From positions 49,117 through 113,116 of the forward strand of contig CAIRYW010000004.1 in assembly GCA_903882905.1 (NCBI GenBank): 64,000 nucleotides of DNA, read 5' to 3'. This DNA comes from an uncultured bacterium (lineage in GTDB: Bacteria > Patescibacteriota > Minisyncoccia > Phycocordibacterales > CAIRYW01). This document shows, one piece after another, positions 1-64,000 of the stretch; positions within the stretch are counted from its first letter, which is position 1; every line of letters begins with the position of its first letter. The notes under the pieces are model-generated. The model was not told the origin of the DNA. It saw nothing but the letters and a program-made list of their open reading frames with translations, and ran no database searches. Both the position numbers and the translations under genes were made by a program.

Positions 1-1020
1 ATTATTGGTGATAGACAAACCGGAAAGACAGCAATTGCAATTGACACAATCATTCACCAAGGAAAAGAAAAAAATATTCCTATTTGTATATATGTTGCAA
101 TCGGACAAAAAGAATCAAAAGTTGCGCAAATTGTAGAAAAGTTAAAAAAGATGGGAGCAATGGATTACACAATTGTAGTTTCTGCTAGTGCATCTGATCC
201 AGCCTCCCTACAATATCTTGCACCATTTACTGGTTGTGCAATCGCAGAATTTTTTATGGATCAAGGAAAAGATGCTCTTATTGTTTATGATGATTTATCA
301 AAACACGCATGGGCATACAGACAAATTTCCCTTTTGTTAAAGAGACCACCAGGACGTGAAGCTTATCCTGGAGACGTATTTTATTTGCATTCAAGACTTC
401 TTGAACGTGCAGGACGACTTTCAAAGGAATATGGTGGAGGATCAATTACAGCTCTTCCTGTTATTGAAACACAAGCTGGAGATATTTCTGCCTACATTCC
501 AACAAATGTAATCTCAATTACTGATGGACAAATTTTCTTGGAATCAGATCTTTTCAACTCAGGACTAAGACCTGCTATTAACGTTGGACTTTCTGTGTCT
601 CGTGTAGGTTCAAGTGCTCAAACAAAAGCCATGAAAAAAGTTGCTGGAAGAATGAAACTTGATCTTGCTCAATTCCGTTCACTTGCTGCTTTTGCACAAT
701 TTGGTTCAGACTTGGATCCTGCAACAAAGAAACAATTAGAACTTGGATCACGTCTTACAGAACTTTTGAAACAGCTTCAGTATGAAGACCAATCATTTAA
801 TGAAATTGCTGCAATTATTTTCGCCGCTGCAAATGGTCTCCTAAATGAAATTCCTGTTGCCGATATTAGAAAATATGAGAAGAAATTTTTAGCTTTTCTA
901 AAAGAAAGACATCCAAAAGTTCTTGAAACAATTTTTGAAACAGCAGATCTATCAGACGAGACCCAAGCAAAACTTCGAGAAATTGTTGCTGACTTTAACA
1001 CAAACTATTGGAATAAATAA
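1..1020 (+). CDS. atpA: F1 ATP synthase alpha subunit (5' partial, continues upstream of the window)
   Basis: Frame 1 reads [10 protein letters not shown]... from position 1, contiguous with ORF 151..1020. Alpha-subunit C-terminal region motifs present ([38 protein letters not shown]). Followed by gamma, beta and epsilon in canonical operon order. Confidence 0.9.
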
Positions 1021-1022
1021 TT

Positions 1023-1949
1023 ATGGCTACAGGCAGAGCAATCAAAAACCGAATACGCTCAACACAAAACATTAGGCAAATTACAAAGGCCATGGAGGCT
1101 GTTTCTGCTGTGAAAATGCGTAAAAGTGAAGCTTCGGCTATCAAAGGACGCCCTTTTGCCTTGTATGCACTTAGTATTTTGAAGCATATAGAGGAAAAAC
1201 TGGGAGAAATTCCAAGAAAATCTTCTTCGCTTTTTGACATAAGAGATGGTGGAAAAAATCTTTATGTAATTATTACATCAGATAAAGGCCTTGCTGGATC
1301 ATTTAATAGTAACGTCATTAGAAAATCTGAATCAATCTTAAAGGAACATTCTAATTCTGACATTATCGCAATTGGAAAAAGAGGCAGAGATTATTTCAAT
1401 AGAAAAGGTAGCAATGTTATTTTTAATTTTGAAGGTATTGGAGATTTTGCAGAACTTTTTGAAGTTGAGCCAATTTCCAAAAAAATCATTTCTCTTTTTG
1501 AAAATAAAACCTATGATAGAGTTTCAATTATTTATACAAATTTTCTTTCAGCCCTCAAACAAGAAGTTGTTGTCCGCCCACTACTTCCCTTACAAGCTGA
1601 TATTTTGAAAAAAGTTATTGAAAATATTATTCCAGAAACTGGTAAATTTTCTGAGCTTAGAAAAAGCACACTTGAAAATAGTCTTGACTATATATTTGAG
1701 CCAAACGCCGAAGAGCTCGTGAAAGAATTAGTTCCAACACTTGTTGAAATTGAGGTATTACATGCAGTTCTTGAAGCAAACGCTTCTGAGCATTCTTCTC
1801 GAATGATCGCTATGAAGAACGCATCAGAAAATGCTAAGGACATGATTGGTACACTGACAATTTTGTTTAACAAGACAAGACAGGCCCAAATTACCAAAGA
1901 ACTGATCGAAATTACTTCTGGTAAGGAGGCATTAGAAAATCAAAATTAA
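1023..1949 (+). CDS. atpG: F1 ATP synthase gamma subunit
   Basis: 308 aa. N-terminus MATGRAIKNRIRSTQNIRQITKAMEAVSAVKMRK is typical of gamma. Sits between alpha and beta. Confidence 0.85.
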   Translation: MATGRAIKNRIRSTQNIRQITKAMEAVSAVKMRKSEASAIKGRPFALYALSILKHIEEKLGEIPRKSSSLFDIRDGGKNLYVIITSDKGLAGSFNSNVIRKSESILKEHSNSDIIAIGKRGRDYFNRKGSNVIFNFEGIGDFAELFEVEPISKKIISLFENKTYDRVSIIYTNFLSALKQEVVVRPLLPLQADILKKVIENIIPETGKFSELRKSTLENSLDYIFEPNAEELVKELVPTLVEIEVLHAVLEANASEHSSRMIAMKNASENAKDMIGTLTILFNKTRQAQITKELIEITSGKEALENQN

Positions 1950-3340
<1,391 letters not shown>

Positions 3341-3341
<1 letters not shown>

Positions 3342-3562
3342 TGAAACTACAAATTTTTTCATTGCAAGGCACTGTATACGAAGGCGAAACAAGCCAAGTT
3401 ACTTTGCCTGCGAAAGATGGAGAAATTACAGTTCTAAAAGGACATATTCCTCTTATTACTCTTCTTAAGGAAGGTGAAATAAGAACCAAAGAAAAAAATA
3501 TTTCTATTAAAAAAGGTTTTGCTGAAATAAATGGCGAAAAAGTTGTAGTATTGGTTGATTAA
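3341..3562 (+). CDS. atpC: F1 ATP synthase epsilon subunit, short form (beta-sandwich domain only)
   Basis: 73 aa. Start overlaps the atpD stop (TAATGA). N-terminal epsilon-like beta-sandwich (KLQIFSLQGTVYEGETSQVTLPAKDGEITVLKGHIPLITLLKEGEI). No C-terminal helical hairpin. Confidence 0.65.
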
Positions 3563-3876
3563 GATTTTTTTTCTGGAGGTAACGAATCCTTGTGATAGGT
3601 TACTCCTTTTTCTTTGGCAATTTCCTGTAATCTTTGCTGTATAGCTTTATTTAACATTATTTCGTGTTCATTCCACCATTTTTTCATAAATTCTTCCTGC
3701 CACAATTCTCTTTCATTTGCTTTTTTAAACTCTCTCTTCATAACACCTAAAATAGTTTCAATTTCATGAACAGTTGCCCCGTTTCCCAACCCTTGTGCTC
3801 TTCTTTCTAATTCCTGCATTTTTACTTCAGTAGGTATTAGAAAATCATCGTGTGGTTTCTCTGGTGTAACTGACAT
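3559..3876 (-). CDS. hypothetical protein
   Basis: 105-aa ORF with a charged, helical composition. No recognisable motif. Confidence 0.4.
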   Translation of the reverse strand: MSVTPEKPHDDFLIPTEVKMQELERRAQGLGNGATVHEIETILGVMKREFKKANERELWQEEFMKKWWNEHEIMLNKAIQQRLQEIAKEKGVTYHKDSLPPEKKS

Positions 3877-3912
3877 ATTAGTTAATTAACTTTTATTCTA
3901 TTATATACACTT

Positions 3913-4140
3913 TTATTTCCCAACTATTTCCTCAGCAGTTCTTATTATATCCTCTTGCTCTAATGAGTTAAAACCAGGTCTAAATAACTTAACAATTTCA
4001 ATAATATTTTGTATTGTTTCCTGTTGTCTTGTCTGGATTTCAGCATTATTATCATGTGGCTTATCTAACTCAACCCAAGTATTTAATAATAATTGAAGAT
4101 TTTTTCTTATCTGTTCGAGAGAATTTTCTTGCTCAATCAT
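3913..4140 (-). CDS. hypothetical protein
   Basis: 75-aa ORF. No motif. Confidence 0.35.
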   Translation of the reverse strand: MIEQENSLEQIRKNLQLLLNTWVELDKPHDNNAEIQTRQQETIQNIIEIVKLFRPGFNSLEQEDIIRTAEEIVGK

Positions 4141-4186
4141 AATTTTATTTTATCTTGTAATATTATAAATGCTTCCTGCCAACATT

Positions 4187-4507
4187 TTAGTTGATTAGTT
4201 TTTTCCAATCATAAGGAGCTCCATCAGATACCCAAACAAAATCGGTAGATTTTTCATCAACTTGTCTTATTTTACCGTCTACAAATAATCTGAGTTTTTG
4301 CTCATGCAATTTGTAATCTAAAATAAGATCTTCTCTCCAATTAAGATCCTCTCCAAATCCAAAAGCTGTCTTTACATTAGCTACCATACCAGCAAATACG
4401 TGATTTCTTCCACCTGAAAAATTCATCTCAGCATATCTTAATACCTCTGTGAGATCTCCTTTGTTAGGAACTCTCATCACTACATTATTTTTAAGTTGCT
4501 CTAACAT
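4187..4507 (-). CDS. hypothetical protein
   Basis: 106-aa ORF. No motif. Confidence 0.4.
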   Translation of the reverse strand: MLEQLKNNVVMRVPNKGDLTEVLRYAEMNFSGGRNHVFAGMVANVKTAFGFGEDLNWREDLILDYKLHEQKLRLFVDGKIRQVDEKSTDFVWVSDGAPYDWKKLIN

Positions 4508-4517
4508 TTTTTTACTC

Positions 4518-5216
4518 TTAGCTAATTAACGTTCCCTCAAAATTTTTATCGTATATAAAATTATTTAGTTGATCTAAATTTTCACCGCTGATTACAGCAA
4601 CTTGAATTTTGTTTTTTTGTGCTTCACGAGATGCAATTGGATCGAACGGTGAGTTAAGCCCTGGATCCCATTTTTTAGGAATAATTTTTCTGAATTCCTT
4701 CCATGAAATATTTAACATTGGTTTTGCATCAGCAAATTTCTTTGGATCCTTGTTACAAACGTAATCAATGTTTGAAAGATTTATAACCTTAGTTGCTTTG
4801 AATTTTTTTGCTAAAAGAACAGCGTCATAGTCTGTACTCCATCCAGGTTTCCACCCAGCAGCAATCAAAATTGGTTTTTTAAAAACTATTTTATCGTTAG
4901 GGTTGTGAACAACAACCTCTTCAACTTTTGGTAAAAAAATAGTCTTAATAAGTTGAGCATTAAGACGGGTTGCATGGATTCCAAGCCAATCAATATCCAT
5001 TGCTCTAAGTCCAGTAACTTTTTGACCAGAGTGTTGGTAATTTCTTGCTGTTCTACCTCCTCCACAAATTATGATAAATCTCTTGCCTAAAGCAACTTCT
5101 CTGTCAATAATGGCCTTAAAATTCCTAATAAAATCAGTGTCTATTTGCTCAGGCACTATAAGTGATCCGCCTACAGATATTACAATTGGAGTATTTTCCT
5201 TCTTTGATTTAGCCAT
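4518..5216 (-). CDS. pyrH: amino-acid-kinase family protein, archaeal-type UMP kinase-like
   Basis: 232 aa. IVISVGGSLIVPEQIDTDFIRN ... IIICGGGRTARNY ... AAGWKPGWSTDYDAVLLA closely parallels archaeal PyrH (IGGSVLVPENPDIDFIKE / VVGGG / GGTHPGHTTDAVAALLA). Confidence 0.7.
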   Translation of the reverse strand: MAKSKKENTPIVISVGGSLIVPEQIDTDFIRNFKAIIDREVALGKRFIIICGGGRTARNYQHSGQKVTGLRAMDIDWLGIHATRLNAQLIKTIFLPKVEEVVVHNPNDKIVFKKPILIAAGWKPGWSTDYDAVLLAKKFKATKVINLSNIDYVCNKDPKKFADAKPMLNISWKEFRKIIPKKWDPGLNSPFDPIASREAQKNKIQVAVISGENLDQLNNFIYDKNFEGTLIS

Positions 5217-5389
5217 AATAAGCCTATTTTACCACAACAAGCGAGAGATGTGTAAAAGTTACACTTTTACAACATCCGAGCGCAGTTGTGATAAAAAATT
5301 AAATAATTTTAATTTTTTATCAGGATTTTTTGCTTAAGTCTATTCCGACAAATGAGAGACGACGCGAAAAGCGAGCAAAGCAAAGTTTT

Positions 5390-5989
5390 TCATGGCGTCC
5401 GAATGTAGGCGGAACAGAGTTTATTTATAATTTTATTTATTGAAACTGCTCCTTCCCTAACGATTTCAAAAGTTCTCGTATTGTTTACATATCTAACAAT
5501 TGTCGAGGAAACAGCACTTTTTCGTTTACCTGATACATAAAAGTCTAATTTACTACCAAAGTATTTTTTTGCTTCTGTAATATTTTTTGCAGGAATTTTG
5601 CCTTCAGGATTTGCACTTGGGGCTACCAATGGTCCTGTTTTTTTAAGAATATTCACAATAAATTTGTTTTTCGGCATTCTAAAACATAGACTATTTGTAC
5701 CTCTGTGAAGATATTCAAATTTTTTGTTTTTTACCTCAAAAATTATTGAAACTTTATCTGGCCAGATCTTGGTCAGTTCCTTTGTTGGAATATTCTTCAC
5801 ACCAAATTTTTTCAACTCGTTAATGTTTTGAATAAGAACAATTAGTGGTTTATTCTTATTCCTCAGTCGGACTTCATAAATCTTTTCAACAACTTTTTTT
5901 GAAAAGGCACTTCCAACAAGGCCTAAAATTGTGTCTGTAGGAATCACCCCAATTCCCTCTTTTTTAATTATTTCTGTTATCTCATTCAT
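5390..5989 (-). CDS. tsaC: L-threonylcarbamoyladenylate synthase (YrdC/TsaC family)
   Basis: 199 aa. IPTDTILGL and SANPEG motifs of the YrdC/Sua5 fold. Confidence 0.75.
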   Translation of the reverse strand: MNEITEIIKKEGIGVIPTDTILGLVGSAFSKKVVEKIYEVRLRNKNKPLIVLIQNINELKKFGVKNIPTKELTKIWPDKVSIIFEVKNKKFEYLHRGTNSLCFRMPKNKFIVNILKKTGPLVAPSANPEGKIPAKNITEAKKYFGSKLDFYVSGKRKSAVSSTIVRYVNNTRTFEIVREGAVSINKIINKLCSAYIRTP

Positions 5990-8049
5990 TAAATGAGTAT
6001 GATACTAAATAATCCAATTCCAGCAAGGATTGACCCTAAAATCATTAACGTGTTGTGGGTATTAAAACTAAATCCGGAACCTGACACTCCTGCAAGCTGG
6101 TCTGGATTCACATTTTGATTAGTCTGTGTTGTCGATGATATTGCTGGTAAATTATTTCCAATTATTCTTTTTACTTCTAAAGTTTTTGAACTTGAAACAG
6201 AGTCAGTCGTAGTTGATGTAGTAGTTGCTTGCCCTGTCAAATCTTCCGCAGGGAGATTTGTTAGGGTCGCAAAAACTAGAGTAGTACTCGCGTTAGTGGA
6301 CAGTAAACTACCTCCAGATAATTCTGCCTGTTTTGGCACATTGTGAAGAATTTCTGACCATGTTTCGAGCATAGTTGCAGGAATTGCCCATTCTGTTGCC
6401 CAGACTCTTGTATCTAAGGCATCAGTTGTTGTACCAATGCTCCCATCTACCATTTGATTTGTTGCTAAGTAGTCAAATGGATTGTTCCCGTTATTCATTA
6501 ATTGTTTTGGGTCAGAATTTCCAGCTATTAAACCTTGAATTGCCCAACTAGTTGAGTCTGGGTTGCCAAATCCTCCGTCACTACTTTGTGCTGATTTCAA
6601 AAAATTAAGTCCTCTGGTTATAGCAGAACTAGATCCTGGAACATTTGGGACAAGTGATAGTGCTTGAATTGCTGCACCTGTCAGATCAATGCTATCCCAT
6701 TCTCCGCTTGATGATTGTTTAGAAATTATAAACTGTGCTGATTTTTGAATTATATTGTCAGATGAACTATAACCAGAGCTTAATAAAGTAACAATTCCAA
6801 ATATATCATCATTAAACTGCGATTGATTTCCTATTTGGTCTCCGTCAAATGAATCTGTAATTTTTTTAATGTAATTTTCATTTCCATCTGTGTGAGGATT
6901 TAATCCAAGGGCGAGCATAGCCATTGCCCTTCTTTCATAGTCAGTGGTAGCTGTTCCGTCTAGTGAATCAGATTTGATATATTGTTTCAGTTTCTCTTTT
7001 GTATTTACATGTCCCGAAGATGCTCCATACGCTATTGCTGCCCAGTCAGTGTACAAATCACTTCCAAAGCCTCCGTCACTATTCTGGTGTGAATCCAAAA
7101 ACGAAAGCATTGATTCTAAATTTGGAGTTTGATGTGTTTGAGCGGATCCTCCACCCGAACTGCCTGTTTGATTACTTGGTGTAGAAGTTGCCGTTGTTGT
7201 TCCATCTATTATTTCAAAAGGATAGGTTGGGTAGTAATAATCTTCCTCTAAACCAAAATTATATGTACCTGTAGCAGATAAATCGAAAATAGAATTTCCT
7301 GTGCTATCTGATGTTGATGTAGCGATCACTATTGGTGACCATGGATTATTTGGATCAGGTTGCGTAGCTCCTACTACAACATTTGATAGCGGACTCCATA
7401 AATTATTTTGATAGTCGTAGCTTACCGCACTAATTGTAAAAGGAACACTAGAATTTCCTGGTTCATTAGGAGTAATTAGTTTTCGTGGTTGACCAAAATA
7501 TAGAGTTAAACTATCGCCTGTGTGTAAAATTTTTTGATCAATTGCATCCCATGGAGATTCTCCATTTACAACATAATTCCACGTACAAGAGTTTGTTGTA
7601 GTTCCAGTTGTGATATTTATACAATTAACAAAATAACCATTTGAATAGTGTTTTAGATCAGAAATATTAAAATTATCGCTTTGGGCATCAACTCCTTCCA
7701 ATACAGCAAGTGCACTTTGTGCAGAAATTTGCCCTGTAACACCCAAATCATCAGTGACTGATATTTGTGCGTTAGAATCGGTCGTAACATCTACGGGTCC
7801 ATTAAAAAGAATTTGGTCATTATATCTAATGAAAACATTTACGGTTAATGTTGAAGTTGAGGTACTGTTTGTTGGACTTGTTGTGGTTGCAGTTGAGGAG
7901 GAATTTTGATCAGGTGCAGTTGTTGTAGCTTGAGTTGAAGTTGAACTTGCATCGGTTGATGAAGCGTCATCTGCAGATACTTTTAAAATTGGTAAAAGTA
8001 AAAAAGCAAAAGCGACAACTAATAAATATTTTTTAATAATTTTTCTCAT
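5989..8049 (-). CDS. cell-surface protein with prenyltransferase/terpene-cyclase-like alpha/alpha-toroid repeats and a C-terminal TM anchor
   Basis: 686 aa. N-terminal signal peptide. Ser/Thr-rich linkers. Repeated QxxDGGFG-type motifs (NSDGGFGSDLYTDWAAIAY, SSDGGFGNPDSTSWAIQGL, SSGEWDSIDLTGAAIQAL). C-terminal hydrophobic segment LMILGSILAGIGLFSIILI. Confidence 0.6.
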   Translation of the reverse strand: MRKIIKKYLLVVAFAFLLLPILKVSADDASSTDASSTSTQATTTAPDQNSSSTATTTSPTNSTSTSTLTVNVFIRYNDQILFNGPVDVTTDSNAQISVTDDLGVTGQISAQSALAVLEGVDAQSDNFNISDLKHYSNGYFVNCINITTGTTTNSCTWNYVVNGESPWDAIDQKILHTGDSLTLYFGQPRKLITPNEPGNSSVPFTISAVSYDYQNNLWSPLSNVVVGATQPDPNNPWSPIVIATSTSDSTGNSIFDLSATGTYNFGLEEDYYYPTYPFEIIDGTTTATSTPSNQTGSSGGGSAQTHQTPNLESMLSFLDSHQNSDGGFGSDLYTDWAAIAYGASSGHVNTKEKLKQYIKSDSLDGTATTDYERRAMAMLALGLNPHTDGNENYIKKITDSFDGDQIGNQSQFNDDIFGIVTLLSSGYSSSDNIIQKSAQFIISKQSSSGEWDSIDLTGAAIQALSLVPNVPGSSSAITRGLNFLKSAQSSDGGFGNPDSTSWAIQGLIAGNSDPKQLMNNGNNPFDYLATNQMVDGSIGTTTDALDTRVWATEWAIPATMLETWSEILHNVPKQAELSGGSLLSTNASTTLVFATLTNLPAEDLTGQATTTSTTTDSVSSSKTLEVKRIIGNNLPAISSTTQTNQNVNPDQLAGVSGSGFSFNTHNTLMILGSILAGIGLFSIILI

Positions 8050-8530
8050 AAACCCAATTTATTAAATCCCCATTCTGTAATTTACATGAAGAGACACCGA
8101 CAGTTGCCTTTTTTCCATTTATATAATAAATCCACGAATATCCATTTCCTTCTTTTAATCCATTGATTTCATCCACAAAAAAACCTAGGCCAGAAAAATT
8201 TTCACCTTTAATATCCACTATTTTTTTTAGAACAGCATCTTCTATAACTTTTTCCAAAGTATCACCAGGAGCAAAATTAAGGCTAATTGTTTTTCCGCTT
8301 ACTAAAAAATTTATTGAAGTCTGGCTTGGAGTTTGTTTAGTACTTGTCGCTAGATAAATTTCATTAATACTACTCGTTCCTACTTGAGTAGTATTCTCGA
8401 TAGGTGAAGTAATTATTGGTGCTACAGTTTTTAGGCTTGTATAAAAAAAACCGAAACATAGGAAAATAATCCCTAGTACCAGACATATAAAACCCAATAT
8501 TTTCTTTTTGTTTATTTTTTTACAATTCAT
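8033..8530 (-). CDS. membrane-anchored DUF4430-like (transcobalamin-like beta-domain) protein
   Basis: ORF-track start 8548 is a GTG inside a terminator hairpin. The ATG at 8530 (MNCKKINKKKILGFICLVLG...) is the more likely start. N-terminal TM. C-terminal GYSWIYYINGKKATVGVSSCKLQNGDLINWVY resembles the DUF4430 fold. Confidence 0.5.
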   Translation of the reverse strand: MNCKKINKKKILGFICLVLGIIFLCFGFFYTSLKTVAPIITSPIENTTQVGTSSINEIYLATSTKQTPSQTSINFLVSGKTISLNFAPGDTLEKVIEDAVLKKIVDIKGENFSGLGFFVDEINGLKEGNGYSWIYYINGKKATVGVSSCKLQNGDLINWVYEKNY

Positions 8531-8721
8531 AACGAAAAAACTGCTCACCAGAGCAGTTTTTTCAAATAAAATTTAATTTGGAATTTCCTGCTCGGGTTTG
8601 ATATAAAATTTCCTAAAGATCGGACTACTTAAGAAAAACTTAAGATTACCGTTGCGGCACAGCGCTGGAATTTAACCAGACTTCCATAGAAAAAATTTCT
8701 TAATTTAAATGAACTCAAAAA

Positions 8722-9264
8722 TTATACTCTTACTTTCGCTTCTTGCAAATTTCCATCAAATTCCAAAACATTAACCTCAGACTTGGCAAGAATCTTGGTC
8801 AAAAACGGTGACACCGTTAGGGCAAAAATGGCTCCTCCCATCAGATGCAGTGCTGTAAAAGGAATTTGTCCCATGAGAGCAATATAGAATGAACCACCTC
8901 CAATCAAGGGACCTAAAACAACTCCTGTTGCCACATCATAGAAAATGATTCCAATACTTGAGCATAATACGTAGTTTGTTAATGAGAATTTTTTATTTGT
9001 GAAGTAAATACCTGACCAAATACCTAGTATTCCATAGCAAATTCCGGCTGTCAGCGTATACATTCCAATTCCGGCTGTAAAGAAGTCATATATTAGAATA
9101 CTTAGGAATGCAAAACCAAAAAGTTCTAACTTCCCTGCTTTTTTAGAAAAAGGCATCATTACCGACATTAAGGGCTCTACGTTTGGTGGGCGAAAAGGAA
9201 TAAATCTATAGAGCATAGCTCCAATAAATCCAAGCACCATTAAAATTCTTTGATTTGTCTTCAT
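8722..9264 (-). CDS. integral membrane protein, possible ECF-type S-component (substrate unknown; cobalamin suspected from context)
   Basis: 180 aa with about 5-6 predicted TM segments and glycine-rich helices. Immediately downstream of nrdJ on the same strand (24-nt gap). Confidence 0.4.
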   Translation of the reverse strand: MKTNQRILMVLGFIGAMLYRFIPFRPPNVEPLMSVMMPFSKKAGKLELFGFAFLSILIYDFFTAGIGMYTLTAGICYGILGIWSGIYFTNKKFSLTNYVLCSSIGIIFYDVATGVVLGPLIGGGSFYIALMGQIPFTALHLMGGAIFALTVSPFLTKILAKSEVNVLEFDGNLQEAKVRV

Positions 9265-9287
9265 TTTGTAGGAAGAATATTTTGCCT

Positions 9288-11639
9288 TTATTTTACAATC
9301 GAGGGAACTTCATCAATTTCACAAACTCCAGACACACATGCCAATTCTCTTTTTGCTTCAGTTTCATCCTTCTTCTCATAAATCATAATCTTTGAGTAAT
9401 CAATATGAGCTAGTTTTTTTGAAAGCTCTAAATATTTTTTCTCGTCAATTTTTTCATAGGGCGCTAATTGATAGACATGGTTTTCTCTTGGTAAGAATGA
9501 TAGACCTCCAACAATATCCCAATTTTCATAAATCCAGTTGGCTACCTCAATCCATTCATTTTCACCAATGGAAATTGTTACTGATGGATTGTGTTCTGTA
9601 TATTTTTCCTTAACTACTTTCCAATGCCTAAGTTGATCAAGAGCAGTTAGATCATCTTTAAATATTGATCCCGCTGGAGCTTTCACTGGAAATTCTAGGA
9701 CGTATGTTGTCGCATTGTCTTGAGTCTGTCCAACTTCTGGAAAATATGGAACTCCTTGATCTTTTAACATTTTGAAAAGTGAATCTGTTGCAGCAATTCT
9801 GATTCTTCGAATATAGTATTTTGAATAACGAGGATGCATTCCTGAAGAAAAATCAAAAGTTTGAGATGAGTTTCCATCTGGCTTCACGCAAGTAATTGCT
9901 GTTGATTCATTAACTCCAAATCTTTTTGCGTAAATTTTATTTATTTTGATAGTTTCTTTTTTCAAAAGTTCAAGAATTTCTGGTTTTCTAACAATATCAT
10001 TATCCCATTGTCCTGCGAGTCCTATTCCAAGCAGTCTTTCTCTTTCACAATGCTCCTTCCAACCTTTTGATAGGTATGGAAAATTTGTAAGAGTTGATTG
10101 ATATGTTCCAATAATTGTTGCAACTCTAATTTTTTTGAGTAGAGATTCTTTTGTATCATTTGCTCGTGCAACAACGTTTGTAAGATTACAAAACTGTTTT
10201 GATTGCAAAATAATTTCTCCACAAGGATTTGTTCCGATTGAACCGATAATAGTTGTGCCTGTGGCATCAAAATATCCTTCAGTTTCTCTTAGGACTCTAA
10301 CTCTTCTTTCAGGTAATGTTTTTGCAAGTGATCCTCTATTGAAGATTCCTCTTTCTCCTGTACCAGATTTCATAAGAGCAATCCATTCATCCATAAATTC
10401 AGCAGCTGTTGGCTTTTGAATATAAACTGCAGAGTTGTTTGAGAGCATTCTTTGTGGTTCTGTATTGTAAAATGCACCCTTTTTTGCGTCTCTAATGTCA
10501 TTATCGTCCAAATCTGAGAGCGAAATAAGGGCACTTCTTCTAACCCCTCCAGAAACTACACACTCGCCAATCATACAAATGATGTCATGAACATCTATAT
10601 TTCGAAGTCTTTTTCCTTGGCGAGCAATCATTTTTTCTCGAGTAAAGGCCAAAAGCTTTCTTATTGGATCAGGACCTGATGATTTTCCTCCCATAGTTTT
10701 TAGTCTTGCTCCTGCTGGGCGCAATTGTGAAAAATCGAAATCAACATCCTTACCACTTGCCCAAACATTCATTCCAAAAGTTAATGCATCTGCCCAGCCT
10801 TCTTTACTGTCAGGAATTACATGTGTTGGAATTTTAGCCCCTGTTTGTTGAAAAATTTGTGGAAATTTTTGTACGTTTTGACTCTCAACAGAAAATCCTG
10901 CACCAGTTCCACACATTAGTATGTACATAATTTCTGCTAGATCTTGAAAACATTCTGGTGCAACAAACGAACAGTTGTATGCACAGACATTTGTTTTACC
11001 TGCAGCAGTTCCAGCAAATTGCAAAAGTCTCATTGATGGAAGTGCATCTTGTTTCAAAATTGTTTCTCTAACATCTGCGTACTCACTTTCTTTTAATTTT
11101 TTTCCAAGATTTTCTTTCATGAATGCCATGTAGCGATCTACAGTTTCAATCCAAGTTTCTCTTCTCTGTTCTGCATCAATCCATTTAGAATAAGTTCGGT
11201 AGTACATAAATTCTCCAAGTTCAGTACGAAAATATTTTTTACTATTAGCAACAAGTTTTTTTACCTTGTCAGGAATTTGCATTCCTCTTTCTCGAAGCTT
11301 TGATCGCTTATCTCGATAAAGAATATATGCCTTCGATGTCTTTACATATTCACCAAGAATAAGTTCCTTCTCAACACTATCTTGGATTCCTTCAACTGTT
11401 GGGACAAAGTTTGTATATTTTTTAGAAATTCTGACAATATCTGCAAAAACCTTATTTGCCACCATTTCTGCTTCCTTAAGTGAGCCTTCACCAGATGCAA
11501 TCATTGCTTTGTACACAGCTGTAACAATTTTTTGAAAATCAAAAGGTACAGTTGAGCCATCTCTCTTTTGAACTTTTGGCGAAAAAACTTTTTCTTCGAC
11601 TTTTTTTGCGGCGATCTTTTTACTTTTTGAGGAACCCAT
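9288..11639 (-). CDS. nrdJ: class II (adenosylcobalamin-dependent) ribonucleoside-triphosphate/diphosphate reductase
   Basis: 783 aa. RNR active-site finger NPCGEIIL. CNLTNVV... C-terminal Cys pair. Monomeric class II architecture and length. Confidence 0.85.
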   Translation of the reverse strand: MGSSKSKKIAAKKVEEKVFSPKVQKRDGSTVPFDFQKIVTAVYKAMIASGEGSLKEAEMVANKVFADIVRISKKYTNFVPTVEGIQDSVEKELILGEYVKTSKAYILYRDKRSKLRERGMQIPDKVKKLVANSKKYFRTELGEFMYYRTYSKWIDAEQRRETWIETVDRYMAFMKENLGKKLKESEYADVRETILKQDALPSMRLLQFAGTAAGKTNVCAYNCSFVAPECFQDLAEIMYILMCGTGAGFSVESQNVQKFPQIFQQTGAKIPTHVIPDSKEGWADALTFGMNVWASGKDVDFDFSQLRPAGARLKTMGGKSSGPDPIRKLLAFTREKMIARQGKRLRNIDVHDIICMIGECVVSGGVRRSALISLSDLDDNDIRDAKKGAFYNTEPQRMLSNNSAVYIQKPTAAEFMDEWIALMKSGTGERGIFNRGSLAKTLPERRVRVLRETEGYFDATGTTIIGSIGTNPCGEIILQSKQFCNLTNVVARANDTKESLLKKIRVATIIGTYQSTLTNFPYLSKGWKEHCERERLLGIGLAGQWDNDIVRKPEILELLKKETIKINKIYAKRFGVNESTAITCVKPDGNSSQTFDFSSGMHPRYSKYYIRRIRIAATDSLFKMLKDQGVPYFPEVGQTQDNATTYVLEFPVKAPAGSIFKDDLTALDQLRHWKVVKEKYTEHNPSVTISIGENEWIEVANWIYENWDIVGGLSFLPRENHVYQLAPYEKIDEKKYLELSKKLAHIDYSKIMIYEKKDETEAKRELACVSGVCEIDEVPSIVK

Positions 11640-11843
11640 ATTTATAATGTGAAGGCATTAACTATTAAATTTTTATCTCAGTAATTTTAGCAAAAAATGG
11701 ACTAAAAAAAGTGTGTATAAAGCACTTCAAAATGAAAATTGGTGACTGTGAATGTCCCTCTTTTAAAGCCCTTGTGGTCAAAAGGTTTTTTAGTCCTAAT
11801 TTTGAGAAAAAAAGTTACTTAGTGTAGCTTTTGTTTCAAAAGA

Positions 11844-12071
11844 TTAGTATCCGAGCTTACTATCTAGGTCTCTTAGAATAAAATCCATATCCTTGTAGGC
11901 GTCATCAAGATAATTTCTTATTCCTCGCAAATATTCTCTTGCTTCTGCTTCGTCATTGGGGAATCTATCGTAATAATAATCTAAAACTTGTTCCCGAATT
12001 ATATAGGAATCTTTTTGAATTCTATCTAAAATATTTTTTTGCTCATCATATGCTTTATCTTTATCAAACAT
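11844..12071 (-). CDS. hypothetical protein
   Basis: 75-aa acidic ORF. No motif. Confidence 0.35.
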   Translation of the reverse strand: MFDKDKAYDEQKNILDRIQKDSYIIREQVLDYYYDRFPNDEAEAREYLRGIRNYLDDAYKDMDFILRDLDSKLGY

Positions 12072-12095
12072 ATTATTTTTTTATTAAATTGATAA

Positions 12096-13208
12096 TTATT
12101 TTAATGCAACAGGTAAATTTTCCCACATTTTTGGATCCTCCAAGCCATCAACTTTAAACAAAGCGACTCCACCTAGGCCAAGATTTTTTGCTAAAGTAAA
12201 TCTTGCTTGAATTGTACTTGCATCCTCAAAAACAACATAGTGATTTTTTCCTTTTGCTGTATAGGTAAAATATTTTTCTCCACCTATTGTATCTTTTATA
12301 GTTGCGTTATAAAGTTTAGAAACAGTTAGAGCTCTAATGTAGGATTTGGCTCCAAATCTTTCTACATTTCGCACTCCTTTTTTTGTTGTGTAGGTAAAGT
12401 CATATCCATATGAAGGGATTCCTAAAATAATTTTTTTAGGATCAATTCTAGTTACAGCGTAAGCAGAAATATTTTTTACGTAATCAAGTGATGCATTTGA
12501 TACGGAATTGTATAGAGGTGTAGTTGTTGAAAATTTATTACTTTGATAGACAGCAGAATATTCATCGTAGGCCATGATGCGAACTTGATCACAGTAATTA
12601 TTCATCACGCTCCAGTCATTAGCCCAAGGAAATTTTTTATTTAATGGGACACTTAGGAGCGCTACATCATACATTCTTGCTTCCACGGTACAAACTAGAA
12701 TTTTGTTTTTTGAACGTAATTTATTTGAAAGCTCAGTAATAAAAGTTGAAAAAATATCTTTGTCGGTATCATGTTTTCCTTCGTAATCAATTTCAACTCC
12801 ATCAAAATTATTTGCTGTGACCATCGAAACAACTTCATCCTCATGGGCTGTTCTTAGGGTTGAATCAGAAAAAACATTATGCATTTGATTTTTTGCAGTC
12901 CAAAGAATAGAAGGAACTATCTTTATGTTTTGGCTTCTCGCACTACTAAAAACAGTATTCCAGTCCCCTTTTGAAATTTTTAGCTTATCTACTAAGTGCG
13001 CATTGCTATCTACTTCATAAGCAAAAGGCGTAATTATGCTAAATTTGCTTAAATTTGCCTGTAAAGTAGGTATTCCAAGGTCTTGAGACCAATATGGAAT
13101 CCAGGAAGCTACACTAAAGGTGTTTAAAGTAGAGGCAAAGGCAAAAATTGGAAATAAAAACCCAATTAAAGTGATTTGCAGGATGTTCAAGGAAGTTTTC
13201 ATGTTCAC
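12096..13208 (-). CDS. secreted glycoside hydrolase family 18-like protein
   Basis: 370 aa. Signal peptide. FDGVEIDYEG matches the GH18 DxxDxDxE catalytic region, with the second Asp replaced by Glu and the Trp by Tyr. Confidence 0.55.
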   Translation of the reverse strand: MNMKTSLNILQITLIGFLFPIFAFASTLNTFSVASWIPYWSQDLGIPTLQANLSKFSIITPFAYEVDSNAHLVDKLKISKGDWNTVFSSARSQNIKIVPSILWTAKNQMHNVFSDSTLRTAHEDEVVSMVTANNFDGVEIDYEGKHDTDKDIFSTFITELSNKLRSKNKILVCTVEARMYDVALLSVPLNKKFPWANDWSVMNNYCDQVRIMAYDEYSAVYQSNKFSTTTPLYNSVSNASLDYVKNISAYAVTRIDPKKIILGIPSYGYDFTYTTKKGVRNVERFGAKSYIRALTVSKLYNATIKDTIGGEKYFTYTAKGKNHYVVFEDASTIQARFTLAKNLGLGGVALFKVDGLEDPKMWENLPVALK

Positions 13209-13235
13209 ATTATAACATGCTGATATTTTTAGGTT

Positions 13236-14087
13236 CTATTCAGTTAGATCTAGGTAATCATCAATCATAGCTGAGACTGTTGCTTGAGCTCCAGCTCCGG
13301 GTCCATAAGCCTTCTTTTCACCATTTATGTACATTACGTTATTAACTCCTGTCGGCAACCAATTGCTATTATTATCCTCAGTAAAGCCAGTTTGAATTTT
13401 ATCTTTTGTAATTTTAACTACACACCTTTTACCTTCCTTGAAGCCAACTTTTTCAATATCATTTTCTGTTATAGTTCTATCAAAAATATCTGTGTGATTT
13501 GAAATAATTATTGTTTTGTAAATTGCGTCTTTTATCTCAATATTAATAATTTCATCAAAAGTGTTTGCTCCAGGTTCTGAAAATTTATTCTCAAAAATTT
13601 CTTTCACAATTTGCTCTTTTGCTTTTCCAGACTTTAATTCATCTCCAATATAGTTAAGTGTGCCGTTTACTACAGCATTAATTTCTGAAATATTTTCTGA
13701 TTTGTATTTAGAAATTTCTTTTAACATCATTGTTCCTCCACCAACTGATGCAGTATATTTAAAAATATTTTTGTATTCCTTTAATTTGTCCCAATGATTT
13801 GCAATAGAGGCTTTCTCACAAGTAATGACTGGTTTTCCTTTTTCTAAAAAGGCTAACTCATACTCAAGTGCGATATTACCTTTTCCTTTTGTCGGAATAC
13901 ATATAAAAGCTAAATCAATCTCATCAATAAAATCTCTCCAATCTTTTTGCTCCGCAATTTTATTTTGTGAAATATCAAATACACCATCTGATCGAACAAT
14001 ACATTTAATGTTGGCGTTTTCTTGACCAAGTCTTTTTATTAGTGTTGAACCAATATTTCCAGCTCCGAATATAATTACATTATTCAT
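13236..14087 (-). CDS. hom: homoserine dehydrogenase (short form without ACT domain)
   Basis: 283 aa. Rossmann GAGNIGS. ITCEKAS (VTANKA-like). VGGGTMML. INAVVNGTLNYIGDEL (GIxNGTxNYIL motif). C-terminal GPGAGAQATVSAMIDD. Confidence 0.65.
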   Translation of the reverse strand: MNNVIIFGAGNIGSTLIKRLGQENANIKCIVRSDGVFDISQNKIAEQKDWRDFIDEIDLAFICIPTKGKGNIALEYELAFLEKGKPVITCEKASIANHWDKLKEYKNIFKYTASVGGGTMMLKEISKYKSENISEINAVVNGTLNYIGDELKSGKAKEQIVKEIFENKFSEPGANTFDEIINIEIKDAIYKTIIISNHTDIFDRTITENDIEKVGFKEGKRCVVKITKDKIQTGFTEDNNSNWLPTGVNNVMYINGEKKAYGPGAGAQATVSAMIDDYLDLTE

Positions 14088-14150
14088 TTTGTAATTCTAA
14101 CAAAAAACACCACGAGAGTAACCTCTCGTGGTGTTTTTGGATTATTTTAA

Positions 14151-16145
14151 TTAAATTATAAACGGAATGATTAGGAGAGCTACAATGTTTAGAATTTTAA
14201 TCATTGGGTTGATTGCAGGTCCTGCTGTGTCCTTATAAGGATCTCCAACTGTATCTCCAGTAACTGCTGCTTTGTGAGCATCACTTCCTTTTCCGCCATG
14301 GTGTCCTTCTTCAATAAGTTTCTTTGCGTTATCCCATGCTCCACCACCCGATGTCATTGAGATTGCAACGAACAATCCTGTAACAATACTTCCAACAAGA
14401 AGTCCTCCAAGTGCAACTGGTCCGAATACAAATCCAACAAAAATCGGAGCGATAACAGGAATAAGTGCAGGAATTATCATTTCTTTAATTGCAGCTGAAG
14501 TAACAATATCTACTGCGCGTGCGTAATCTGGTTTTGCGCTTCCGTCCATAATACCTTTGATTTCTCTAAATTGTCTTCGAACTTCGTCAACAACTTTTCC
14601 TGCGGCTTTTCCTACAGCTTCCATTGAAAGTGCTGCAAAATAATATGGAAGTAATCCTCCTAGGAATAATCCGATAATTACTTTTGGATCACCGAGTGAA
14701 AATTGAACTAGATGTAATCCCTTTTGTGCTTCTGTTGTGTAAGATGCAAAAAGCACAAGTGCTGCAAGTCCGGCTGAACAAATCGCATATCCTTTTGTAA
14801 CTGCTTTTGTTGTGTTTCCAACAGCATCAAGAGGATCTGTAATATCACGAACTTCTTTTGGAAGCTCTGCCATTTCCGCAATTCCTCCAGCGTTATCTGT
14901 AATTGGTCCATATGCATCGATAGCAACAATAATTCCTGCCATTGAAAGCATACTCATTGCTGCGATTGCGATTCCGTAAAGGTTAGCGAATGAATAACTT
15001 GTAAGAATTCCCAAAACAATCACAAGTAAAGGAAGTGCTGTAGATTTCATTGAGATCGCCAAGCCTTGAATAATATTTGTTCCGTGTCCAGAAAGTGAAG
15101 CGTTAGCAATTGATTTTACTGGAGCATATTTCGTTGATGTGTAATATTCAGTAATGATAACAATCAATGCTGTAACAACTAGTCCAACAATAAGTGAACC
15201 AAATAATTGTCCAAAAGAATAAATTCCATTATCACTCATTAATATTTTTGTAACAGGATAAAATGCAATTGCAGATAGAACTCCTGCTGCAATTAATCCT
15301 TTGTACAATGCACCCATGATATCTTTACTTTTTCCAAGTTTTACAAACCAAGTTCCCACAATTGAACAAATAACAGCAACTCCACCAAGAACTAATGGGT
15401 ATAGAAGTGCATTTTGTGAACCGTGGAAAATTGAAGCGCCTAAAATCATAACTGCAATTGTTGTAACAGCATAAGTTTCAAAAAGGTCAGCAGCCATTCC
15501 TGCGCAATCTCCAACGTTATCTCCAACGTTATCAGCAATTACTCCAGGATTTCTTGGGTCGTCTTCTGGGATTCCTGCCTCAACTTTTCCTACAAGATCA
15601 GTTCCAACATCAGCAGCTTTTGTAAAAATTCCACCGCCCAATCGAGCAAACACTGAAATCAAACTGGCACCAAATGCAAGACCGATAAGTGCGTTTACAT
15701 CCTGAAAAACTGCATAAAATCCTGAAACACCAAGAAGTGCCAATCCTACAACTAGAAGTCCTGTAACTGAACCTCCATCAAAAGCAATTTTAAGTGCTTG
15801 AGCTAAACCTTCTCTTGCCGCTTCAGCTGTTCTCACATTTGCTCTAACTGAAACGTTCATTCCAATGTATCCTGCAAGAGCAGAAAATAGAGCTCCGATG
15901 GCAAAACCAAGAGCTGTAACGAATCCTAAGGAAACCCATAGGATGACAAACAAAACAACAGCAATAACTCCAATTGTCTTGTACTGTCTGTTTAAATAAG
16001 CCTTAGCACCCTGTTGAATTGCCAATGCAATTTCTTGCATACGAGCATTTCCAGCTGGTTTTTTTAAAATAAGCTTGCTTATAAAAAGTCCATATGCGAT
16101 TGCTAATACAGCGGCGACAATGGAAAAAGTGATATATGCGTTCAT
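14151..16145 (-). CDS. hppA: membrane-bound proton-translocating inorganic pyrophosphatase
   Basis: 664 aa, polytopic. Signature [25 protein letters not shown] and the Dxxx[15 protein letters not shown] motifs. Confidence 0.95.
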
Positions 16146-16327
16146 AAATCTTATTAATTATTATTAATTTTACTAGCTATAATAGGCAAAAGATTAGCAT
16201 AATTGGGCTCAAAAAACAAAGCTTTTTTGCTAAAGAAGTATCCTAAGTATCCAAATTGCGGATCCAATAATTACTATTATCAAACCTGCGACTTTAAGAT
16301 TATATGTACTATTGTTGTTATCCATAA

Positions 16328-16501
16328 TTATTTATTAATTAACGACTTATCATCTATTAAAACTCCAGACATAATTGCTGTTGCGCCTTCCTTAATTTCT
16401 TTTACTATTGGGGCACCTAAAAGAATTTTGATACACCAACCGAAACTAAGTATAATTACAATAATTGCAATTAACACTATCAATTTGTCATCTCTTGACA
16501 T
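16328..16501 (-). CDS. possible small membrane protein (57 aa)
   Basis: Own translation of the minus strand gives MSRDDKLIVLIAIIVIILSFGWCIKILLGAPIVKEIKEGATAIMSGVLIDDKSLINK. It is below the 60-aa ORF-track cutoff and antisense to a junk-like 103-aa plus-strand ORF. Confidence 0.25.
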   Translation of the reverse strand: MSRDDKLIVLIAIIVIILSFGWCIKILLGAPIVKEIKEGATAIMSGVLIDDKSLINK

Positions 16502-16529
16502 TATAGCATTTTAACACATCTTTCATATT

Positions 16530-16928
16530 TCAATCTAGTCTTATTTTTTTTAATTCACTACGTCTTTGTACAAAATCTGGAATAGTTTTTGATACTAAGT
16601 TCCAAAATTTTTGTGAATGATTAAATTCCTCTAAATGACACAGTTCATGGACTATTAGATAGTCAGCCAAATGTTCTGGTAGTAAAACAATTCTGTAATT
16701 GATATTTAAATTTCCTTTACTGGAACAACTTCCCCACCTAGTAGTTTGAGATTTTATTTTTACAGTTCCATATTTAAAATTATAAAATTGGTTCCAATAT
16801 TCGAGACGCGAAAGCGTAAACGCTTTCGCGTCTTCTTTATGCAAGCTCAATGCAATTTTATTTTTGGTATTTTTTACACGAGTTCTTCTTCGTACTTTTT
16901 TACGTACAATTCTAAACCAAAGTGACAT
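16530..16928 (-). CDS. DUF45/YgjP-like zinc metallohydrolase (M48-related)
   Basis: 132 aa. HEXXH-type motif YLIVHELCHLEEFNHSQKFW is characteristic of the YgjP/DUF45 family. Confidence 0.6.
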   Translation of the reverse strand: MSLWFRIVRKKVRRRTRVKNTKNKIALSLHKEDAKAFTLSRLEYWNQFYNFKYGTVKIKSQTTRWGSCSSKGNLNINYRIVLLPEHLADYLIVHELCHLEEFNHSQKFWNLVSKTIPDFVQRRSELKKIRLD

Positions 16929-17503
16929 TAATTTTTTTCAATTAATTTTTGTCTACCAAGTCTGATCGACATTGTAATAAAAACATTTGCAACAAATGTA
17001 TACACAGGAAAAGCTAGTAACACCCAATTAAATTTATTTACAGCAAAAATGGCAAAAAAACCTCCAAGCATTGTGAGTTCCCATGAAATTACAGGTTCAG
17101 TCGTTGGATACTTGTATGACTTTACAATTGTTAAATAAGCGCCAGCTGCATCGATCAATATTGCTAATAGTAATGTAAGAGTAGCTTCTCTTGTTATAAA
17201 CCATAAAATTAAACTACCTCCAGCAATACCAAGTGCCCATTTATCCCTTTTTGAAAAACCTCCCATTCCATATTTTATTGAAAGTATAAATATTAAAAGG
17301 TCACCGATTGCTTGAACCCCAGGTAACCAAAGAGAATATGACGCACCCTTTGAAAGTTGGGTAAAGAAAGCTATCCCGCCAAGAATAGACCAAAGTAACC
17401 AAGAAGCTCTTTCTGGTCTTGTTTGACCTTTAAATATATAAATAAGATAGGGTAAAAAAGAAAGTGTAATACAAATCCCAGAAAGATAGCCCAAATATTG
17501 CAT
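16928..17503 (-). CDS. integral membrane protein, hypothetical
   Basis: 191 aa with about 6 TM segments. Start codon overlaps the stop of the next gene. Confidence 0.45.
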   Translation of the reverse strand: MQYLGYLSGICITLSFLPYLIYIFKGQTRPERASWLLWSILGGIAFFTQLSKGASYSLWLPGVQAIGDLLIFILSIKYGMGGFSKRDKWALGIAGGSLILWFITREATLTLLLAILIDAAGAYLTIVKSYKYPTTEPVISWELTMLGGFFAIFAVNKFNWVLLAFPVYTFVANVFITMSIRLGRQKLIEKN

Positions 17504-17505
17504 AG

Positions 17506-18417
17506 TTAATCAAACGTTACAGCTAAGTAATCATTAATCGTACTTTGATCAAGTTCGTAAAAATATTTACCTTCGTTATGCAGTCTAGTTGCTAGATCTA
17601 CTCCAACAAATCTCCAATGCCAAGGCTCAAACTCATAATATTTATTATCAGCTGGATATGAAAGTACAAATCCATATTTGTATGCATTATTTTGAAGCCA
17701 TGTGTACTCAGGTGTTTTATCAAAACTATTAAATGTGTCTCCAACACTTGGTGTTGTAAAATCTAGTGCTGTTCCTAATTGATGTTCAGAATACCCTTGG
17801 TCTGCTGAAAAAGAATTTGCAGTTCCAGCTCCGTAAGTAACCTTGTAGCTTGATTTAAGCAGGGCTTGAGTACCAAACGACCTATATGCAGAAATTACTT
17901 TTAAATTGAGTTCCGCAGATTTTTCTGCTACCAACAGTCTAGTTAAAAATGATGAAATCTGAGTATTAATTTGGAGAGCACTATTTTTGTTAAAAAGGTA
18001 ATTAGGATCAAGATTTGTTAAATTTGCCGGCTTATAATTCTCATTCAAAAAATAAACTTTTGAATATTTCTGCAAAAGTTGCGGATCAGTTTTACTAAGT
18101 TTATATAGCGTAGTTGCCGCGGCTGAAATTTGACCAGCTTGTGCAGAGTAAACATTATTATTGCTCTGAATGCTTTGAACTGTGTTCCCAAGGTTTGAGC
18201 TCTGACTTTGAATTTCAGCTAATGTGCTATTAAGTGCGTCAATTTTCATTTGTATCTCAGACGTGTTTGCGGTCAACTGACCTTCTATTTGAGTCGAAAG
18301 TTGACGATTCCTATATTCACCAAAACCAACAATTCCAGCAAGTACAATTAATACTCCAAGTGTTTTTAGCACATTCTTCCAGTTGACGATTTTTAGGATT
18401 GTCATTTTCATTCTCAT
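17506..18417 (-). CDS. membrane-anchored M15-family D-alanyl-D-alanine carboxypeptidase (VanY-like)
   Basis: 303 aa. N-terminal TM plus coiled coil. C-terminal SAYRSFGTQ ... YSEHQLGTALDFT matches the VanY/M15B zinc-binding motifs. Confidence 0.65.
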   Translation of the reverse strand: MRMKMTILKIVNWKNVLKTLGVLIVLAGIVGFGEYRNRQLSTQIEGQLTANTSEIQMKIDALNSTLAEIQSQSSNLGNTVQSIQSNNNVYSAQAGQISAAATTLYKLSKTDPQLLQKYSKVYFLNENYKPANLTNLDPNYLFNKNSALQINTQISSFLTRLLVAEKSAELNLKVISAYRSFGTQALLKSSYKVTYGAGTANSFSADQGYSEHQLGTALDFTTPSVGDTFNSFDKTPEYTWLQNNAYKYGFVLSYPADNKYYEFEPWHWRFVGVDLATRLHNEGKYFYELDQSTINDYLAVTFD

Positions 18418-18454
18418 TCAAATTCTATCACAGTTAATTTGATACAATGACTAA

Positions 18455-19279
18455 GTGAAAACAATCATCCATCTTTCAGATTTACATTTCGGAAAAGTAG
18501 ATACAAAAAGAGTTAATCCATTAATTAAAAAAATCCTAGAAATAAAACCTGACTTGATTATAGTTTCTGGAGATTTAACGCAACGTGCAACAGAAATTGA
18601 ATACAAAGCTGCAAAAAAATTTTTGGGCAAATTAAAATACCCTATATTTGTAATTCCTGGAAATCACGACATACCACTTTTAAATGTTTACCAAAGATTT
18701 ACTTCCCCTTTTAAAAAATATATTAAATTTATTTCTCCAGATTTAGCTCCATTTTATTGTGATGACAAAATTGCAGTTGTTGGAATAAATTCTGTTAGAA
18801 GATATACACTTACTTCAGGAAGAATTAGTAACAGACAAATTTCTACTACTGAAAAAATCTTTGACTCTCTTGATCCAAAATTAATTAAAATAGTTGTATG
18901 CCATCACCCTTTTGATTTACCTCACAGTACAGAAACGATTAAAAAACATACTCATAAAGTTGTGGCGCACTCAAAATCAGCAATGAAGCATTTTTCAAAG
19001 AAAAAAGTAGATATTTTTTTATCTGGACACCTCCACCATACCCACATTGGAGATACTACCAAACGTTACAAAATAAAAGGATATGGTGGCTTAATCGTTC
19101 AAGCAGGAACAGCAATTTCCAAAAGAACAAGAAGCGAACCTGTTTCTTTTAATGTACTAAAAATAAAAGGATCAAATATAGATATCGAAAATTATGCAGG
19201 AGATAAATTAAGCCCAGAATTTATTTTGTCTTCTACAAAAAACTTTAGAAATAGTGAAAGTGGCTGGAGAGCTATCTAG
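18455..19279 (+). CDS. calcineurin-like metallophosphoesterase
   Basis: 274 aa. IIHLSDLHFG ... IIVSGDLTQ ... IPGNHD ... GHLHH motifs. Confidence 0.75.
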   Translation: MKTIIHLSDLHFGKVDTKRVNPLIKKILEIKPDLIIVSGDLTQRATEIEYKAAKKFLGKLKYPIFVIPGNHDIPLLNVYQRFTSPFKKYIKFISPDLAPFYCDDKIAVVGINSVRRYTLTSGRISNRQISTTEKIFDSLDPKLIKIVVCHHPFDLPHSTETIKKHTHKVVAHSKSAMKHFSKKKVDIFLSGHLHHTHIGDTTKRYKIKGYGGLIVQAGTAISKRTRSEPVSFNVLKIKGSNIDIENYAGDKLSPEFILSSTKNFRNSESGWRAI

Positions 19280-19382
19280 ACCACCAACCACTTCTATAAT
19301 ATGTAATTCATTTCGTCATCAAACGGCTTATTTACTGTTAATCAGGTCTAAATTTAATAATAAATAATTTGATACAAGATTT

Positions 19383-20489
19383 ATGGCAAAAAATATATGG
19401 GCAGGAGTAGGAGTGATTGTTTTAGTTTTAGTAATTATTGGAGCAGTGATTTATTCAAATCAAAATCCTCCATTAGTAAGCCTTACTACACCAGTAGACA
19501 CTTCTACTCAAACGAGTTCAAGTCAGACGGTTACAAAAACAGTTACTAGTCCACAGCCTTCTTCACCAAATGTTGTGACATCTTCTTCGGCAATTCCAAC
19601 AGATACAACTGTTGTTGTTTCAGGAACAGTTACTCCAAATGGCGTGCCAACAAACTATTGGTTTGAGTACGGTACAAGTTCAAATTTGGGATTAAAAACT
19701 ATAACTCAGTTGATCGGTTCAGGCTATTTAGCAATTCCTTCACCTGGATATATTACTGGGCTTACAAAAGATACAACTTACTATTTTCATCTTGTAGCAC
19801 AAAATGAATTTGGAAAAGTAATCGGCTCACAATTTTCATTTCAAACAACGCATGGCGTTTCTATTCCAACTGGAAGTACTCCTACTGTGAGAACTAGCAC
19901 TGTAAGTGATATTTCAAGATATGGAGCAACACTAAATGGAAATGTAACTCCAAACAGAGCAGCAACTTCATATTGGTTTGAGTACGGCACATCTAAAAAC
20001 TTTGGGTTTATAACTTCACTACAAGATGTTGGAAACGGTACAGCAAATGTTACAGCTTCAACCCAGGTGTCAAATCTAAATCCTTTGACAACTTATTATT
20101 ACAGATTAAATGCTCAAAATCAGTTTGGAACAATAGTTGGATCAACCTTCTATTTCAAAACAATTGGCCCTGCCGCTCCAACTTCTCCTTCAGCTACAAC
20201 AGTGAGTGCTACAAACATTAAAGGTGTAACCTCAACCCTTCGAGCAACAGTCAATCCAAACGGAGCGCAGACACAATATTGGTTTGAGTTTAGTACAGAT
20301 TCACAACTTGCTACCTCACTTCAAACATCTGCTCAAACATCAGCTGGTGCTGGAATTGCAAATGTTTCAGTTTCTGCAGATGCAACTAGTCTGAGTACAA
20401 GTACAACATATTACTTTAGAGTAGTAACTCAAAATGATCTTGGTACTGTGAGAGGAAGTATTCTTTCATTTAAAACAAAAAATAATTAA
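19383..20489 (+). CDS. membrane-anchored surface protein with three tandem fibronectin-III-like repeats
   Basis: 368 aa. N-terminal TM, Ser/Thr-rich stalk, then three repeats of about 95 aa, each with YWFEYGTSxN(L/F)G ... TTYYF(H/R)xxAQNxxG(K/T)(V/I)xGSxxSFxT. Confidence 0.6.
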   Translation: MAKNIWAGVGVIVLVLVIIGAVIYSNQNPPLVSLTTPVDTSTQTSSSQTVTKTVTSPQPSSPNVVTSSSAIPTDTTVVVSGTVTPNGVPTNYWFEYGTSSNLGLKTITQLIGSGYLAIPSPGYITGLTKDTTYYFHLVAQNEFGKVIGSQFSFQTTHGVSIPTGSTPTVRTSTVSDISRYGATLNGNVTPNRAATSYWFEYGTSKNFGFITSLQDVGNGTANVTASTQVSNLNPLTTYYYRLNAQNQFGTIVGSTFYFKTIGPAAPTSPSATTVSATNIKGVTSTLRATVNPNGAQTQYWFEFSTDSQLATSLQTSAQTSAGAGIANVSVSADATSLSTSTTYYFRVVTQNDLGTVRGSILSFKTKNN

Positions 20490-20513
20490 CTATTATTAAC
20501 ACCGAACAAAAAA

Positions 20514-20540
20514 GCCGCTCCCTCCGGGAGCGGCTTTTTT
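20514..20540. terminator. bidirectional Rho-independent terminator
   Basis: aaaaaGCCGCTCCCtccGGGAGCGGCtttttt: 9-bp GC stem with 3-nt loop, A-run upstream and T-run downstream. Lies between convergent genes 19383..20489(+) and 20656..20970(-). Confidence 0.8.
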
Positions 20541-20655
20541 AATTACTTATTCTTCTTTGGCTTCTTCTTTTCTTTTTTGTGAGATTCTCCTTTGGCCATA
20601 AATTTAGAATTATTCTTTTAACAATAAAATTGTATCACGAATTTTTAACAAATTC

Positions 20656-20970
20656 TTATTTTACCTCTCTCAAGATATCATTAACCCAAACAACTCTTTC
20701 TTGGTCCGCATTTTGGCTTGCAAAATTTATTAGCTCCTCTAAGCCAGCGGTTCTTCTCAAACTATCTAAATTATTTACCCTTAAGGCCTCTGACTCAAAA
20801 GTTGTCTCGCCGCTTATAATTCCTTCAATATTTGCGGTTCTATTTTCTTTAGATTTTTTGAACCAATTAAAAGTCCAATTAGTTGGATCTCTTCTGGCCT
20901 TTTCAACATCCTCATTTACTAAACTATTTCCATCATCAAGTTTGCCACTAAATTGCAATGATTTATTCAT
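20656..20970 (-). CDS. hypothetical protein
   Basis: 104 aa with a protein-like charged composition. The overlapping plus-strand ORF 20579..20995 is L/S/F-rich antisense junk. Confidence 0.4.
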   Translation of the reverse strand: MNKSLQFSGKLDDGNSLVNEDVEKARRDPTNWTFNWFKKSKENRTANIEGIISGETTFESEALRVNNLDSLRRTAGLEELINFASQNADQERVVWVNDILREVK

Positions 20971-21241
20971 GTTTTATTATAATTATTTAATATAAAGTAT
21001 TATAACAAACCCAAATAAATATAAAAACTGTTAGCGCTTCACAAACTTTCTTCTTATTTCAATATTATTTTTACTAGTCACTAACAACTAATCACTATTT
21101 ACTATTTTCCTCTTCTTGATTGAGACACATCAGCAATAGAGAAATTTCTACTTTTTCTTAAGGAGTTTTGCTTCTTAAGATTTTTTCCTGCGTTTTTAAG
21201 ATCAAATGATTTTTGTGATTTTTTGGACATGTGTGAGAAAT

Positions 21242-22342
21242 TTATCTTTTTAAAATATCAGCTAAAGCATCAAAACGATAAATTTTATTTCTTTTCTTAT
21301 CAGGAGTAATATCGCTTATGATTCCAGATTTTAAAAATTTATTAATTAAATCAAATAACGTCTTTGAATTCTTTATGTGGGTCATTTTTCTAATTTTAGG
21401 GGAAGTAAAGAAAGGATTAATAAAAAGTGCCTCCAAAAAATCATGACTGTATATAGAATTAAAAACAATAGCTCGCTCATTTATTGAATGATATAAATCC
21501 AAAATCTTTTTTGCTGTTTCTTGTGCTTTTATTGCTTGAATATCTAAACCATTAAGAAAAAATAAAATCCAACTTTCCCAGTCGCTATTCTCACTAACTC
21601 CTCGAAGTAAATCATAGTAATCTTGCCTATGTTCTTCAAAAAATTCACTTAAATAGATAAACGGAAAAGTAAGAAGTTTTTTCTCGTATAACATAAGGGA
21701 AATAATTAGCCTTCCTATTCTTCCGTTTCCGTCCATAAATGGGTGGATAGCTTCAAATTGGTAGTGAGCAACTGCAATTTGTACAAGCTTATCTTTTTCA
21801 TCCTCAGAATTAATATATGTCTCAAAATTACTAAATAGTTCAGGTACGTACATTGGCAGAGGTGGAATATATGTGGCATTTTCTATTCCTAATCCCTGTT
21901 TTCCTATGTATACTTGTCCGCGTCTAAAATTTCCTGGATCCTTCTTGTGGCCCCTAACAGAAGAAAGTAAAATAGAGTGAAGGTTCTTTATAAAATTTTC
22001 AGTGATAGGTTTTTCTTTAAGAAAATTAATACCGTTCTCAAGTGCGTGTCTGTAATTCATAATTTCCATAAAATCTTTCTCCTTGCTTGTTTCTTCTTTC
22101 AGGATATCCTGTGCTTCATGTTCTAAAACTTCGCTAAGGGTTGCTTGTGTACCTTCGATTTGAGAGCTTAAAACAGCTTCTTTTGTGGCTAGTGTCCTAG
22201 ACAAGAGCAATGGGTTTTTAAGTTGATATAACAAGGCATCAAGACGTGCCAATGAAGCGTGGGCTTTTGTCATTGCTTTAATAAGCTTTTCGTAATCTAT
22301 TTTTGGAGGAAGCTTTGGTAGATCGAATGGTTGTTTTATCAT
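21242..22342 (-). CDS. Fic/DOC family protein (class II, with N-terminal inhibitory helix)
   Basis: 366 aa. Canonical Fic motif HPFMDGNGRIGR. N-terminal SSQIEG fits the (S/T)xxxE(G/N) alpha-inh motif of class II Fic proteins. Confidence 0.85.
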   Translation of the reverse strand: MIKQPFDLPKLPPKIDYEKLIKAMTKAHASLARLDALLYQLKNPLLLSRTLATKEAVLSSQIEGTQATLSEVLEHEAQDILKEETSKEKDFMEIMNYRHALENGINFLKEKPITENFIKNLHSILLSSVRGHKKDPGNFRRGQVYIGKQGLGIENATYIPPLPMYVPELFSNFETYINSEDEKDKLVQIAVAHYQFEAIHPFMDGNGRIGRLIISLMLYEKKLLTFPFIYLSEFFEEHRQDYYDLLRGVSENSDWESWILFFLNGLDIQAIKAQETAKKILDLYHSINERAIVFNSIYSHDFLEALFINPFFTSPKIRKMTHIKNSKTLFDLINKFLKSGIISDITPDKKRNKIYRFDALADILKR

Positions 22343-22816
22343 GATATCTATATTTTATAGGTAGATTATGACTTTTTCTTATTCTACTGATGGCTACTAA
22401 TAAATTTCCTTAATCTACATTGTACACAATTCAGTATACTATGCAAGCTATTAGTCTACCAGGTGAATGCTAATTCCTTGTAAATTTAAAAATTTGCATT
22501 GTGCATTTTTTTCACATTGCTTTTTAATTTGAACTAGTTCCATTTTGGAAACAGTTGCTTTTTGCAAATTATGTCCAACTATCCGGAAATTCCAGGTAAT
22601 TGCTCTAAGAATAGTCCTCAACAAATACAATTTTTATAAAAGTCTTCTTTTATTAGCGGCCTCGGGTTTTTTGATTTACTACTGATCCTGCCATAATTCG
22701 TAGGCCTCGTCAGCGTCTAAACTGTGTTCATCAGCAAATTCTTGGAGTTCGTTTGCTTCGTCAAAACTTAGGTCGTTGTCTTTTGCAATTATGTATACGT
22801 CTTCGGACATAATATT

Positions 22817-25129
22817 TTATTCTAATCTTGTAATTACTTCTTGAACAATACCCTGAACAACATCGCCTTCATCTGGAACTATCGGTTTGTGATTTTTATT
22901 TGTACTTTTTGGTAATAATATTCTGAGACCGTCTTTTTTATCATAATATTTAATTGTTACATTTTCACCACCAAGTAAAGCGACAACCCTGTCGCCAGTT
23001 TCTCCTTTTTCTGCATAGCGACATAAAACAAGATCCTCGTCGTTTATTCCAGCTTCGTTCATAGAATCACCACTAGCACGCAAAACAAAATATTTTGTTC
23101 CCGGCTTAATTTTACTTTTATCAACCATTATCATTTCCTCTATATTGTTTTCTCCCAATAGAGGTTCTCCGCACGGAGCAGAACCAACTAGAGGAATACT
23201 TACCATTTCCATTGCATAAGGTGATATAACTTTTTCTTTTTTAATTGTCTCAGATTTAAGAACTTTATTTGTAATCCTTTCTTTAAAATATTTCTCAGTT
23301 TCCTTATCAACAAAATATACATAGCATCCTTTCATTCCGCGTGTCATTAGTGTTCTGTATGTATTTTTTATTATCTCAGAAGCTTTTTTGTTTGCTTCCT
23401 CAGAGTTTTCTTTGAGTTCTTTTTTGTATCCTTTTAGTGAGGCGTCAGTCCTGGCTCGTTTATCAGCGCTTGTCACAATTTTTCCATTTCGCACTACAAA
23501 ATCACTTCCAACAATAACTCCAATGTAATCAACCTCAAGCCCTTGGCAAGTGTGAATGCAACCAATCTCGTTTACTGATTTTGGTGAGATAATCCAAATA
23601 TTCCCATCACTAGCAAGATTCCATTTCATGCCAAAATTATATTCTGAAATGATAACGTCATTTAAATTTTTATCTTTTCTGCTCACCCAGTTCCAACAAT
23701 AACCTGCAACAAGTCGTGCTTTATTGTTTATTTTATTTTTATTAAATATTAAATCTCTCAAGTCATTAGGAGATTCAATAATTTTGAAATCATAATCTAT
23801 GCCGTCTAAAGTTGTATTAGCTGTATCCTCAATACCTAAAACATTATCTAACCACGATAAATATCCGTCAGAACCGTTGCAACGAAACTGTGACTCTAAC
23901 TTAAGATTTTGAATTTTTGCGCCAGTTTTGTTTGCCCACTTTTCAATTTCTTCTTTTTTTCCAATATCATGCCATGTCACTTTTTGATCTTCATCAATAA
24001 AAAATATCGAGCATTTTGCTGAATCAATAATTTCTTTAATTTGATTTTCGCCCAAATTCTTAAACATTCCTGATTTCTCATTGAGTCTATGTGCTTCATC
24101 TATAATAAGAGCATCAAAAATATTTTTTTCTTCTCCAACAAAAGAACCAGAACCAGTAAAAAAGTTTGTTATTTGTGACTTTTTGAATGAACCAGTAAGT
24201 TTAGCCTCAAATACACCACGCGGTGCAGCATTTTTTGTAACGTATTGTGTGTTAAGTCCAAGTTTTGTAATAGCTACTAAAAGATTAATCGCCACCACTG
24301 ATTTACCTGTACCAGGACCACCCTCCACAATTAACACATTTTTATTAATTTTCGAAGATTTTTTTGTAAGTGAAAGTGCTGTTTCGTATGCAATTTTTTG
24401 TTCATCAATCATGACAAATTCCTCGTTACCTTTTAGCATTGAAGAAAGACTATCAGCAAGGTTTTTTGATGGACGAATTTCTCCATTATCAATCCTATAT
24501 AATGTATTTTTTTTCTCTCCATGTTTTACGAATTTTGCAATAAAGTCTTGGAGTTTTTCTTTATCGCCTTTGCAAAATGCAGGTGCCTTTGCTAAATATT
24601 CAGAATAAAAAGGACTCAGAATAATATTACTATCAACATGATTATGTAAATATGCGCATGGTTCTAATCCAATATTTTCTTCATACACAGTTGCATTGAA
24701 ACCATAGAGTAGTGTGGAGTAAGACCATGCTTGATACGAAGGATGAGGTTCTTCGCTTGGTCCACTTTTAAAACGGGTCAGAACGATCCCGTCTTTATCT
24801 GTCTTTTGTATGTCAGTCCATTGCTTTAGTTCTATAATTATAACTTTTTCCTTTCCTTCTAAGTCTTCCCCAGTAACAATAAAATCAATACGGTTCTTCG
24901 CTCTAGGAATTGAGTACTCTATAGACACACCAGAATCATCGGGAATTTTATCCGTTTGCATGACTTTATACATTGCGTCCCCAAGAGAATTTTTCCAAGA
25001 GTTGTACTCACTACTTCCGACCTGAATATCAATATTAAGTTTTTCTTTCACTTTTACTCTTACAATATCCTCAATTCCATTTGAAGCATCTTTTAAAAAT
25101 CCAGTTTTTGTAGACTGGTAAACAATCAT
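22817..25129 (-). CDS. DUF2075-like protein (N-terminal PD-(D/E)xK-type nuclease fold plus P-loop NTPase/helicase-like core) fused to a C-terminal LexA/UmuD-type S24 autopeptidase domain
   Basis: 770 aa. N-terminus RIDFIVTGEDLEG...VIIIELKQW (D...ExK). Walker A GGPGTGKS. DEAH-like IIDEAHRL. Helicase-motif-like TCQGLEVDYIGVIVG. C-terminal SIPLVGSAPCGEP...LRASGDSMNEAGINDEDLVLC...VTIKYY with Ser (GDSM) and Lys (TIKYY) in the catalytic-dyad positions of the S24 fold. Confidence 0.7.
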   Translation of the reverse strand: MIVYQSTKTGFLKDASNGIEDIVRVKVKEKLNIDIQVGSSEYNSWKNSLGDAMYKVMQTDKIPDDSGVSIEYSIPRAKNRIDFIVTGEDLEGKEKVIIIELKQWTDIQKTDKDGIVLTRFKSGPSEEPHPSYQAWSYSTLLYGFNATVYEENIGLEPCAYLHNHVDSNIILSPFYSEYLAKAPAFCKGDKEKLQDFIAKFVKHGEKKNTLYRIDNGEIRPSKNLADSLSSMLKGNEEFVMIDEQKIAYETALSLTKKSSKINKNVLIVEGGPGTGKSVVAINLLVAITKLGLNTQYVTKNAAPRGVFEAKLTGSFKKSQITNFFTGSGSFVGEEKNIFDALIIDEAHRLNEKSGMFKNLGENQIKEIIDSAKCSIFFIDEDQKVTWHDIGKKEEIEKWANKTGAKIQNLKLESQFRCNGSDGYLSWLDNVLGIEDTANTTLDGIDYDFKIIESPNDLRDLIFNKNKINNKARLVAGYCWNWVSRKDKNLNDVIISEYNFGMKWNLASDGNIWIISPKSVNEIGCIHTCQGLEVDYIGVIVGSDFVVRNGKIVTSADKRARTDASLKGYKKELKENSEEANKKASEIIKNTYRTLMTRGMKGCYVYFVDKETEKYFKERITNKVLKSETIKKEKVISPYAMEMVSIPLVGSAPCGEPLLGENNIEEMIMVDKSKIKPGTKYFVLRASGDSMNEAGINDEDLVLCRYAEKGETGDRVVALLGGENVTIKYYDKKDGLRILLPKSTNKNHKPIVPDEGDVVQGIVQEVITRLE

Positions 25130-25473
25130 AGTTCAGTATATTTTGTGTGTTTTCCCTTTGACTTTTTCACTGGGTATTTTTGCTCATTCCTTTTAATCTT
25201 TTTCTCTAACGCCTCGACTATATCAATATTCAAATCTTTACTCATTAACAAAACCCAATATAAGACATCAGCAAGTTCTTCGCCAATATCAGTCTTGTTA
25301 GTTTTAATATATTTCTCAATTTCTTTTGTATTTTTCCACTGAAAGTGCTCTAAAACTTCACTTGCTTCTAGAACAAGTGATAACGCAACGTCTTTAGGAT
25401 TATGGAATTGTTTCCAATCTCGAGCATCACGGAAAGCTAGTATTTTATCCGTAAGTTTTTTAATGTCTGACAT
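25126..25473 (-). CDS. MazG-like nucleoside triphosphate pyrophosphohydrolase
   Basis: Probable start is the MSDIKK internal Met at 25473 (ORF-track start 25578). ILAFRDARDWKQFHNPKDVALSLVLEASEVLEHFQW...EELADVLYWVLLM is the MazG/NTP-PPase EExxE/EELxDxLxY signature. Stop overlaps the start of the DUF2075-S24 gene, so the two are co-operonic. Confidence 0.7.
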   Translation of the reverse strand: MSDIKKLTDKILAFRDARDWKQFHNPKDVALSLVLEASEVLEHFQWKNTKEIEKYIKTNKTDIGEELADVLYWVLLMSKDLNIDIVEALEKKIKRNEQKYPVKKSKGKHTKYTEL

Positions 25474-25575
25474 AAGTAATATAATAAACCTAATCGAACA
25501 AAAACCAAGCGGACGTTCGAAACTTACAGTTTCAGTACACCTTTTAAAAAATATTTTGAGATAAAAAAATACCTT

Positions 25576-25612
25576 CATGAGAAAGACCCAAAGGTCGGTC
25601 TCATGAAGGTCG
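25576..25612 (-). terminator. hairpin terminator downstream of the 92-aa GC-rich ORF
   Basis: cttcatgagaAAGacc-caaa-ggtCGGtctcatgaag: imperfect 16-bp inverted repeat, followed on the minus strand by a T-run. Confidence 0.5.
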
Positions 25613-25615
25613 CTT

Positions 25616-25894
25616 TCATGCTGTTGGAGTCGAGGGCTCGAGAACTTCCGGGGTCAACTTCTCCTTAAGCCGGTTAAAGATGGCCACAGCGTCTTTTTTT
25701 ATATCGTAAACCTGGAGAGGTTCGCCTGTTTGCATCACGAAGTTCACCTGAAGTGTATCCATGATAGGCATCACACGTTCAATCCACTGCTCATCGGTTT
25801 CCTCCCTCAAACTCTTGAGGAGAAGTGGTGTATGACCCATTTTTTTGCCATCCTTTATAAACTGGTCTGCAGCCCAATCGGTAAATGTTTGCAT
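25616..25894 (-). CDS. hypothetical protein in an anomalously GC-rich segment
   Basis: 92-aa ORF. Local GC is far higher than surrounding DNA (25.58-26.03 kb). Adjacent to tRNA-Ala. Likely horizontally acquired. The opposite-strand ORF 25730..26026 is an alternative reading. Confidence 0.35.
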   Translation of the reverse strand: MQTFTDWAADQFIKDGKKMGHTPLLLKSLREETDEQWIERVMPIMDTLQVNFVMQTGEPLQVYDIKKDAVAIFNRLKEKLTPEVLEPSTPTA

Positions 25895-26147
25895 TTATTG
25901 TCACCTCCTTTCAAGGTGCTGTTAATTGTTCAAATATCCGCCGTTCGCAATAATGTCAGAGAAATACTAGTCTGTCAAATTATGTTAACTTATAGACCTA
26001 CGGCAAGGACTCACCTTGACATTTGATTACAAACTAAAGACCTTGCGATTTTAGGAAAATAAGTTAAAATATCTGAACTTAGGTAGTTTTAGTGCAAATT
26101 TTGCTTCAAATTAACCTAATTTGATTTGTCGGGTCTAAATATAATTT

Positions 26148-26220
26148 GGGCCCATAGCTCATCTGGTAGAGCGCCTCATTTGCACTGAGGAGGTGAGCGG
26201 TTCGAGTCCGCTTGGGTCCA
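26148..26220 (+). tRNA. tRNA-Ala (anticodon UGC)
   Basis: GGGCCCAtaGCTCAtcTGGtaGAGCgCCTCAtTTGCAcTGAGGaggtgaGCGGTTCGAgTCCGCtTGGGTCCa. 7-bp acceptor stem with the G3:U70 Ala identity pair. D- and T-arms present. Anticodon loop tTTGCAc. No encoded CCA. Confidence 0.9.
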
Positions 26221-27709
26221 CAATAGTAGACTGAGACGCCGAAATGGCGTCTTTTGTCTTGAAAAGACAACACATTTCAGTGGTTCCAAAAAAATTATTC
26301 TGAAAGACTAAACCTGAGGGGAATTGGAACCATTGCAACTTAACTTTTACTCCGATTTTTGCTTTTCTCCATATTTCACTTGGGTTTTTAAGATATTTTT
26401 CAAGAAAATCTATAGCCTCCTCATAATTTGTTTCTGTGTTAGGCATAGAAGCAAGTGAAGCATTTGCCTCAAATAATTCGTTCTCAATCATAGCAAGTTG
26501 TTGTTTAAGGACATTGTCTGAAATAACTCCATCTAAATTTTTCTTGATAATCCCAGACTGCTTATTCGTGAGTTCACTTATATGTTTCTTTAATCTCTCG
26601 GCGTCTTTTCTTTGTTCAAATGTTGCCTTCACGAGATTTTCCTTTACCAATTCTTTTAGTCTTTTGAGTTTTACATCATCAAAGCAAAATTTATTTACGT
26701 AAGTCATAAAAACTTTTTCAAACTCATCACGGTTATGATTTGAGTTATTGCCACCAAAACGGTAAAAGGGATATTTTTGTTTACGCCCACTAGACCAACT
26801 TCCTGTAAGTTTTTTTCCGTTATCGTTTATAACAAACCTACGAAGAGGAAAATCTGGATGGTCTGTAATATGTTGTGAATTTTTTTTGGCTTTACCCTTA
26901 AGAACACGTTGGACTTGATAAAAAATATCTTCAGGAATGATGGGTTCAAATGTTCCTTTATGTCTTTCTCCAAATTTAACAATCCATCCTGTAAAGACTT
27001 CATTTGTTAATAACTTGTAAAAATATGCTTTGCAAAGTGGTTTACCTTTTCTATTACACAAGCCCCTTTTAATCATCATCCTTCTCACTTCTTCTGTTGG
27101 ATACGTGTTAGAAGCCATAAGAGAAAAAGTTTCTTTTATTATCGGAGCCATTATTTCGTTCGGTGCAATTGTTGACCTGCCACCAACTTTTACATTGTCG
27201 TAACCAACTGGAGCCATCCAAACATAACGACCATCCCGCATTGCGTCTTTCATTCCTCCTGCACATCTCTCTGAACGAATATCATTATCAAATTGTGCAA
27301 TGTTTGACATTGTATTCTCCATAAACCTACCTACAGGCGTATTTTCAAAATGTTCAGATGTAGATTTAATTTCTACTCCGTATCTCTTTAGTAAAAGTCG
27401 GAGTTGACTATAGTCATCTGTGTTTCTTGATAGACGGTCCAATTTATAAATTATAACTGCCTTAACTGCGTTTTTTTTATCTGCACAGTAAGTCAAAAGT
27501 TTCTGAAGCTCTGTGCGGTCCGTTGTCTTCGCACTCTCACCTTGTTCAATATAAATCTGTGTAATTTCGTATTCATTCTTTAAGGCGTAATCCTTACAGA
27601 TTTTTTCTTGTGTGCTTAAACTATTTCCTTCTTCAACCTGCTCCTTGCTTGATACTCGGCAGTAAGCCACCGCCTTCTTTTTTTGACTCGTGTAATTTAT
27701 TTCGTTCAT
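26159..27709 (-). CDS. large serine recombinase (resolvase/invertase catalytic domain plus recombinase and zinc-ribbon domains)
   Basis: 516 aa. N-terminal AVAYCRVSSKEQ catalytic-Ser region. Recombinase-domain and coiled-coil C-terminal features. The 3' end of the ORF reads antisense across the 3' half of tRNA-Ala (tail ...VDPSGLEPLTSSVQMRRSTR is tRNA complement), so the true stop may be earlier and the gene abuts or overlaps the tRNA. Confidence 0.85.
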   Translation of the reverse strand: MNEINYTSQKKKAVAYCRVSSKEQVEEGNSLSTQEKICKDYALKNEYEITQIYIEQGESAKTTDRTELQKLLTYCADKKNAVKAVIIYKLDRLSRNTDDYSQLRLLLKRYGVEIKSTSEHFENTPVGRFMENTMSNIAQFDNDIRSERCAGGMKDAMRDGRYVWMAPVGYDNVKVGGRSTIAPNEIMAPIIKETFSLMASNTYPTEEVRRMMIKRGLCNRKGKPLCKAYFYKLLTNEVFTGWIVKFGERHKGTFEPIIPEDIFYQVQRVLKGKAKKNSQHITDHPDFPLRRFVINDNGKKLTGSWSSGRKQKYPFYRFGGNNSNHNRDEFEKVFMTYVNKFCFDDVKLKRLKELVKENLVKATFEQRKDAERLKKHISELTNKQSGIIKKNLDGVISDNVLKQQLAMIENELFEANASLASMPNTETNYEEAIDFLEKYLKNPSEIWRKAKIGVKVKLQWFQFPSGLVFQNNFFGTTEMCCLFKTKDAISASQSTIVDPSGLEPLTSSVQMRRSTR

Positions 27710-27908
27710 ATTCTTTTTGGTCCAAAAATGCCTCTACTAGAATACTTGCGAAGTAATCTAGAGCAACATCCTCTGGGACATTATTAGAGCTATTAAAACC
27801 AAAAGAGGGACAACGAAGGGACTCTTTGTTGCTACACATCAAGTCTCGTTGCCCCTCTTTGGGTACAAAATTATAAGCCCCTACTTTACTGATGTGTAGC
27901 CTACTCAT
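27633..27908 (-). CDS. questionable small ORF
   Basis: 91-aa ORF overlapping the 5' end of the serine recombinase by about 76 nt. No motif. Confidence 0.2.
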   Translation of the reverse strand: MSRLHISKVGAYNFVPKEGQRDLMCSNKESLRCPSFGFNSSNNVPEDVALDYFASILVEAFLDQKEYERNKLHESKKEGGGLLPSIKQGAG

Positions 27909-27912
27909 AATA

Positions 27913-29031
27913 TCATTTTCCCTTCATTTTTTGAAGGAGATTAGACAACTCTTTTTCACTAAATTGGTAGACAATTTCTCTACTTTTTCCTTCAAAATCT
28001 ATGTTTCTTATGATTTCAATTTGCCTTTCCTCCTCAATATGTCCATAGCCGTAAGAGCCAAAGGTTGTTCCAACATCTTCGTGACCTAAATTTTGGCTGA
28101 TAGCCTTTTTCTGTTCTTCCGTTAGGGGTAGTTTTGATATTGCTTTAATGAGTAAGTGCCTAAAAGTGTGTGGATGATAATATTTAACTCCAGCCTGTAC
28201 AAATCTTTTTTCAAATATTTTTCTAACTGAAGTTGGACTTTTCCAAAAAGTTGGTTCAACTTCCTGTGTGTTGTAGTAACCTAAATTTTCCTTACCACAC
28301 TCAACTTTGGTTTTAGGAAAAATAGGGTCATTCGGACCGAATTTCTTCTGTTCTAATAAATAATCAAACCACTTAATAAAATAGTCTAGCGGTTCTTTGT
28401 ATGAAAAAGGTATTAGAGTGGAGATTATTCTCTTTGAGAATTTCGTTTTTACACCTAATTTTGGGTCTTGGTCTACAGTTAGCTTTTCTCTATCAAAGCA
28501 TTTCATTGGAAGAGATGTGATTGCAGAAATTCTAGCTCCAGTTAAAAAGGTTAGAGAAATTAAAGCTTTATCCCTCATTTCAATTTCAGTATTACCACCG
28601 ATATTTTCAATTACTAGCCTTATTTCATCTAAGGTTGGCGATAATTTGCTTTTTGGTTGAGTTGCAATCTTAATTTCTTGCCTTGATAGATTTAAATAAT
28701 CAATATCTGTTTGATTGATTTTTGACTTGTATCCAGATTGTCTAGATAACCACTCAAAGAAAGTCTTTAAATGTCTTATAATGTCGTAACAATAGGATAT
28801 GCTGATATTTCCTTCAGTGTGAACTTTTTTCTTGCACTTAAGCCAATTTTTGAAATTCTCAGCTTTTATTTTAGTAAAACCCGCTAAGTCACCTTTATTA
28901 GTAAAATCCTCCCAAAGATATACTGCGTCTTCAAAGCATTCAATTGTTGTTTTAGAGAATCCTTTGGAGTTGGCTAAGTAGTCATAGAATTTTCTTTTTA
29001 CCACTTCATTTTTCTGGGTTATTGATGACAT
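27913..29031 (-). CDS. tyrosine-type site-specific recombinase/integrase
   Basis: 372 aa. N-terminal SAM-like domain. C-terminal catalytic HPHTFRHLLI ... LGHEDVGTTFGSYGY (R-H-R-Y constellation with terminal Tyr). Confidence 0.85.
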   Translation of the reverse strand: MSSITQKNEVVKRKFYDYLANSKGFSKTTIECFEDAVYLWEDFTNKGDLAGFTKIKAENFKNWLKCKKKVHTEGNISISYCYDIIRHLKTFFEWLSRQSGYKSKINQTDIDYLNLSRQEIKIATQPKSKLSPTLDEIRLVIENIGGNTEIEMRDKALISLTFLTGARISAITSLPMKCFDREKLTVDQDPKLGVKTKFSKRIISTLIPFSYKEPLDYFIKWFDYLLEQKKFGPNDPIFPKTKVECGKENLGYYNTQEVEPTFWKSPTSVRKIFEKRFVQAGVKYYHPHTFRHLLIKAISKLPLTEEQKKAISQNLGHEDVGTTFGSYGYGHIEEERQIEIIRNIDFEGKSREIVYQFSEKELSNLLQKMKGK

Positions 29032-29093
29032 ATTTTTTTAGTATTTATTATTGGTTTCTAATGGGACATTTAAGAGGTGTATCAAGTAATCAT

Positions 29094-29498
29094 TTAATCC
29101 TTTTGGCATATCTTTAAAAATCTGTTTATTTTTGTTCCACATTGCTCGCATAATCCTATTTTCTTTTGTTGCTCTATTTTATTTTTCCCTATCCTTTTTC
29201 CAGTTTTGACGATATTTTCACTACCGTTCAAGGCCTCAACAACCTTCTTGCATTTGAAGCAGTAAAATTGATTTTTAGCCAAAGGCTTTTTTTTAGCTGA
29301 CCGTTTTTGGTTGATAAATATTTTTAAATCTTCGCCCATAATCAATAGTGGACTGGAATCCTCATCAACTACTTTTAGGTTCTCCTTTTTAATCCATCTG
29401 GAACAAGTTTTTCTGTCAACGTTCAAAAGTGTTGCTATATCCTTGATTGAATAGCTACTCCTAGATTTAATTAAGTGGATGTTGTATTTATTGGCCAT
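29094..29498 (-). CDS. HTH (excisionase/MerR-like) DNA-binding protein with C-terminal CxxC...CxxC zinc ribbon
   Basis: 134 aa. YSIKDIATLLNVDRKTCSRWIKK helix-turn-helix. CFKCKK...CEQCG zinc-ribbon. Confidence 0.5.
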   Translation of the reverse strand: MANKYNIHLIKSRSSYSIKDIATLLNVDRKTCSRWIKKENLKVVDEDSSPLLIMGEDLKIFINQKRSAKKKPLAKNQFYCFKCKKVVEALNGSENIVKTGKRIGKNKIEQQKKIGLCEQCGTKINRFLKICQKD

Positions 29499-29666
29499 TA
29501 AGAAGCCTACTATTTACTTGGCAGGCTCTTGAACGCCGATATGGCACCAGCCAAGTAAGCAATAGGTTTACTCTTTGGCGTTCAAGATTTTGCCAAACAA
29601 AAAAAGGCCTACTATCAGCCTACGCTTTTATAAAAATTCAAATACCTACATTAAAAAAATAGGTAT

Positions 29667-30746
29667 TTAAATGTCCCTAATATCTTTTGGTTTATTTTTT
29701 ACACTTATTGATTTAGCAAAGCGTGTCACGGATTTCTTTATAGCGTCAGCTGTCATTTCTATTCCGTAATCTTTTTTTAAAATTTTGGAAATTATTGTCT
29801 CTTTGTATATTCCCGCTAAAGAAAGATTTTCTTCTCCTTTGTACTGTTTTAATAAATCCTTTTTCGATAGTTTACTTAATTCATAAATCATCTGGTTTTT
29901 CTCTGTATCGCTTTCCTTAATTCTATTTGGATGAACATCAAATTGCTTATAAAAAGTATTCTTCATTGTAATGTGCTCTTTAAGGTCATCCCAGTTGTCT
30001 TCAATGTATTGGATGGTTTCTTCCTTCGTTGCGTAAGGTTTGATTATTAAAAAAACGCTGTCAAAGTGCAAAGAAAGACGGCGTACGAACTCTTTATTGA
30101 AAATATAATTTTCACCTCCCATTCCTTCGTCCTGACCTTCCATATCGTGTCTATCGGGAGAGAAGTGGTCAACGCCAATATACCTGCAATGGTGGCAAGT
30201 CACTTTGCTTTTAATATATTTATTGATACCGTACTCACCTAGAAATAAATATTTTTCCACAAAATGACCGATGATTTGTCCATCCAATAAATCAAGTCCC
30301 CAAAATTTTCTGATTAGTCTAATAGTTTCTGGAAATAGTTTCTTTGTGTATTTATTTTTGGGAAGCATTATATTTTTAGACAACATATGATTATGGTCTA
30401 AAAGTTGTTGTCCTAGCCAAAATACCATCTTTAAATCTTTCTCTTTTTTACCTTCCTTTTCGTAAGCTTGCATTACTTTTTCTCTACTCTCATCAGTAAT
30501 CGGAATGTTATTATTTATGTGATAGTTATCAGCAAACGCAAAAAAAATGAGAAGATATTTTTCTTTTTTACTCATCTTACTAACAAAGAAAAGTGCTAAA
30601 TCGGTTTCATTGTTAAAGCCAACTTCAGGCATACCAAGCGTTTTTCTGGTTTCTTTTACAGTATCAAGAAAACCCTCTTTAAAAAGTAATTTTTTATAAA
30701 GAGTTCTAAATTTTTTCTCAAAATCATCTGCAGAATATTTCTTCAT
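29667..30746 (-). CDS. hypothetical protein, recombinase-associated family (paralog of 37727..38464)
   Basis: 359 aa. Shares an N-terminal region with the 37727..38464 product (RKTLGMPEVGFNNETD vs RKTFSIPEDGFENEID; RKFWGLDLL vs RSRNWGFDIS). Confidence 0.5.
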   Translation of the reverse strand: MKKYSADDFEKKFRTLYKKLLFKEGFLDTVKETRKTLGMPEVGFNNETDLALFFVSKMSKKEKYLLIFFAFADNYHINNNIPITDESREKVMQAYEKEGKKEKDLKMVFWLGQQLLDHNHMLSKNIMLPKNKYTKKLFPETIRLIRKFWGLDLLDGQIIGHFVEKYLFLGEYGINKYIKSKVTCHHCRYIGVDHFSPDRHDMEGQDEGMGGENYIFNKEFVRRLSLHFDSVFLIIKPYATKEETIQYIEDNWDDLKEHITMKNTFYKQFDVHPNRIKESDTEKNQMIYELSKLSKKDLLKQYKGEENLSLAGIYKETIISKILKKDYGIEMTADAIKKSVTRFAKSISVKNKPKDIRDI

Positions 30747-30752
30747 ATCTTG

Positions 30753-31676
30753 TTACTTAGATATTCTCGCCTGTAGAAGAGCAATCAACTGCGCCATTAA
30801 AGAAGCTAGCTGTGCTCTTAGTGAAGTAATCAGAGCCTGTTTTTGAGCGTCAGTAATAGTTGTAGAGTTGTTTGACTGCGAATAAATAGAATTAATTTTG
30901 TTTATTGTTTGAGTATCAAGATTTCCAAGATTAGCAGTCAACCCTTGAGCTTTCTGAAACTTAATCAAAGCATTTTTTGTTTTTGTTCCAAAATAATTAC
31001 TTTCGTTACCAGAAGAACCAGAACCAGATGTTGAGACAGTATATCCTTGTGAATTTAAAAATCTTTGAAGGACAATTATCTCTGAATCTGTTACACCAAA
31101 AGCTAATGGGGTAATCAAAAGTGGAGTTGATGAACTTGTAAAAATAGAAGACGTAACTGGTCCTGAAGTAGCAGTCAAGATAGGAGTAACAATTGGGACT
31201 ATGCTACCTCCACCTCCGCCACCAGATGAAGACCCTCCACCAGAAGAACCGCCGCCCCCACCTCCTCCTGTACTTGGAGGAACAGCTACAGCTACAGGAA
31301 TACTGTAAGTAAAATTTAAATTATTTAATTGAGAAACCCCCTCCTGAAATCCAGCAACTGATATAGTCGTACTACCTAAACTTTCTTGTCCAGATAATAT
31401 TGATGGTGATTGGAAAGTAAATGTAATAGGTCCAACACCTTCACCAATATGAAGTTTTTGTGCAGTTGAAGAAGCATAACCATAATTACCAGAACTATCA
31501 GTAACAGACTGTCCTGCTAAAGTAGTTCCGTAATATGCACGAATTATAGTGCCTGTAGGAGCAGTATTACCATTTATGGTTGCAACACCGTAGAAAGCCA
31601 TTGGAAAACTTGGAATAGATTGAGCAAAAGAAAATAATGGTAAAACAAATAAAGCTGTTAGTAGTATCTTTTTCAT
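30753..31676 (-). CDS. secreted protein with Gly-rich linker and C-terminal putative peptidoglycan-binding (PG_binding_1-like) domain
   Basis: 307 aa. Signal peptide MKKILLTALFVLPLFSFA. (G)n/(S)n linker. C-terminal LQRFLNSQGY...YFGTKTKNALIKFQKAQGLTANLGNLDTQT. Confidence 0.55.
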   Translation of the reverse strand: MKKILLTALFVLPLFSFAQSIPSFPMAFYGVATINGNTAPTGTIIRAYYGTTLAGQSVTDSSGNYGYASSTAQKLHIGEGVGPITFTFQSPSILSGQESLGSTTISVAGFQEGVSQLNNLNFTYSIPVAVAVPPSTGGGGGGGSSGGGSSSGGGGGGSIVPIVTPILTATSGPVTSSIFTSSSTPLLITPLAFGVTDSEIIVLQRFLNSQGYTVSTSGSGSSGNESNYFGTKTKNALIKFQKAQGLTANLGNLDTQTINKINSIYSQSNNSTTITDAQKQALITSLRAQLASLMAQLIALLQARISK

Positions 31677-31681
31677 AAGTT

Positions 31682-33316
31682 TTATTGAACGTTAGTTCTC
31701 CAGGATGAAAGGTCCTGCATAAAATTAATTAGCTGATTACCTTGAGAAGTATTTACACTTATTCCTTCAAACTGGACAGCGTATGTGTTTACTCCTGGGT
31801 TCAATACAGCAAATGTGTAAGTAACTGGGATTGTAACATTGTTGTTTCTGCCTAGAGTGAAGCTCTTACTGTCACCAGACAAGGTTGTACCTGTTGATTG
31901 ACTGTAGTTTACAGTTAACAAGTAGTTTGTTGATGTATCTTTAGCACCGTTTGCGTAAACAGTTACAAATGATGTACTTGTTGCAAATGAAGGTGTTGAA
32001 GATGAAAGTAGACCAAATGTTGCATCTGTTCCTACTGCTGATAGATTCAAATTGAATGTACCTGAGTAAGTTGTAGTTGCATTACCTGATGTATCTGAAG
32101 GACCAACTGTCTTAACCAAGTTTGCTGAATTTAGAGCAACTTGTAGACCTAATCCAACAACTTTCTGAGTATTTCCAACAGCTAAACCATTGATTGTAGT
32201 TACTGTTTTATCAGACGAATCATAAAAAACGAAATCTGAAGTTGAAGCGATTACAGTTAGATTTCCTGTAAGAACACCTGTTACATCAACCTTAACTGTG
32301 TAAGGTAGAGTTGAGTTTACAGCAACCAATGCTCCCTGAGTTCCATCTGTGATGTTACTAAATGTAGCAACACCTCCTGAAACTGCAGCTGAAGCAACCT
32401 GTGTTGAACCTTGGTACAAATAAGCAGCAGTAACTGTTCCTTGTGTTCCTGAAGTTGCAACGTTGATTGCTAGGTTATGAAGGTGAACAGCATCGTTTTG
32501 AGCGTTAACATCAAAAATCAATACTGGAAGCTTCAAATACTGACCGTTTGTTGTGTCAGTAACTGCAACTTGACTTTGTTGAGGTGAAGATGAGTCAAGT
32601 GAAATATTAACGTATGCGGTTGTTGATGATGAAGTAGTAGTTGCTGGAATATCATTATTTTGAGTACCAATATATGAGGCTCCAGGTTGAGTAATATATA
32701 TTGCATATCCTTTAGTTTCTCTAAAATCATTCAAACTATTTACATCACTAGGAATAGCTGTTTGCCATTTGTCAGAAACAGAAACACTATTTATATTTGA
32801 ACTACTAGCTGTTAAATCAACAACTGAATCATAGTCACCAGAAAGTGAATTTAAGATACTACTTGGGTTATTTGTATTAGTAGATGCGTCTGTGACTGGG
32901 TCGGCATATGTTGGGTTAGCAATACCTATTGAATACCATCCAGCTGAGGAAAAAGTTCTTGAAAAAAATCTTTGGTTTGGAGTAGTGCTTGCTCCGTAAT
33001 TAAAAATTAATGTTTGTGTAGTTGTGCTTTTGTTATTTATAAAATATCCATAAAGAGGAGTAAATTCTGTTTGCTCAAGGTCAGCCATAGTTGACCAACC
33101 ATCAGTACTTGAAGCATTGAGAACATAAATATCAAAATTGTTTGAAGTTTCAGGAAGAGAAAAGGTATGTGAATCTAATATTCTTGGAGTAGAAATTATA
33201 TTCCATCCTGGAGTGAGTGAGACAGATTGATTATACGATACCGAAGCATTTGCGAAACTAACAATAGAAACAAAAGCTAAAAACACCACCGAGAGTAAAT
33301 ATTTTTTCATATTCAT
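31682..33316 (-). CDS. large secreted Ser/Thr-rich protein, hypothetical
   Basis: 544 aa. Signal peptide. Beta-rich, low-complexity S/T/N composition. No catalytic motif. Confidence 0.5.
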   Translation of the reverse strand: MNMKKYLLSVVFLAFVSIVSFANASVSYNQSVSLTPGWNIISTPRILDSHTFSLPETSNNFDIYVLNASSTDGWSTMADLEQTEFTPLYGYFINNKSTTTQTLIFNYGASTTPNQRFFSRTFSSAGWYSIGIANPTYADPVTDASTNTNNPSSILNSLSGDYDSVVDLTASSSNINSVSVSDKWQTAIPSDVNSLNDFRETKGYAIYITQPGASYIGTQNNDIPATTTSSSTTAYVNISLDSSSPQQSQVAVTDTTNGQYLKLPVLIFDVNAQNDAVHLHNLAINVATSGTQGTVTAAYLYQGSTQVASAAVSGGVATFSNITDGTQGALVAVNSTLPYTVKVDVTGVLTGNLTVIASTSDFVFYDSSDKTVTTINGLAVGNTQKVVGLGLQVALNSANLVKTVGPSDTSGNATTTYSGTFNLNLSAVGTDATFGLLSSSTPSFATSTSFVTVYANGAKDTSTNYLLTVNYSQSTGTTLSGDSKSFTLGRNNNVTIPVTYTFAVLNPGVNTYAVQFEGISVNTSQGNQLINFMQDLSSWRTNVQ

Positions 33317-33456
33317 TTTAATTATTTTTAAGCTAAAACTTACAATAAATAATACAGTACAATTAACATTTTGTCAAAGATAATAAGTGGAAAACATACA
33401 TTTAAGTATTTATAAACTAAGTAGTATTATTACTTAGTAATTTCTCTCACCAGTTA

Positions 33457-33560
33457 TTAATTAAATAAATATTTATGTTTAACTTTTTTCACAATCTAAG
33501 TGTCGGAATAATTCCAGTCTTTATTGCTTTTACTGGTATTTTTCATTCAAATAATAACAA
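33457..33560 (+). repeat. conserved 5' module (upstream box plus leader-peptide coding region), copy 1 of 3
   Basis: agttattaattaaataaat upstream box, then atgtttaacttttttcacaatctaagtgtcggaat...gcttttactgg...tttcattc. About 85% nucleotide identity to the copy at 38678..38780. The same upstream box precedes the copy at 34275. Confidence 0.6.
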
Positions 33561-34269
33561 TTTAGCGATTACCGCTACAACCACAACAAGTGGTGCTACT
33601 TCTACAATAAACATAGAATCAACGACAACTATTCCTGTGGTTCAAACTATCAAAACTTCATCACAAACAAATACTCAAAAACAAATTGAAAATACTCCAG
33701 TTGCACACACAACAACTCAATCACCAACTATGCAGGAACAGGTTCCACAACAAGTTCAACCTACAGGTGAACTTTGTAACGGTACCTATTGGAGTAAGTG
33801 TCAATCGGGACAAAATTTTATTTGTCCACAAAGTGGTAATGCATATTGTCAAAGCTCTCAAGTACCTGTTCAACCACAGCAAACCACAAGTCAGACCCCT
33901 CAAAATCAACAAAATTCTGCTTCAATCACTGATGAACCTCCTGTAATAAATGGTATAACTCTACCCGCAAGAAATTACGCTGGAAGTGCAACTAATTTTT
34001 ATTTGACAGTATCTAACCCACAAGAAAATCCAATGAACTGTTTTGTTGACTGGGGTGATGAAAATGCACTAACTCCTATGTCAACCTCAAAGAGTACAGA
34101 CTTACGTATAGCACAAAATAATGTCCCACAAGAATTTTCACATTCCTACTCCAGTGCGGGCACTTATACAATATCTCTTATTATCACCGAACAAATATTT
34201 AATTCTTCCTCAGGTACTTATTTTGATGGTTTAAAAACACAAACAACTAAAACAATCGTTGTGCAATAA
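33475..34269 (+). CDS. secreted protein with conserved FFHNL-type N-terminal leader, Cys-rich region and C-terminal PKD-like domain
   Basis: 264 aa. Leader MFNFFHNLSVGIIPVFIAFTGIFHS. Cys-rich CNGTYWSKCQSGQNFICPQSGNAYCQ. VDWGDENALT...SHSYSSAGTYTISLIITE resembles the PKD WDFGDG...H.Y...G.Y.V motif. Confidence 0.55.
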   Translation: MFNFFHNLSVGIIPVFIAFTGIFHSNNNNLAITATTTTSGATSTINIESTTTIPVVQTIKTSSQTNTQKQIENTPVAHTTTQSPTMQEQVPQQVQPTGELCNGTYWSKCQSGQNFICPQSGNAYCQSSQVPVQPQQTTSQTPQNQQNSASITDEPPVINGITLPARNYAGSATNFYLTVSNPQENPMNCFVDWGDENALTPMSTSKSTDLRIAQNNVPQEFSHSYSSAGTYTISLIITEQIFNSSSGTYFDGLKTQTTKTIVVQ

Positions 34270-34274
34270 AAGTA

Positions 34275-34380
34275 TTAGTTATTAATTAAATAAATCATAT
34301 GTTCAGTTTTTTTCACAATTTAGGAATAGCATTTGTGTCGGCTTTCGTTGCTTTTACAGGGGCTTTGCATTCCCAACCTT
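34275..34380 (+). repeat. conserved 5' module, copy 2 of 3
   Basis: agttattaattaaataaat box immediately upstream of atgttcagtttttttcacaattta...gcttttacagggg...ttgcattc. Confidence 0.55.
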
Positions 34381-35339
34381 TAGTTCAGACATCTGTAAAT
34401 CAAATTACTGCGACAACTACAGTACAAGCTACAAGTTCTGGGGATATAAAATCAAAGAGTAATTCTGTTCAAAATTCAAAAACAGAAACACAAAATACTG
34501 CGGATAGTGTTCCTCAACCAACAGTTCAAAATATAAATATCCCTACATCAATTACTCCACCTGTTACTACAACTGGTTATGCTTCATACTCAATCCTACC
34601 GTCAAACTTTTCAAATAATCCTCCGTATTATGTTGGAACCAAAATAAAAATCAGTGGAAATATTAAAGATTTTCTAGCTAATGGTGATAGAGCAGTAACT
34701 TCAAATTATATTGAGATAAAACCAGCCAATTCTCAGAACGGCGAACTTCCTTATATGATGCTCCAAATCAACTCTAGTACTAACTACCAACAAGCTGTAT
34801 CAACTTTGACTAAGGGAGATTCTATAACTGCGTACGGAACAATAACAGCAAGTCAAAATTTTACTGACCCTTTAGGAATCGTCAGCATAATTCCAGTTCT
34901 TAATATAGTTAGAATAGATAAGTGCAATACATCGTTATCCTGTAGTGTAAATGTTGGACTACAAACTGTTTTTCCTTATACACCAAGTCAAAGTATTAGT
35001 AACAATGCTAATAATAATTTCGTTTCGATTAGTGCTATACAACAAAATCCTAATTTATATTTAAATCACGTAATATCCACAACTGGTAAAATATATGAAA
35101 TCCTTGACGCTAAAGATGGGGGGAGTTCTTTACTAATGACGCAAGACCCAAAGAGTAGTAGCGACCTAGTTTCAATTGCAGTAGATTCAGTTTTTTTCTC
35201 AAAAAATAATATACAAGTTGGAGATATTATTCAGATGACAGGTACGTTAACATCTAATTCAAACTCTTATCAAAGTGAATATGGTATTGCTGTTCCTTCC
35301 TATTTCATCGAGAGCGGAACCATCACATTAAGTAATTAA
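34299..35339 (+). CDS. secreted protein with conserved FFHNL-type N-terminal leader, hypothetical
   Basis: 346 aa. Leader MFSFFHNLGIAFVSAFVAFTGALHSQPLVQTSVNQITATTT shared with the 38693 product over about 45 aa. Divergent C-terminal region. Confidence 0.5.
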   Translation: MFSFFHNLGIAFVSAFVAFTGALHSQPLVQTSVNQITATTTVQATSSGDIKSKSNSVQNSKTETQNTADSVPQPTVQNINIPTSITPPVTTTGYASYSILPSNFSNNPPYYVGTKIKISGNIKDFLANGDRAVTSNYIEIKPANSQNGELPYMMLQINSSTNYQQAVSTLTKGDSITAYGTITASQNFTDPLGIVSIIPVLNIVRIDKCNTSLSCSVNVGLQTVFPYTPSQSISNNANNNFVSISAIQQNPNLYLNHVISTTGKIYEILDAKDGGSSLLMTQDPKSSSDLVSIAVDSVFFSKNNIQVGDIIQMTGTLTSNSNSYQSEYGIAVPSYFIESGTITLSN

Positions 35340-35514
35340 TAAAATATTTAAAATAAAAAACCCACTAGAAATCGGAAGCTAGTGGGTTTTTATATTGTAT
35401 TATGAAAATTTCAATTTGTTTACCAAGTATTAACAACACTGAATTTATTGATGGAATTAGATATAAGCAACGTTCTAACTTCGTCTAGTACTCCCAGCAG
35501 TAGGCCAAATACAC

Positions 35515-37266
35515 CTAGTTAATTTGTTTATCAGCCTCATATTCCCTCAAAATAAAGGTTAAATACTCACATTCTCTAGCAAATTTGTTCCAAAAATCAA
35601 ACCCCAAGTCCACAAATCGAGATTTATTGGTGTCGAATTCGTTAGATAGCTTGTAGGGTAAGGATAATTTTGGTGTTCCATTAACTATTTCTTCATAAGT
35701 AGGTAGTTTGTCGAATACCAACCCATAAAGGGACCTCAATTTAGTAAAATCCTTTTGTTTTATAAGGTATTCTTCTGGGTGTTCCATTATTTTTTTTACG
35801 TAGCCTACAAAAGCGTGAATATCGTTCTCCTTAATTTCTAATTTATTTCTTTCACCTTCAGTACTCAATATCTGCTTTTGTATTTCCTCAATCTTTTCTT
35901 CAAGGTCTTCTCGGATGATTGTATTAGTAGTCCCTGTAAAGGCATCAATCAATCTTTTCTTTTCTGTTTTAAGTTCAATAACAGTAGTTCCTGTTTGACT
36001 AGCAAATTCTCCAAGCTCTTTTTCTTTTTCCCTATATTTGTTTTTAATAGTTGCCTCGAGGCTTCTAAAGTAATTTTCGTCACTATAAGTTATCTTTTTT
36101 ACAAACTCACTTAAATTCTTTTCGAAAGTATCTTTACTTACCCCGTAATATTTGTGATTTCTACAGCAATGGTAAGTTGGATATTTTTTTATCTTACCTT
36201 TAGGGCTACTGCCCAAAAATGGCTTATCGCAATGAGGACACAAAATTACATCTTTAAAATGAAAAAGTGGGTTATTTCTTGTTCGCTTTAATTGGAGAGG
36301 ATTGAAATCCTTTAAAATTTTAATCGAGCCATTTTTTTGTTCATCGATATAAATCTGACCCCTATTGGCATCATTAAACTTTTTAATGCTTACTAAGCCT
36401 TTATATTGAGTTCTGGTGGGCTCAAGAACCCACTTCTCTATGTTTATTCCACAGTAGATAGGTCTTTTTATGATGCTCTGTAATTTTTTAACAGTAAGCT
36501 TTAATCTACCCCTTGAGCCAATTACTTTACTTTTATCTTTTGACCAGTGTTTTCTATCTCTTGAGCGGTAGCCCATTGCATTGAGTTTTCCGACAATTTG
36601 AATATCAGAAAAAGCACCAGAAGCCCTAAGTTCAAACATTTTTGCAAAGTAATGTGCTCTTTCTGGGTCTGGAACCTGAATAACTCTTTTTTTATTTTCT
36701 ACAAATACTTTTTGATTAATATATCCATCATCAGCTTGTCTAACTTTATAACCTTCTCTTACCAAGTTTATTTCAGAACCAATCATTCTAGTTAGAATCA
36801 CATTCACTTCATTTTTCCCTTGCTGAGCCATAACGAGCTCTGATATTTCGCTTGGATAGATTCTGCTCCAATCATATTCCATACCTAAATGTTCGAGGGT
36901 ATTTTTAGAAGGTTGTATTACTCCATTCGCATCAATTAACTCAACTCCATATTTTGCAAGCAACTGTTTTAACGTTTCGTATCCAAGAGTTCCATTTCTT
37001 GTAAAACGGTCAATGGCACGAAAAATCAAGTAATCAATTTTTTTATTTGATTTTTTTATAAATGTGATGATGTCTTCAATTACTGGTCTTTCATTTTTTC
37101 TACCTGAATATTGTTCCTTGAACACATTAAGCACTTTTAAATTTTTTCTCTCGGCAACGCCTAAACAAATTTTTGCTTGGTCTTCAATGCTTTCGCCTTG
37201 CTGAGCCTGTTTTGTTGTACTTACTCGACAGTATACTAGGCAGTTTTTATGAGGTAAGTTTTCCAT
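35515..37266 (-). CDS. large serine recombinase
   Basis: ORF-track start 37320 is a TTG. The ATG at 37266 (MENLPHKNCLVYCRVSTTKQ) is the likely start. Resolvase catalytic domain (YCRVST...DRFTRN), recombinase domain, zinc ribbon (CPHCDKPF...YHCCRNH), C-terminal coiled coil. Confidence 0.85.
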   Translation of the reverse strand: MENLPHKNCLVYCRVSTTKQAQQGESIEDQAKICLGVAERKNLKVLNVFKEQYSGRKNERPVIEDIITFIKKSNKKIDYLIFRAIDRFTRNGTLGYETLKQLLAKYGVELIDANGVIQPSKNTLEHLGMEYDWSRIYPSEISELVMAQQGKNEVNVILTRMIGSEINLVREGYKVRQADDGYINQKVFVENKKRVIQVPDPERAHYFAKMFELRASGAFSDIQIVGKLNAMGYRSRDRKHWSKDKSKVIGSRGRLKLTVKKLQSIIKRPIYCGINIEKWVLEPTRTQYKGLVSIKKFNDANRGQIYIDEQKNGSIKILKDFNPLQLKRTRNNPLFHFKDVILCPHCDKPFLGSSPKGKIKKYPTYHCCRNHKYYGVSKDTFEKNLSEFVKKITYSDENYFRSLEATIKNKYREKEKELGEFASQTGTTVIELKTEKKRLIDAFTGTTNTIIREDLEEKIEEIQKQILSTEGERNKLEIKENDIHAFVGYVKKIMEHPEEYLIKQKDFTKLRSLYGLVFDKLPTYEEIVNGTPKLSLPYKLSNEFDTNKSRFVDLGFDFWNKFARECEYLTFILREYEADKQIN

Positions 37267-37428
37267 ACGTATATTATATCTCGTTTTTGCTTGTACTGAT
37301 TTCTTCTTTCCACATAGCAAAAAATATCTCAGCTAATTGGTCTTGCTTCTCTCTGAGTTCAAGAATTTGTTCTTCGCTTAATCGTTCAGCCGATGAACCG
37401 AGAGCCGTCTTGTAGTCTTCAAGGCTCA

Positions 37429-37677
37429 TCATAGGCTATTTTGGCTCTGTTTTCGGTTGTCCTCAGAGCAGGAAAGAGCAACAAGGTGTTTGAGAATTAC
37501 TCGTTTATCCTGAGGTCTATAATCAGACTTCTCAACCAACTTATTAAACCAGCGGTTTACTGCATCCTTACTAAAATTTTGTCCCTTTATTGCACGGGAA
37601 AAGTTTATGAAGCTACTTATATTGTTATTTTTTTGTTCTAAGCTGTTGAATCTTCGTTGGATACTTCTCATACCCAA
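37429..37677 (-). CDS. questionable small ORF
   Basis: 82 aa with no motif. Sits between the serine recombinase and the paralogous hypothetical gene. Confidence 0.25.
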   Translation of the reverse strand: MGMRSIQRRFNSLEQKNNNISSFINFSRAIKGQNFSKDAVNRWFNKLVEKSDYRPQDKRVILKHLVALSCSEDNRKQSQNSL

Positions 37678-37726
37678 AAGTCTATTACGTGAGGACTTGC
37701 AAGTAGACTACATTTAAAAAGAACTT

Positions 37727-38464
37727 TTATTTGTCACGGATAGATTTATTTTGCCTATGTATTATTTGTCTAACATTTTCTGGCTCAATATTAAAACCAC
37801 GTTTTCTCATTATTGTTGAAATATTTAAGTCTTTGTATGTTGAAGTTGAGCCACTAATCTTGTTGAGTTCTTTGATTTTCATTTGACCGTAGAGGTATAC
37901 AAGACTGTCTCTTTCTATGTTCGTTGATTGCTTATATTTTGTCTTTACAACTTTATTCTTATGCATCTCTGTAAAAACTTTTTGAAATGATTCGATTAAT
38001 CCTTTTTCTTGCTTTAGGAATAAATTAATATCTGTGGGTCTTGAACTTTCTCCGATTTTTAAATAAATACCATCTTTTAACTCATTTTTAATCCACGCTC
38101 TGTTACGGGGTGTAATTAAATACATATCACATCCAGTAGTACTTGCAGAATCCAACCTAAAATTTTTAACTTTTCCATAATGTATAAAATCATAAATAAC
38201 ATAATCTAGGCTTGATATATCAAAGCCCCAATTACGACTTCTAATTTTTGCCATTAATTCTAAAGATTTAAGGTTGAGTTTTTTATTTTTTATCAGGTCT
38301 GCAAGCCACTTTTTATAATCAATTTCATTTTCAAATCCATCTTCAGGAATAGAAAAAGTTTTTCTATAGTCGTTAACCATAGTGTTAAAGGATTTCTTCG
38401 CAGAAAGTTTTTGCCAAATAGACCTAGCTTTATTATTTTTTAGCATAATACACATAGTATACAA
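37727..38464 (-). CDS. hypothetical protein, recombinase-associated family (paralog of 29667..30746)
   Basis: 245 aa. See the paralog evidence above. Located immediately downstream of a recombinase, as is its paralog. Confidence 0.5.
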   Translation of the reverse strand: MYTMCIMLKNNKARSIWQKLSAKKSFNTMVNDYRKTFSIPEDGFENEIDYKKWLADLIKNKKLNLKSLELMAKIRSRNWGFDISSLDYVIYDFIHYGKVKNFRLDSASTTGCDMYLITPRNRAWIKNELKDGIYLKIGESSRPTDINLFLKQEKGLIESFQKVFTEMHKNKVVKTKYKQSTNIERDSLVYLYGQMKIKELNKISGSTSTYKDLNISTIMRKRGFNIEPENVRQIIHRQNKSIRDK

Positions 38465-38677
38465 CGCATATTCTAGGTGTTATAGTTTAAGTACAACTGA
38501 ATAAAGAAAGTAGCCTAAACTTTGAGATTTTTGTTTCAAGGCACGGTGAAAAGAATCCTGACACGGATAAAAAACCCATCATATGGGGTTACCGTGTCAG
38601 GTCACACTGGGAAACTGGTGTGGATAGCGAAAGCTGTCACCTATGTGGTGGGCTTTTTGCTATTCAATTATTAGGTA

Positions 38678-38780
38678 GCTAATAATAAAAATATGTTCAA
38701 TTTTTTTCACAATCTAAGTATCGGAATTTTCTCTGCGTTTCTAGCTTTTACTGGGGCTTTTCATTCTCAAACACAACCAG
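38678..38780 (+). repeat. conserved 5' module, copy 3 of 3
   Basis: atgttcaatttttttcacaatctaagtatcggaat...agcttttactggggcttttcattc. 32/35 identity with copy 1 across the first 35 coding nucleotides. Confidence 0.6.
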
Positions 38781-39520
38781 TAGTCCAAACGCCCGTAACT
38801 CAAATAGTAGCAACAACTACGGAGCAAACTTCAGTATCTGCTCCAGTACTTAAAACTCCCCAAACTCAAAATTCCACAAAAGAGACACCGACAACTGCCC
38901 CAGCTTCCACTTCAGTACCACCAACAGTGATTTCCAAAAATATCTCAATAAATTATTTGCCTGCTTATCTAGCTTTTCTAAATTCACAAAAAGATTTTTT
39001 TATCAAACAAAGAAGTATCTTAGACCCCCTAATTGCTGATGCACAAAGCAAATCAGATTCATATGATGAGCAGGCAAGCTATTTTAGTGGACTCATAGGT
39101 CAAGGACTTGCTGGACAGATATATCAAGGCGTCGCCAATCAAAGTAAAAGTGCATCTCAAGTATATGTTGCCTTAATTTCATCATTAAAAACGGTTCAGT
39201 CTTTTGATGATGATGCGATAAATATCATCAATGCAGAAGAGAACAAAGACGTTGGATTATTCTTATCATCTGATGAATACACAGCCAAATATAATTCAAT
39301 GGAAACATCTCTCAGTTATCGGTATAACCTAATTGTGAGTGATATAAGTAAGGAGGGAAATGCATATTTTGCTCAAGACAAAAAAATGAGAGATGACGAG
39401 GCACAGTTACTTGGTCAATTACAATCTCTAGCCACAGCTCCTAATCCAGTTAATTTACAACCGCCAACTCCACGAATAACCATTTGTAATTTTTCAGGAA
39501 GTACTATTATCTGTAATTAA
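38693..39520 (+). CDS. secreted protein with conserved FFHNL-type N-terminal leader, hypothetical
   Basis: 275 aa. Leader MFNFFHNLSIGIFSAFLAFTGAFHSQTQPVVQTPVTQIVATTT. C-terminal Cys pair (ICNFSGSTIICN). Confidence 0.5.
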   Translation: MFNFFHNLSIGIFSAFLAFTGAFHSQTQPVVQTPVTQIVATTTEQTSVSAPVLKTPQTQNSTKETPTTAPASTSVPPTVISKNISINYLPAYLAFLNSQKDFFIKQRSILDPLIADAQSKSDSYDEQASYFSGLIGQGLAGQIYQGVANQSKSASQVYVALISSLKTVQSFDDDAINIINAEENKDVGLFLSSDEYTAKYNSMETSLSYRYNLIVSDISKEGNAYFAQDKKMRDDEAQLLGQLQSLATAPNPVNLQPPTPRITICNFSGSTIICN

Positions 39521-39591
39521 ATTCTATGGGACAAGAAACGCTTTTAGCTAATTAGGGATGCTTTATTGCAACCAGTAAGATAGAAAGAAAT

Positions 39592-39921
39592 CTATTTTTT
39601 TATAGTTGTTCCATTGTTTTGTAATTGTTGCGAAAGATTGTCAATTTTAGTATTTATAGATTCGTAAGAAGATGTTTTGGTATTGTTTGATTCTACAACA
39701 AGTGCTTGCATTGCAGTTAATGTAGACACAAATCCTAAAAATAAAACAATAATTACTCCAATTACTATACTCCACATTAAAGTATTAAAAGATTTTATTG
39801 TAGATTTTAAGTCCGAAATTCTTGTATCAAGAGCACTTTCTGTGAGCGGATTAGATACATCAATTTTAGCTTTGCCTGTAGATGTATTATCAGTAATTTT
39901 TTGTTCTATTTCGTTTTTCAT
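39592..39921 (-). CDS. small single-TM membrane protein, hypothetical
   Basis: 109 aa. Central TM WSIVIGVIIVLFLGFVSTLTAM flanked by polar Ser/Thr/Asn-rich regions. Confidence 0.4.
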   Translation of the reverse strand: MKNEIEQKITDNTSTGKAKIDVSNPLTESALDTRISDLKSTIKSFNTLMWSIVIGVIIVLFLGFVSTLTAMQALVVESNNTKTSSYESINTKIDNLSQQLQNNGTTIKK

Positions 39922-40206
39922 TTATAGATTATTTCTCTCTGGAACATCAGTGGCTTTTGCTAAAAATAACCTAATTTCTCCCGTATCAGCATTTAAAAAT
40001 GCTTTTATTACAAGCCCAGACGTCTGAGAAGCTGAAATCATTTGAGCACCAGCTATAGTGACAACAGGGAGCATATTTAGGTGTTGTATTTCAGTCCAAG
40101 TACCTCCTGAAGCATTTAATATTCCTCGTATTTCTTCTAATGAAATTATTCGTGGGGGCATAAATTTATTGTGAAAGTAATTATATATCTTTTTTATCAT
40201 TTTCAA
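39922..40206 (-). CDS. hypothetical protein
   Basis: 94 aa. Start/stop abut the neighbouring genes, giving a three-gene minus-strand operon 40543..39592. Confidence 0.35.
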   Translation of the reverse strand: MKMIKKIYNYFHNKFMPPRIISLEEIRGILNASGGTWTEIQHLNMLPVVTIAGAQMISASQTSGLVIKAFLNADTGEIRLFLAKATDVPERNNL

Positions 40207-40216
40207 AGTACTTATT

Positions 40217-40543
40217 TTATGAAATTATTTCTGATAAAGAAGATGTGTTAGTAGAATCTGGGTCTTTATACTGGGTCAAAATAACTTGAAAAGGCTCAAA
40301 ATCTGTTTCTACATCCATACTTTGTGAGAGTTTTCCGTACGCTCGGTCGGCAAGCCATTCACGAGCTCTCTGGTTGCCTGAGGTAGCTTGCTCTATTGCC
40401 TTATCAACAATTGGCTCGAAAGAAATAATAAGTTTCCGTACAATAAGTTCTCTAGCTTTTTCAGCCTCAATACCAGCAAATCCTTTTTTTCTTCCTGCAT
40501 TTTGTCTGTAACCGCCTCTCATAATTTGATAAGAATCAAACAA
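40217..40543 (-). CDS. hypothetical protein with basic N-terminal HTH-like segment (phage/mobile-element-like)
   Basis: 108 aa. GGYRQNAGRKKGFAGIEAEKARELI resembles the GRPxxG DNA-binding N-termini of terminase-small-subunit/transposase HTH proteins. Weak. Confidence 0.35.
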   Translation of the reverse strand: MFDSYQIMRGGYRQNAGRKKGFAGIEAEKARELIVRKLIISFEPIVDKAIEQATSGNQRAREWLADRAYGKLSQSMDVETDFEPFQVILTQYKDPDSTNTSSLSEIIS

Positions 40544-40796
40544 TCATACATAACTGTTATCTAACTGATGAGCAGTATACTTTCTCCCTGTTCTTTGCCT
40601 GTTTATCAAGGGAATAAGTTGTAGTTCTATAATGTAATGGGTAAGTTGAAACATAACAAAAGATAAACATTTCGTTGCTAAATATATGTGCTTTTTCATA
40701 CTATTACTACCGATTCAAAGCCGTTAAAAACGGCATTCCATTTAATAACCATATTTTCTATAGTGTTCCATTCCAGACCCTCTGAGCCCACAAATA

Positions 40797-40825
40797 CTAA
40801 AAAACACCACATTTGTGGTGTTTTT
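40797..40825. terminator. perfect hairpin with flanking A- and T-runs
   Basis: aaaaaACACCACAttTGTGGTGTttttt. The NYN ORF-track start codon (atgtggtgt) lies inside this hairpin. Confidence 0.6.
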
Positions 40826-41526
40826 TAGTATTTGTGGACGACACAGGTTTTGAAATTAGTATTTGTATTGATACAATTAACGTAAATATATTAGAAGCTA
40901 AGATCGGAAATTTAGTGAACAAGAGTGAGATTAAAGAATTTATCGACTCCTTTGTTGGAGCTCAATCAAGAACAATTATTATTGTTGATTTTGGTAATGT
41001 TGATAAATGGAAAGAAAGTTTAGGATGGAAAATAGGTATTCAGGAACTGGCAAGATTAATTAAAAATTTTTCTATAGGTAATCGAGAACTAAGAAGATTT
41101 TATTACGGTGTAGATTATGGTCCATATGAAAAAAATAAAACTCCAACTATTTGGTCTGCACAAATGATTCATCGTGCAGAAGAAAATGGATTAAAATCAG
41201 TCACTAAAAGAGTTAAATATATTCATAATTCAAACAATTCAATGGGCTATGATAAAAAATGTGATCTTGATGTTGATATGGCTATTGACTTGGTAAAAAT
41301 GAAGGACAGTTATGATAATGTGATTTTATTTTCTGGTGATGGTGATCTTATCTGCGCAACAAATTATCTTAAACAAGAATTCAGTAAAAAGATTTACGTA
41401 TTTAGTGCAAGAGGTCATATTGGGCGTGAAGTAATAGATGCTTCAAAAGAAAAACTTGTGGACTTGATTTTGTACATTGAGGATTTTGAGTACAGGCTCA
41501 ATATGGACAGATTTAGATATAAATAA
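40813..41526 (+). CDS. NYN-domain (LabA/PIN-like) putative ribonuclease
   Basis: RTIIIVDFGNV ... CDLDVDMAIDLVKM ... DNVILFSGDGDLICATNYLKQE are NYN/LabA-like signatures. The 5' end is uncertain because the listed ATG lies within a terminator hairpin. A downstream GTG/TTG start shortly before RTIIIVDFGNV is plausible. Confidence 0.65.
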   Translation: MWCFLVFVDDTGFEISICIDTINVNILEAKIGNLVNKSEIKEFIDSFVGAQSRTIIIVDFGNVDKWKESLGWKIGIQELARLIKNFSIGNRELRRFYYGVDYGPYEKNKTPTIWSAQMIHRAEENGLKSVTKRVKYIHNSNNSMGYDKKCDLDVDMAIDLVKMKDSYDNVILFSGDGDLICATNYLKQEFSKKIYVFSARGHIGREVIDASKEKLVDLILYIEDFEYRLNMDRFRYK

Positions 41527-41533
41527 TTCAAAA

Positions 41534-41556
41534 GCCCCGCTTTTGGCGGGGCTTTG
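41534..41556. terminator. Rho-independent terminator between convergent NYN and ddl genes
   Basis: aaaaGCCCCGCttttgGCGGGGCttt. Confidence 0.7.
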
Positions 41557-41645
41557 ATTAAAATCCGGTGCAAGTTTTACCTTACATAAATACATTACAC
41601 CACATTATGATGTAAGTCAAAAGACTTGTGTGGATAAATTTAATG

Positions 41646-42617
41646 CTATTTTCCAGACAAAGCCAATTCAATAAGGTGTTCTAGAAGTTCAGCATATGAT
41701 GATCCAACTGCCTTAATTTCCTTCGGTAAAAGTGAAGCCTCTGTTAGTCCTGGCAATGTATTTATTTCAAGGATAAAAATTCCTCTTCGTGGAGTGACAA
41801 TAAAATCAGACCTTGAATAATGTCTTGCGCCAACGGCTTGATGTGCAATTGCAGCCATTTTTTGGATTTGTTCACTTTCTTCTCTAGAAAAATTTCCAGG
41901 GCAAATTTCATCAGCTCCTTCGTCACTGCTATATTTTGATTCATAGTCAAAAAAAGCTTGGTGTTTTTTTGGAACTATTTCTACTGGCAAAAGTGAATAA
42001 ATATCTTTACCGCGAAAACTATCCAAAACACCGCAAGTTCCCTCTTTACCTTTTATGAATTCCTCGATAATAACTTCGTCATCACTTTCAAAACCTTTTT
42101 TTAATCCAGCGTCAATTTCTGCAATTGAATAAACTTTTGAAGTTCCAACAGATGAACCACCTTTAACTGGTTTTATAACTGACGGCTGAGGAAATGTTCT
42201 AAAAATTTCTCCGGCCAGTCCTGGGTGGTAATCACTTTTTTTGTAAATTTTGTGGTGAGCAATTTTTAATCCATTTTGCTTGAAAAAATCTTTTGAGAGG
42301 GCCTTGTTCATTCCAATAGCTGACGCTAAAGATTTTGAACCAGTAAACGGAATTCCAATTTGCTCCAAAAGTTTTTGAACTGTTCCATCCTCGCCGTATT
42401 GTCCGTGCATTGCATTAAAAACAACATCAGCGATTTTGTGTATGTCTTGTGGCTTAATTGGCGCACCTTTAATATGCCAAACACCATCATGATCAATGTA
42501 AACATCAATCACTTCATATTTTGATGGTAAATTTTTTATGACACTAGCACCAGTTTTTAAAGAAACTTCGTGCTCAGTGGAGGGACCTCCTCTTAGAACT
42601 GCAACTCTTTTTTTCAT
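41646..42617 (-). CDS. ddl: D-alanine--D-alanine ligase
   Basis: 323 aa. ATP-grasp. N-terminal VAVLRGGPSTEHEVSLKTG. C-terminal EINTLPGLTEASLLPK. Confidence 0.9.
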   Translation of the reverse strand: MKKRVAVLRGGPSTEHEVSLKTGASVIKNLPSKYEVIDVYIDHDGVWHIKGAPIKPQDIHKIADVVFNAMHGQYGEDGTVQKLLEQIGIPFTGSKSLASAIGMNKALSKDFFKQNGLKIAHHKIYKKSDYHPGLAGEIFRTFPQPSVIKPVKGGSSVGTSKVYSIAEIDAGLKKGFESDDEVIIEEFIKGKEGTCGVLDSFRGKDIYSLLPVEIVPKKHQAFFDYESKYSSDEGADEICPGNFSREESEQIQKMAAIAHQAVGARHYSRSDFIVTPRRGIFILEINTLPGLTEASLLPKEIKAVGSSYAELLEHLIELALSGK

Positions 42618-42682
42618 ATTGTTATTTTATACCTTTTATTCTAAAAAAACTATTGCAAAAAACTTACTTAGAGGCCGGGTCT

Positions 42683-43936
42683 CTAAGTAAGGAACTGTTT
42701 TCTTCTTTTTTTTCTATGTGCAGTAATTGCAAAACGATGAGCCTCTGCATTGCTAGCTAAAATTTCCTTTTTGTATTTTGAGGCAATAATTTTATCTCCC
42801 AAAATTTCTCTGGCCTTGTGATTCTCGTCTTTTACAACAGATACAACAGGAATAGTAAGATTGGCCTCATTTAGGATTTTCCTAGCTAAATTGAGCTGAT
42901 TTTGACCTCCGTCGATGACAAAAAGGCTTGGGTAAGGCCATTCTTTATGGTTTAGACGTCTAGTTAGGACTTCCTTTAGCGCTCCGACGTCGTCACTTTT
43001 AACGGCTGTTTTGATATTAAATTTCCTATATAAATCCTTGTTAATTATTCCATTTTCCAAAACCACCATCACACCGATAGTTGAATCACCAGCAAGGTGT
43101 GCGATGTCGTAAGATTCGATTTTAAATTCACTATTCGCAAGGACCGTCCTTGAATCTTCAAAAAGGTCGGTCCTTGGATCCATTTTAATTAATGATATGT
43201 CGTGAATATGATTTAAGGCGTAAATAGTATTTCGCAACTTCCCTGCTTTTTCAAAATTTTTGATTTTTGCTTCAGCTAACATTTCTTTCTTAAGTAAACT
43301 TGAAAGAACTTTTATTTTCCCAGATAATAAAAGTTCCAGTTTTTTAATTTCTTTAACGTAATCTTTTTTTGAAATCGCTCCAATACATGTTCCGGGGCAC
43401 AATCCAATTTGGTAATTAAAACAAGGTTTTGCTCCAATTTTACATTTGCTATCTCTATAAGGAATAATTTTTCGAATAATTTTTAGAGCCTCTTTAAGCT
43501 GTGCTCCGTTTGTGTAAGGACCGAAAATAGCTTTTAGCTTGTAGCTATTAGCTTCTAGCTTTTGAAAATTGATTTCTTTTTTCCGAATAATCAAAACTCT
43601 AGGAAAATCTTCTTTTGTAATTACAATGCAATTAAAACTTTTATCGTCTTTTTCTTTCGTGTTATAAATCGGGTGAAATTTTTTTATTAAATCAGCCTCA
43701 AGCAAAAGCGCCTCAAGTACCGAGTCTGTTTTTGTAAAATCCAAATACTTTGCTTCACTAATCATTTTTACCAAGAGAGGTCCTCTTGTTCCAATTAGAT
43801 CTTTTGAAAAATAACTCTTTGTTCTATCACGCAAAGATGTTGCCTTTCCAATATAAATAGGCTTTTTATTCTTGTCTAAAAAGAAATAAACTCCTGGTGA
43901 ATCTGGTAATTTTTTAGTCTTTAAATTAATTAGCAT
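42683..43936 (-). CDS. uvrC: excinuclease ABC subunit C, short form (GIY-YIG plus RNase-H-like endonuclease domain, no C-terminal HhH)
   Basis: 417 aa. N-terminal GIY-YIG (PGVYFFLDKNKKPIYIGKATSLRDR). C-terminal ESYDIAHLAGDSTIGVMVV corresponds to the UvrC 3'-incision domain (DISHxxG). Length is about 200 aa shorter than canonical UvrC. Confidence 0.8.
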   Translation of the reverse strand: MLINLKTKKLPDSPGVYFFLDKNKKPIYIGKATSLRDRTKSYFSKDLIGTRGPLLVKMISEAKYLDFTKTDSVLEALLLEADLIKKFHPIYNTKEKDDKSFNCIVITKEDFPRVLIIRKKEINFQKLEANSYKLKAIFGPYTNGAQLKEALKIIRKIIPYRDSKCKIGAKPCFNYQIGLCPGTCIGAISKKDYVKEIKKLELLLSGKIKVLSSLLKKEMLAEAKIKNFEKAGKLRNTIYALNHIHDISLIKMDPRTDLFEDSRTVLANSEFKIESYDIAHLAGDSTIGVMVVLENGIINKDLYRKFNIKTAVKSDDVGALKEVLTRRLNHKEWPYPSLFVIDGGQNQLNLARKILNEANLTIPVVSVVKDENHKAREILGDKIIASKYKKEILASNAEAHRFAITAHRKKRRKQFLT

Positions 43937-43989
43937 GTTTTATTATACTAAGCTTTTATTGTAATTTTATCTACCCAGGTATATTATTT

Positions 43990-44230
43990 GTGATGAATTA
44001 TGAATACGAAAACCAACGCTGATCGGACGTTGTCCTGTCTGCTCCTTCCTGGACCACAGAGTGGTCAGAATAGCGATTCGGCAGATCCGAAGCCAGAAAC
44101 AACCAAACGAGTGCCTCCGGCCGAAAGTCTCTGGAGCCGCTACGGAGAACCAGCAAAAGAAAGCCTTCTCAGGCTTCTCAATTGTCCGCTTTCTGGATGA
44201 CAACAACCCCTCCCCGCCTTCGGGGATTTT
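43990..44230 (+). ncRNA. candidate structured RNA (unclassified; riboswitch-like leader or small RNA) ending in an intrinsic terminator
   Basis: About 240-nt block of about 55% GC within about 33% GC DNA. Local hairpins (GGACCACagaGTGGTC; AGCCTtctcAGGCT). Ends with TCCCCgccttcGGGGA plus tttttt-a-ttttt (44201..44230). Only junk P/G/R-rich ORFs on either strand. A 98-aa membrane-protein gene starts about 100 nt downstream on the same strand. Confidence 0.35.
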
Positions 44231-44332
44231 TTATTTTTATACCTGTGCATAAACTACCCAAGGACCGACCTATGGTACTTTATCCACAGGTATACGACTA
44301 AGGGTAATTCTAATTTATTGACATACTGACAA

Positions 44333-44629
44333 ATGAAAGGTACTGTAATTCAGGCCAATCTATATATGATAAAAAAAATCCTCATCTGGGCAGTAAAATT
44401 TATTGCCGTCGCGTTCTTTCTTTTCTTGTTCCTACTCGGACTGTCCGCTGGTATCTCTGAGGTATCGCACCTACTTGGGTTGCCGGTCGAAATACGATAC
44501 ACGATGACAGTTCTAACCTTTGGCTTTGCCATCGTTTTCCTTTTGTACGTCTTCCTCTGGTGTATTACAAGGGGCAACAAAGGAGTGACGTGGACAAGTA
44601 AAAGTTCTGGAAACGGAAGTAGAACGTAG
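44333..44629 (+). CDS. small integral membrane protein, hypothetical
   Basis: 98 aa with 2-3 TM segments. Followed by a terminator at 44639..44665 (ATGCCCgcctttgGGGCAT plus T9) that also faces the end of uvrA. Confidence 0.45.
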   Translation: MKGTVIQANLYMIKKILIWAVKFIAVAFFLFLFLLGLSAGISEVSHLLGLPVEIRYTMTVLTFGFAIVFLLYVFLWCITRGNKGVTWTSKSSGNGSRT

Positions 44630-44672
44630 CTTCACACCATGCCCGCCTTTGGGGCATTTTTTTTTGCAAATC

Positions 44673-47303
44673 TTATAATATTTTTTTCAAATACTGTCCG
44701 GTGTAGGATTTTGAATTGTTTGCAACTTGCTCAGGAGTTCCCTTTGCCACAATTTCACCACCACCAACACCTCCATCTGGTCCAATATCTATAATAAAAT
44801 CTGACGACTTAATGACATCCATATTATGTTCAATTACAAGAACAGTATTTCCGTGCGATACAAGTCTTTCTAGAATTTCAATTAATTTTTTTACATCTTC
44901 GTAATGAAGTCCAATAGTTGGTTCATCTAGTAGATAAATTGTTTTTTCCTTGTGAGCCCTATAAAGTTCTGATGAAATTTTTACTCTTTGCGCTTCACCA
45001 CCAGAAAGAGTCGTTGCTGATTGACCAAGCTGTAAATACGAAAGACCTACTTCATCCAAAACCTTCAACCTATCATAAAGTGCAGGAATATCTTCAAAGA
45101 AATTTAATGCCTCTTCAATTGTCATTTTCAAAATATCGTAAATACTTTTCTTTTTGTATTTGATTTCTAGTGTCTCTTTCATAAATCTTTTGCCGTTGCA
45201 AATATCACATGTTACATAAACAGTCGGCAAAAAATGCATTTCAACTTCAATCATCCCATTTCCTTGGCAGGTCTCGCATCTTCCACCTTTTACGTTGAAT
45301 GAAAAACGTGATGCACTCCATCCACGCATTTTTGCTTCAGGACTGGCTGCAAATAAATCACGTACGAATGTCCAAGCTCCTGTGTAAGTTGCTGGATTTG
45401 AGCGAGGTGTTCTGCCTATTGGAGATTGATCAATTAAAATTGTTCTAGATACGTATTCAGAACCAGAAAATGAAGTTGCATTGTAGGTTTCTGCTGTTCT
45501 ATGCCTTCTCTCCAATCTTGCTAAAAGATTTTTGTATAGGATTTCATAAACAAAAGATGATTTTCCAGAACCCGAAACTCCGGTAACAGAAATTAATCTT
45601 CCAAGTGGAATTTCAATATTTAAATTTTTTATATTGTAAATTTTTCCACCAGCAATTTTTATTGAGCCTTTATTTTCTGTTCGTCTTTTTTCTGGAACCT
45701 CGATGCTTTTTTCCTCTCGTAAATATGCAAGAGTTGAAGAGTCAGAATCATTTTTCTTAGCAGTTAGAAGATTATCTAAATATCCAGAGACAACCACATT
45801 TCCTCCATGTACACCTGCCCCAGGACCAATATCAACAATGAAATCAGAAGAAAACATTGTCTCTTCATCATGCTCGACTACAAGAATAGTATTTCCCAAA
45901 TCACGTAGATTTAACAAGGTTTTTATTAGCTTTTCATTGTCCTTTTGATGAAGTCCAATAGTTGGTTCATCTAAAACATATAATGCGCCTACAAGTGAAC
46001 TTCCAAGCTGTGTGGCCAATCGAATTCTTTGTGCTTCGCCACCAGAAAGAGTTCCAGCTCGTCTATCTAGTGAAAGATATTCAATCCCGACGTTTATCAT
46101 AAAATCTAAGCGAGCTAGAATTTCTTTTATTATTACTTTTGAAATTTCTTTTTCTTTTGGTGTGAGAGAAATTTTTGTAAAAAAATCTTTTGCTTCTTTA
46201 ATTGAGAGATTTGTCAGTTCAACAATATTCTTCTTTACATCGCCACTTTTTGAATTTACTTTGTCATAAAGAAAAACATTCAAAGCTTCATCGCGCAAAC
46301 GTGCTCCATGACATTTTTCACACGCTTCCTTAACAAAAAAATCTCTTGTTCCAAGACCGTTACATTCTGTACACGCTCCGTATGGCGAGTTAAAAGAAAA
46401 AAGTCTAGGTTCAATTTCTGGATATGAAAAACCATCGTAAGGGCACATAAATTTTGATGAAATAAGCTTAGATTCATTTGGCATGACAATTCTTAACAGC
46501 CCGTTTGATTCAGTCAAACCTCTTTCGATTGATTCACTAAGGCGCTCCAAAAAACCTTTAGATCTCTCTTTTAGCTCAGATAAATAAAATTCATCAACAA
46601 GAACATCAATATCGTGTTTTTTGTTTTTTGAGAGTTCCACTCGCTCTCTTAGACTTACTTCCTTTCCGTCAATTAATGCTTTTTCAAAACCTTTGCCCAG
46701 CATATCGTAAAGCATTTGATAGTATTCACCTTTTCTTCCAACAACTATCGGAGAAAATATTTTAAACTTGGCAGAACTGACTGATACACCCATGACTTTT
46801 TTTGCAGTTTTCTCATCGCCAACAGATTCAACTGTCTCAATAATAGTTTCCAAAATTTCTTCTTTAGAAAGTTTTTTTATTTCTCTACCGCAAACTAGAC
46901 AATGTGGTTTTCCAATGCGCGCGAAAAGAATTCTCAAGTAGTCATAAATTTCAGTAATAGTTGCAACGGTTGAGCGTGGATTATTTGAACGTGATTTTTG
47001 ATCAATAGAAATAGCAGGCGAAAGACCTGTTATCTCATCAACATCAGGCTTATCCATTTGTTTCAAAAATTGTCTGGCGTAAGCAGAAAGTGACTCAATA
47101 TAACGCCTTTGCCCTTCAGCAAAAATTGTATCAAAGGCAAAAGAAGATTTTCCAGAACCGGAAAGACCAGTAACAGCAATCAGCTTATTTCGAGGCATTT
47201 CTACGTTAATATTTTTCAAATTATGGGTACGCGCCCCTTTTACAACGATTTTCTCTATATCGTCTGGAAGTTTTGCTATATATTTATTTTTTTCTTTTTC
47301 CAT
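44673..47303 (-). CDS. uvrA: excinuclease ABC subunit A
   Basis: 876 aa. Two ABC ATPase modules (GLSGSGKSS..., GVSGSGKSS...). Zinc-finger Cys clusters. LSGGEAQR signature motifs. Confidence 0.95.
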
Positions 47304-47339
47304 TTTTTGTTTTTGAACAGCAAAATAAGACCCCGATCG

Positions 47340-47668
47340 GGCCGTAGGGTAACAGTATAGCAGAATTATCCCCTAGACAAAAGGATTTTTATATGCAAAA
47401 TGTAGATGTTCTTTAACTTATGAAAAAAAACCTGATACAGGTCCATTCACGACCCACGATGAGGCAAAGAGAAATGGGTGGTTTTCTCGGCGCCACGAGA
47501 CCAATACACAGCACAATAAGGTGCGCGAATCACGCCGACAAAAAAAAGCTCGGCAAGGAAAATTGGACAATGAATCCGCAACCTCGTCCCGGCATTTTCG
47601 TGCAGGGGGCAGCTGGTGGGATTAACCCACTTTGAAAAAGATGGGGTGTAGCATCGTAAGATGCTATT
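47340..47668 (+). ncRNA. candidate structured RNA (unclassified) between uvrB and uvrA
   Basis: About 320-nt GC-rich island. Hairpins (CCCGATCGGG palindrome at the 5' edge; GTGGGattaaCCCAC). 3' end is a perfect TAGCATCgtaaGATGCTA plus T9 terminator on the plus strand (47649..47675) that overlaps the uvrB stop codon. The strand assignment is tentative: a weaker hairpin plus T-run on the minus strand exists at 47325..47345. Confidence 0.3.
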
Positions 47669-49700
47669 TTTTTTTGCCTTTAATAATCAGTTCAGGAAAT
47701 TTTTTATAAATTTCTTTTATTTCATCACGAAGAATTGCTGCAGTTTCGAAATCTAGTTCTTTGACGGCTTTTTCCATTTCTTTTTCAATTGATTTGATAA
47801 ATTCTCTTGGATTTTTCTCGATCATTTTTTTACCAATCAAGATTTCTGCACCAACGGTTTTGTCATGCTCAGATTGCATCATATCTGTAATGTCCTGAAT
47901 TTTTTTAATAATCGTCATCGGCGTAATTTTGTTTTTTGTATTGTGAGCAGTTTGAATAGCTCTTCTTCTCTCAGTTTCTGAGATAGCTTTTTTCATCGCG
48001 TCAGTCTCTTTATCTGCATAAAGAATCACCCTACCTTCTGTATTTCGAGCAGCTCTACCAATAATCTGAATAAGAGAAGTTTCTGATCTCAAAAATCCTT
48101 GTTTATCAGCATCAAATATTCCGATAAGTGATACTTCAGGTAAATCCAAGCCTTCTCGAAGAAGATTCACTCCAATAAGCACATCAAACTTCCCTTTTCT
48201 AAAGTCAGTCAAAATCGTTATACGATCGATAGTTAGGATTTCACTGTGTAGATATTCAGCCTTAATATTTTGCTCTTTTAAATATTCAGATAAATCTTCG
48301 GCCATTTTTTTGGTCAAAGTTGTACCAATTGCTCTAAAACCTTTTTTAATTTCTTTTTTTGCTTCTTCTATAAAATCTTTTATTTGCCCACTGTAATTTT
48401 TTCCACTAGTAATTTTTTTAATTTCAACTTTTGGATCAATTAATCCAGTTGGTCGAATAACTTGCTCAACTGTTTGAGAGCTATTTTCTTTTTCAAACAC
48501 AGCCGGAGTAGCAGATGTAAAAATAACTTGTCCAACTCTTTCTTCAAACTCATTAAATTTGAGTGGTCTGTTGTCCTTTGCAGATGGAAGTCTGAAACCG
48601 TAATCAACTAAAGTATTTTTTCTTGAGGCATCCCCAGCATACATTCCACCAATCTGTGGCACCGTTACGTGTGATTCATCAATTATAGTTAGAAAATCTG
48701 GCTTTCCATCCTTGGTTTTAGGAAAATATGAAAGCAGTGTATCTGGAGCTTCACCTGGCAATTTACCAGAAAAATGTCTTGAGTAATTTTCTATTCCATT
48801 GCAATATCCAACTTCGCGAATTAGAGCTAGGTCATAATTTGTGCGTCTTTTGATTCTTTCAGCTTCAAGTGGCTTTTTTTCTTTTTCAAAAACTTTTAGC
48901 TGATCTGCCAACTCACTTTTGATTGTTTTGACAGCCCTGTCCCTTTCTTCTTTTCCAGTAACAAAGTGCTTCGCCGGAAAAAGGAAAAAAGTTTTTACAT
49001 CTTCAAGGATATTTCTTGTAATTGCATCAACTTTCGAAATTTTAGAAATTTTTTCCTCTTGAAAATCAATTTTAAAAATAATTTTTTCATTTACAGGCAT
49101 TATTTCAACAGTGTTTCCTAATGCTCTGAAAAGACCAGGAGTAAGATCTGCGTTTGTTCTATCAAAATAAATTGCTATAAGTTTACGTGCTAAATCGTTT
49201 CTTGAAATTTTATCTTCAACAGAAATTTTTAAATTTACTTTTTCGTATTCCTCAGGCGAACCCAAACCATAAATACAAGAAACTGAAGCAACAATAATGA
49301 CGTCTTTTCTTGTTAAAAGGGCCTGCGTTGTGGCGTGACGAAGTCTCTCTATCTCAGTATTAATCTGAGCCTCTTTCTCAATATAAGTATCGCTAACCGG
49401 CATATATGCTTCGGGCTGATAGTAATCATAATAAGATACAAAATAATGCACTGCATTTTCCGGGAAAAATTCTCTATACTCTTGAGCAAGTTGAGCTGCA
49501 AGAGTTTTGTTGTGAGCAATTACGAGAGTTGGCTTGCCAATCTGCTGTATGACATTTGCAGCGGTAAAAGTCTTACCAGAGCCTGTAACACCCAAAAGAG
49601 TTTGAAATCTTTGTCCCTTTTTTACACCCTTAACAAGAGCCTCAATTGCTTTTGGTTGGTCTCCTGCCGGAGAGTATTTTGATGTTAATTTGAAAGCCAC
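47664..49700 (-). CDS. uvrB: excinuclease ABC subunit B
   Basis: ORF-track start 49874 adds a GC-rich, Pro/Gly-rich N-terminal extension that is unlike protein. A GTG at 49700, preceded by GGTGGGG, gives MAFKLTSKYSPAGDQPKAIEAL, the canonical UvrB N-terminus. Helicase motifs GVTGSGKT and DESH. Beta-hairpin and UvrC-binding C-terminus. Confidence 0.9.
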   Translation of the reverse strand: MAFKLTSKYSPAGDQPKAIEALVKGVKKGQRFQTLLGVTGSGKTFTAANVIQQIGKPTLVIAHNKTLAAQLAQEYREFFPENAVHYFVSYYDYYQPEAYMPVSDTYIEKEAQINTEIERLRHATTQALLTRKDVIIVASVSCIYGLGSPEEYEKVNLKISVEDKISRNDLARKLIAIYFDRTNADLTPGLFRALGNTVEIMPVNEKIIFKIDFQEEKISKISKVDAITRNILEDVKTFFLFPAKHFVTGKEERDRAVKTIKSELADQLKVFEKEKKPLEAERIKRRTNYDLALIREVGYCNGIENYSRHFSGKLPGEAPDTLLSYFPKTKDGKPDFLTIIDESHVTVPQIGGMYAGDASRKNTLVDYGFRLPSAKDNRPLKFNEFEERVGQVIFTSATPAVFEKENSSQTVEQVIRPTGLIDPKVEIKKITSGKNYSGQIKDFIEEAKKEIKKGFRAIGTTLTKKMAEDLSEYLKEQNIKAEYLHSEILTIDRITILTDFRKGKFDVLIGVNLLREGLDLPEVSLIGIFDADKQGFLRSETSLIQIIGRAARNTEGRVILYADKETDAMKKAISETERRRAIQTAHNTKNKITPMTIIKKIQDITDMMQSEHDKTVGAEILIGKKMIEKNPREFIKSIEKEMEKAVKELDFETAAILRDEIKEIYKKFPELIIKGKKK

Positions 49701-49940
49701 CCCACCACTATACAAAAAAAATACGCCCTTCGCTATCGAAGCTAGGCGTACGCCTTTAAATAATCGCCGGCACTGTGCAGAGGATTGTGCCCCAAGGCCG
49801 AGAATCAAACCGCCTTCCGTAGGTGAGTTCAGGTACCTCGACAATTTTGGGCCTTTTTGTTGGGTCAAGACCACCAGAATCGATATCTGGACGAGTAAAG
49901 AACTGGTGAACCGACGCTCCTGGATCTGGATTGTGTTTCA
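49701..49940 (-). promoter_or_regulatory. GC-rich structured leader upstream of uvrB, ending in a terminator/attenuator-like hairpin plus U-run immediately before the uvrB RBS
   Basis: Minus-strand reading: ...GGCACaatcctctgcacaGTGCC...aaaGGCGTACGCCtagCTTCGatagCGAAGGGCGTAtttttttt GTATAGTGGTGGGGTGgctttc(uvrB). Nested GC hairpins followed by T8, then SD-like GGTGGGG and the GTG start. Overlapping ORFs on both strands are P/G/R-rich and not protein-like. Confidence 0.3.
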
Positions 49941-50006
49941 TGTGGTTATTGGTTTAATAAAATTATACTCCAAATTATTTTTATGCAAATAGGTAGACAA
50001 ACTGAA

Positions 50007-51733
<1,727 letters not shown>

Positions 51734-51793
51734 ATTTTTTTATTTGTTTTCTAATATTACTGTTCAATTATATCACATGACAATTTTTAATTT

Positions 51794-52339
51794 CTAGACT
51801 CGTTTGGAGTCCAAATATTGCTTTAACAGATGAAAAGCTTTACCTCTATGACTTAAAGAGTTTTTTTCATCTGTAGTCATTTCGGCAAATGTTTTATCAA
51901 AACCGTCTGGCATGAAAATAGGATCAAAACCAAAACCTTTTTCGCCTTTTGGAGCAACAATTTTTCCGTGTACTGCACCTTGAAAATAAATAATATTGTC
52001 TGGATTTTCTGCATACCCTATCTGAGCATAAAAAACTGCTCCGTTATTTTCTTCGGATTTTTTAACCAGATTATATACTCCGTTCAAACCTAAACTTTTT
52101 AAAAACCACTTTGCTAAAGGGCCTGGAAAACCGTTTAGAGCCATAATTTCAATTCCAACATCATCAATGACAAATGGTCCGCTATGGGATTTTAGTGCCT
52201 CTTTAATTTTGTGCTCGATAATTTTCTTTGGATCCAGTTCTTGGATTTCATCAAGATCTAATTCTAAAATATCTAATTCTGGAATAATTTTTTTTGCTTC
52301 TTCAAATTTATTTCTGTTTCCTGTTATAAAGTGGATCAT
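51794..52339 (-). CDS. rdgB: non-canonical purine NTP pyrophosphatase (dITP/XTP pyrophosphatase, Ham1/RdgB family)
   Basis: 181 aa. FITGNRNKFEEA. FGFDPIF. SHRGKA motifs. Confidence 0.85.
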   Translation of the reverse strand: MIHFITGNRNKFEEAKKIIPELDILELDLDEIQELDPKKIIEHKIKEALKSHSGPFVIDDVGIEIMALNGFPGPLAKWFLKSLGLNGVYNLVKKSEENNGAVFYAQIGYAENPDNIIYFQGAVHGKIVAPKGEKGFGFDPIFMPDGFDKTFAEMTTDEKNSLSHRGKAFHLLKQYLDSKRV

Positions 52340-52342
52340 ATT

Positions 52343-52888
52343 TTATAAAATAGCTTTTAAACACCTTGGAAGTTTATGCCAACCGCTCGAACCATTAAGG
52401 TGACCACCTTTCTTTACTATTGTTAATTCAGCACTTAACAATTTTGATAGCTCTATAGCCTCACTGAGGGGTACCAAAGGGTCATTATCACCATGAATTA
52501 TAAAAAAACTCTTCGCTTTTGACTTAATTTTTTTGAAATCAAAAGGCTTATTCAAAAATTTATTTACAAATTTATTATCTGTTTTTTTTATCGGTCCCGA
52601 GACTAGTACTACTCGTGATATTTTTTTGGTTCCTTTATAAATTTCTAAAAATCTTAAAATCGCTGGTACACCTAAGCTATGTCCAACGAGACAAATTTCA
52701 TCTTTTTGATTTTTATTGACGTGTCTAGAAATCTCATCTACCCATTCACTGCAAATAGGTTTTTTTGGTGCCGGCATAGAAAGCGCACAGCAATAGACAT
52801 CTTTTTTGTCGAGTTCACTCATTAACCAAGGTCGCCAACCTCCATTAGGAGATCCATCGAAACCATGAATTATAAAAACTTTTTTCAT
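52343..52888 (-). CDS. alpha/beta-fold serine hydrolase (YdeN/RBBP9-like)
   Basis: Likely start is the MKKVFIIHGFDGS Met at 52888 (ORF-track start 52909 would overlap the upstream GT2 gene). Nucleophile elbow GHSLG. HGDNDPLVP near the C-terminus. Confidence 0.6.
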   Translation of the reverse strand: MKKVFIIHGFDGSPNGGWRPWLMSELDKKDVYCCALSMPAPKKPICSEWVDEISRHVNKNQKDEICLVGHSLGVPAILRFLEIYKGTKKISRVVLVSGPIKKTDNKFVNKFLNKPFDFKKIKSKAKSFFIIHGDNDPLVPLSEAIELSKLLSAELTIVKKGGHLNGSSGWHKLPRCLKAIL

Positions 52889-52890
52889 TA

Positions 52891-53613
52891 TTATCTTATT
52901 ACCTTCCATTCCTTACTCATTGAACGATGTAAAAATCGTGCATACATTGCGTTACCAAACCAAGTAGCCAAAAGCATCAGCCAACCTGTTGAATGCGCTC
53001 TTCTTGAGGTATGAAGTACGTAAAGTCCAGAGTCGATTCGTGTCCTACCAATTTTTCCTAATCTTGAAAACAATTCATTATCTTCTCCTGCTGCTAGCCT
53101 TATATCAAATCCTCCAACCTTTCTAAACGCATCAGCTTTAACCATTTGAAAATCTCCTCCCGCCGCTCCAATTCCTAAAACATTATTCATCACGAAGTAG
53201 ACTGCATTGATGGTATTAAAAAATAATTTATCTCCAAGAGTTGCTTGATCTTTAAAAACTTTAAAATAAACTGACATAGCAACCATTTTTTTGCTTTTTT
53301 GAAAGTCATCTATAATTTTTAAAAAAAAGATATTTATATTGGGAATTTCAACGTCAGCATCCATGAAAACTAAATATTCTCCTTTTGCAACTTCAGCACC
53401 CATATTTCTTCCTTCACCAATAGTTTGTCTTTTGCCTGAAGTATTTTCTACAACTTTATCTGCATATTGTTTAGCAATTGAAATAGTTTTATCGGTACTT
53501 TTTCCGTCAGTAACAATTATTTCATAATCAGTTACTGTAATTTTTTTGAGTTCAGAGAGAGTCTTAGCTAAAATCTTCTCTTCGTTTAAGGTTGGAACAA
53601 TAATAGAGATCAT
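52891..53613 (-). CDS. family 2 glycosyltransferase (dolichyl-phosphate-sugar transferase-like)
   Basis: 240 aa. ISIIVPTLNEE ... EIIVTDGKSTDKT ... FMDADV (DxD) motifs. Confidence 0.8.
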   Translation of the reverse strand: MISIIVPTLNEEKILAKTLSELKKITVTDYEIIVTDGKSTDKTISIAKQYADKVVENTSGKRQTIGEGRNMGAEVAKGEYLVFMDADVEIPNINIFFLKIIDDFQKSKKMVAMSVYFKVFKDQATLGDKLFFNTINAVYFVMNNVLGIGAAGGDFQMVKADAFRKVGGFDIRLAAGEDNELFSRLGKIGRTRIDSGLYVLHTSRRAHSTGWLMLLATWFGNAMYARFLHRSMSKEWKVIR

Positions 53614-54197
53614 ATCTTAGCGTTTACCAAAAATCTGTTAACAATCTTTAGTGCAAAATAAATAAGAATAGCCAGACCAACAACGAATAGCCACTTAAAT
53701 TCATTTGCGACTAATCCATAAACATTACCAAAGAAGAATCCAACAAAAACTAAAACAAATACCCAAATAATTCCACCAACTATATTAATGAATGCGTATT
53801 TTTTAAAATTAACTTTTAGCATTCCTGCTGTTAATAAAGTAGCTAATGAAAAGCCAAATCCCATTGTTAGTTTTGAAATCCAAAGAATTAAGTCCTGATA
53901 GGCTTTAAATCTAGCTTCCACTTTTGTAATAATTTCTGGAGTTATATTAAAAAATTTTCCGTAGTTATTTATAAGTGATCTTGCTCCGAATCTTCCAACA
54001 ACGTACCACACTACATCAGCAGTGAAATCTCCAGCAACCAAGCATAGGTACATCTGAAAAAAATTAAATTGCCCTTGTTGATACAAAAAACCAGCCCCAA
54101 TCATTACGGCTGGACCTTCAAAAAAAGCACCTAGAAACAAAAGTATATATTTTGATGCCTCAAACCAGGCAACTATATTTTCGATTATTAAATGCAT
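53610..54197 (-). CDS. DedA/VTT-family membrane protein
   Basis: 195 aa. LGAFFEGPAVMIGAGFL ... AGDFTADVVWYVVGRFG matches the DedA core motif. Confidence 0.7.
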   Translation of the reverse strand: MHLIIENIVAWFEASKYILLFLGAFFEGPAVMIGAGFLYQQGQFNFFQMYLCLVAGDFTADVVWYVVGRFGARSLINNYGKFFNITPEIITKVEARFKAYQDLILWISKLTMGFGFSLATLLTAGMLKVNFKKYAFINIVGGIIWVFVLVFVGFFFGNVYGLVANEFKWLFVVGLAILIYFALKIVNRFLVNAKI

Positions 54198-54246
54198 TAA
54201 TGAGAATTATACCATGTTGAGAATTCAAGCCAAAGGTAAATGCATG

Positions 54247-54284
54247 AAAGCCCGTCCGCCTCATGGGCGGACGGGCTTTTCTCG
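54247..54284. terminator. GC-rich hairpin terminator
   Basis: AAAGCCCGTCCGCCtcatgGGCGGACGGGCTTTtctc: 14-bp stem. Downstream of the minus-strand gene ending at 54286. Confidence 0.75.
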
Positions 54285-54285
54285 T

Positions 54286-55113
54286 CTATTGAGCCGTAGA
54301 TGAAGCCGTGTTATTTTCCTTAACAGACTTGATTACTTTGACAATTGAATCAACGTCTTGTCGAGCCGTTTTAAGATCACTATTTGCTATCTTGAGTTTT
54401 GCTCTTGCATCTTTTAATGCGGCCGTGTTTGAAGCTTCCTTTGTTTTATCCCCACCATCTGGAGTTAAAGTAAGTACGTCTTGATTAATGATTTTCGCTT
54501 GGCTACTAGCATCAGCAATTTTTGCGTTTAAATCATTTAAACTATTACTTGCAGCAGTTACATTAACTCCCTTACCCTGTGCATCAGAAATTCTTGTTTG
54601 TAATTTTGCACTTAAAGTCTGCATCTCACTTGCTATTATATCAATTCTATCTGAGGCTGATAATAATGATATTTGAGGTAGGACTAGAGCATATACTCTG
54701 TAATCAGCAGTAATGGATTTGACTTCTGTTTTTAATGTAGTTGTTGAGGTATCAGAATCAATTTTTGTTTTTAATGTTGTTAGGTCAGTTAATACAGTTT
54801 GAATATTTGATATTAGGCCAGATTTTTCAGAATCAGATAATTTCTTCATTTCTTGGATTCTCGCAATAAGTTTATTCAAAGAATCAATTCTGTTTGTTAT
54901 CTCTAAATCGCCTTTGCTTTGAGTATTTTTTACTTTATTGGCTAAATTATTTACTCTGTTCTGTTCTCTGAGTTGTCTAGTTGTAGTTGTCGCTGTTCCT
55001 GCATTTACATTTACACTTGTGTTTGTCTGACCAAATGATGGAGAAACCAAAGAAAGTGAAATCACCGCTCCTCCAGCAAACGCGACAATTTTTTTATTCA
55101 TTTTATTTTTCAT
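54286..55113 (-). CDS. secreted coiled-coil protein, hypothetical
   Basis: 275 aa. Signal peptide. Long Ser/Thr/Asn/Lys-rich helical repeats. Confidence 0.5.
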   Translation of the reverse strand: MKNKMNKKIVAFAGGAVISLSLVSPSFGQTNTSVNVNAGTATTTTRQLREQNRVNNLANKVKNTQSKGDLEITNRIDSLNKLIARIQEMKKLSDSEKSGLISNIQTVLTDLTTLKTKIDSDTSTTTLKTEVKSITADYRVYALVLPQISLLSASDRIDIIASEMQTLSAKLQTRISDAQGKGVNVTAASNSLNDLNAKIADASSQAKIINQDVLTLTPDGGDKTKEASNTAALKDARAKLKIANSDLKTARQDVDSIVKVIKSVKENNTASSTAQ

Positions 55114-55168
55114 ATATTTGTTTAGTTATTTTTGTAAATTACTATAAAGCCGGAGTAGCGCTAACATT

Positions 55169-55423
55169 TTAATTTGCGTTAGCACTGTCAGTTCCTAAAT
55201 TTTGAAGCTGCGAGTCTACTGCATTAACGTCTTGGTCAATCCCAGCATTTGACGTATCAGTTGATGAACTTGAGCTTGTTTGCTGGTTCGTTTGGTCTGT
55301 TGCTTGTGTCGATGGGGTTGTGTTAGTTGAGGTTTGCAGAGTACTACTAGAGGAGCTCATAAAATACCAAATACCAAGAATAACGACTAAAATAATTACT
55401 GTAATCGCGATTGTTTTTTTCAT
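55169..55423 (-). CDS. small membrane-anchored Ser/Thr-rich protein, hypothetical
   Basis: 84 aa. N-terminal TM IAITVIILVVILGIWYF followed by an S/T/Q-rich tail. Confidence 0.35.
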   Translation of the reverse strand: MKKTIAITVIILVVILGIWYFMSSSSSTLQTSTNTTPSTQATDQTNQQTSSSSSTDTSNAGIDQDVNAVDSQLQNLGTDSANAN

Positions 55424-55515
55424 AAGTTATATATTTTATTTATAAGCAAAAAACTACCTACCTATATGTATAAATACGTTTTTATAATATTAAAGTTGCA
55501 AATTAAAACATGAAA

Positions 55516-56775
55516 TTACATCAAATCAAGTCCTAAATTTGCTTCAATCTCCATTAGACGGTTATATTTTGCCACCCTTTCACCACGAGTAAGTGATCCA
55601 GCTTTGATCATTTCGCATGAAAGCCCCACCGAAAGATCAGCTATAAAAGTATCTGTAGTTTCTCCAGACCTATGGGAAACAAAAGCAGCCCAACCTTGTT
55701 TTTTTGTTAACTCGATAGCTTCTATAGTCTCTGTTAGTGTTCCAATTTGATTCAGTTTAATTAAAACTGAGTTTACTGCTTTTGTCTCAATTGCTTTTTT
55801 TATTCTTTCTACGTTTGTAGTCAAAAGATCATCGCCGATTATTTTTATTTTTTCTCCCATTTTTTTTGTCATTTCTGCAAAACCAACAAAATCATCTTCT
55901 GATAAGCCATCTTCGATAGAAATAATTGGATAAATATTTACTAATTCCTCATACCAATTGATTAACTCGTCTGCAGTAAATTTCTTTTGCTCTCCTTTAA
56001 TTTTTAAATTGTAAAAATTATCTTTGAAAAAACTTGTTGCAGCAATGTCTAAACCGATTTTTACATCATCAGTCGAATACCCAGCTTCTTTTATTGCTAC
56101 TATCATCAATTCGATTGCTTCCTCATTACTTTGAAGAGTTGGAGCAAAACCTCCTTCATCACCAACACTAATTACACAACCTTTTTTTATTAAAATATTT
56201 TTTAAAGCTGCAATTATTTCCTCAGCAACTTCAACCTTAAGCTTAAAACTTTCAAAATTAATTGGGATTAACATGTATTCCTGTATATCGAGTCCGCTAT
56301 CTGAATGCTTACCCCCATTTATTATATTAAAACAAGGCTGCGGCAATTTTAAATTTTTATTTTCTACCAAATTTGCAAGATGCTCGTAAGTTTCAATTCC
56401 CTGTTCTTTTGCAACAGCTTTTGCAAATGATACTGAAACACCTAAAATTGCATTTGCTCCCAACCTCGATTTATTTTTTGTTCCATCAAGAGTAATTAAA
56501 AATTCATCAAGTGATTTCTGATTAAATTCTTTTCCTTGTACTTCATTACAAATCTCGACATTAACATTCTCTACAGCCTTCATAACTCCCTGACCATTAA
56601 ATCTATTAGGGTCATTGTCTCTGAGCTCATACGCCTCATGAATTCCAGTACTCTTTCCTGATGGAACTCCAAATTTTCCAACAGCATCGCTTAAAAGAAT
56701 GCATTCAACTTCAATAGTAGGAAGTCCTCGAGAATCAATAATTTCACTCGCTTTAAATAATTTAATTTTTGCCAT
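55516..56775 (-). CDS. eno: enolase (phosphopyruvate hydratase)
   Basis: 419 aa. MAKIKLFKASEIIDSRGLPTIEVE. SHRSGETTD. IKLNQIGTLTE enolase signatures. Confidence 0.95.
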   Translation of the reverse strand: MAKIKLFKASEIIDSRGLPTIEVECILLSDAVGKFGVPSGKSTGIHEAYELRDNDPNRFNGQGVMKAVENVNVEICNEVQGKEFNQKSLDEFLITLDGTKNKSRLGANAILGVSVSFAKAVAKEQGIETYEHLANLVENKNLKLPQPCFNIINGGKHSDSGLDIQEYMLIPINFESFKLKVEVAEEIIAALKNILIKKGCVISVGDEGGFAPTLQSNEEAIELMIVAIKEAGYSTDDVKIGLDIAATSFFKDNFYNLKIKGEQKKFTADELINWYEELVNIYPIISIEDGLSEDDFVGFAEMTKKMGEKIKIIGDDLLTTNVERIKKAIETKAVNSVLIKLNQIGTLTETIEAIELTKKQGWAAFVSHRSGETTDTFIADLSVGLSCEMIKAGSLTRGERVAKYNRLMEIEANLGLDLM

Positions 56776-56776
56776 T

Positions 56777-57580
56777 TTACAGAGTATTTATACTAAGAAT
56801 TCTGCCCATATGTTCTTCGGCCTCAAGTACAATACGTTCCATCATTTCAATGGTCTCTACCGGGTATTTACCAACAGCAGATTCCTCTGAAAGCATTACA
56901 GCGTCAGCTCCTTGGAGAATCGCATTTGATACGTCTGAAACATCAGCTCTGGTTGGCACTTTATTTTCTATCATTGAAGTTAGCATTTGGGTTGCAACGA
57001 TAACTGGTTTTCCTGCTGCTTTGCATTTTTTTACAATCATTGCTTGAATGAATGGAATTTTTTCAAGTGGAATCTCATTTCCTAAATCACCTCTTGCAAC
57101 CATTACAGCATCAGATACTTTAATAATTTCATCTATTAAATCAACAGCAATTTTTCTTTCAATTTTTGCAATAATTTTGGATTTTCCACCATATTTTTCA
57201 ATGATTTCTCTGCAGAGCATAATATCTTTTGCACTACCCACATAGGACACAGCAATGTATTCAACTCCTTGAGCAACACCAAACTGAACCAACTCAAAAT
57301 CTCTAGGAGTTAGAGCTGAAGTTGCAGTTATATTATATGAGTGGCTTGCTTCTCCTTGAATACGAGGTCCTGGTAAATCTTGGATTATTGGAATAGCTCT
57401 ACCTATTTTTTTTGCCACCTCTCTTATAACTCGAATTTGTTTTTGATGATATTCTAGTGTGTCCCAAGAAAAATTTAGTCTGGCAACGTCCATTTGATGA
57501 TTAGTCATATCAAAAAGGGTCGCAAACTTATGTGATGATGGACCAATTGTTGCAATAATTTGAGCTTTTGATTTTTTCAT
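56777..57580 (-). CDS. pyk: minimal pyruvate kinase (A-domain TIM barrel only; no B-domain lid or C-terminal domain)
   Basis: 267 aa. KAQIIATIGPSS ... MDVARLNFSW ... DLPGPRIQ is followed after only about 25 aa (instead of about 100) by GVEYIAVSYV ... AKIERK ... MVARGDLGNEIP ... SEESAVGKYP. The protein ends at the end of the barrel. Confidence 0.7.
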   Translation of the reverse strand: MKKSKAQIIATIGPSSHKFATLFDMTNHQMDVARLNFSWDTLEYHQKQIRVIREVAKKIGRAIPIIQDLPGPRIQGEASHSYNITATSALTPRDFELVQFGVAQGVEYIAVSYVGSAKDIMLCREIIEKYGGKSKIIAKIERKIAVDLIDEIIKVSDAVMVARGDLGNEIPLEKIPFIQAMIVKKCKAAGKPVIVATQMLTSMIENKVPTRADVSDVSNAILQGADAVMLSEESAVGKYPVETIEMMERIVLEAEEHMGRILSINTL

Positions 57581-58230
57581 GCATTTACTGATGATTCAAC
57601 TTTTTTAATTTCTTTTGAAATCATCTTTCCTTTATCATCAATATCATACAACAAAATACAACCGAAAATCATTTCAACATTTCTAATATCCTCATCAGAT
57701 ACATTTTCAATATATTTCATTAAAGCTCTAATCGCATTACCATGCGACACAACTAATACATTTTTCCCTTCAAGAACCAATGGAACAATTTTATTTATGT
57801 AGTAAGGGACAGCCCTTTCATAAACCATTTTAAGAGTTTCTCCGTTTGGCACAGGACAATTCCAATCTCGTCTGATACATTCAAATTGTTCATCACCAAC
57901 TTGTTTTTTCATTTCCCATTTGTTTTTTCCAGTAAAGTCGCCGTAATCTCTTTCGTTTAATGCAGAAGAAAACTCTACAGGAACATCTAAGTCATGTGCT
58001 TTATCCTCCATACCCAAAAGCGTCTCATACGAGCGAATTTGAGTTGATGCAAAAGCCTGATCAATACGAATACCTTTAATCAAATTCCCCATTTCTTCAG
58101 ATTTTCTGAAACCATATTCGGTCAAATGAACATCTCTGCTTCCAGTCCAAATACCAAGTTTGTTCCAATCAGATTCATGATGTCTGGCGATAATCAACTT
58201 TCCTTTTTTTGATGTCTCTGCTTCGTCCAT
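57577..58230 (-). CDS. gpmA: histidine-phosphatase-superfamily phosphoglycerate mutase-like protein
   Basis: 217 aa. LIIARHHESDWNKLGIWTGSRDVHLTEYG parallels the dPGM RHGESxWN motif. Start overlaps the pyk stop. Glycolytic gene neighbourhood. Confidence 0.7.
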   Translation of the reverse strand: MDEAETSKKGKLIIARHHESDWNKLGIWTGSRDVHLTEYGFRKSEEMGNLIKGIRIDQAFASTQIRSYETLLGMEDKAHDLDVPVEFSSALNERDYGDFTGKNKWEMKKQVGDEQFECIRRDWNCPVPNGETLKMVYERAVPYYINKIVPLVLEGKNVLVVSHGNAIRALMKYIENVSDEDIRNVEMIFGCILLYDIDDKGKMISKEIKKVESSVNA

Positions 58231-59201
58231 TAATTTACTTGATTCTTCGGCTTACCATTTTCAAAAAAATCAATAACATTTTGAGCTGCAACTTCTGCCA
58301 TCTGGTTCCTTGCTTCAACACTTGCTGAAGCAATGTGTGGCGTCAAAATAATATTTTGAAGTTTCAAAAGGCCTTTTGTAATTTTTGGTTCAAATTCAAA
58401 AACATCTAAACCTGCGCCACTAATTACTTTTATCCTAAGCGCCTTCTCTAGTGCAATTTCATCAACAATTGGTCCTCGGGAAGTATTAATAAGAAAACTT
58501 GTAGGCTTCATCATTTTCAATCTCTCTTCATTGATTAAATGTCTTGTTGAATCAAGTAAAGGAACATGGAGGCTAATTACATCTGATTGTTTTAAGATTT
58601 CATCAACTGTATTGCAATAAATTGCTCCGTACTCTTTCTCAATTTTTTCATTTCTGTTTACATCATAATAAACAATTTTGAGTCCCAAACCTTTAGAATA
58701 AAAAGCTACACGCTCACCAATACGTCCAGCACCAATGAGTCCAAGAGTTTTTCCAAGAATATCCTCGCCGATAAAATTCATAGGTTCCCAGCCCTTGTAT
58801 TTCTTTTGGCGAACAAATTCGTCTGCCTCAACAATTCTTGCGGCTAAAGCAAACATGAGCGCAATTGTATGCTCTGCAACGGCCTCTGACGTCAAGTCTC
58901 CTGGTGCATTCGTAATAATAATTCCTCTTTTTTTTGCTTCGTTTAAATCAAGATTGTCAAAACCAGTTGCATAATTTGCATATAATTTGACAGAAGGTGC
59001 TGAATCATAAACTTTTGAATCAATTTTATCTGTCAAAAGCGAAAGAACAGCATCGTAATTTTTCTTTTTTAGATATTTAATAATTTGCTTTTGGCTTAAG
59101 ACTTCATCTTTCGGATTTATATCAACACTGTATCCTTTATTTATAAGCATCTTTATTCCTATATCAGGAATTTTTCTTGTGATAAAAATATTTTTACTCA
59201 T
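58230..59201 (-). CDS. D-isomer-specific 2-hydroxyacid dehydrogenase (glycerate/phosphoglycerate dehydrogenase-like)
   Basis: 323 aa. NAD-binding GLIGAGRIGERVA. Catalytic R/E/H region (LINTSRGPIVDE...TPHIASAS). Confidence 0.8.
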   Translation of the reverse strand: MSKNIFITRKIPDIGIKMLINKGYSVDINPKDEVLSQKQIIKYLKKKNYDAVLSLLTDKIDSKVYDSAPSVKLYANYATGFDNLDLNEAKKRGIIITNAPGDLTSEAVAEHTIALMFALAARIVEADEFVRQKKYKGWEPMNFIGEDILGKTLGLIGAGRIGERVAFYSKGLGLKIVYYDVNRNEKIEKEYGAIYCNTVDEILKQSDVISLHVPLLDSTRHLINEERLKMMKPTSFLINTSRGPIVDEIALEKALRIKVISGAGLDVFEFEPKITKGLLKLQNIILTPHIASASVEARNQMAEVAAQNVIDFFENGKPKNQVN

Positions 59202-59205
59202 TTGT

Positions 59206-59595
59206 TTAATTTGTTGCAGGTGGTAATTGACACTGCGTAACTCCCGCTAATGTTTCGAGACTTTGTTCTCCTTCGTATTTTGTGCCATCGGTTGTAATCC
59301 ATGTAGGATAGCCTGTAATACCCTTATCTTCACAAAGCTTTGTATTATCAGGACATTCTACGTATGGAACATATTTAAAAGAAGCTCCAAATTCAGCTTT
59401 TTGTTTTTGGCAATGTGGACACCATACTGCTCCATACATAGTAATATTTTTTGAGGCAAGACATTGTGCAAATAAATCAAGACCAGGTCTTGTTTGGGTT
59501 CTTGAAGAAATAGCTAAATAAAAGCTGTATAAAACCGCTAGGACAACTAAAGCTAAAATTGTGTACCCAATAATGTTTTTGTTTTTTATTTTCAT
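59206..59595 (-). CDS. membrane-anchored thioredoxin-like protein (VKOR-associated Trx-domain type)
   Basis: 129 aa. N-terminal TM. MYGAVWCPHCQKQKAEFG...VPYVECP...CEDKGITGYPTW closely resembles the Trx-like domain fused to bacterial VKOR homologues (YGAYWCPHCQDQKELFG...). Confidence 0.6.
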   Translation of the reverse strand: MKIKNKNIIGYTILALVVLAVLYSFYLAISSRTQTRPGLDLFAQCLASKNITMYGAVWCPHCQKQKAEFGASFKYVPYVECPDNTKLCEDKGITGYPTWITTDGTKYEGEQSLETLAGVTQCQLPPATN

Positions 59596-59604
59596 TTTCT
59601 TTTT

Positions 59605-60108
59605 TTATTCTTTACAACAATCTACTAATTTTCCCATAATATCATCAAATGACATAGGCTTTGCATTTTCCATTTGGACTGATACTTCTGGAGCTTTGAT
59701 AATTTTAAGTCTTAAGGCAAAGAAAAGATTATAGGCTTTATAAGCAAAACCAAAAATTTCCTTTGCTTCTTCTTTTTTGTTGTCAGAATAAAGTTTTGTT
59801 CCTACTTCCATAAGACGCATGGTAGTTGCAAGAAGATGTTTTGAGATACACCAACTTTCACCTTCTGTCTTCTCAATCATTCTGCCGAGAAGAATCTTTC
59901 TCATTTCGCGTACCTCGTAGAGCATATCGTAATATTCATCCTTACCAGTTTTGTTGCCTGTAAAGAAAAAATGTTCTTCGAGACTGATTAAATTCATTAC
60001 AGCAATACTTAAATCTTCTTCAGTTGAAAGATCAACGCCTTTTTTTTCTTTTAATTCATCAATTCTCTTTTTGAGTTCTTCAAAACTCATAGGTTCTTCG
60101 TTTGCCAT
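59605..60108 (-). CDS. hypothetical cytoplasmic protein
   Basis: 167 aa, helical and charged. No motif. Confidence 0.45.
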   Translation of the reverse strand: MANEEPMSFEELKKRIDELKEKKGVDLSTEEDLSIAVMNLISLEEHFFFTGNKTGKDEYYDMLYEVREMRKILLGRMIEKTEGESWCISKHLLATTMRLMEVGTKLYSDNKKEEAKEIFGFAYKAYNLFFALRLKIIKAPEVSVQMENAKPMSFDDIMGKLVDCCKE

Positions 60109-60136
60109 ATTTTATATGAATTTAATTAAATAATAA

Positions 60137-60835
60137 TTATAAAAAGTAAATCGCAATACCAATTAATAATAAAACTGCCAGTAAAATCGTTCTAGATTTT
60201 TTTGTTTCTAGTTTTCGTATTTTTTCCATTTTCTCGAGGACTACTTGATTGATTGCAAGAATAAGCATAACTACAAGTGGCATTACAAAAATCACGTTAT
60301 AAATCACTAGATAGCCAAATCCTCGCCAAAATTGAGCTTTATCATGTAGCAAGCTTAAAACAAAAAGATATGGACCGCCTGTGCAAGGAAATTCAAAAAG
60401 CCCAACAAGAATTCCTAAGAGAAAAGAACCTGGAATAGATGCTTGATTTATAACTTTCGCCAATGTTCTATGTGCACTTGCCGGGATTTTAAGTTTAATT
60501 GGGAATGTCGGAATAAATTCATTTATTATGCCGATCACTGCATAAAGAATAAGGATACCAGCACCAATTTTGGCCATAACATTTGGGACATCAAAAATTG
60601 TAAGGACTTTCAAAAATCCAATACCAATAAAGGTGTAAACAAACGCAATACCTAAAATATAAACGCCACCTGCCGCCAAAATGAATTTTCTGTTTTTTCC
60701 AAGACTAAATAGAAAAGTTATAGTTAAAAATAATATAGAAAAAGCGCAAGGATTAAGACTATCTATAAAAGCAGCAACCGCAATAACCGGCAAAAACCAA
60801 CCCCCCGCATGCATTGTTACAAAATTTAGTATCAC
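60137..60835 (-). CDS. ccdA: CcdA/DsbD-family transmembrane thiol-disulfide electron transporter
   Basis: 232 aa, polytopic. DSLNPCAFSILFL and ...FPCTGGP... motifs (the two TM cysteines of the CcdA family). Confidence 0.75.
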   Translation of the reverse strand: MILNFVTMHAGGWFLPVIAVAAFIDSLNPCAFSILFLTITFLFSLGKNRKFILAAGGVYILGIAFVYTFIGIGFLKVLTIFDVPNVMAKIGAGILILYAVIGIINEFIPTFPIKLKIPASAHRTLAKVINQASIPGSFLLGILVGLFEFPCTGGPYLFVLSLLHDKAQFWRGFGYLVIYNVIFVMPLVVMLILAINQVVLEKMEKIRKLETKKSRTILLAVLLLIGIAIYFL

Positions 60836-60959
60836 TCTGTAATTTTAGCATAATTTAGCTTGGAGTAACTAGTCAGGTTCCAGAATCCTCTGTTAAAAGG
60901 AGCCTTAAATTTGACAGATCTATTTTTATATACTTTAATTGCTAAGAACACTTCTATTT

Positions 60960-61175
60960 ATGGTATCCGTAGCACATCTCAAGAAATACATCAAAACTTT
61001 AGGGCCTAAGGCGAAACCCAAGGAACTCATGAGGCTGGTTGAAGAACTCGGAGACGATAACGAGATTGTCATGTCAGGTATTGCTGACGAAATCCTCGGA
61101 ATCCACGCTGACGATTTTTTTCGGCGGCTCACCAAAGACCCTGAATATATCTCGATAAGTCGCGCTCTAGTTTAA
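60960..61175 (+). CDS. hypothetical small protein
   Basis: ORF-track start 60939 is a TTG. The ATG at 60960 gives MVSVAHLKKYIKTLGPKAKPKELMRLVEELGDDNEIVMSGIADEILGIHADDFFRRL.... Followed by the hairpin CGCTCT...AGAGCG plus T-run (about 61155..61190). The overlapping minus-strand ORF is S/R-rich junk. Confidence 0.4.
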   Translation: MVSVAHLKKYIKTLGPKAKPKELMRLVEELGDDNEIVMSGIADEILGIHADDFFRRLTKDPEYISISRALV

Positions 61176-61268
61176 TGACCAGAGCGATTTTTTTATTTAA
61201 AGCAGTCCCTAACTTCCATTACTAAGTGAAGGTAACTAATCATAGTCACATTCAGCTTAATTCTCGAA

Positions 61269-62627
61269 TTAAAGTTTACTTGCTAAACCAATATAGTTTT
61301 GAGGTGTAATTTTTTTGAGTTCTGTTTTTATCTTTGGAGCTACATCAAGTCCATCAATAAATTTGTGAAAATCTGCTAGTACAACTTTTTTTCCTCGAGT
61401 AAGTTCTTTTAATTTTTCATATGGAAGCGCGACTCCTTCTCGCCTTAGGACTGTTTGAATAGCCTCAGCAATAATTTCAGTATGATCATCCAAATCATGA
61501 ATGATTTTCTGTTCATTCATAGTAACTTTTGCCAAACCTTTGAGAATTGACTTATACGCAACCAAACTATGTGCAAATGCAACACCAAAATTTCTTTCAA
61601 CTGTTGAATCAGATAAATCTCTTTGCAAACGAGAAATTGGAAGTTTTGTACTAAAGTAATTAAACAATGCATTTGCTAAACCAAGATTTCCTTCACTATT
61701 TTCAAAATCAATTGGATTAATTTTATGAGGCATAGTTGATGAACCTGTTTCTCCTTCTTTTGGCTTTTGTGTGATCCAATTGTCACTTATATATCTCCAC
61801 ATATCTTGATTAAAACCGATAAGTATCACATTGATTCTTCTCATTGAATCAAAAATTTCAGCGTACGTATCATGCGATTCAATTTGAGTTGTAATTAAAT
61901 TTGGTTCCAAATTAATTCCTCTTTCTTTATTTAATTTTTCAATAAAATTAATTGTAAACTGTTTCCAATTAATTTCAGGATAGGCAACTAAATGTGCATT
62001 GTAATTCCCTGTTGCTCCATTAAGTTTTGCTAAGATTTTATTTCTTTTTAATTGATCTATCTGCCTTTTAAGTCTTGCAGAAAAAACCTTAAATTCTTTT
62101 CCGAGAGTTGTAGGCGAAGCACTTTGTCCATGAGTACGAGCAAGCATTGGAGTTTTTTTAAACCTAATTGCGAGTTGCTCTATTTCTCCAGAAACAGAAT
62201 CAAGAGCAGGAATTATTACTTTTTTCTTTGCTTCGGAAAGCATAAGCGCGTAACTTATGTTATTTGTATCCTCTGAGGTAAGCGCGAAATGAATCCACTC
62301 AATAGTATCTTTTAAGGAAGTTTTGCTGAGATGCTCCTTTATAAAATACTCAACAGCTTTTACGTCGTGATTAGTTTTTGCTTCATGAATTTTTATTTCA
62401 AAAGCATCTTTTGTTTCAATATTATAAAGATTGCGGATTATTTTCTTTTCAGCATCACTAAATTTTCTTAGTCCAACTTTTTTTTCTTCAGAAAGTGCAA
62501 TCAAATATTCTCCTTCAACAATTATTCTATAGCGTATAAGAGATTCTTCACTGAAGTAATTTGATAATTCCTCAACAGCTTTTCTGTATCTCCCGTCGAT
62601 TGGGCTAATTGATTTAAGTGATTGCAT
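61269..62627 (-). CDS. purB: adenylosuccinate lyase
   Basis: 452 aa. SPIDGRYRKAVEEL N-terminus. Fumarate-lyase signature region (GSSTMPHKINP). Confidence 0.9.
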   Translation of the reverse strand: MQSLKSISPIDGRYRKAVEELSNYFSEESLIRYRIIVEGEYLIALSEEKKVGLRKFSDAEKKIIRNLYNIETKDAFEIKIHEAKTNHDVKAVEYFIKEHLSKTSLKDTIEWIHFALTSEDTNNISYALMLSEAKKKVIIPALDSVSGEIEQLAIRFKKTPMLARTHGQSASPTTLGKEFKVFSARLKRQIDQLKRNKILAKLNGATGNYNAHLVAYPEINWKQFTINFIEKLNKERGINLEPNLITTQIESHDTYAEIFDSMRRINVILIGFNQDMWRYISDNWITQKPKEGETGSSTMPHKINPIDFENSEGNLGLANALFNYFSTKLPISRLQRDLSDSTVERNFGVAFAHSLVAYKSILKGLAKVTMNEQKIIHDLDDHTEIIAEAIQTVLRREGVALPYEKLKELTRGKKVVLADFHKFIDGLDVAPKIKTELKKITPQNYIGLASKL

Positions 62628-62628
62628 A

Positions 62629-63567
62629 TTATTTTATGATGTAAGTTCTCAGGTTATTTGTAATTCTTTCTAGGATGTCAATATTATCACTTTTTATGAA
62701 CTTCTGCTTTGTAATCTGCTCAAATATCTGAATATAACGTCTAGAAAGCTCCTGCACCATCTCTTCTGGGGCTTCTGGTAAAACCTTGTCCTCATATGGC
62801 TTACAGTTGTCCTTAAACCACAATCGGAGAAACTCTTTATCAAAATATTCAGGATCAAGACCTTGATCAATTCTGGCTTGATAAGTTCCTGCCTGCCAAT
62901 ATCTCGATGAATCTGGAGTATGAATTTCATCAATCAAAGTTACTTTCCCATTTTCATCAATTCCAAATTCATATTTTGTATCAACAAGAATCAGTCCTGC
63001 CTCGAGTGCAATTTCTTGACCTCGTTTAAAAACTTTAATTGCTTTATCTGCCACTTCATCCCAAATTTCTTTTGATACCAGCGCTTCTCTAACAATTTCT
63101 TTTGGAGTAACAGGTCTATCGTGTTCATCTGATTTTGTTGTTGGAGTAAGAACTGGTTCATCTAATTTCTGATTCTTTTTCATTCCATCAGGAAGAATAA
63201 AGCCACCAAAATCTCTCTCACCGTTTTGGTAAAGTGTCCAAAGTGATGTGTTTGTTGTACCAGTAATATATCCGCGAACAATTACTTCAATTGGAAGTGG
63301 TTTACACTTTTTGGCAACGAGTACATTTGGATCCGGAACTTCAATGACATGGTTCTGCACAATGTCCTTAGTTTTTTCAAACCAAAAAGCACTAATCTGA
63401 TTCAAAACTTGTCCCTTATAAGGAATGTGAGCAATGATTCTATCGAAAGACGAATGCCTATCTGTTGAAATTAAAATAATTTTGTCACCCTGGATGTATA
63501 TATCACGAACTTTTCCAACTTTTCTTTTGCCGATGTTTGTAAAATTTGTTTCTTTTAGTATGTTCAT
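62629..63567 (-). CDS. purC: phosphoribosylaminoimidazole-succinocarboxamide (SAICAR) synthase
   Basis: 312 aa, long-form PurC. GKVRDIY ... LISTDRHSSFD ... GLILVDTKYEFG. Confidence 0.9.
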   Translation of the reverse strand: MNILKETNFTNIGKRKVGKVRDIYIQGDKIILISTDRHSSFDRIIAHIPYKGQVLNQISAFWFEKTKDIVQNHVIEVPDPNVLVAKKCKPLPIEVIVRGYITGTTNTSLWTLYQNGERDFGGFILPDGMKKNQKLDEPVLTPTTKSDEHDRPVTPKEIVREALVSKEIWDEVADKAIKVFKRGQEIALEAGLILVDTKYEFGIDENGKVTLIDEIHTPDSSRYWQAGTYQARIDQGLDPEYFDKEFLRLWFKDNCKPYEDKVLPEAPEEMVQELSRRYIQIFEQITKQKFIKSDNIDILERITNNLRTYIIK

Positions 63568-63571
63568 AAAT

Positions 63572-64000
63572 TTATTTCAAAATTACTACTCCTGCTCCTT
63601 TTTCTATTTGCCCAATTTGGTACAAACTGAAATTAGAATATGCTTTTAAAATTTCTTTTACTTTTTCTACCTCACTTTGTGACACAATAAAAACTAGTCC
63701 GATTCCCATATTAAAAACTTGATACATTTCTTGTTCTGGTACATTACCTATTTTTTGCATTACCTCAAAAATAGGTAAAACTGGCCAGGTGCCTTTTGTA
63801 ATTATAGCGTTTAAATTTTCTGGTAGCACTCTTGGGATATTGTCTAAAAATCCACCGCCAGTTATATGTGCAATACCTCTTACTTCAATTCCACCATCTA
63901 AAAGTGCGAAAATTGGATTAGTATAATTTATATGTGGCTTAAGAAGAGCTTCTCCAATCGTTTCAGTAAGTTCTGGAATTTTTGAATCAACTTTGAGTCC
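63572..64000 (-). CDS. purM: phosphoribosylformylglycinamidine cyclo-ligase (AIR synthase), 3' part; gene continues beyond the window end
   Basis: In-frame minus-strand translation to the window edge gives ...GIAHITGGGFLDNIPRVLPENLNAIITKGTWPVLPIF...VFNMGIGLVFIV, the PurM C-terminal domain. Confidence 0.85.
   Translation of the reverse strand, partial: GLKVDSKIPELTETIGEALLKPHINYTNPIFALLDGGIEVRGIAHITGGGFLDNIPRVLPENLNAIITKGTWPVLPIFEVMQKIGNVPEQEMYQVFNMGIGLVFIVSQSEVEKVKEILKAYSNFSLYQIGQIEKGAGVVILK

Follow-up and report, generated by a model that had tools for sequence, protein, structure and literature searches.

Genes with a common N-terminal leader and unrelated bodies, located near large serine recombinases and a LOOT RNA

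Three genes with a common leader

The window, which is the whole 64 kb stretch of DNA analysed, contains three genes whose products begin with the same leader. These genes, termed copies 1–3, and their adjoining features are as follows.

33452–33470, + strand: 19-nt box AGTTATTAATTAAATAAAT of copy 1, an exact repeat ending 4 nt before the ATG
33475–34269, + strand: copy 1, open reading frame of 264 aa
33475–33549, + strand: leader of copy 1, residues 1–25
34277–34295, + strand: 19-nt box AGTTATTAATTAAATAAAT of copy 2, identical to the copy 1 box and ending 3 nt before the ATG
34299–35339, + strand: copy 2, open reading frame of 346 aa
35360–35391, + strand: hairpin and T-run after copy 2 (acccactag...ctagtgggttttt), read from the sequence
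38693–39520, + strand: copy 3, open reading frame of 275 aa

The three genes are on the same (+) strand and each is complete, with its own ATG. The N-terminal layout is MF[N/S]FFHNL, nine residues, AFTGxxHS and a stretch rich in T, S, Q and P. A degenerate DNA pattern for FFHN[LF]-x9-AFTG has three matches in 64 kb, which are copies 1–3, and none in 100 shuffles; a six-frame regular expression search of the window likewise shows no leader copies other than these. Beyond the leader and the T/S/Q/P-rich stretch the proteins are unrelated, and pairwise BLASTP similarity is limited to the first 25–100 residues (E 1e-10 to 2e-17). Copies 1 and 3 agree at 32 of their first 35 coding bases. The original prediction, made from the sequence, had described the common leader, the downstream divergence, the 32/35 identity and the upstream box in two copies, and is borne out on all of these points. 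The box has only two exact copies in 64 kb; when up to three mismatches are allowed, there are four matches in the window vs 0.3 expected.

Copy 1 continues after its leader with a linker rich in T, then a Cys-rich module (CNGTYWSKC..GQNFICP..GNAYCQ) and a PKD-like domain. The domain had been predicted and stands as a near match, at 25.6 bits for Pfam PKD_4, slightly under the cut-off of 27. The Cys-rich module is also found in P0016 and P0024, and the representative P0007 is identical to the copy 1 protein. In copy 2 the leader (residues 1–25) and linker are followed by two OB-like beta-barrels. Its AF2 model is of low confidence and matches only generic tandem-OB structures; homologues of the body are P0006, P0015 and P0018. 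Copy 3, with homologues P0002, P0003 and P0004, consists of the leader (residues 1–25), a linker, three long helices (residues 89–247; AF2 pLDDT 71–92, mostly 83–92, per 10-residue block) and a C-terminal hairpin with two Cys. From reading the sequences, a C-terminal hydrophobic stretch is absent in all three window proteins.

The hairpin after copy 2 is likely a terminator, and probably marks the end of the cargo of the first element described below. It is missing from the terminator scan listing because its loop is longer than 8 nt.

The leader family and its constraint

A leader profile of 32 positions was used in an exhaustive search of 1.84 billion (1.84e9) representative proteins, and 19 clusters match at E ≤ 1e-3. 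The leader family is rare and probably lineage-restricted. The leader begins at residue 1 in 17 of the 19 clusters; one further match is at residues 56–81 because the called open reading frame reads through an upstream LOOT RNA, and another is internal, in a protein of 1801 aa. At least nine unrelated classes of body are found behind the leader, and include PKD-like domains, tandem OB-like barrels, helical bundles, coiled coils, Ig-like domains and Cys-rich modules. Of the 19 listed proteins, all but copy 1, with five Cys, have an even number of Cys.

No indels are found in the leader among the 19 clusters. M1, F4, A18 and T20 are present in all of them, and F5, G21 and F23 in 18. Position 6 is always H or K (His in 16 clusters, Lys in three); thus the claim that the leader has no basic n-region holds for this genome but not for the whole family. 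Eight positions are invariant or nearly so, with polar or small residues among them (N3, H/K6, G11, S14, T20, G21, H24), and small residues recur at G11, S14/A15, A18 and G21/A22. As a consensus, the module starts with M-F-N-F-F-[H/K] and continues with a hydrophobic stretch of 16 residues, many of them small, then A-F-T-G-x-F-H and a T/S/Q/P-rich stalk.

At leader sites that encode the same amino acid, the numbers of identical codons observed and expected from codon usage are 7/7.1, 13/9.6 and 10/8.6. Synonymous sites are saturated, and the level of difference is that predicted by codon usage. This randomization indicates that the constraint acts on the protein and not on the DNA, and it argues against both a DNA-level recombination box and recent gene conversion; the identity of the leaders is kept by selection rather than by recency. 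Within the coding region, the conserved 5′ nucleotide module that had been proposed is accounted for by protein conservation and codon bias.

As a rule, a signal peptide evolves more quickly than the mature protein behind it. Within one body class, leaders here are 59–85% identical vs 39–47% for the bodies, and the nearest-neighbour leader often belongs to another body class. The strength of this conservation suggests specific recognition, by a partner or by the leader itself, that goes beyond a mere hydrophobic stretch. The proposal of a lineage-specific export, sorting or anchoring signal, made originally as a second option, is supported by these comparisons and by the diversity of the bodies.

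Could the leader simply be an ordinary Sec signal peptide that is cleaved and has no special role, looking conserved only because the genes are paralogues of fairly recent origin in which the 5′ end was kept and the rest was replaced or diverged? The h-region of 16 residues is moderately hydrophobic, and the mean hydrophobicity, only 1.4–1.7 (Kyte–Doolittle, 19-residue window), would suit a signal peptide better than a stable anchor. Judged by eye, the fit to the SPase I rule is ambiguous: T-G-[A/S]↓F could be a −3/−1 cleavage site in 14 of 19 clusters, and position −1 is I or L in the other five. That there are only 19 clusters would agree with a young or narrow family. Relatives of the same bodies also use an ordinary Sec leader: the copy 3 orthologue P0002 (74% identical) has one with the sequence ...AFA↓[SV]WWNPF in place of the copy 3 leader, and so does the copy 2 homologue P0006 (44% identical). 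However, this explanation is unlikely in view of the excess of leader over body conservation, the saturated synonymous sites, the lack of indels, the near-invariant polar and small positions and the frequent occurrence of the nearest leader on a different body class.

The same relatives, with their different Sec leader, indicate that leaders and bodies have been exchanged during evolution. The layout of conserved 5′ and variable 3′ parts that was noted at the outset is thus real, but on an evolutionary time scale.

Ordinary Sec leaders on body relatives, the PKD-like and Cys-rich parts and the even Cys counts suggest that the leader proteins are exported, and their probable location is the cell surface. 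The module would most likely drive Sec- or YidC-dependent membrane insertion, and might then be either kept as an N-in/C-out signal anchor or removed. Export, surface location, the fate of the leader as anchor or cleaved peptide and the biological role of the proteins are all inferred.

A more specialized possibility is a dedicated sorting or assembly signal, in which the helix is recognized by a lineage-specific machine or packs on itself as in type IV pilins. Type IV pilins have a strongly conserved hydrophobic N-terminal helix with a conserved polar residue near the start, and a variable C-terminal globular part. The leader proteins are similar in that they open directly with a hydrophobic segment, have one conserved polar/basic residue near the N-terminus (H/K6) and recurrent small residues, and join a well-conserved leader to variable C-terminal domains. 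They differ in that they lack a basic prepeptide and the G(−1)/F(+1)/E(+5) prepilin motif (G↓F-x-x-x-E), give no match to NCBIfam signal or pilin models at E ≤ 1, and have a long low-complexity stalk between helix and globular domain. In addition, no pilus or secretion genes and no conserved partner gene were found in the elements, and AF2 models of copies 2 and 3 have no confident structure at the N-terminus. A dedicated sorting or assembly signal of this type is improbable; if it did exist, the elements could display or assemble interchangeable ectodomains.

Recombinases, LOOT RNA and putative integrative elements

The following features surround the leader genes.

26148–26221, + strand: tRNA-Ala, overlapped antisense by the 3′ end of recombinase no. 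1
26159–27709, − strand: large serine recombinase no. 1
27913–33316, − strand: other genes of the probable first element, divergent from copies 1 and 2
27913–29031, − strand: tyrosine recombinase, in the probable first element
35515–37320, − strand: large serine recombinase no. 2 of 583 aa (start at ATG 37266) or 601 aa (start at TTG 37320)
37274–38464, − strand: three open reading frames upstream of recombinase no. 2 (52, 82 and 245 aa)
38512–38638, + strand: LOOT RNA (Rfam RF03000), 55 nt upstream of copy 3
38645–38659, + strand: GTGGTGGGCTTTTTG, a 3′ tail just past the Rfam model of LOOT
39592–40699, − strand: four small open reading frames downstream of copy 3 (109, 94, 108 and 51 aa)

Recombinase no. 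2 lies between copies 2 and 3, as had been stated, and has Pfam matches to Resolvase (64.5 bits) and Recombinase (23.1 bits) and a match to PHROG 95 'integrase' (E 1.7e-36). The exact 583-aa protein is found on contigs from four samples. Large serine recombinases are near leader genes in the window, in L051, L054 and L057 and at the P0014 locus, at distances of 1.6–3.7 kb for loci with coordinates available, and an integrase-type enzyme is present at every locus with enough context. As in the window, the recombinase overlaps a tRNA or tmRNA gene in L057, L051 and L054. L051 and L054 share the same chromosomal site, and their recombinases are 67% identical, but the leader-gene bodies are different. 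Comparison across loci thus ties the leader genes to recombinases and to tRNA/tmRNA genes. The recombinase association first noticed is real, but its meaning differs, with the genes probably riding on integrative elements.

LOOT is an orphan RNA. The copy upstream of copy 3 scores 85.7 bits vs a gathering score of 46.4. Of eight leader genes examined, five, copy 3 included, have a LOOT RNA 42–65 nt upstream, the others being in L051, L053, L054 and L057; this recurrent arrangement links the leader genes to LOOT. The GTGGTGGGCTTTTTG tail is identical in alignments of four of the five LOOT–leader loci and is terminator-like in the terminator scan. It may pair with the loop CCCAUCAU.

Other genes show scattered relationships. 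The region 27913–33316 also holds an HTH protein, a 359-aa open reading frame, a PG_binding_1 protein of 307 aa and a protein of 544 aa, the last two with ordinary Sec leaders; a homologue of the 544-aa protein adjoins the copy 2 homologue in L052. The 52-, 82- and 245-aa open reading frames have no family assignment in Pfam or PHROG; the 82-aa one is weakly similar to a 107-aa open reading frame in L054, and the N-terminus of the 245-aa one resembles that of 29667–30746. Downstream of copy 3, the open reading frame 40217–40543 has two homologues in L057 (E 7e-25 and 2e-14) that occupy the equivalent position. The 109-aa open reading frame has one hydrophobic stretch in its translation and a weak PHROG 'holin' match.

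The best explanation, to which we give a probability of about 65%, is that the leader genes encode a family of exported proteins with a modular leader, carried as cargo of small integrative elements, with bodies exchanged during evolution. The large serine recombinases would act as integrases, and the window would probably hold two elements in tandem. The first would have the tRNA-Ala and recombinase no. 1 (26148–27709) as its probable left end, and the (−) genes of that recombinase would diverge from copies 1 and 2. In the second, recombinase no. 2 and its (−) genes would diverge from the LOOT RNA and copy 3, followed by the four small (−) open reading frames, which probably belong to the same element. 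These boundaries are putative and are not defined by att sites, a tRNA-fragment repeat or a composition break, none of which were found. New leader–body combinations would have arisen in the course of evolution, through recombination or domain shuffling, and not by a programmed switch.

Programmed variation and other known systems

The original prediction favoured a surface-antigen variation or shufflon-type system. In such programmed variation, serine recombinases would swap or invert bodies at conserved 5′ modules and thereby generate antigenic or receptor-binding variation within the population, as in shufflons, Hin/Gin-type switches or mycoplasma vsp/vsa loci. Mycoplasma vsp/vsa/vpma loci and the R64 shufflon have a conserved 5′ leader, variable 3′ regions and a site-specific recombinase gene in the locus. 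Such systems need DNA-level conserved sites, often inverted, and silent or promoter-less cassettes, and are served by a tyrosine recombinase or a small serine invertase. The conserved 5′ ends on unrelated 3′ ends and the recombinase between copies 2 and 3 are in keeping with such a system, and recombinase no. 2 is flanked by a direct repeat of 80 nt and 79% identity, which the leader regions of copies 2 and 3 make up. Contigs of other assemblies also break repeatedly within copy 2 and a short way upstream of copy 3, those from two to three assemblies ending at shared positions 34865, 34872, 34881, 37593, 38565 and 38662. These ends could reflect strain-level structural heterogeneity. On the other hand, copies 1–3 are co-oriented and complete, the leaders are direct repeats with no inverted repeats linking the copies, and start-less cassettes were not found. 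With synonymous sites saturated, the coding part of the leaders has no conserved site for DNA crossover. Contigs recovered from other samples are all collinear with the window at 99.8–100% identity, and none has an alternative junction. L051, L054 and L057 have a single leader gene beside the recombinase, with no second cassette to exchange with. The recombinases, at 516–601 aa, are large serine enzymes of integrase type and overlap tRNA/tmRNA genes as integrases do; they are neither small invertases nor Rci. A programmed switch is thus very improbable, and exchange of leaders and bodies during evolution is the preferred reading.

The YSIRK-G/S and KxYKxGKxW signal peptides of Gram-positive bacteria resemble the leader in being export-signal motifs common to otherwise unrelated surface proteins. 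They occur in the surface proteins of one lineage and carry information beyond export; their motifs reside in the basic n-region that precedes a normal h-region, and these leaders are cleaved. In the leader proteins, unlike these, conservation extends to the hydrophobic core itself, the motif begins at residue 1, H/K6 is the sole basic residue and NCBIfam signal models give no match at E ≤ 1.

The plasmid-borne ScARPs (adhesion-related proteins) of Spiroplasma citri also form a surface-protein family encoded on mobile DNA, and their signal peptide is highly conserved (PMC2386487). The likeness lies in the mobile DNA and the conserved leader. ScARPs have whole-length homology, a cleaved leader and a C-terminal helix anchor. 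The leader proteins differ in that only the first 25–50 residues are common and the window proteins have no C-terminal hydrophobic stretch.

There is also a likeness to the 'moron' (lysogenic-conversion) proteins of prophages and integrative elements, which are surface-protein cargo of elements that integrate at tRNA/tmRNA genes. The elements here are similarly mosaic, with related integrases and different cargo. Unlike moron systems, they are only ∼4–10 kb in length, without recognisable virion genes; nearly all of their open reading frames have no family, and they have the LOOT RNA and the leader module in common.

A shared leader on three genes

Three genes on the (+) strand of the window encode proteins with the same N-terminal module. 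Each is a complete open reading frame with its own ATG just past an in-frame stop.

Genes that carry the shared leader
33475-34269, + strand, copy 1, complete ORF of 264 aa
34299-35339, + strand, copy 2, complete ORF of 346 aa
38693-39520, + strand, copy 3, complete ORF of 275 aa

The three products begin with M-F-[N/S]-F-F-H-N-L, nine further residues and A-F-T-G-x-x-H-S, which together form the 25-residue module termed here the FFH leader. A T/S/Q/P-rich stretch follows, and beyond this stalk the proteins (the bodies) are unrelated. A degenerate DNA pattern of the leader motif matches only these three sites in the 64 kb and has 0 matches in shuffles; no fourth copy was found in any frame of the window. 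Copies 1 and 2 are preceded by the same 19-nt box, placed alike relative to each ATG, and a serine recombinase gene lies between copies 2 and 3. The original description of three common leaders with divergent remainders is thus borne out by the ORF and protein comparison, the motif scan, the 19-nt box and the position of the recombinase.

The conserved start of these genes had also been described as a nucleotide module. The 32/35 nucleotide identity (copies 1 and 3, first 35 coding nucleotides) stands, but a special DNA module does not. Identical codons at same-residue leader sites number 7, 13 and 10 in the three window pairs vs 7.1, 9.6 and 8.6 expected from codon usage, and leader pairs from different genomes are likewise at the codon-usage expectation. 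Protein conservation together with codon bias therefore explains the nucleotide identity. The codon-identity test gave no sign of recent gene conversion, nor of a site for DNA crossover within the coding part of the leader. The constraint on the leader acts on protein, not on DNA. Codons 3-5 contain a T7 run that might have been a slippage tract; it was rejected as evidence, since TTT already makes up 85% of the Phe codons in the window.

At the level of the whole family, a 32-position leader profile was run exhaustively with HMMER against 1.84 billion representative proteins and gave 19 matches at E<=1e-3. The search for the leader elsewhere that had been proposed thus yielded 19 clusters, with at least nine unrelated body classes. 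The leader begins at residue 1 in 17 of the 19 clusters. One match is at residues 56-81, an offset that arises because the called ORF runs through an upstream RNA gene, and one is internal in an 1801-aa protein. A word-indexed protein search with the leader alignment returned no matches and missed even copy 3, which is present in that collection. A strict leader DNA motif, verified on the window, gave chance matches only in metagenome_contigs and zero in viral_contigs, and is thus rare or absent in these two collections.

The 19 listed leader clusters show no indels. M1, F4, A18 and T20 are invariant (19/19), and F5, G21 and F23 are found in 18/19. Within a body class, leaders are 59-85% identical vs 39-47% for the bodies, and the nearest neighbour of a leader is often carried by a different body class. 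A signal peptide usually changes faster than the mature protein behind it; the FFH leader is conserved above its bodies and is therefore under sequence-specific selection. Constraint of this kind marks a specific role in sorting, anchoring or assembly, as opposed to generic export.

Probable export, bodies and leader-body exchange

The absence of a basic n-region, noted originally, holds for the window copies, which have no K or R there, but not for the family: 16 clusters have H at position 6, and the other 3 have K. The protein is hydrophobic from the start, and residue 6 (H/K) is the sole basic or polar "inside" residue. The hydrophobic core, residues 8-23, has the length of a Sec signal-peptide h-region (about 10-16 residues), with a moderate mean Kyte-Doolittle hydropathy of 1.4-1.7 (19-residue window). 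Small residues recur in the core (G11, S14/A15, A18, G21/A22), and its end is marked by an invariant T-G and a near-invariant F-H. An SPase I-type site, T20-G21-[A/S]22/F23, is compatible with 14 of the 19 clusters; the other five, copy 1 among them, have I or L at -1. At the alternative cleavage candidates, either -3 is F or +1 is P.

A lipoprotein signal like that of the mycoplasma vsp/vsa families is lacking, as none of the 19 leaders has a lipobox Cys in its first 28 residues, and the type IV pilin motif, G(-1), F/M(+1), E(+5), is missing, with no NCBIfam pilin model at E<=1. The YSIRK, KxYKxGKxW and Tat signal families gave no NCBIfam signal-type match at E<=1 for the three window proteins and P0003, a family representative. 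The ordinary secreted proteins of the window have normal K-rich leaders, and the FFH leader is therefore a distinct class within this genome. From sequence properties, Sec/YidC-type insertion is favoured, which would place the body outside the cell with the leader either retained or cleaved. An outside location is also suggested by the PKD-like and Cys-rich domains, the even Cys counts and the long Thr/Pro/Gln stalks.

Beyond the leader and the low-complexity stalk, the bodies fall into at least nine classes, some with sub-modules in common. Among them are copy-3-like helical proteins; copy-2-like proteins; proteins with a Cys-rich module, to which a PKD-like domain or coiled coil may be added; A/Q/K-rich coiled coils; helical proteins with Cys repeats; an Ig-like domain preceded by a GNWYYPNAF motif; and several singletons. 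The AF2 model of copy 3 has three helices of 44-55 residues each (89-247; per-block pLDDT 71-92, mostly 83-92) and a C-terminal Cys hairpin. That of copy 2 shows two OB-like barrels at low confidence. With Foldseek, copy 3 resembles only generic BAR-like bundles, all above E 0.03, and copy 2 only generic tandem-OB proteins; AF2 and Foldseek thus give these two bodies generic folds and no assigned function. A spanin or lysis-cassette role, considered for copy 3 and a weakly holin-like ORF, was rejected because the FFH leader also heads PKD-like, OB-like and Ig-like proteins.

A role of the FFH leader in export is best supported by relatives in which an ordinary Sec leader takes its place. The closest relative of copy 3, P0002, is from another sample (a 1-kb Logan contig) and is 74% identical, or 82% over the aligned body. 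Its leader is of the ordinary Sec type, MKKYLLSLLLIVFIIPSIAFA/SWWNPF, and similarity to copy 3 begins within the linker, at about residue 40. A copy 2 homologue with 44% identity, P0006 (contig L052, 32-1129), has the Sec leader ...ALFAAFA/VWWNPF. In the representatives P0003 and P0004 the leader is a diverged version of the one in the window, MFNFFHSVLSAVGMFIISVGLFFTGSSG. The same bodies thus follow either of two leader types, and the FFH leader precedes many bodies; the sequences indicate that leaders and bodies have been exchanged. The Sec signal on the relatives of the copy 2 and copy 3 bodies from other samples is itself a second shared leader type, ending in AFA and directly followed by WWNPF.

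In function, the closest parallels are the motif-bearing signal peptides of Gram-positive surface proteins, the surface-protein cargo of prophages and integrative elements, and plasmid-borne adhesin families with conserved signal peptides, such as the ScARPs (PMC2386487). A literature search found no published description of the FFH leader, and no Pfam or NCBIfam model matches it. It is now defined as an N-terminal module that had no previous annotation.

Serine-integrase elements and the rearrangement model

A large serine recombinase is present at every leader-gene locus that has enough flanking DNA. Both recombinases of the window have Pfam PF00239 and PF07508 above cut-offs and are longer than 450 aa: 516 aa for recombinase no. 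1 and 583/601 aa for no. 2, the one between copies 2 and 3. Among PHROG families, no. 2 matches "integrase" best (E 1.7e-36), and its match to "DNA invertase" (E 1.6e-12) covers the catalytic domain only. In the window, recombinase no. 1 overlaps a tRNA-Ala gene antisense, as at other element loci.

Antisense overlaps of recombinase and RNA genes
Window: tRNA 26148-26221, recombinase 26159-27709
L057 (another leader-gene locus): tRNA 910-981, recombinase 921-2642
L051 (another leader-gene locus): tmRNA 13975-14390, recombinase 12477-14051
L054 (another leader-gene locus): tmRNA 13451-13835, recombinase 11953-13521

In these four elements, the 3' end of the recombinase ORF covers about 60-77 nt of the tRNA or tmRNA gene, so that one stretch of element DNA appears to provide both a part of the RNA gene and the end of the integrase. 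The tmRNA overlaps of L051 and L054 lie in syntenic surroundings (IF3-L35-L20 ... tmRNA-SmpB-FtsH); the two recombinases share 67% identity, and the leader-gene bodies are unrelated. In L057 the genes for an AAA_25 protein and a DUF5659 protein come after the recombinase, all three transcribed divergently from the leader gene, and the locus of P0014 has a similar layout, adjoining Ddl.

A small (-) ORF 3' of copy 3 (40217-40543) is homologous to L057 ORFs at the same relative position (E 7e-25), which places copy 3 internal to an element. On this layout we infer two tandem elements with putative boundaries, each consisting of a recombinase with its (-) genes, then leader genes on the (+) strand. 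Element 1 would extend over ~26.1-35.4 kb and carry copies 1 and 2; element 2, over ~35.4-40.8 kb, would carry copy 3 and LOOT, an RNA of Rfam family RF03000. No att sites, tRNA-fragment repeat or composition break delimiting the elements were found in the window, nor was an empty site identified. In this poorly known lineage, these probable surface proteins travel on small serine-integrase elements at tRNA and tmRNA genes, and the carrier elements are otherwise composed of ORFs with no assigned family. The exception is the leader gene of P0017, which has no recombinase within its 5.7-kb contig (L060). An inovirus-like prophage, considered after a literature match, was rejected, as Pfam and PHROG scans gave no Zot/pI-type ATPase or coat-like genes.

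Conserved gene starts joined to variable remainders beside recombinases had been read as the layout of antigenic variation or a shufflon. The tests that define a shufflon or invertible system are failed by this locus. A repeat search of window positions 33000-42000 found no inverted repeats joining the copies, and the leaders are direct repeats. There are no start-less or opposite-strand cassettes, all three ORFs being complete and on the (+) strand. The recombinases are large serine recombinases of integrase type, unlike an Rci-type tyrosine recombinase or a ~190-aa serine invertase. L051, L054 and L057 each have one leader gene beside the recombinase, and collinearity with the window holds for five contigs, which come from 2-3 other samples. 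These observations, together with the lack of a DNA site in the leader, argue against a programmed switch, and the tempting but wrong label of shufflon or antigenic variation is removed.

Samples that contain this genome include ERZ18625109, ERZ27313079 and ERZ1426629. In 2-3 independent assemblies of the organism, contigs do end at shared positions: 34865/34872/34881, inside copy 2; 37593, inside a small (-) ORF of 82 aa that is 5' of recombinase no. 2; and 38565/38662, inside LOOT and 31 nt ahead of copy 3. The break regions have no sequence similarity to one another, and no shared repeat accounts for the ends. Strain-level heterogeneity is a possible explanation.

Several other features of these loci were observed. 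A 359-aa ORF (29667-30746) and a 245-aa ORF (37727-38464), one in each putative element, share only a 38-residue N-terminus (45% identity, E 1e-5); neither could be assigned to a family. A perfect palindrome of 24+24 nt at 40788-40837, with arms CCACAAATACTAAAAAACACCACA and TGTGGTGTTTTTTAGTATTTGTGG 2 nt apart, lies between the divergent small-ORF block and an NYN-domain gene; it may be the end of an element, an operator or an origin. Just left of the tRNA-Ala gene, at 21242-25578, is a defence-like cluster of a Fic/DOC protein, a MazG-like protein and a 770-aa protein in which a Schlafen-group-3-like helicase is fused to an S24 peptidase. In L060 (3015-5439), the P0017 gene is directly 3' of an SMODS/AGS_C (CBASS-type) cyclase gene and near a ParB-methyltransferase gene. 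Elsewhere in the window, an AdoCbl riboswitch (8582-8712, - strand; 51.7 bits vs a threshold of 50) lies upstream of (-) genes; among their products, at least the one of 686 aa has a Sec-type leader and a T/S-rich region.

LOOT RNA upstream of leader genes

LOOT, of Rfam class sRNA, is found at window positions 38512-38638, 55 nt 5' of copy 3, with a score of 85.7 bits vs a gathering score of 46.4; four other loci score 77-84 bits. At these five independent loci it is on the same strand as the leader gene and 42-65 nt ahead of its ATG.

LOOT with its 3' tail
Window: 38512-38659
L051: 9819-9960
L053 (another leader-gene locus): 463-605
L054: 9838-9980
L057: 6129-6275

In the last four of these, LOOT precedes four different body classes. 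It is found upstream of 5/8 leader genes examined, those without it being copy 1, copy 2 and P0017. A literature search found no published function for LOOT. This orphan RNA thus gains a reproducible context, directly 5' of leader genes and inside elements, which makes its function experimentally approachable. There appears to be no earlier description of the leader, of how strongly it is conserved, of its transport on serine-integrase elements or of its association with LOOT.

Just outside the Rfam model, a terminator-like 3' tail, GTGGTGGGCTTTTTG, is identical at four loci. The tail (GUGGUGGG plus a U-run, which in the window is at 38654-38658) can pair with the loop CCCAUCAU in 40/40 cells, with one compensatory A-U to G-C change in L057, and this pairing would compete with the local stem of the Rfam model. 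As there are five sequences, and 84/500 shuffles are as good, the pairing is a hint only. The minimum-free-energy fold favours another arrangement. The LOOT-tail DNA pattern has zero matches in viral_contigs.

A more speculative reading is that LOOT, spacer and leader form a portable cassette of a family of small serine-integrase elements, in which a cis riboregulator or attenuator is combined with a dedicated sorting or assembly signal for displaying interchangeable ectodomains on the host surface. We regard this as unlikely, with a probability of roughly 0.15. The LOOT loop CCCAUCAU would pair, in a mutually exclusive manner, either within the local stem or with the 3' tail, and the invariant leader helix would be the sorting or assembly signal. 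If so, the elements would plug ectodomains into the host surface, perhaps for host attachment or for excluding competing elements.

The sequences immediately 5' of all three ATGs (33452-33470, 34277-34295 and 38667-38686) are AT-rich and nearly palindromic, and could represent an operator or a translational control element. That of copy 3 forms an 8-bp hairpin, which ends 6 nt ahead of the ATG.
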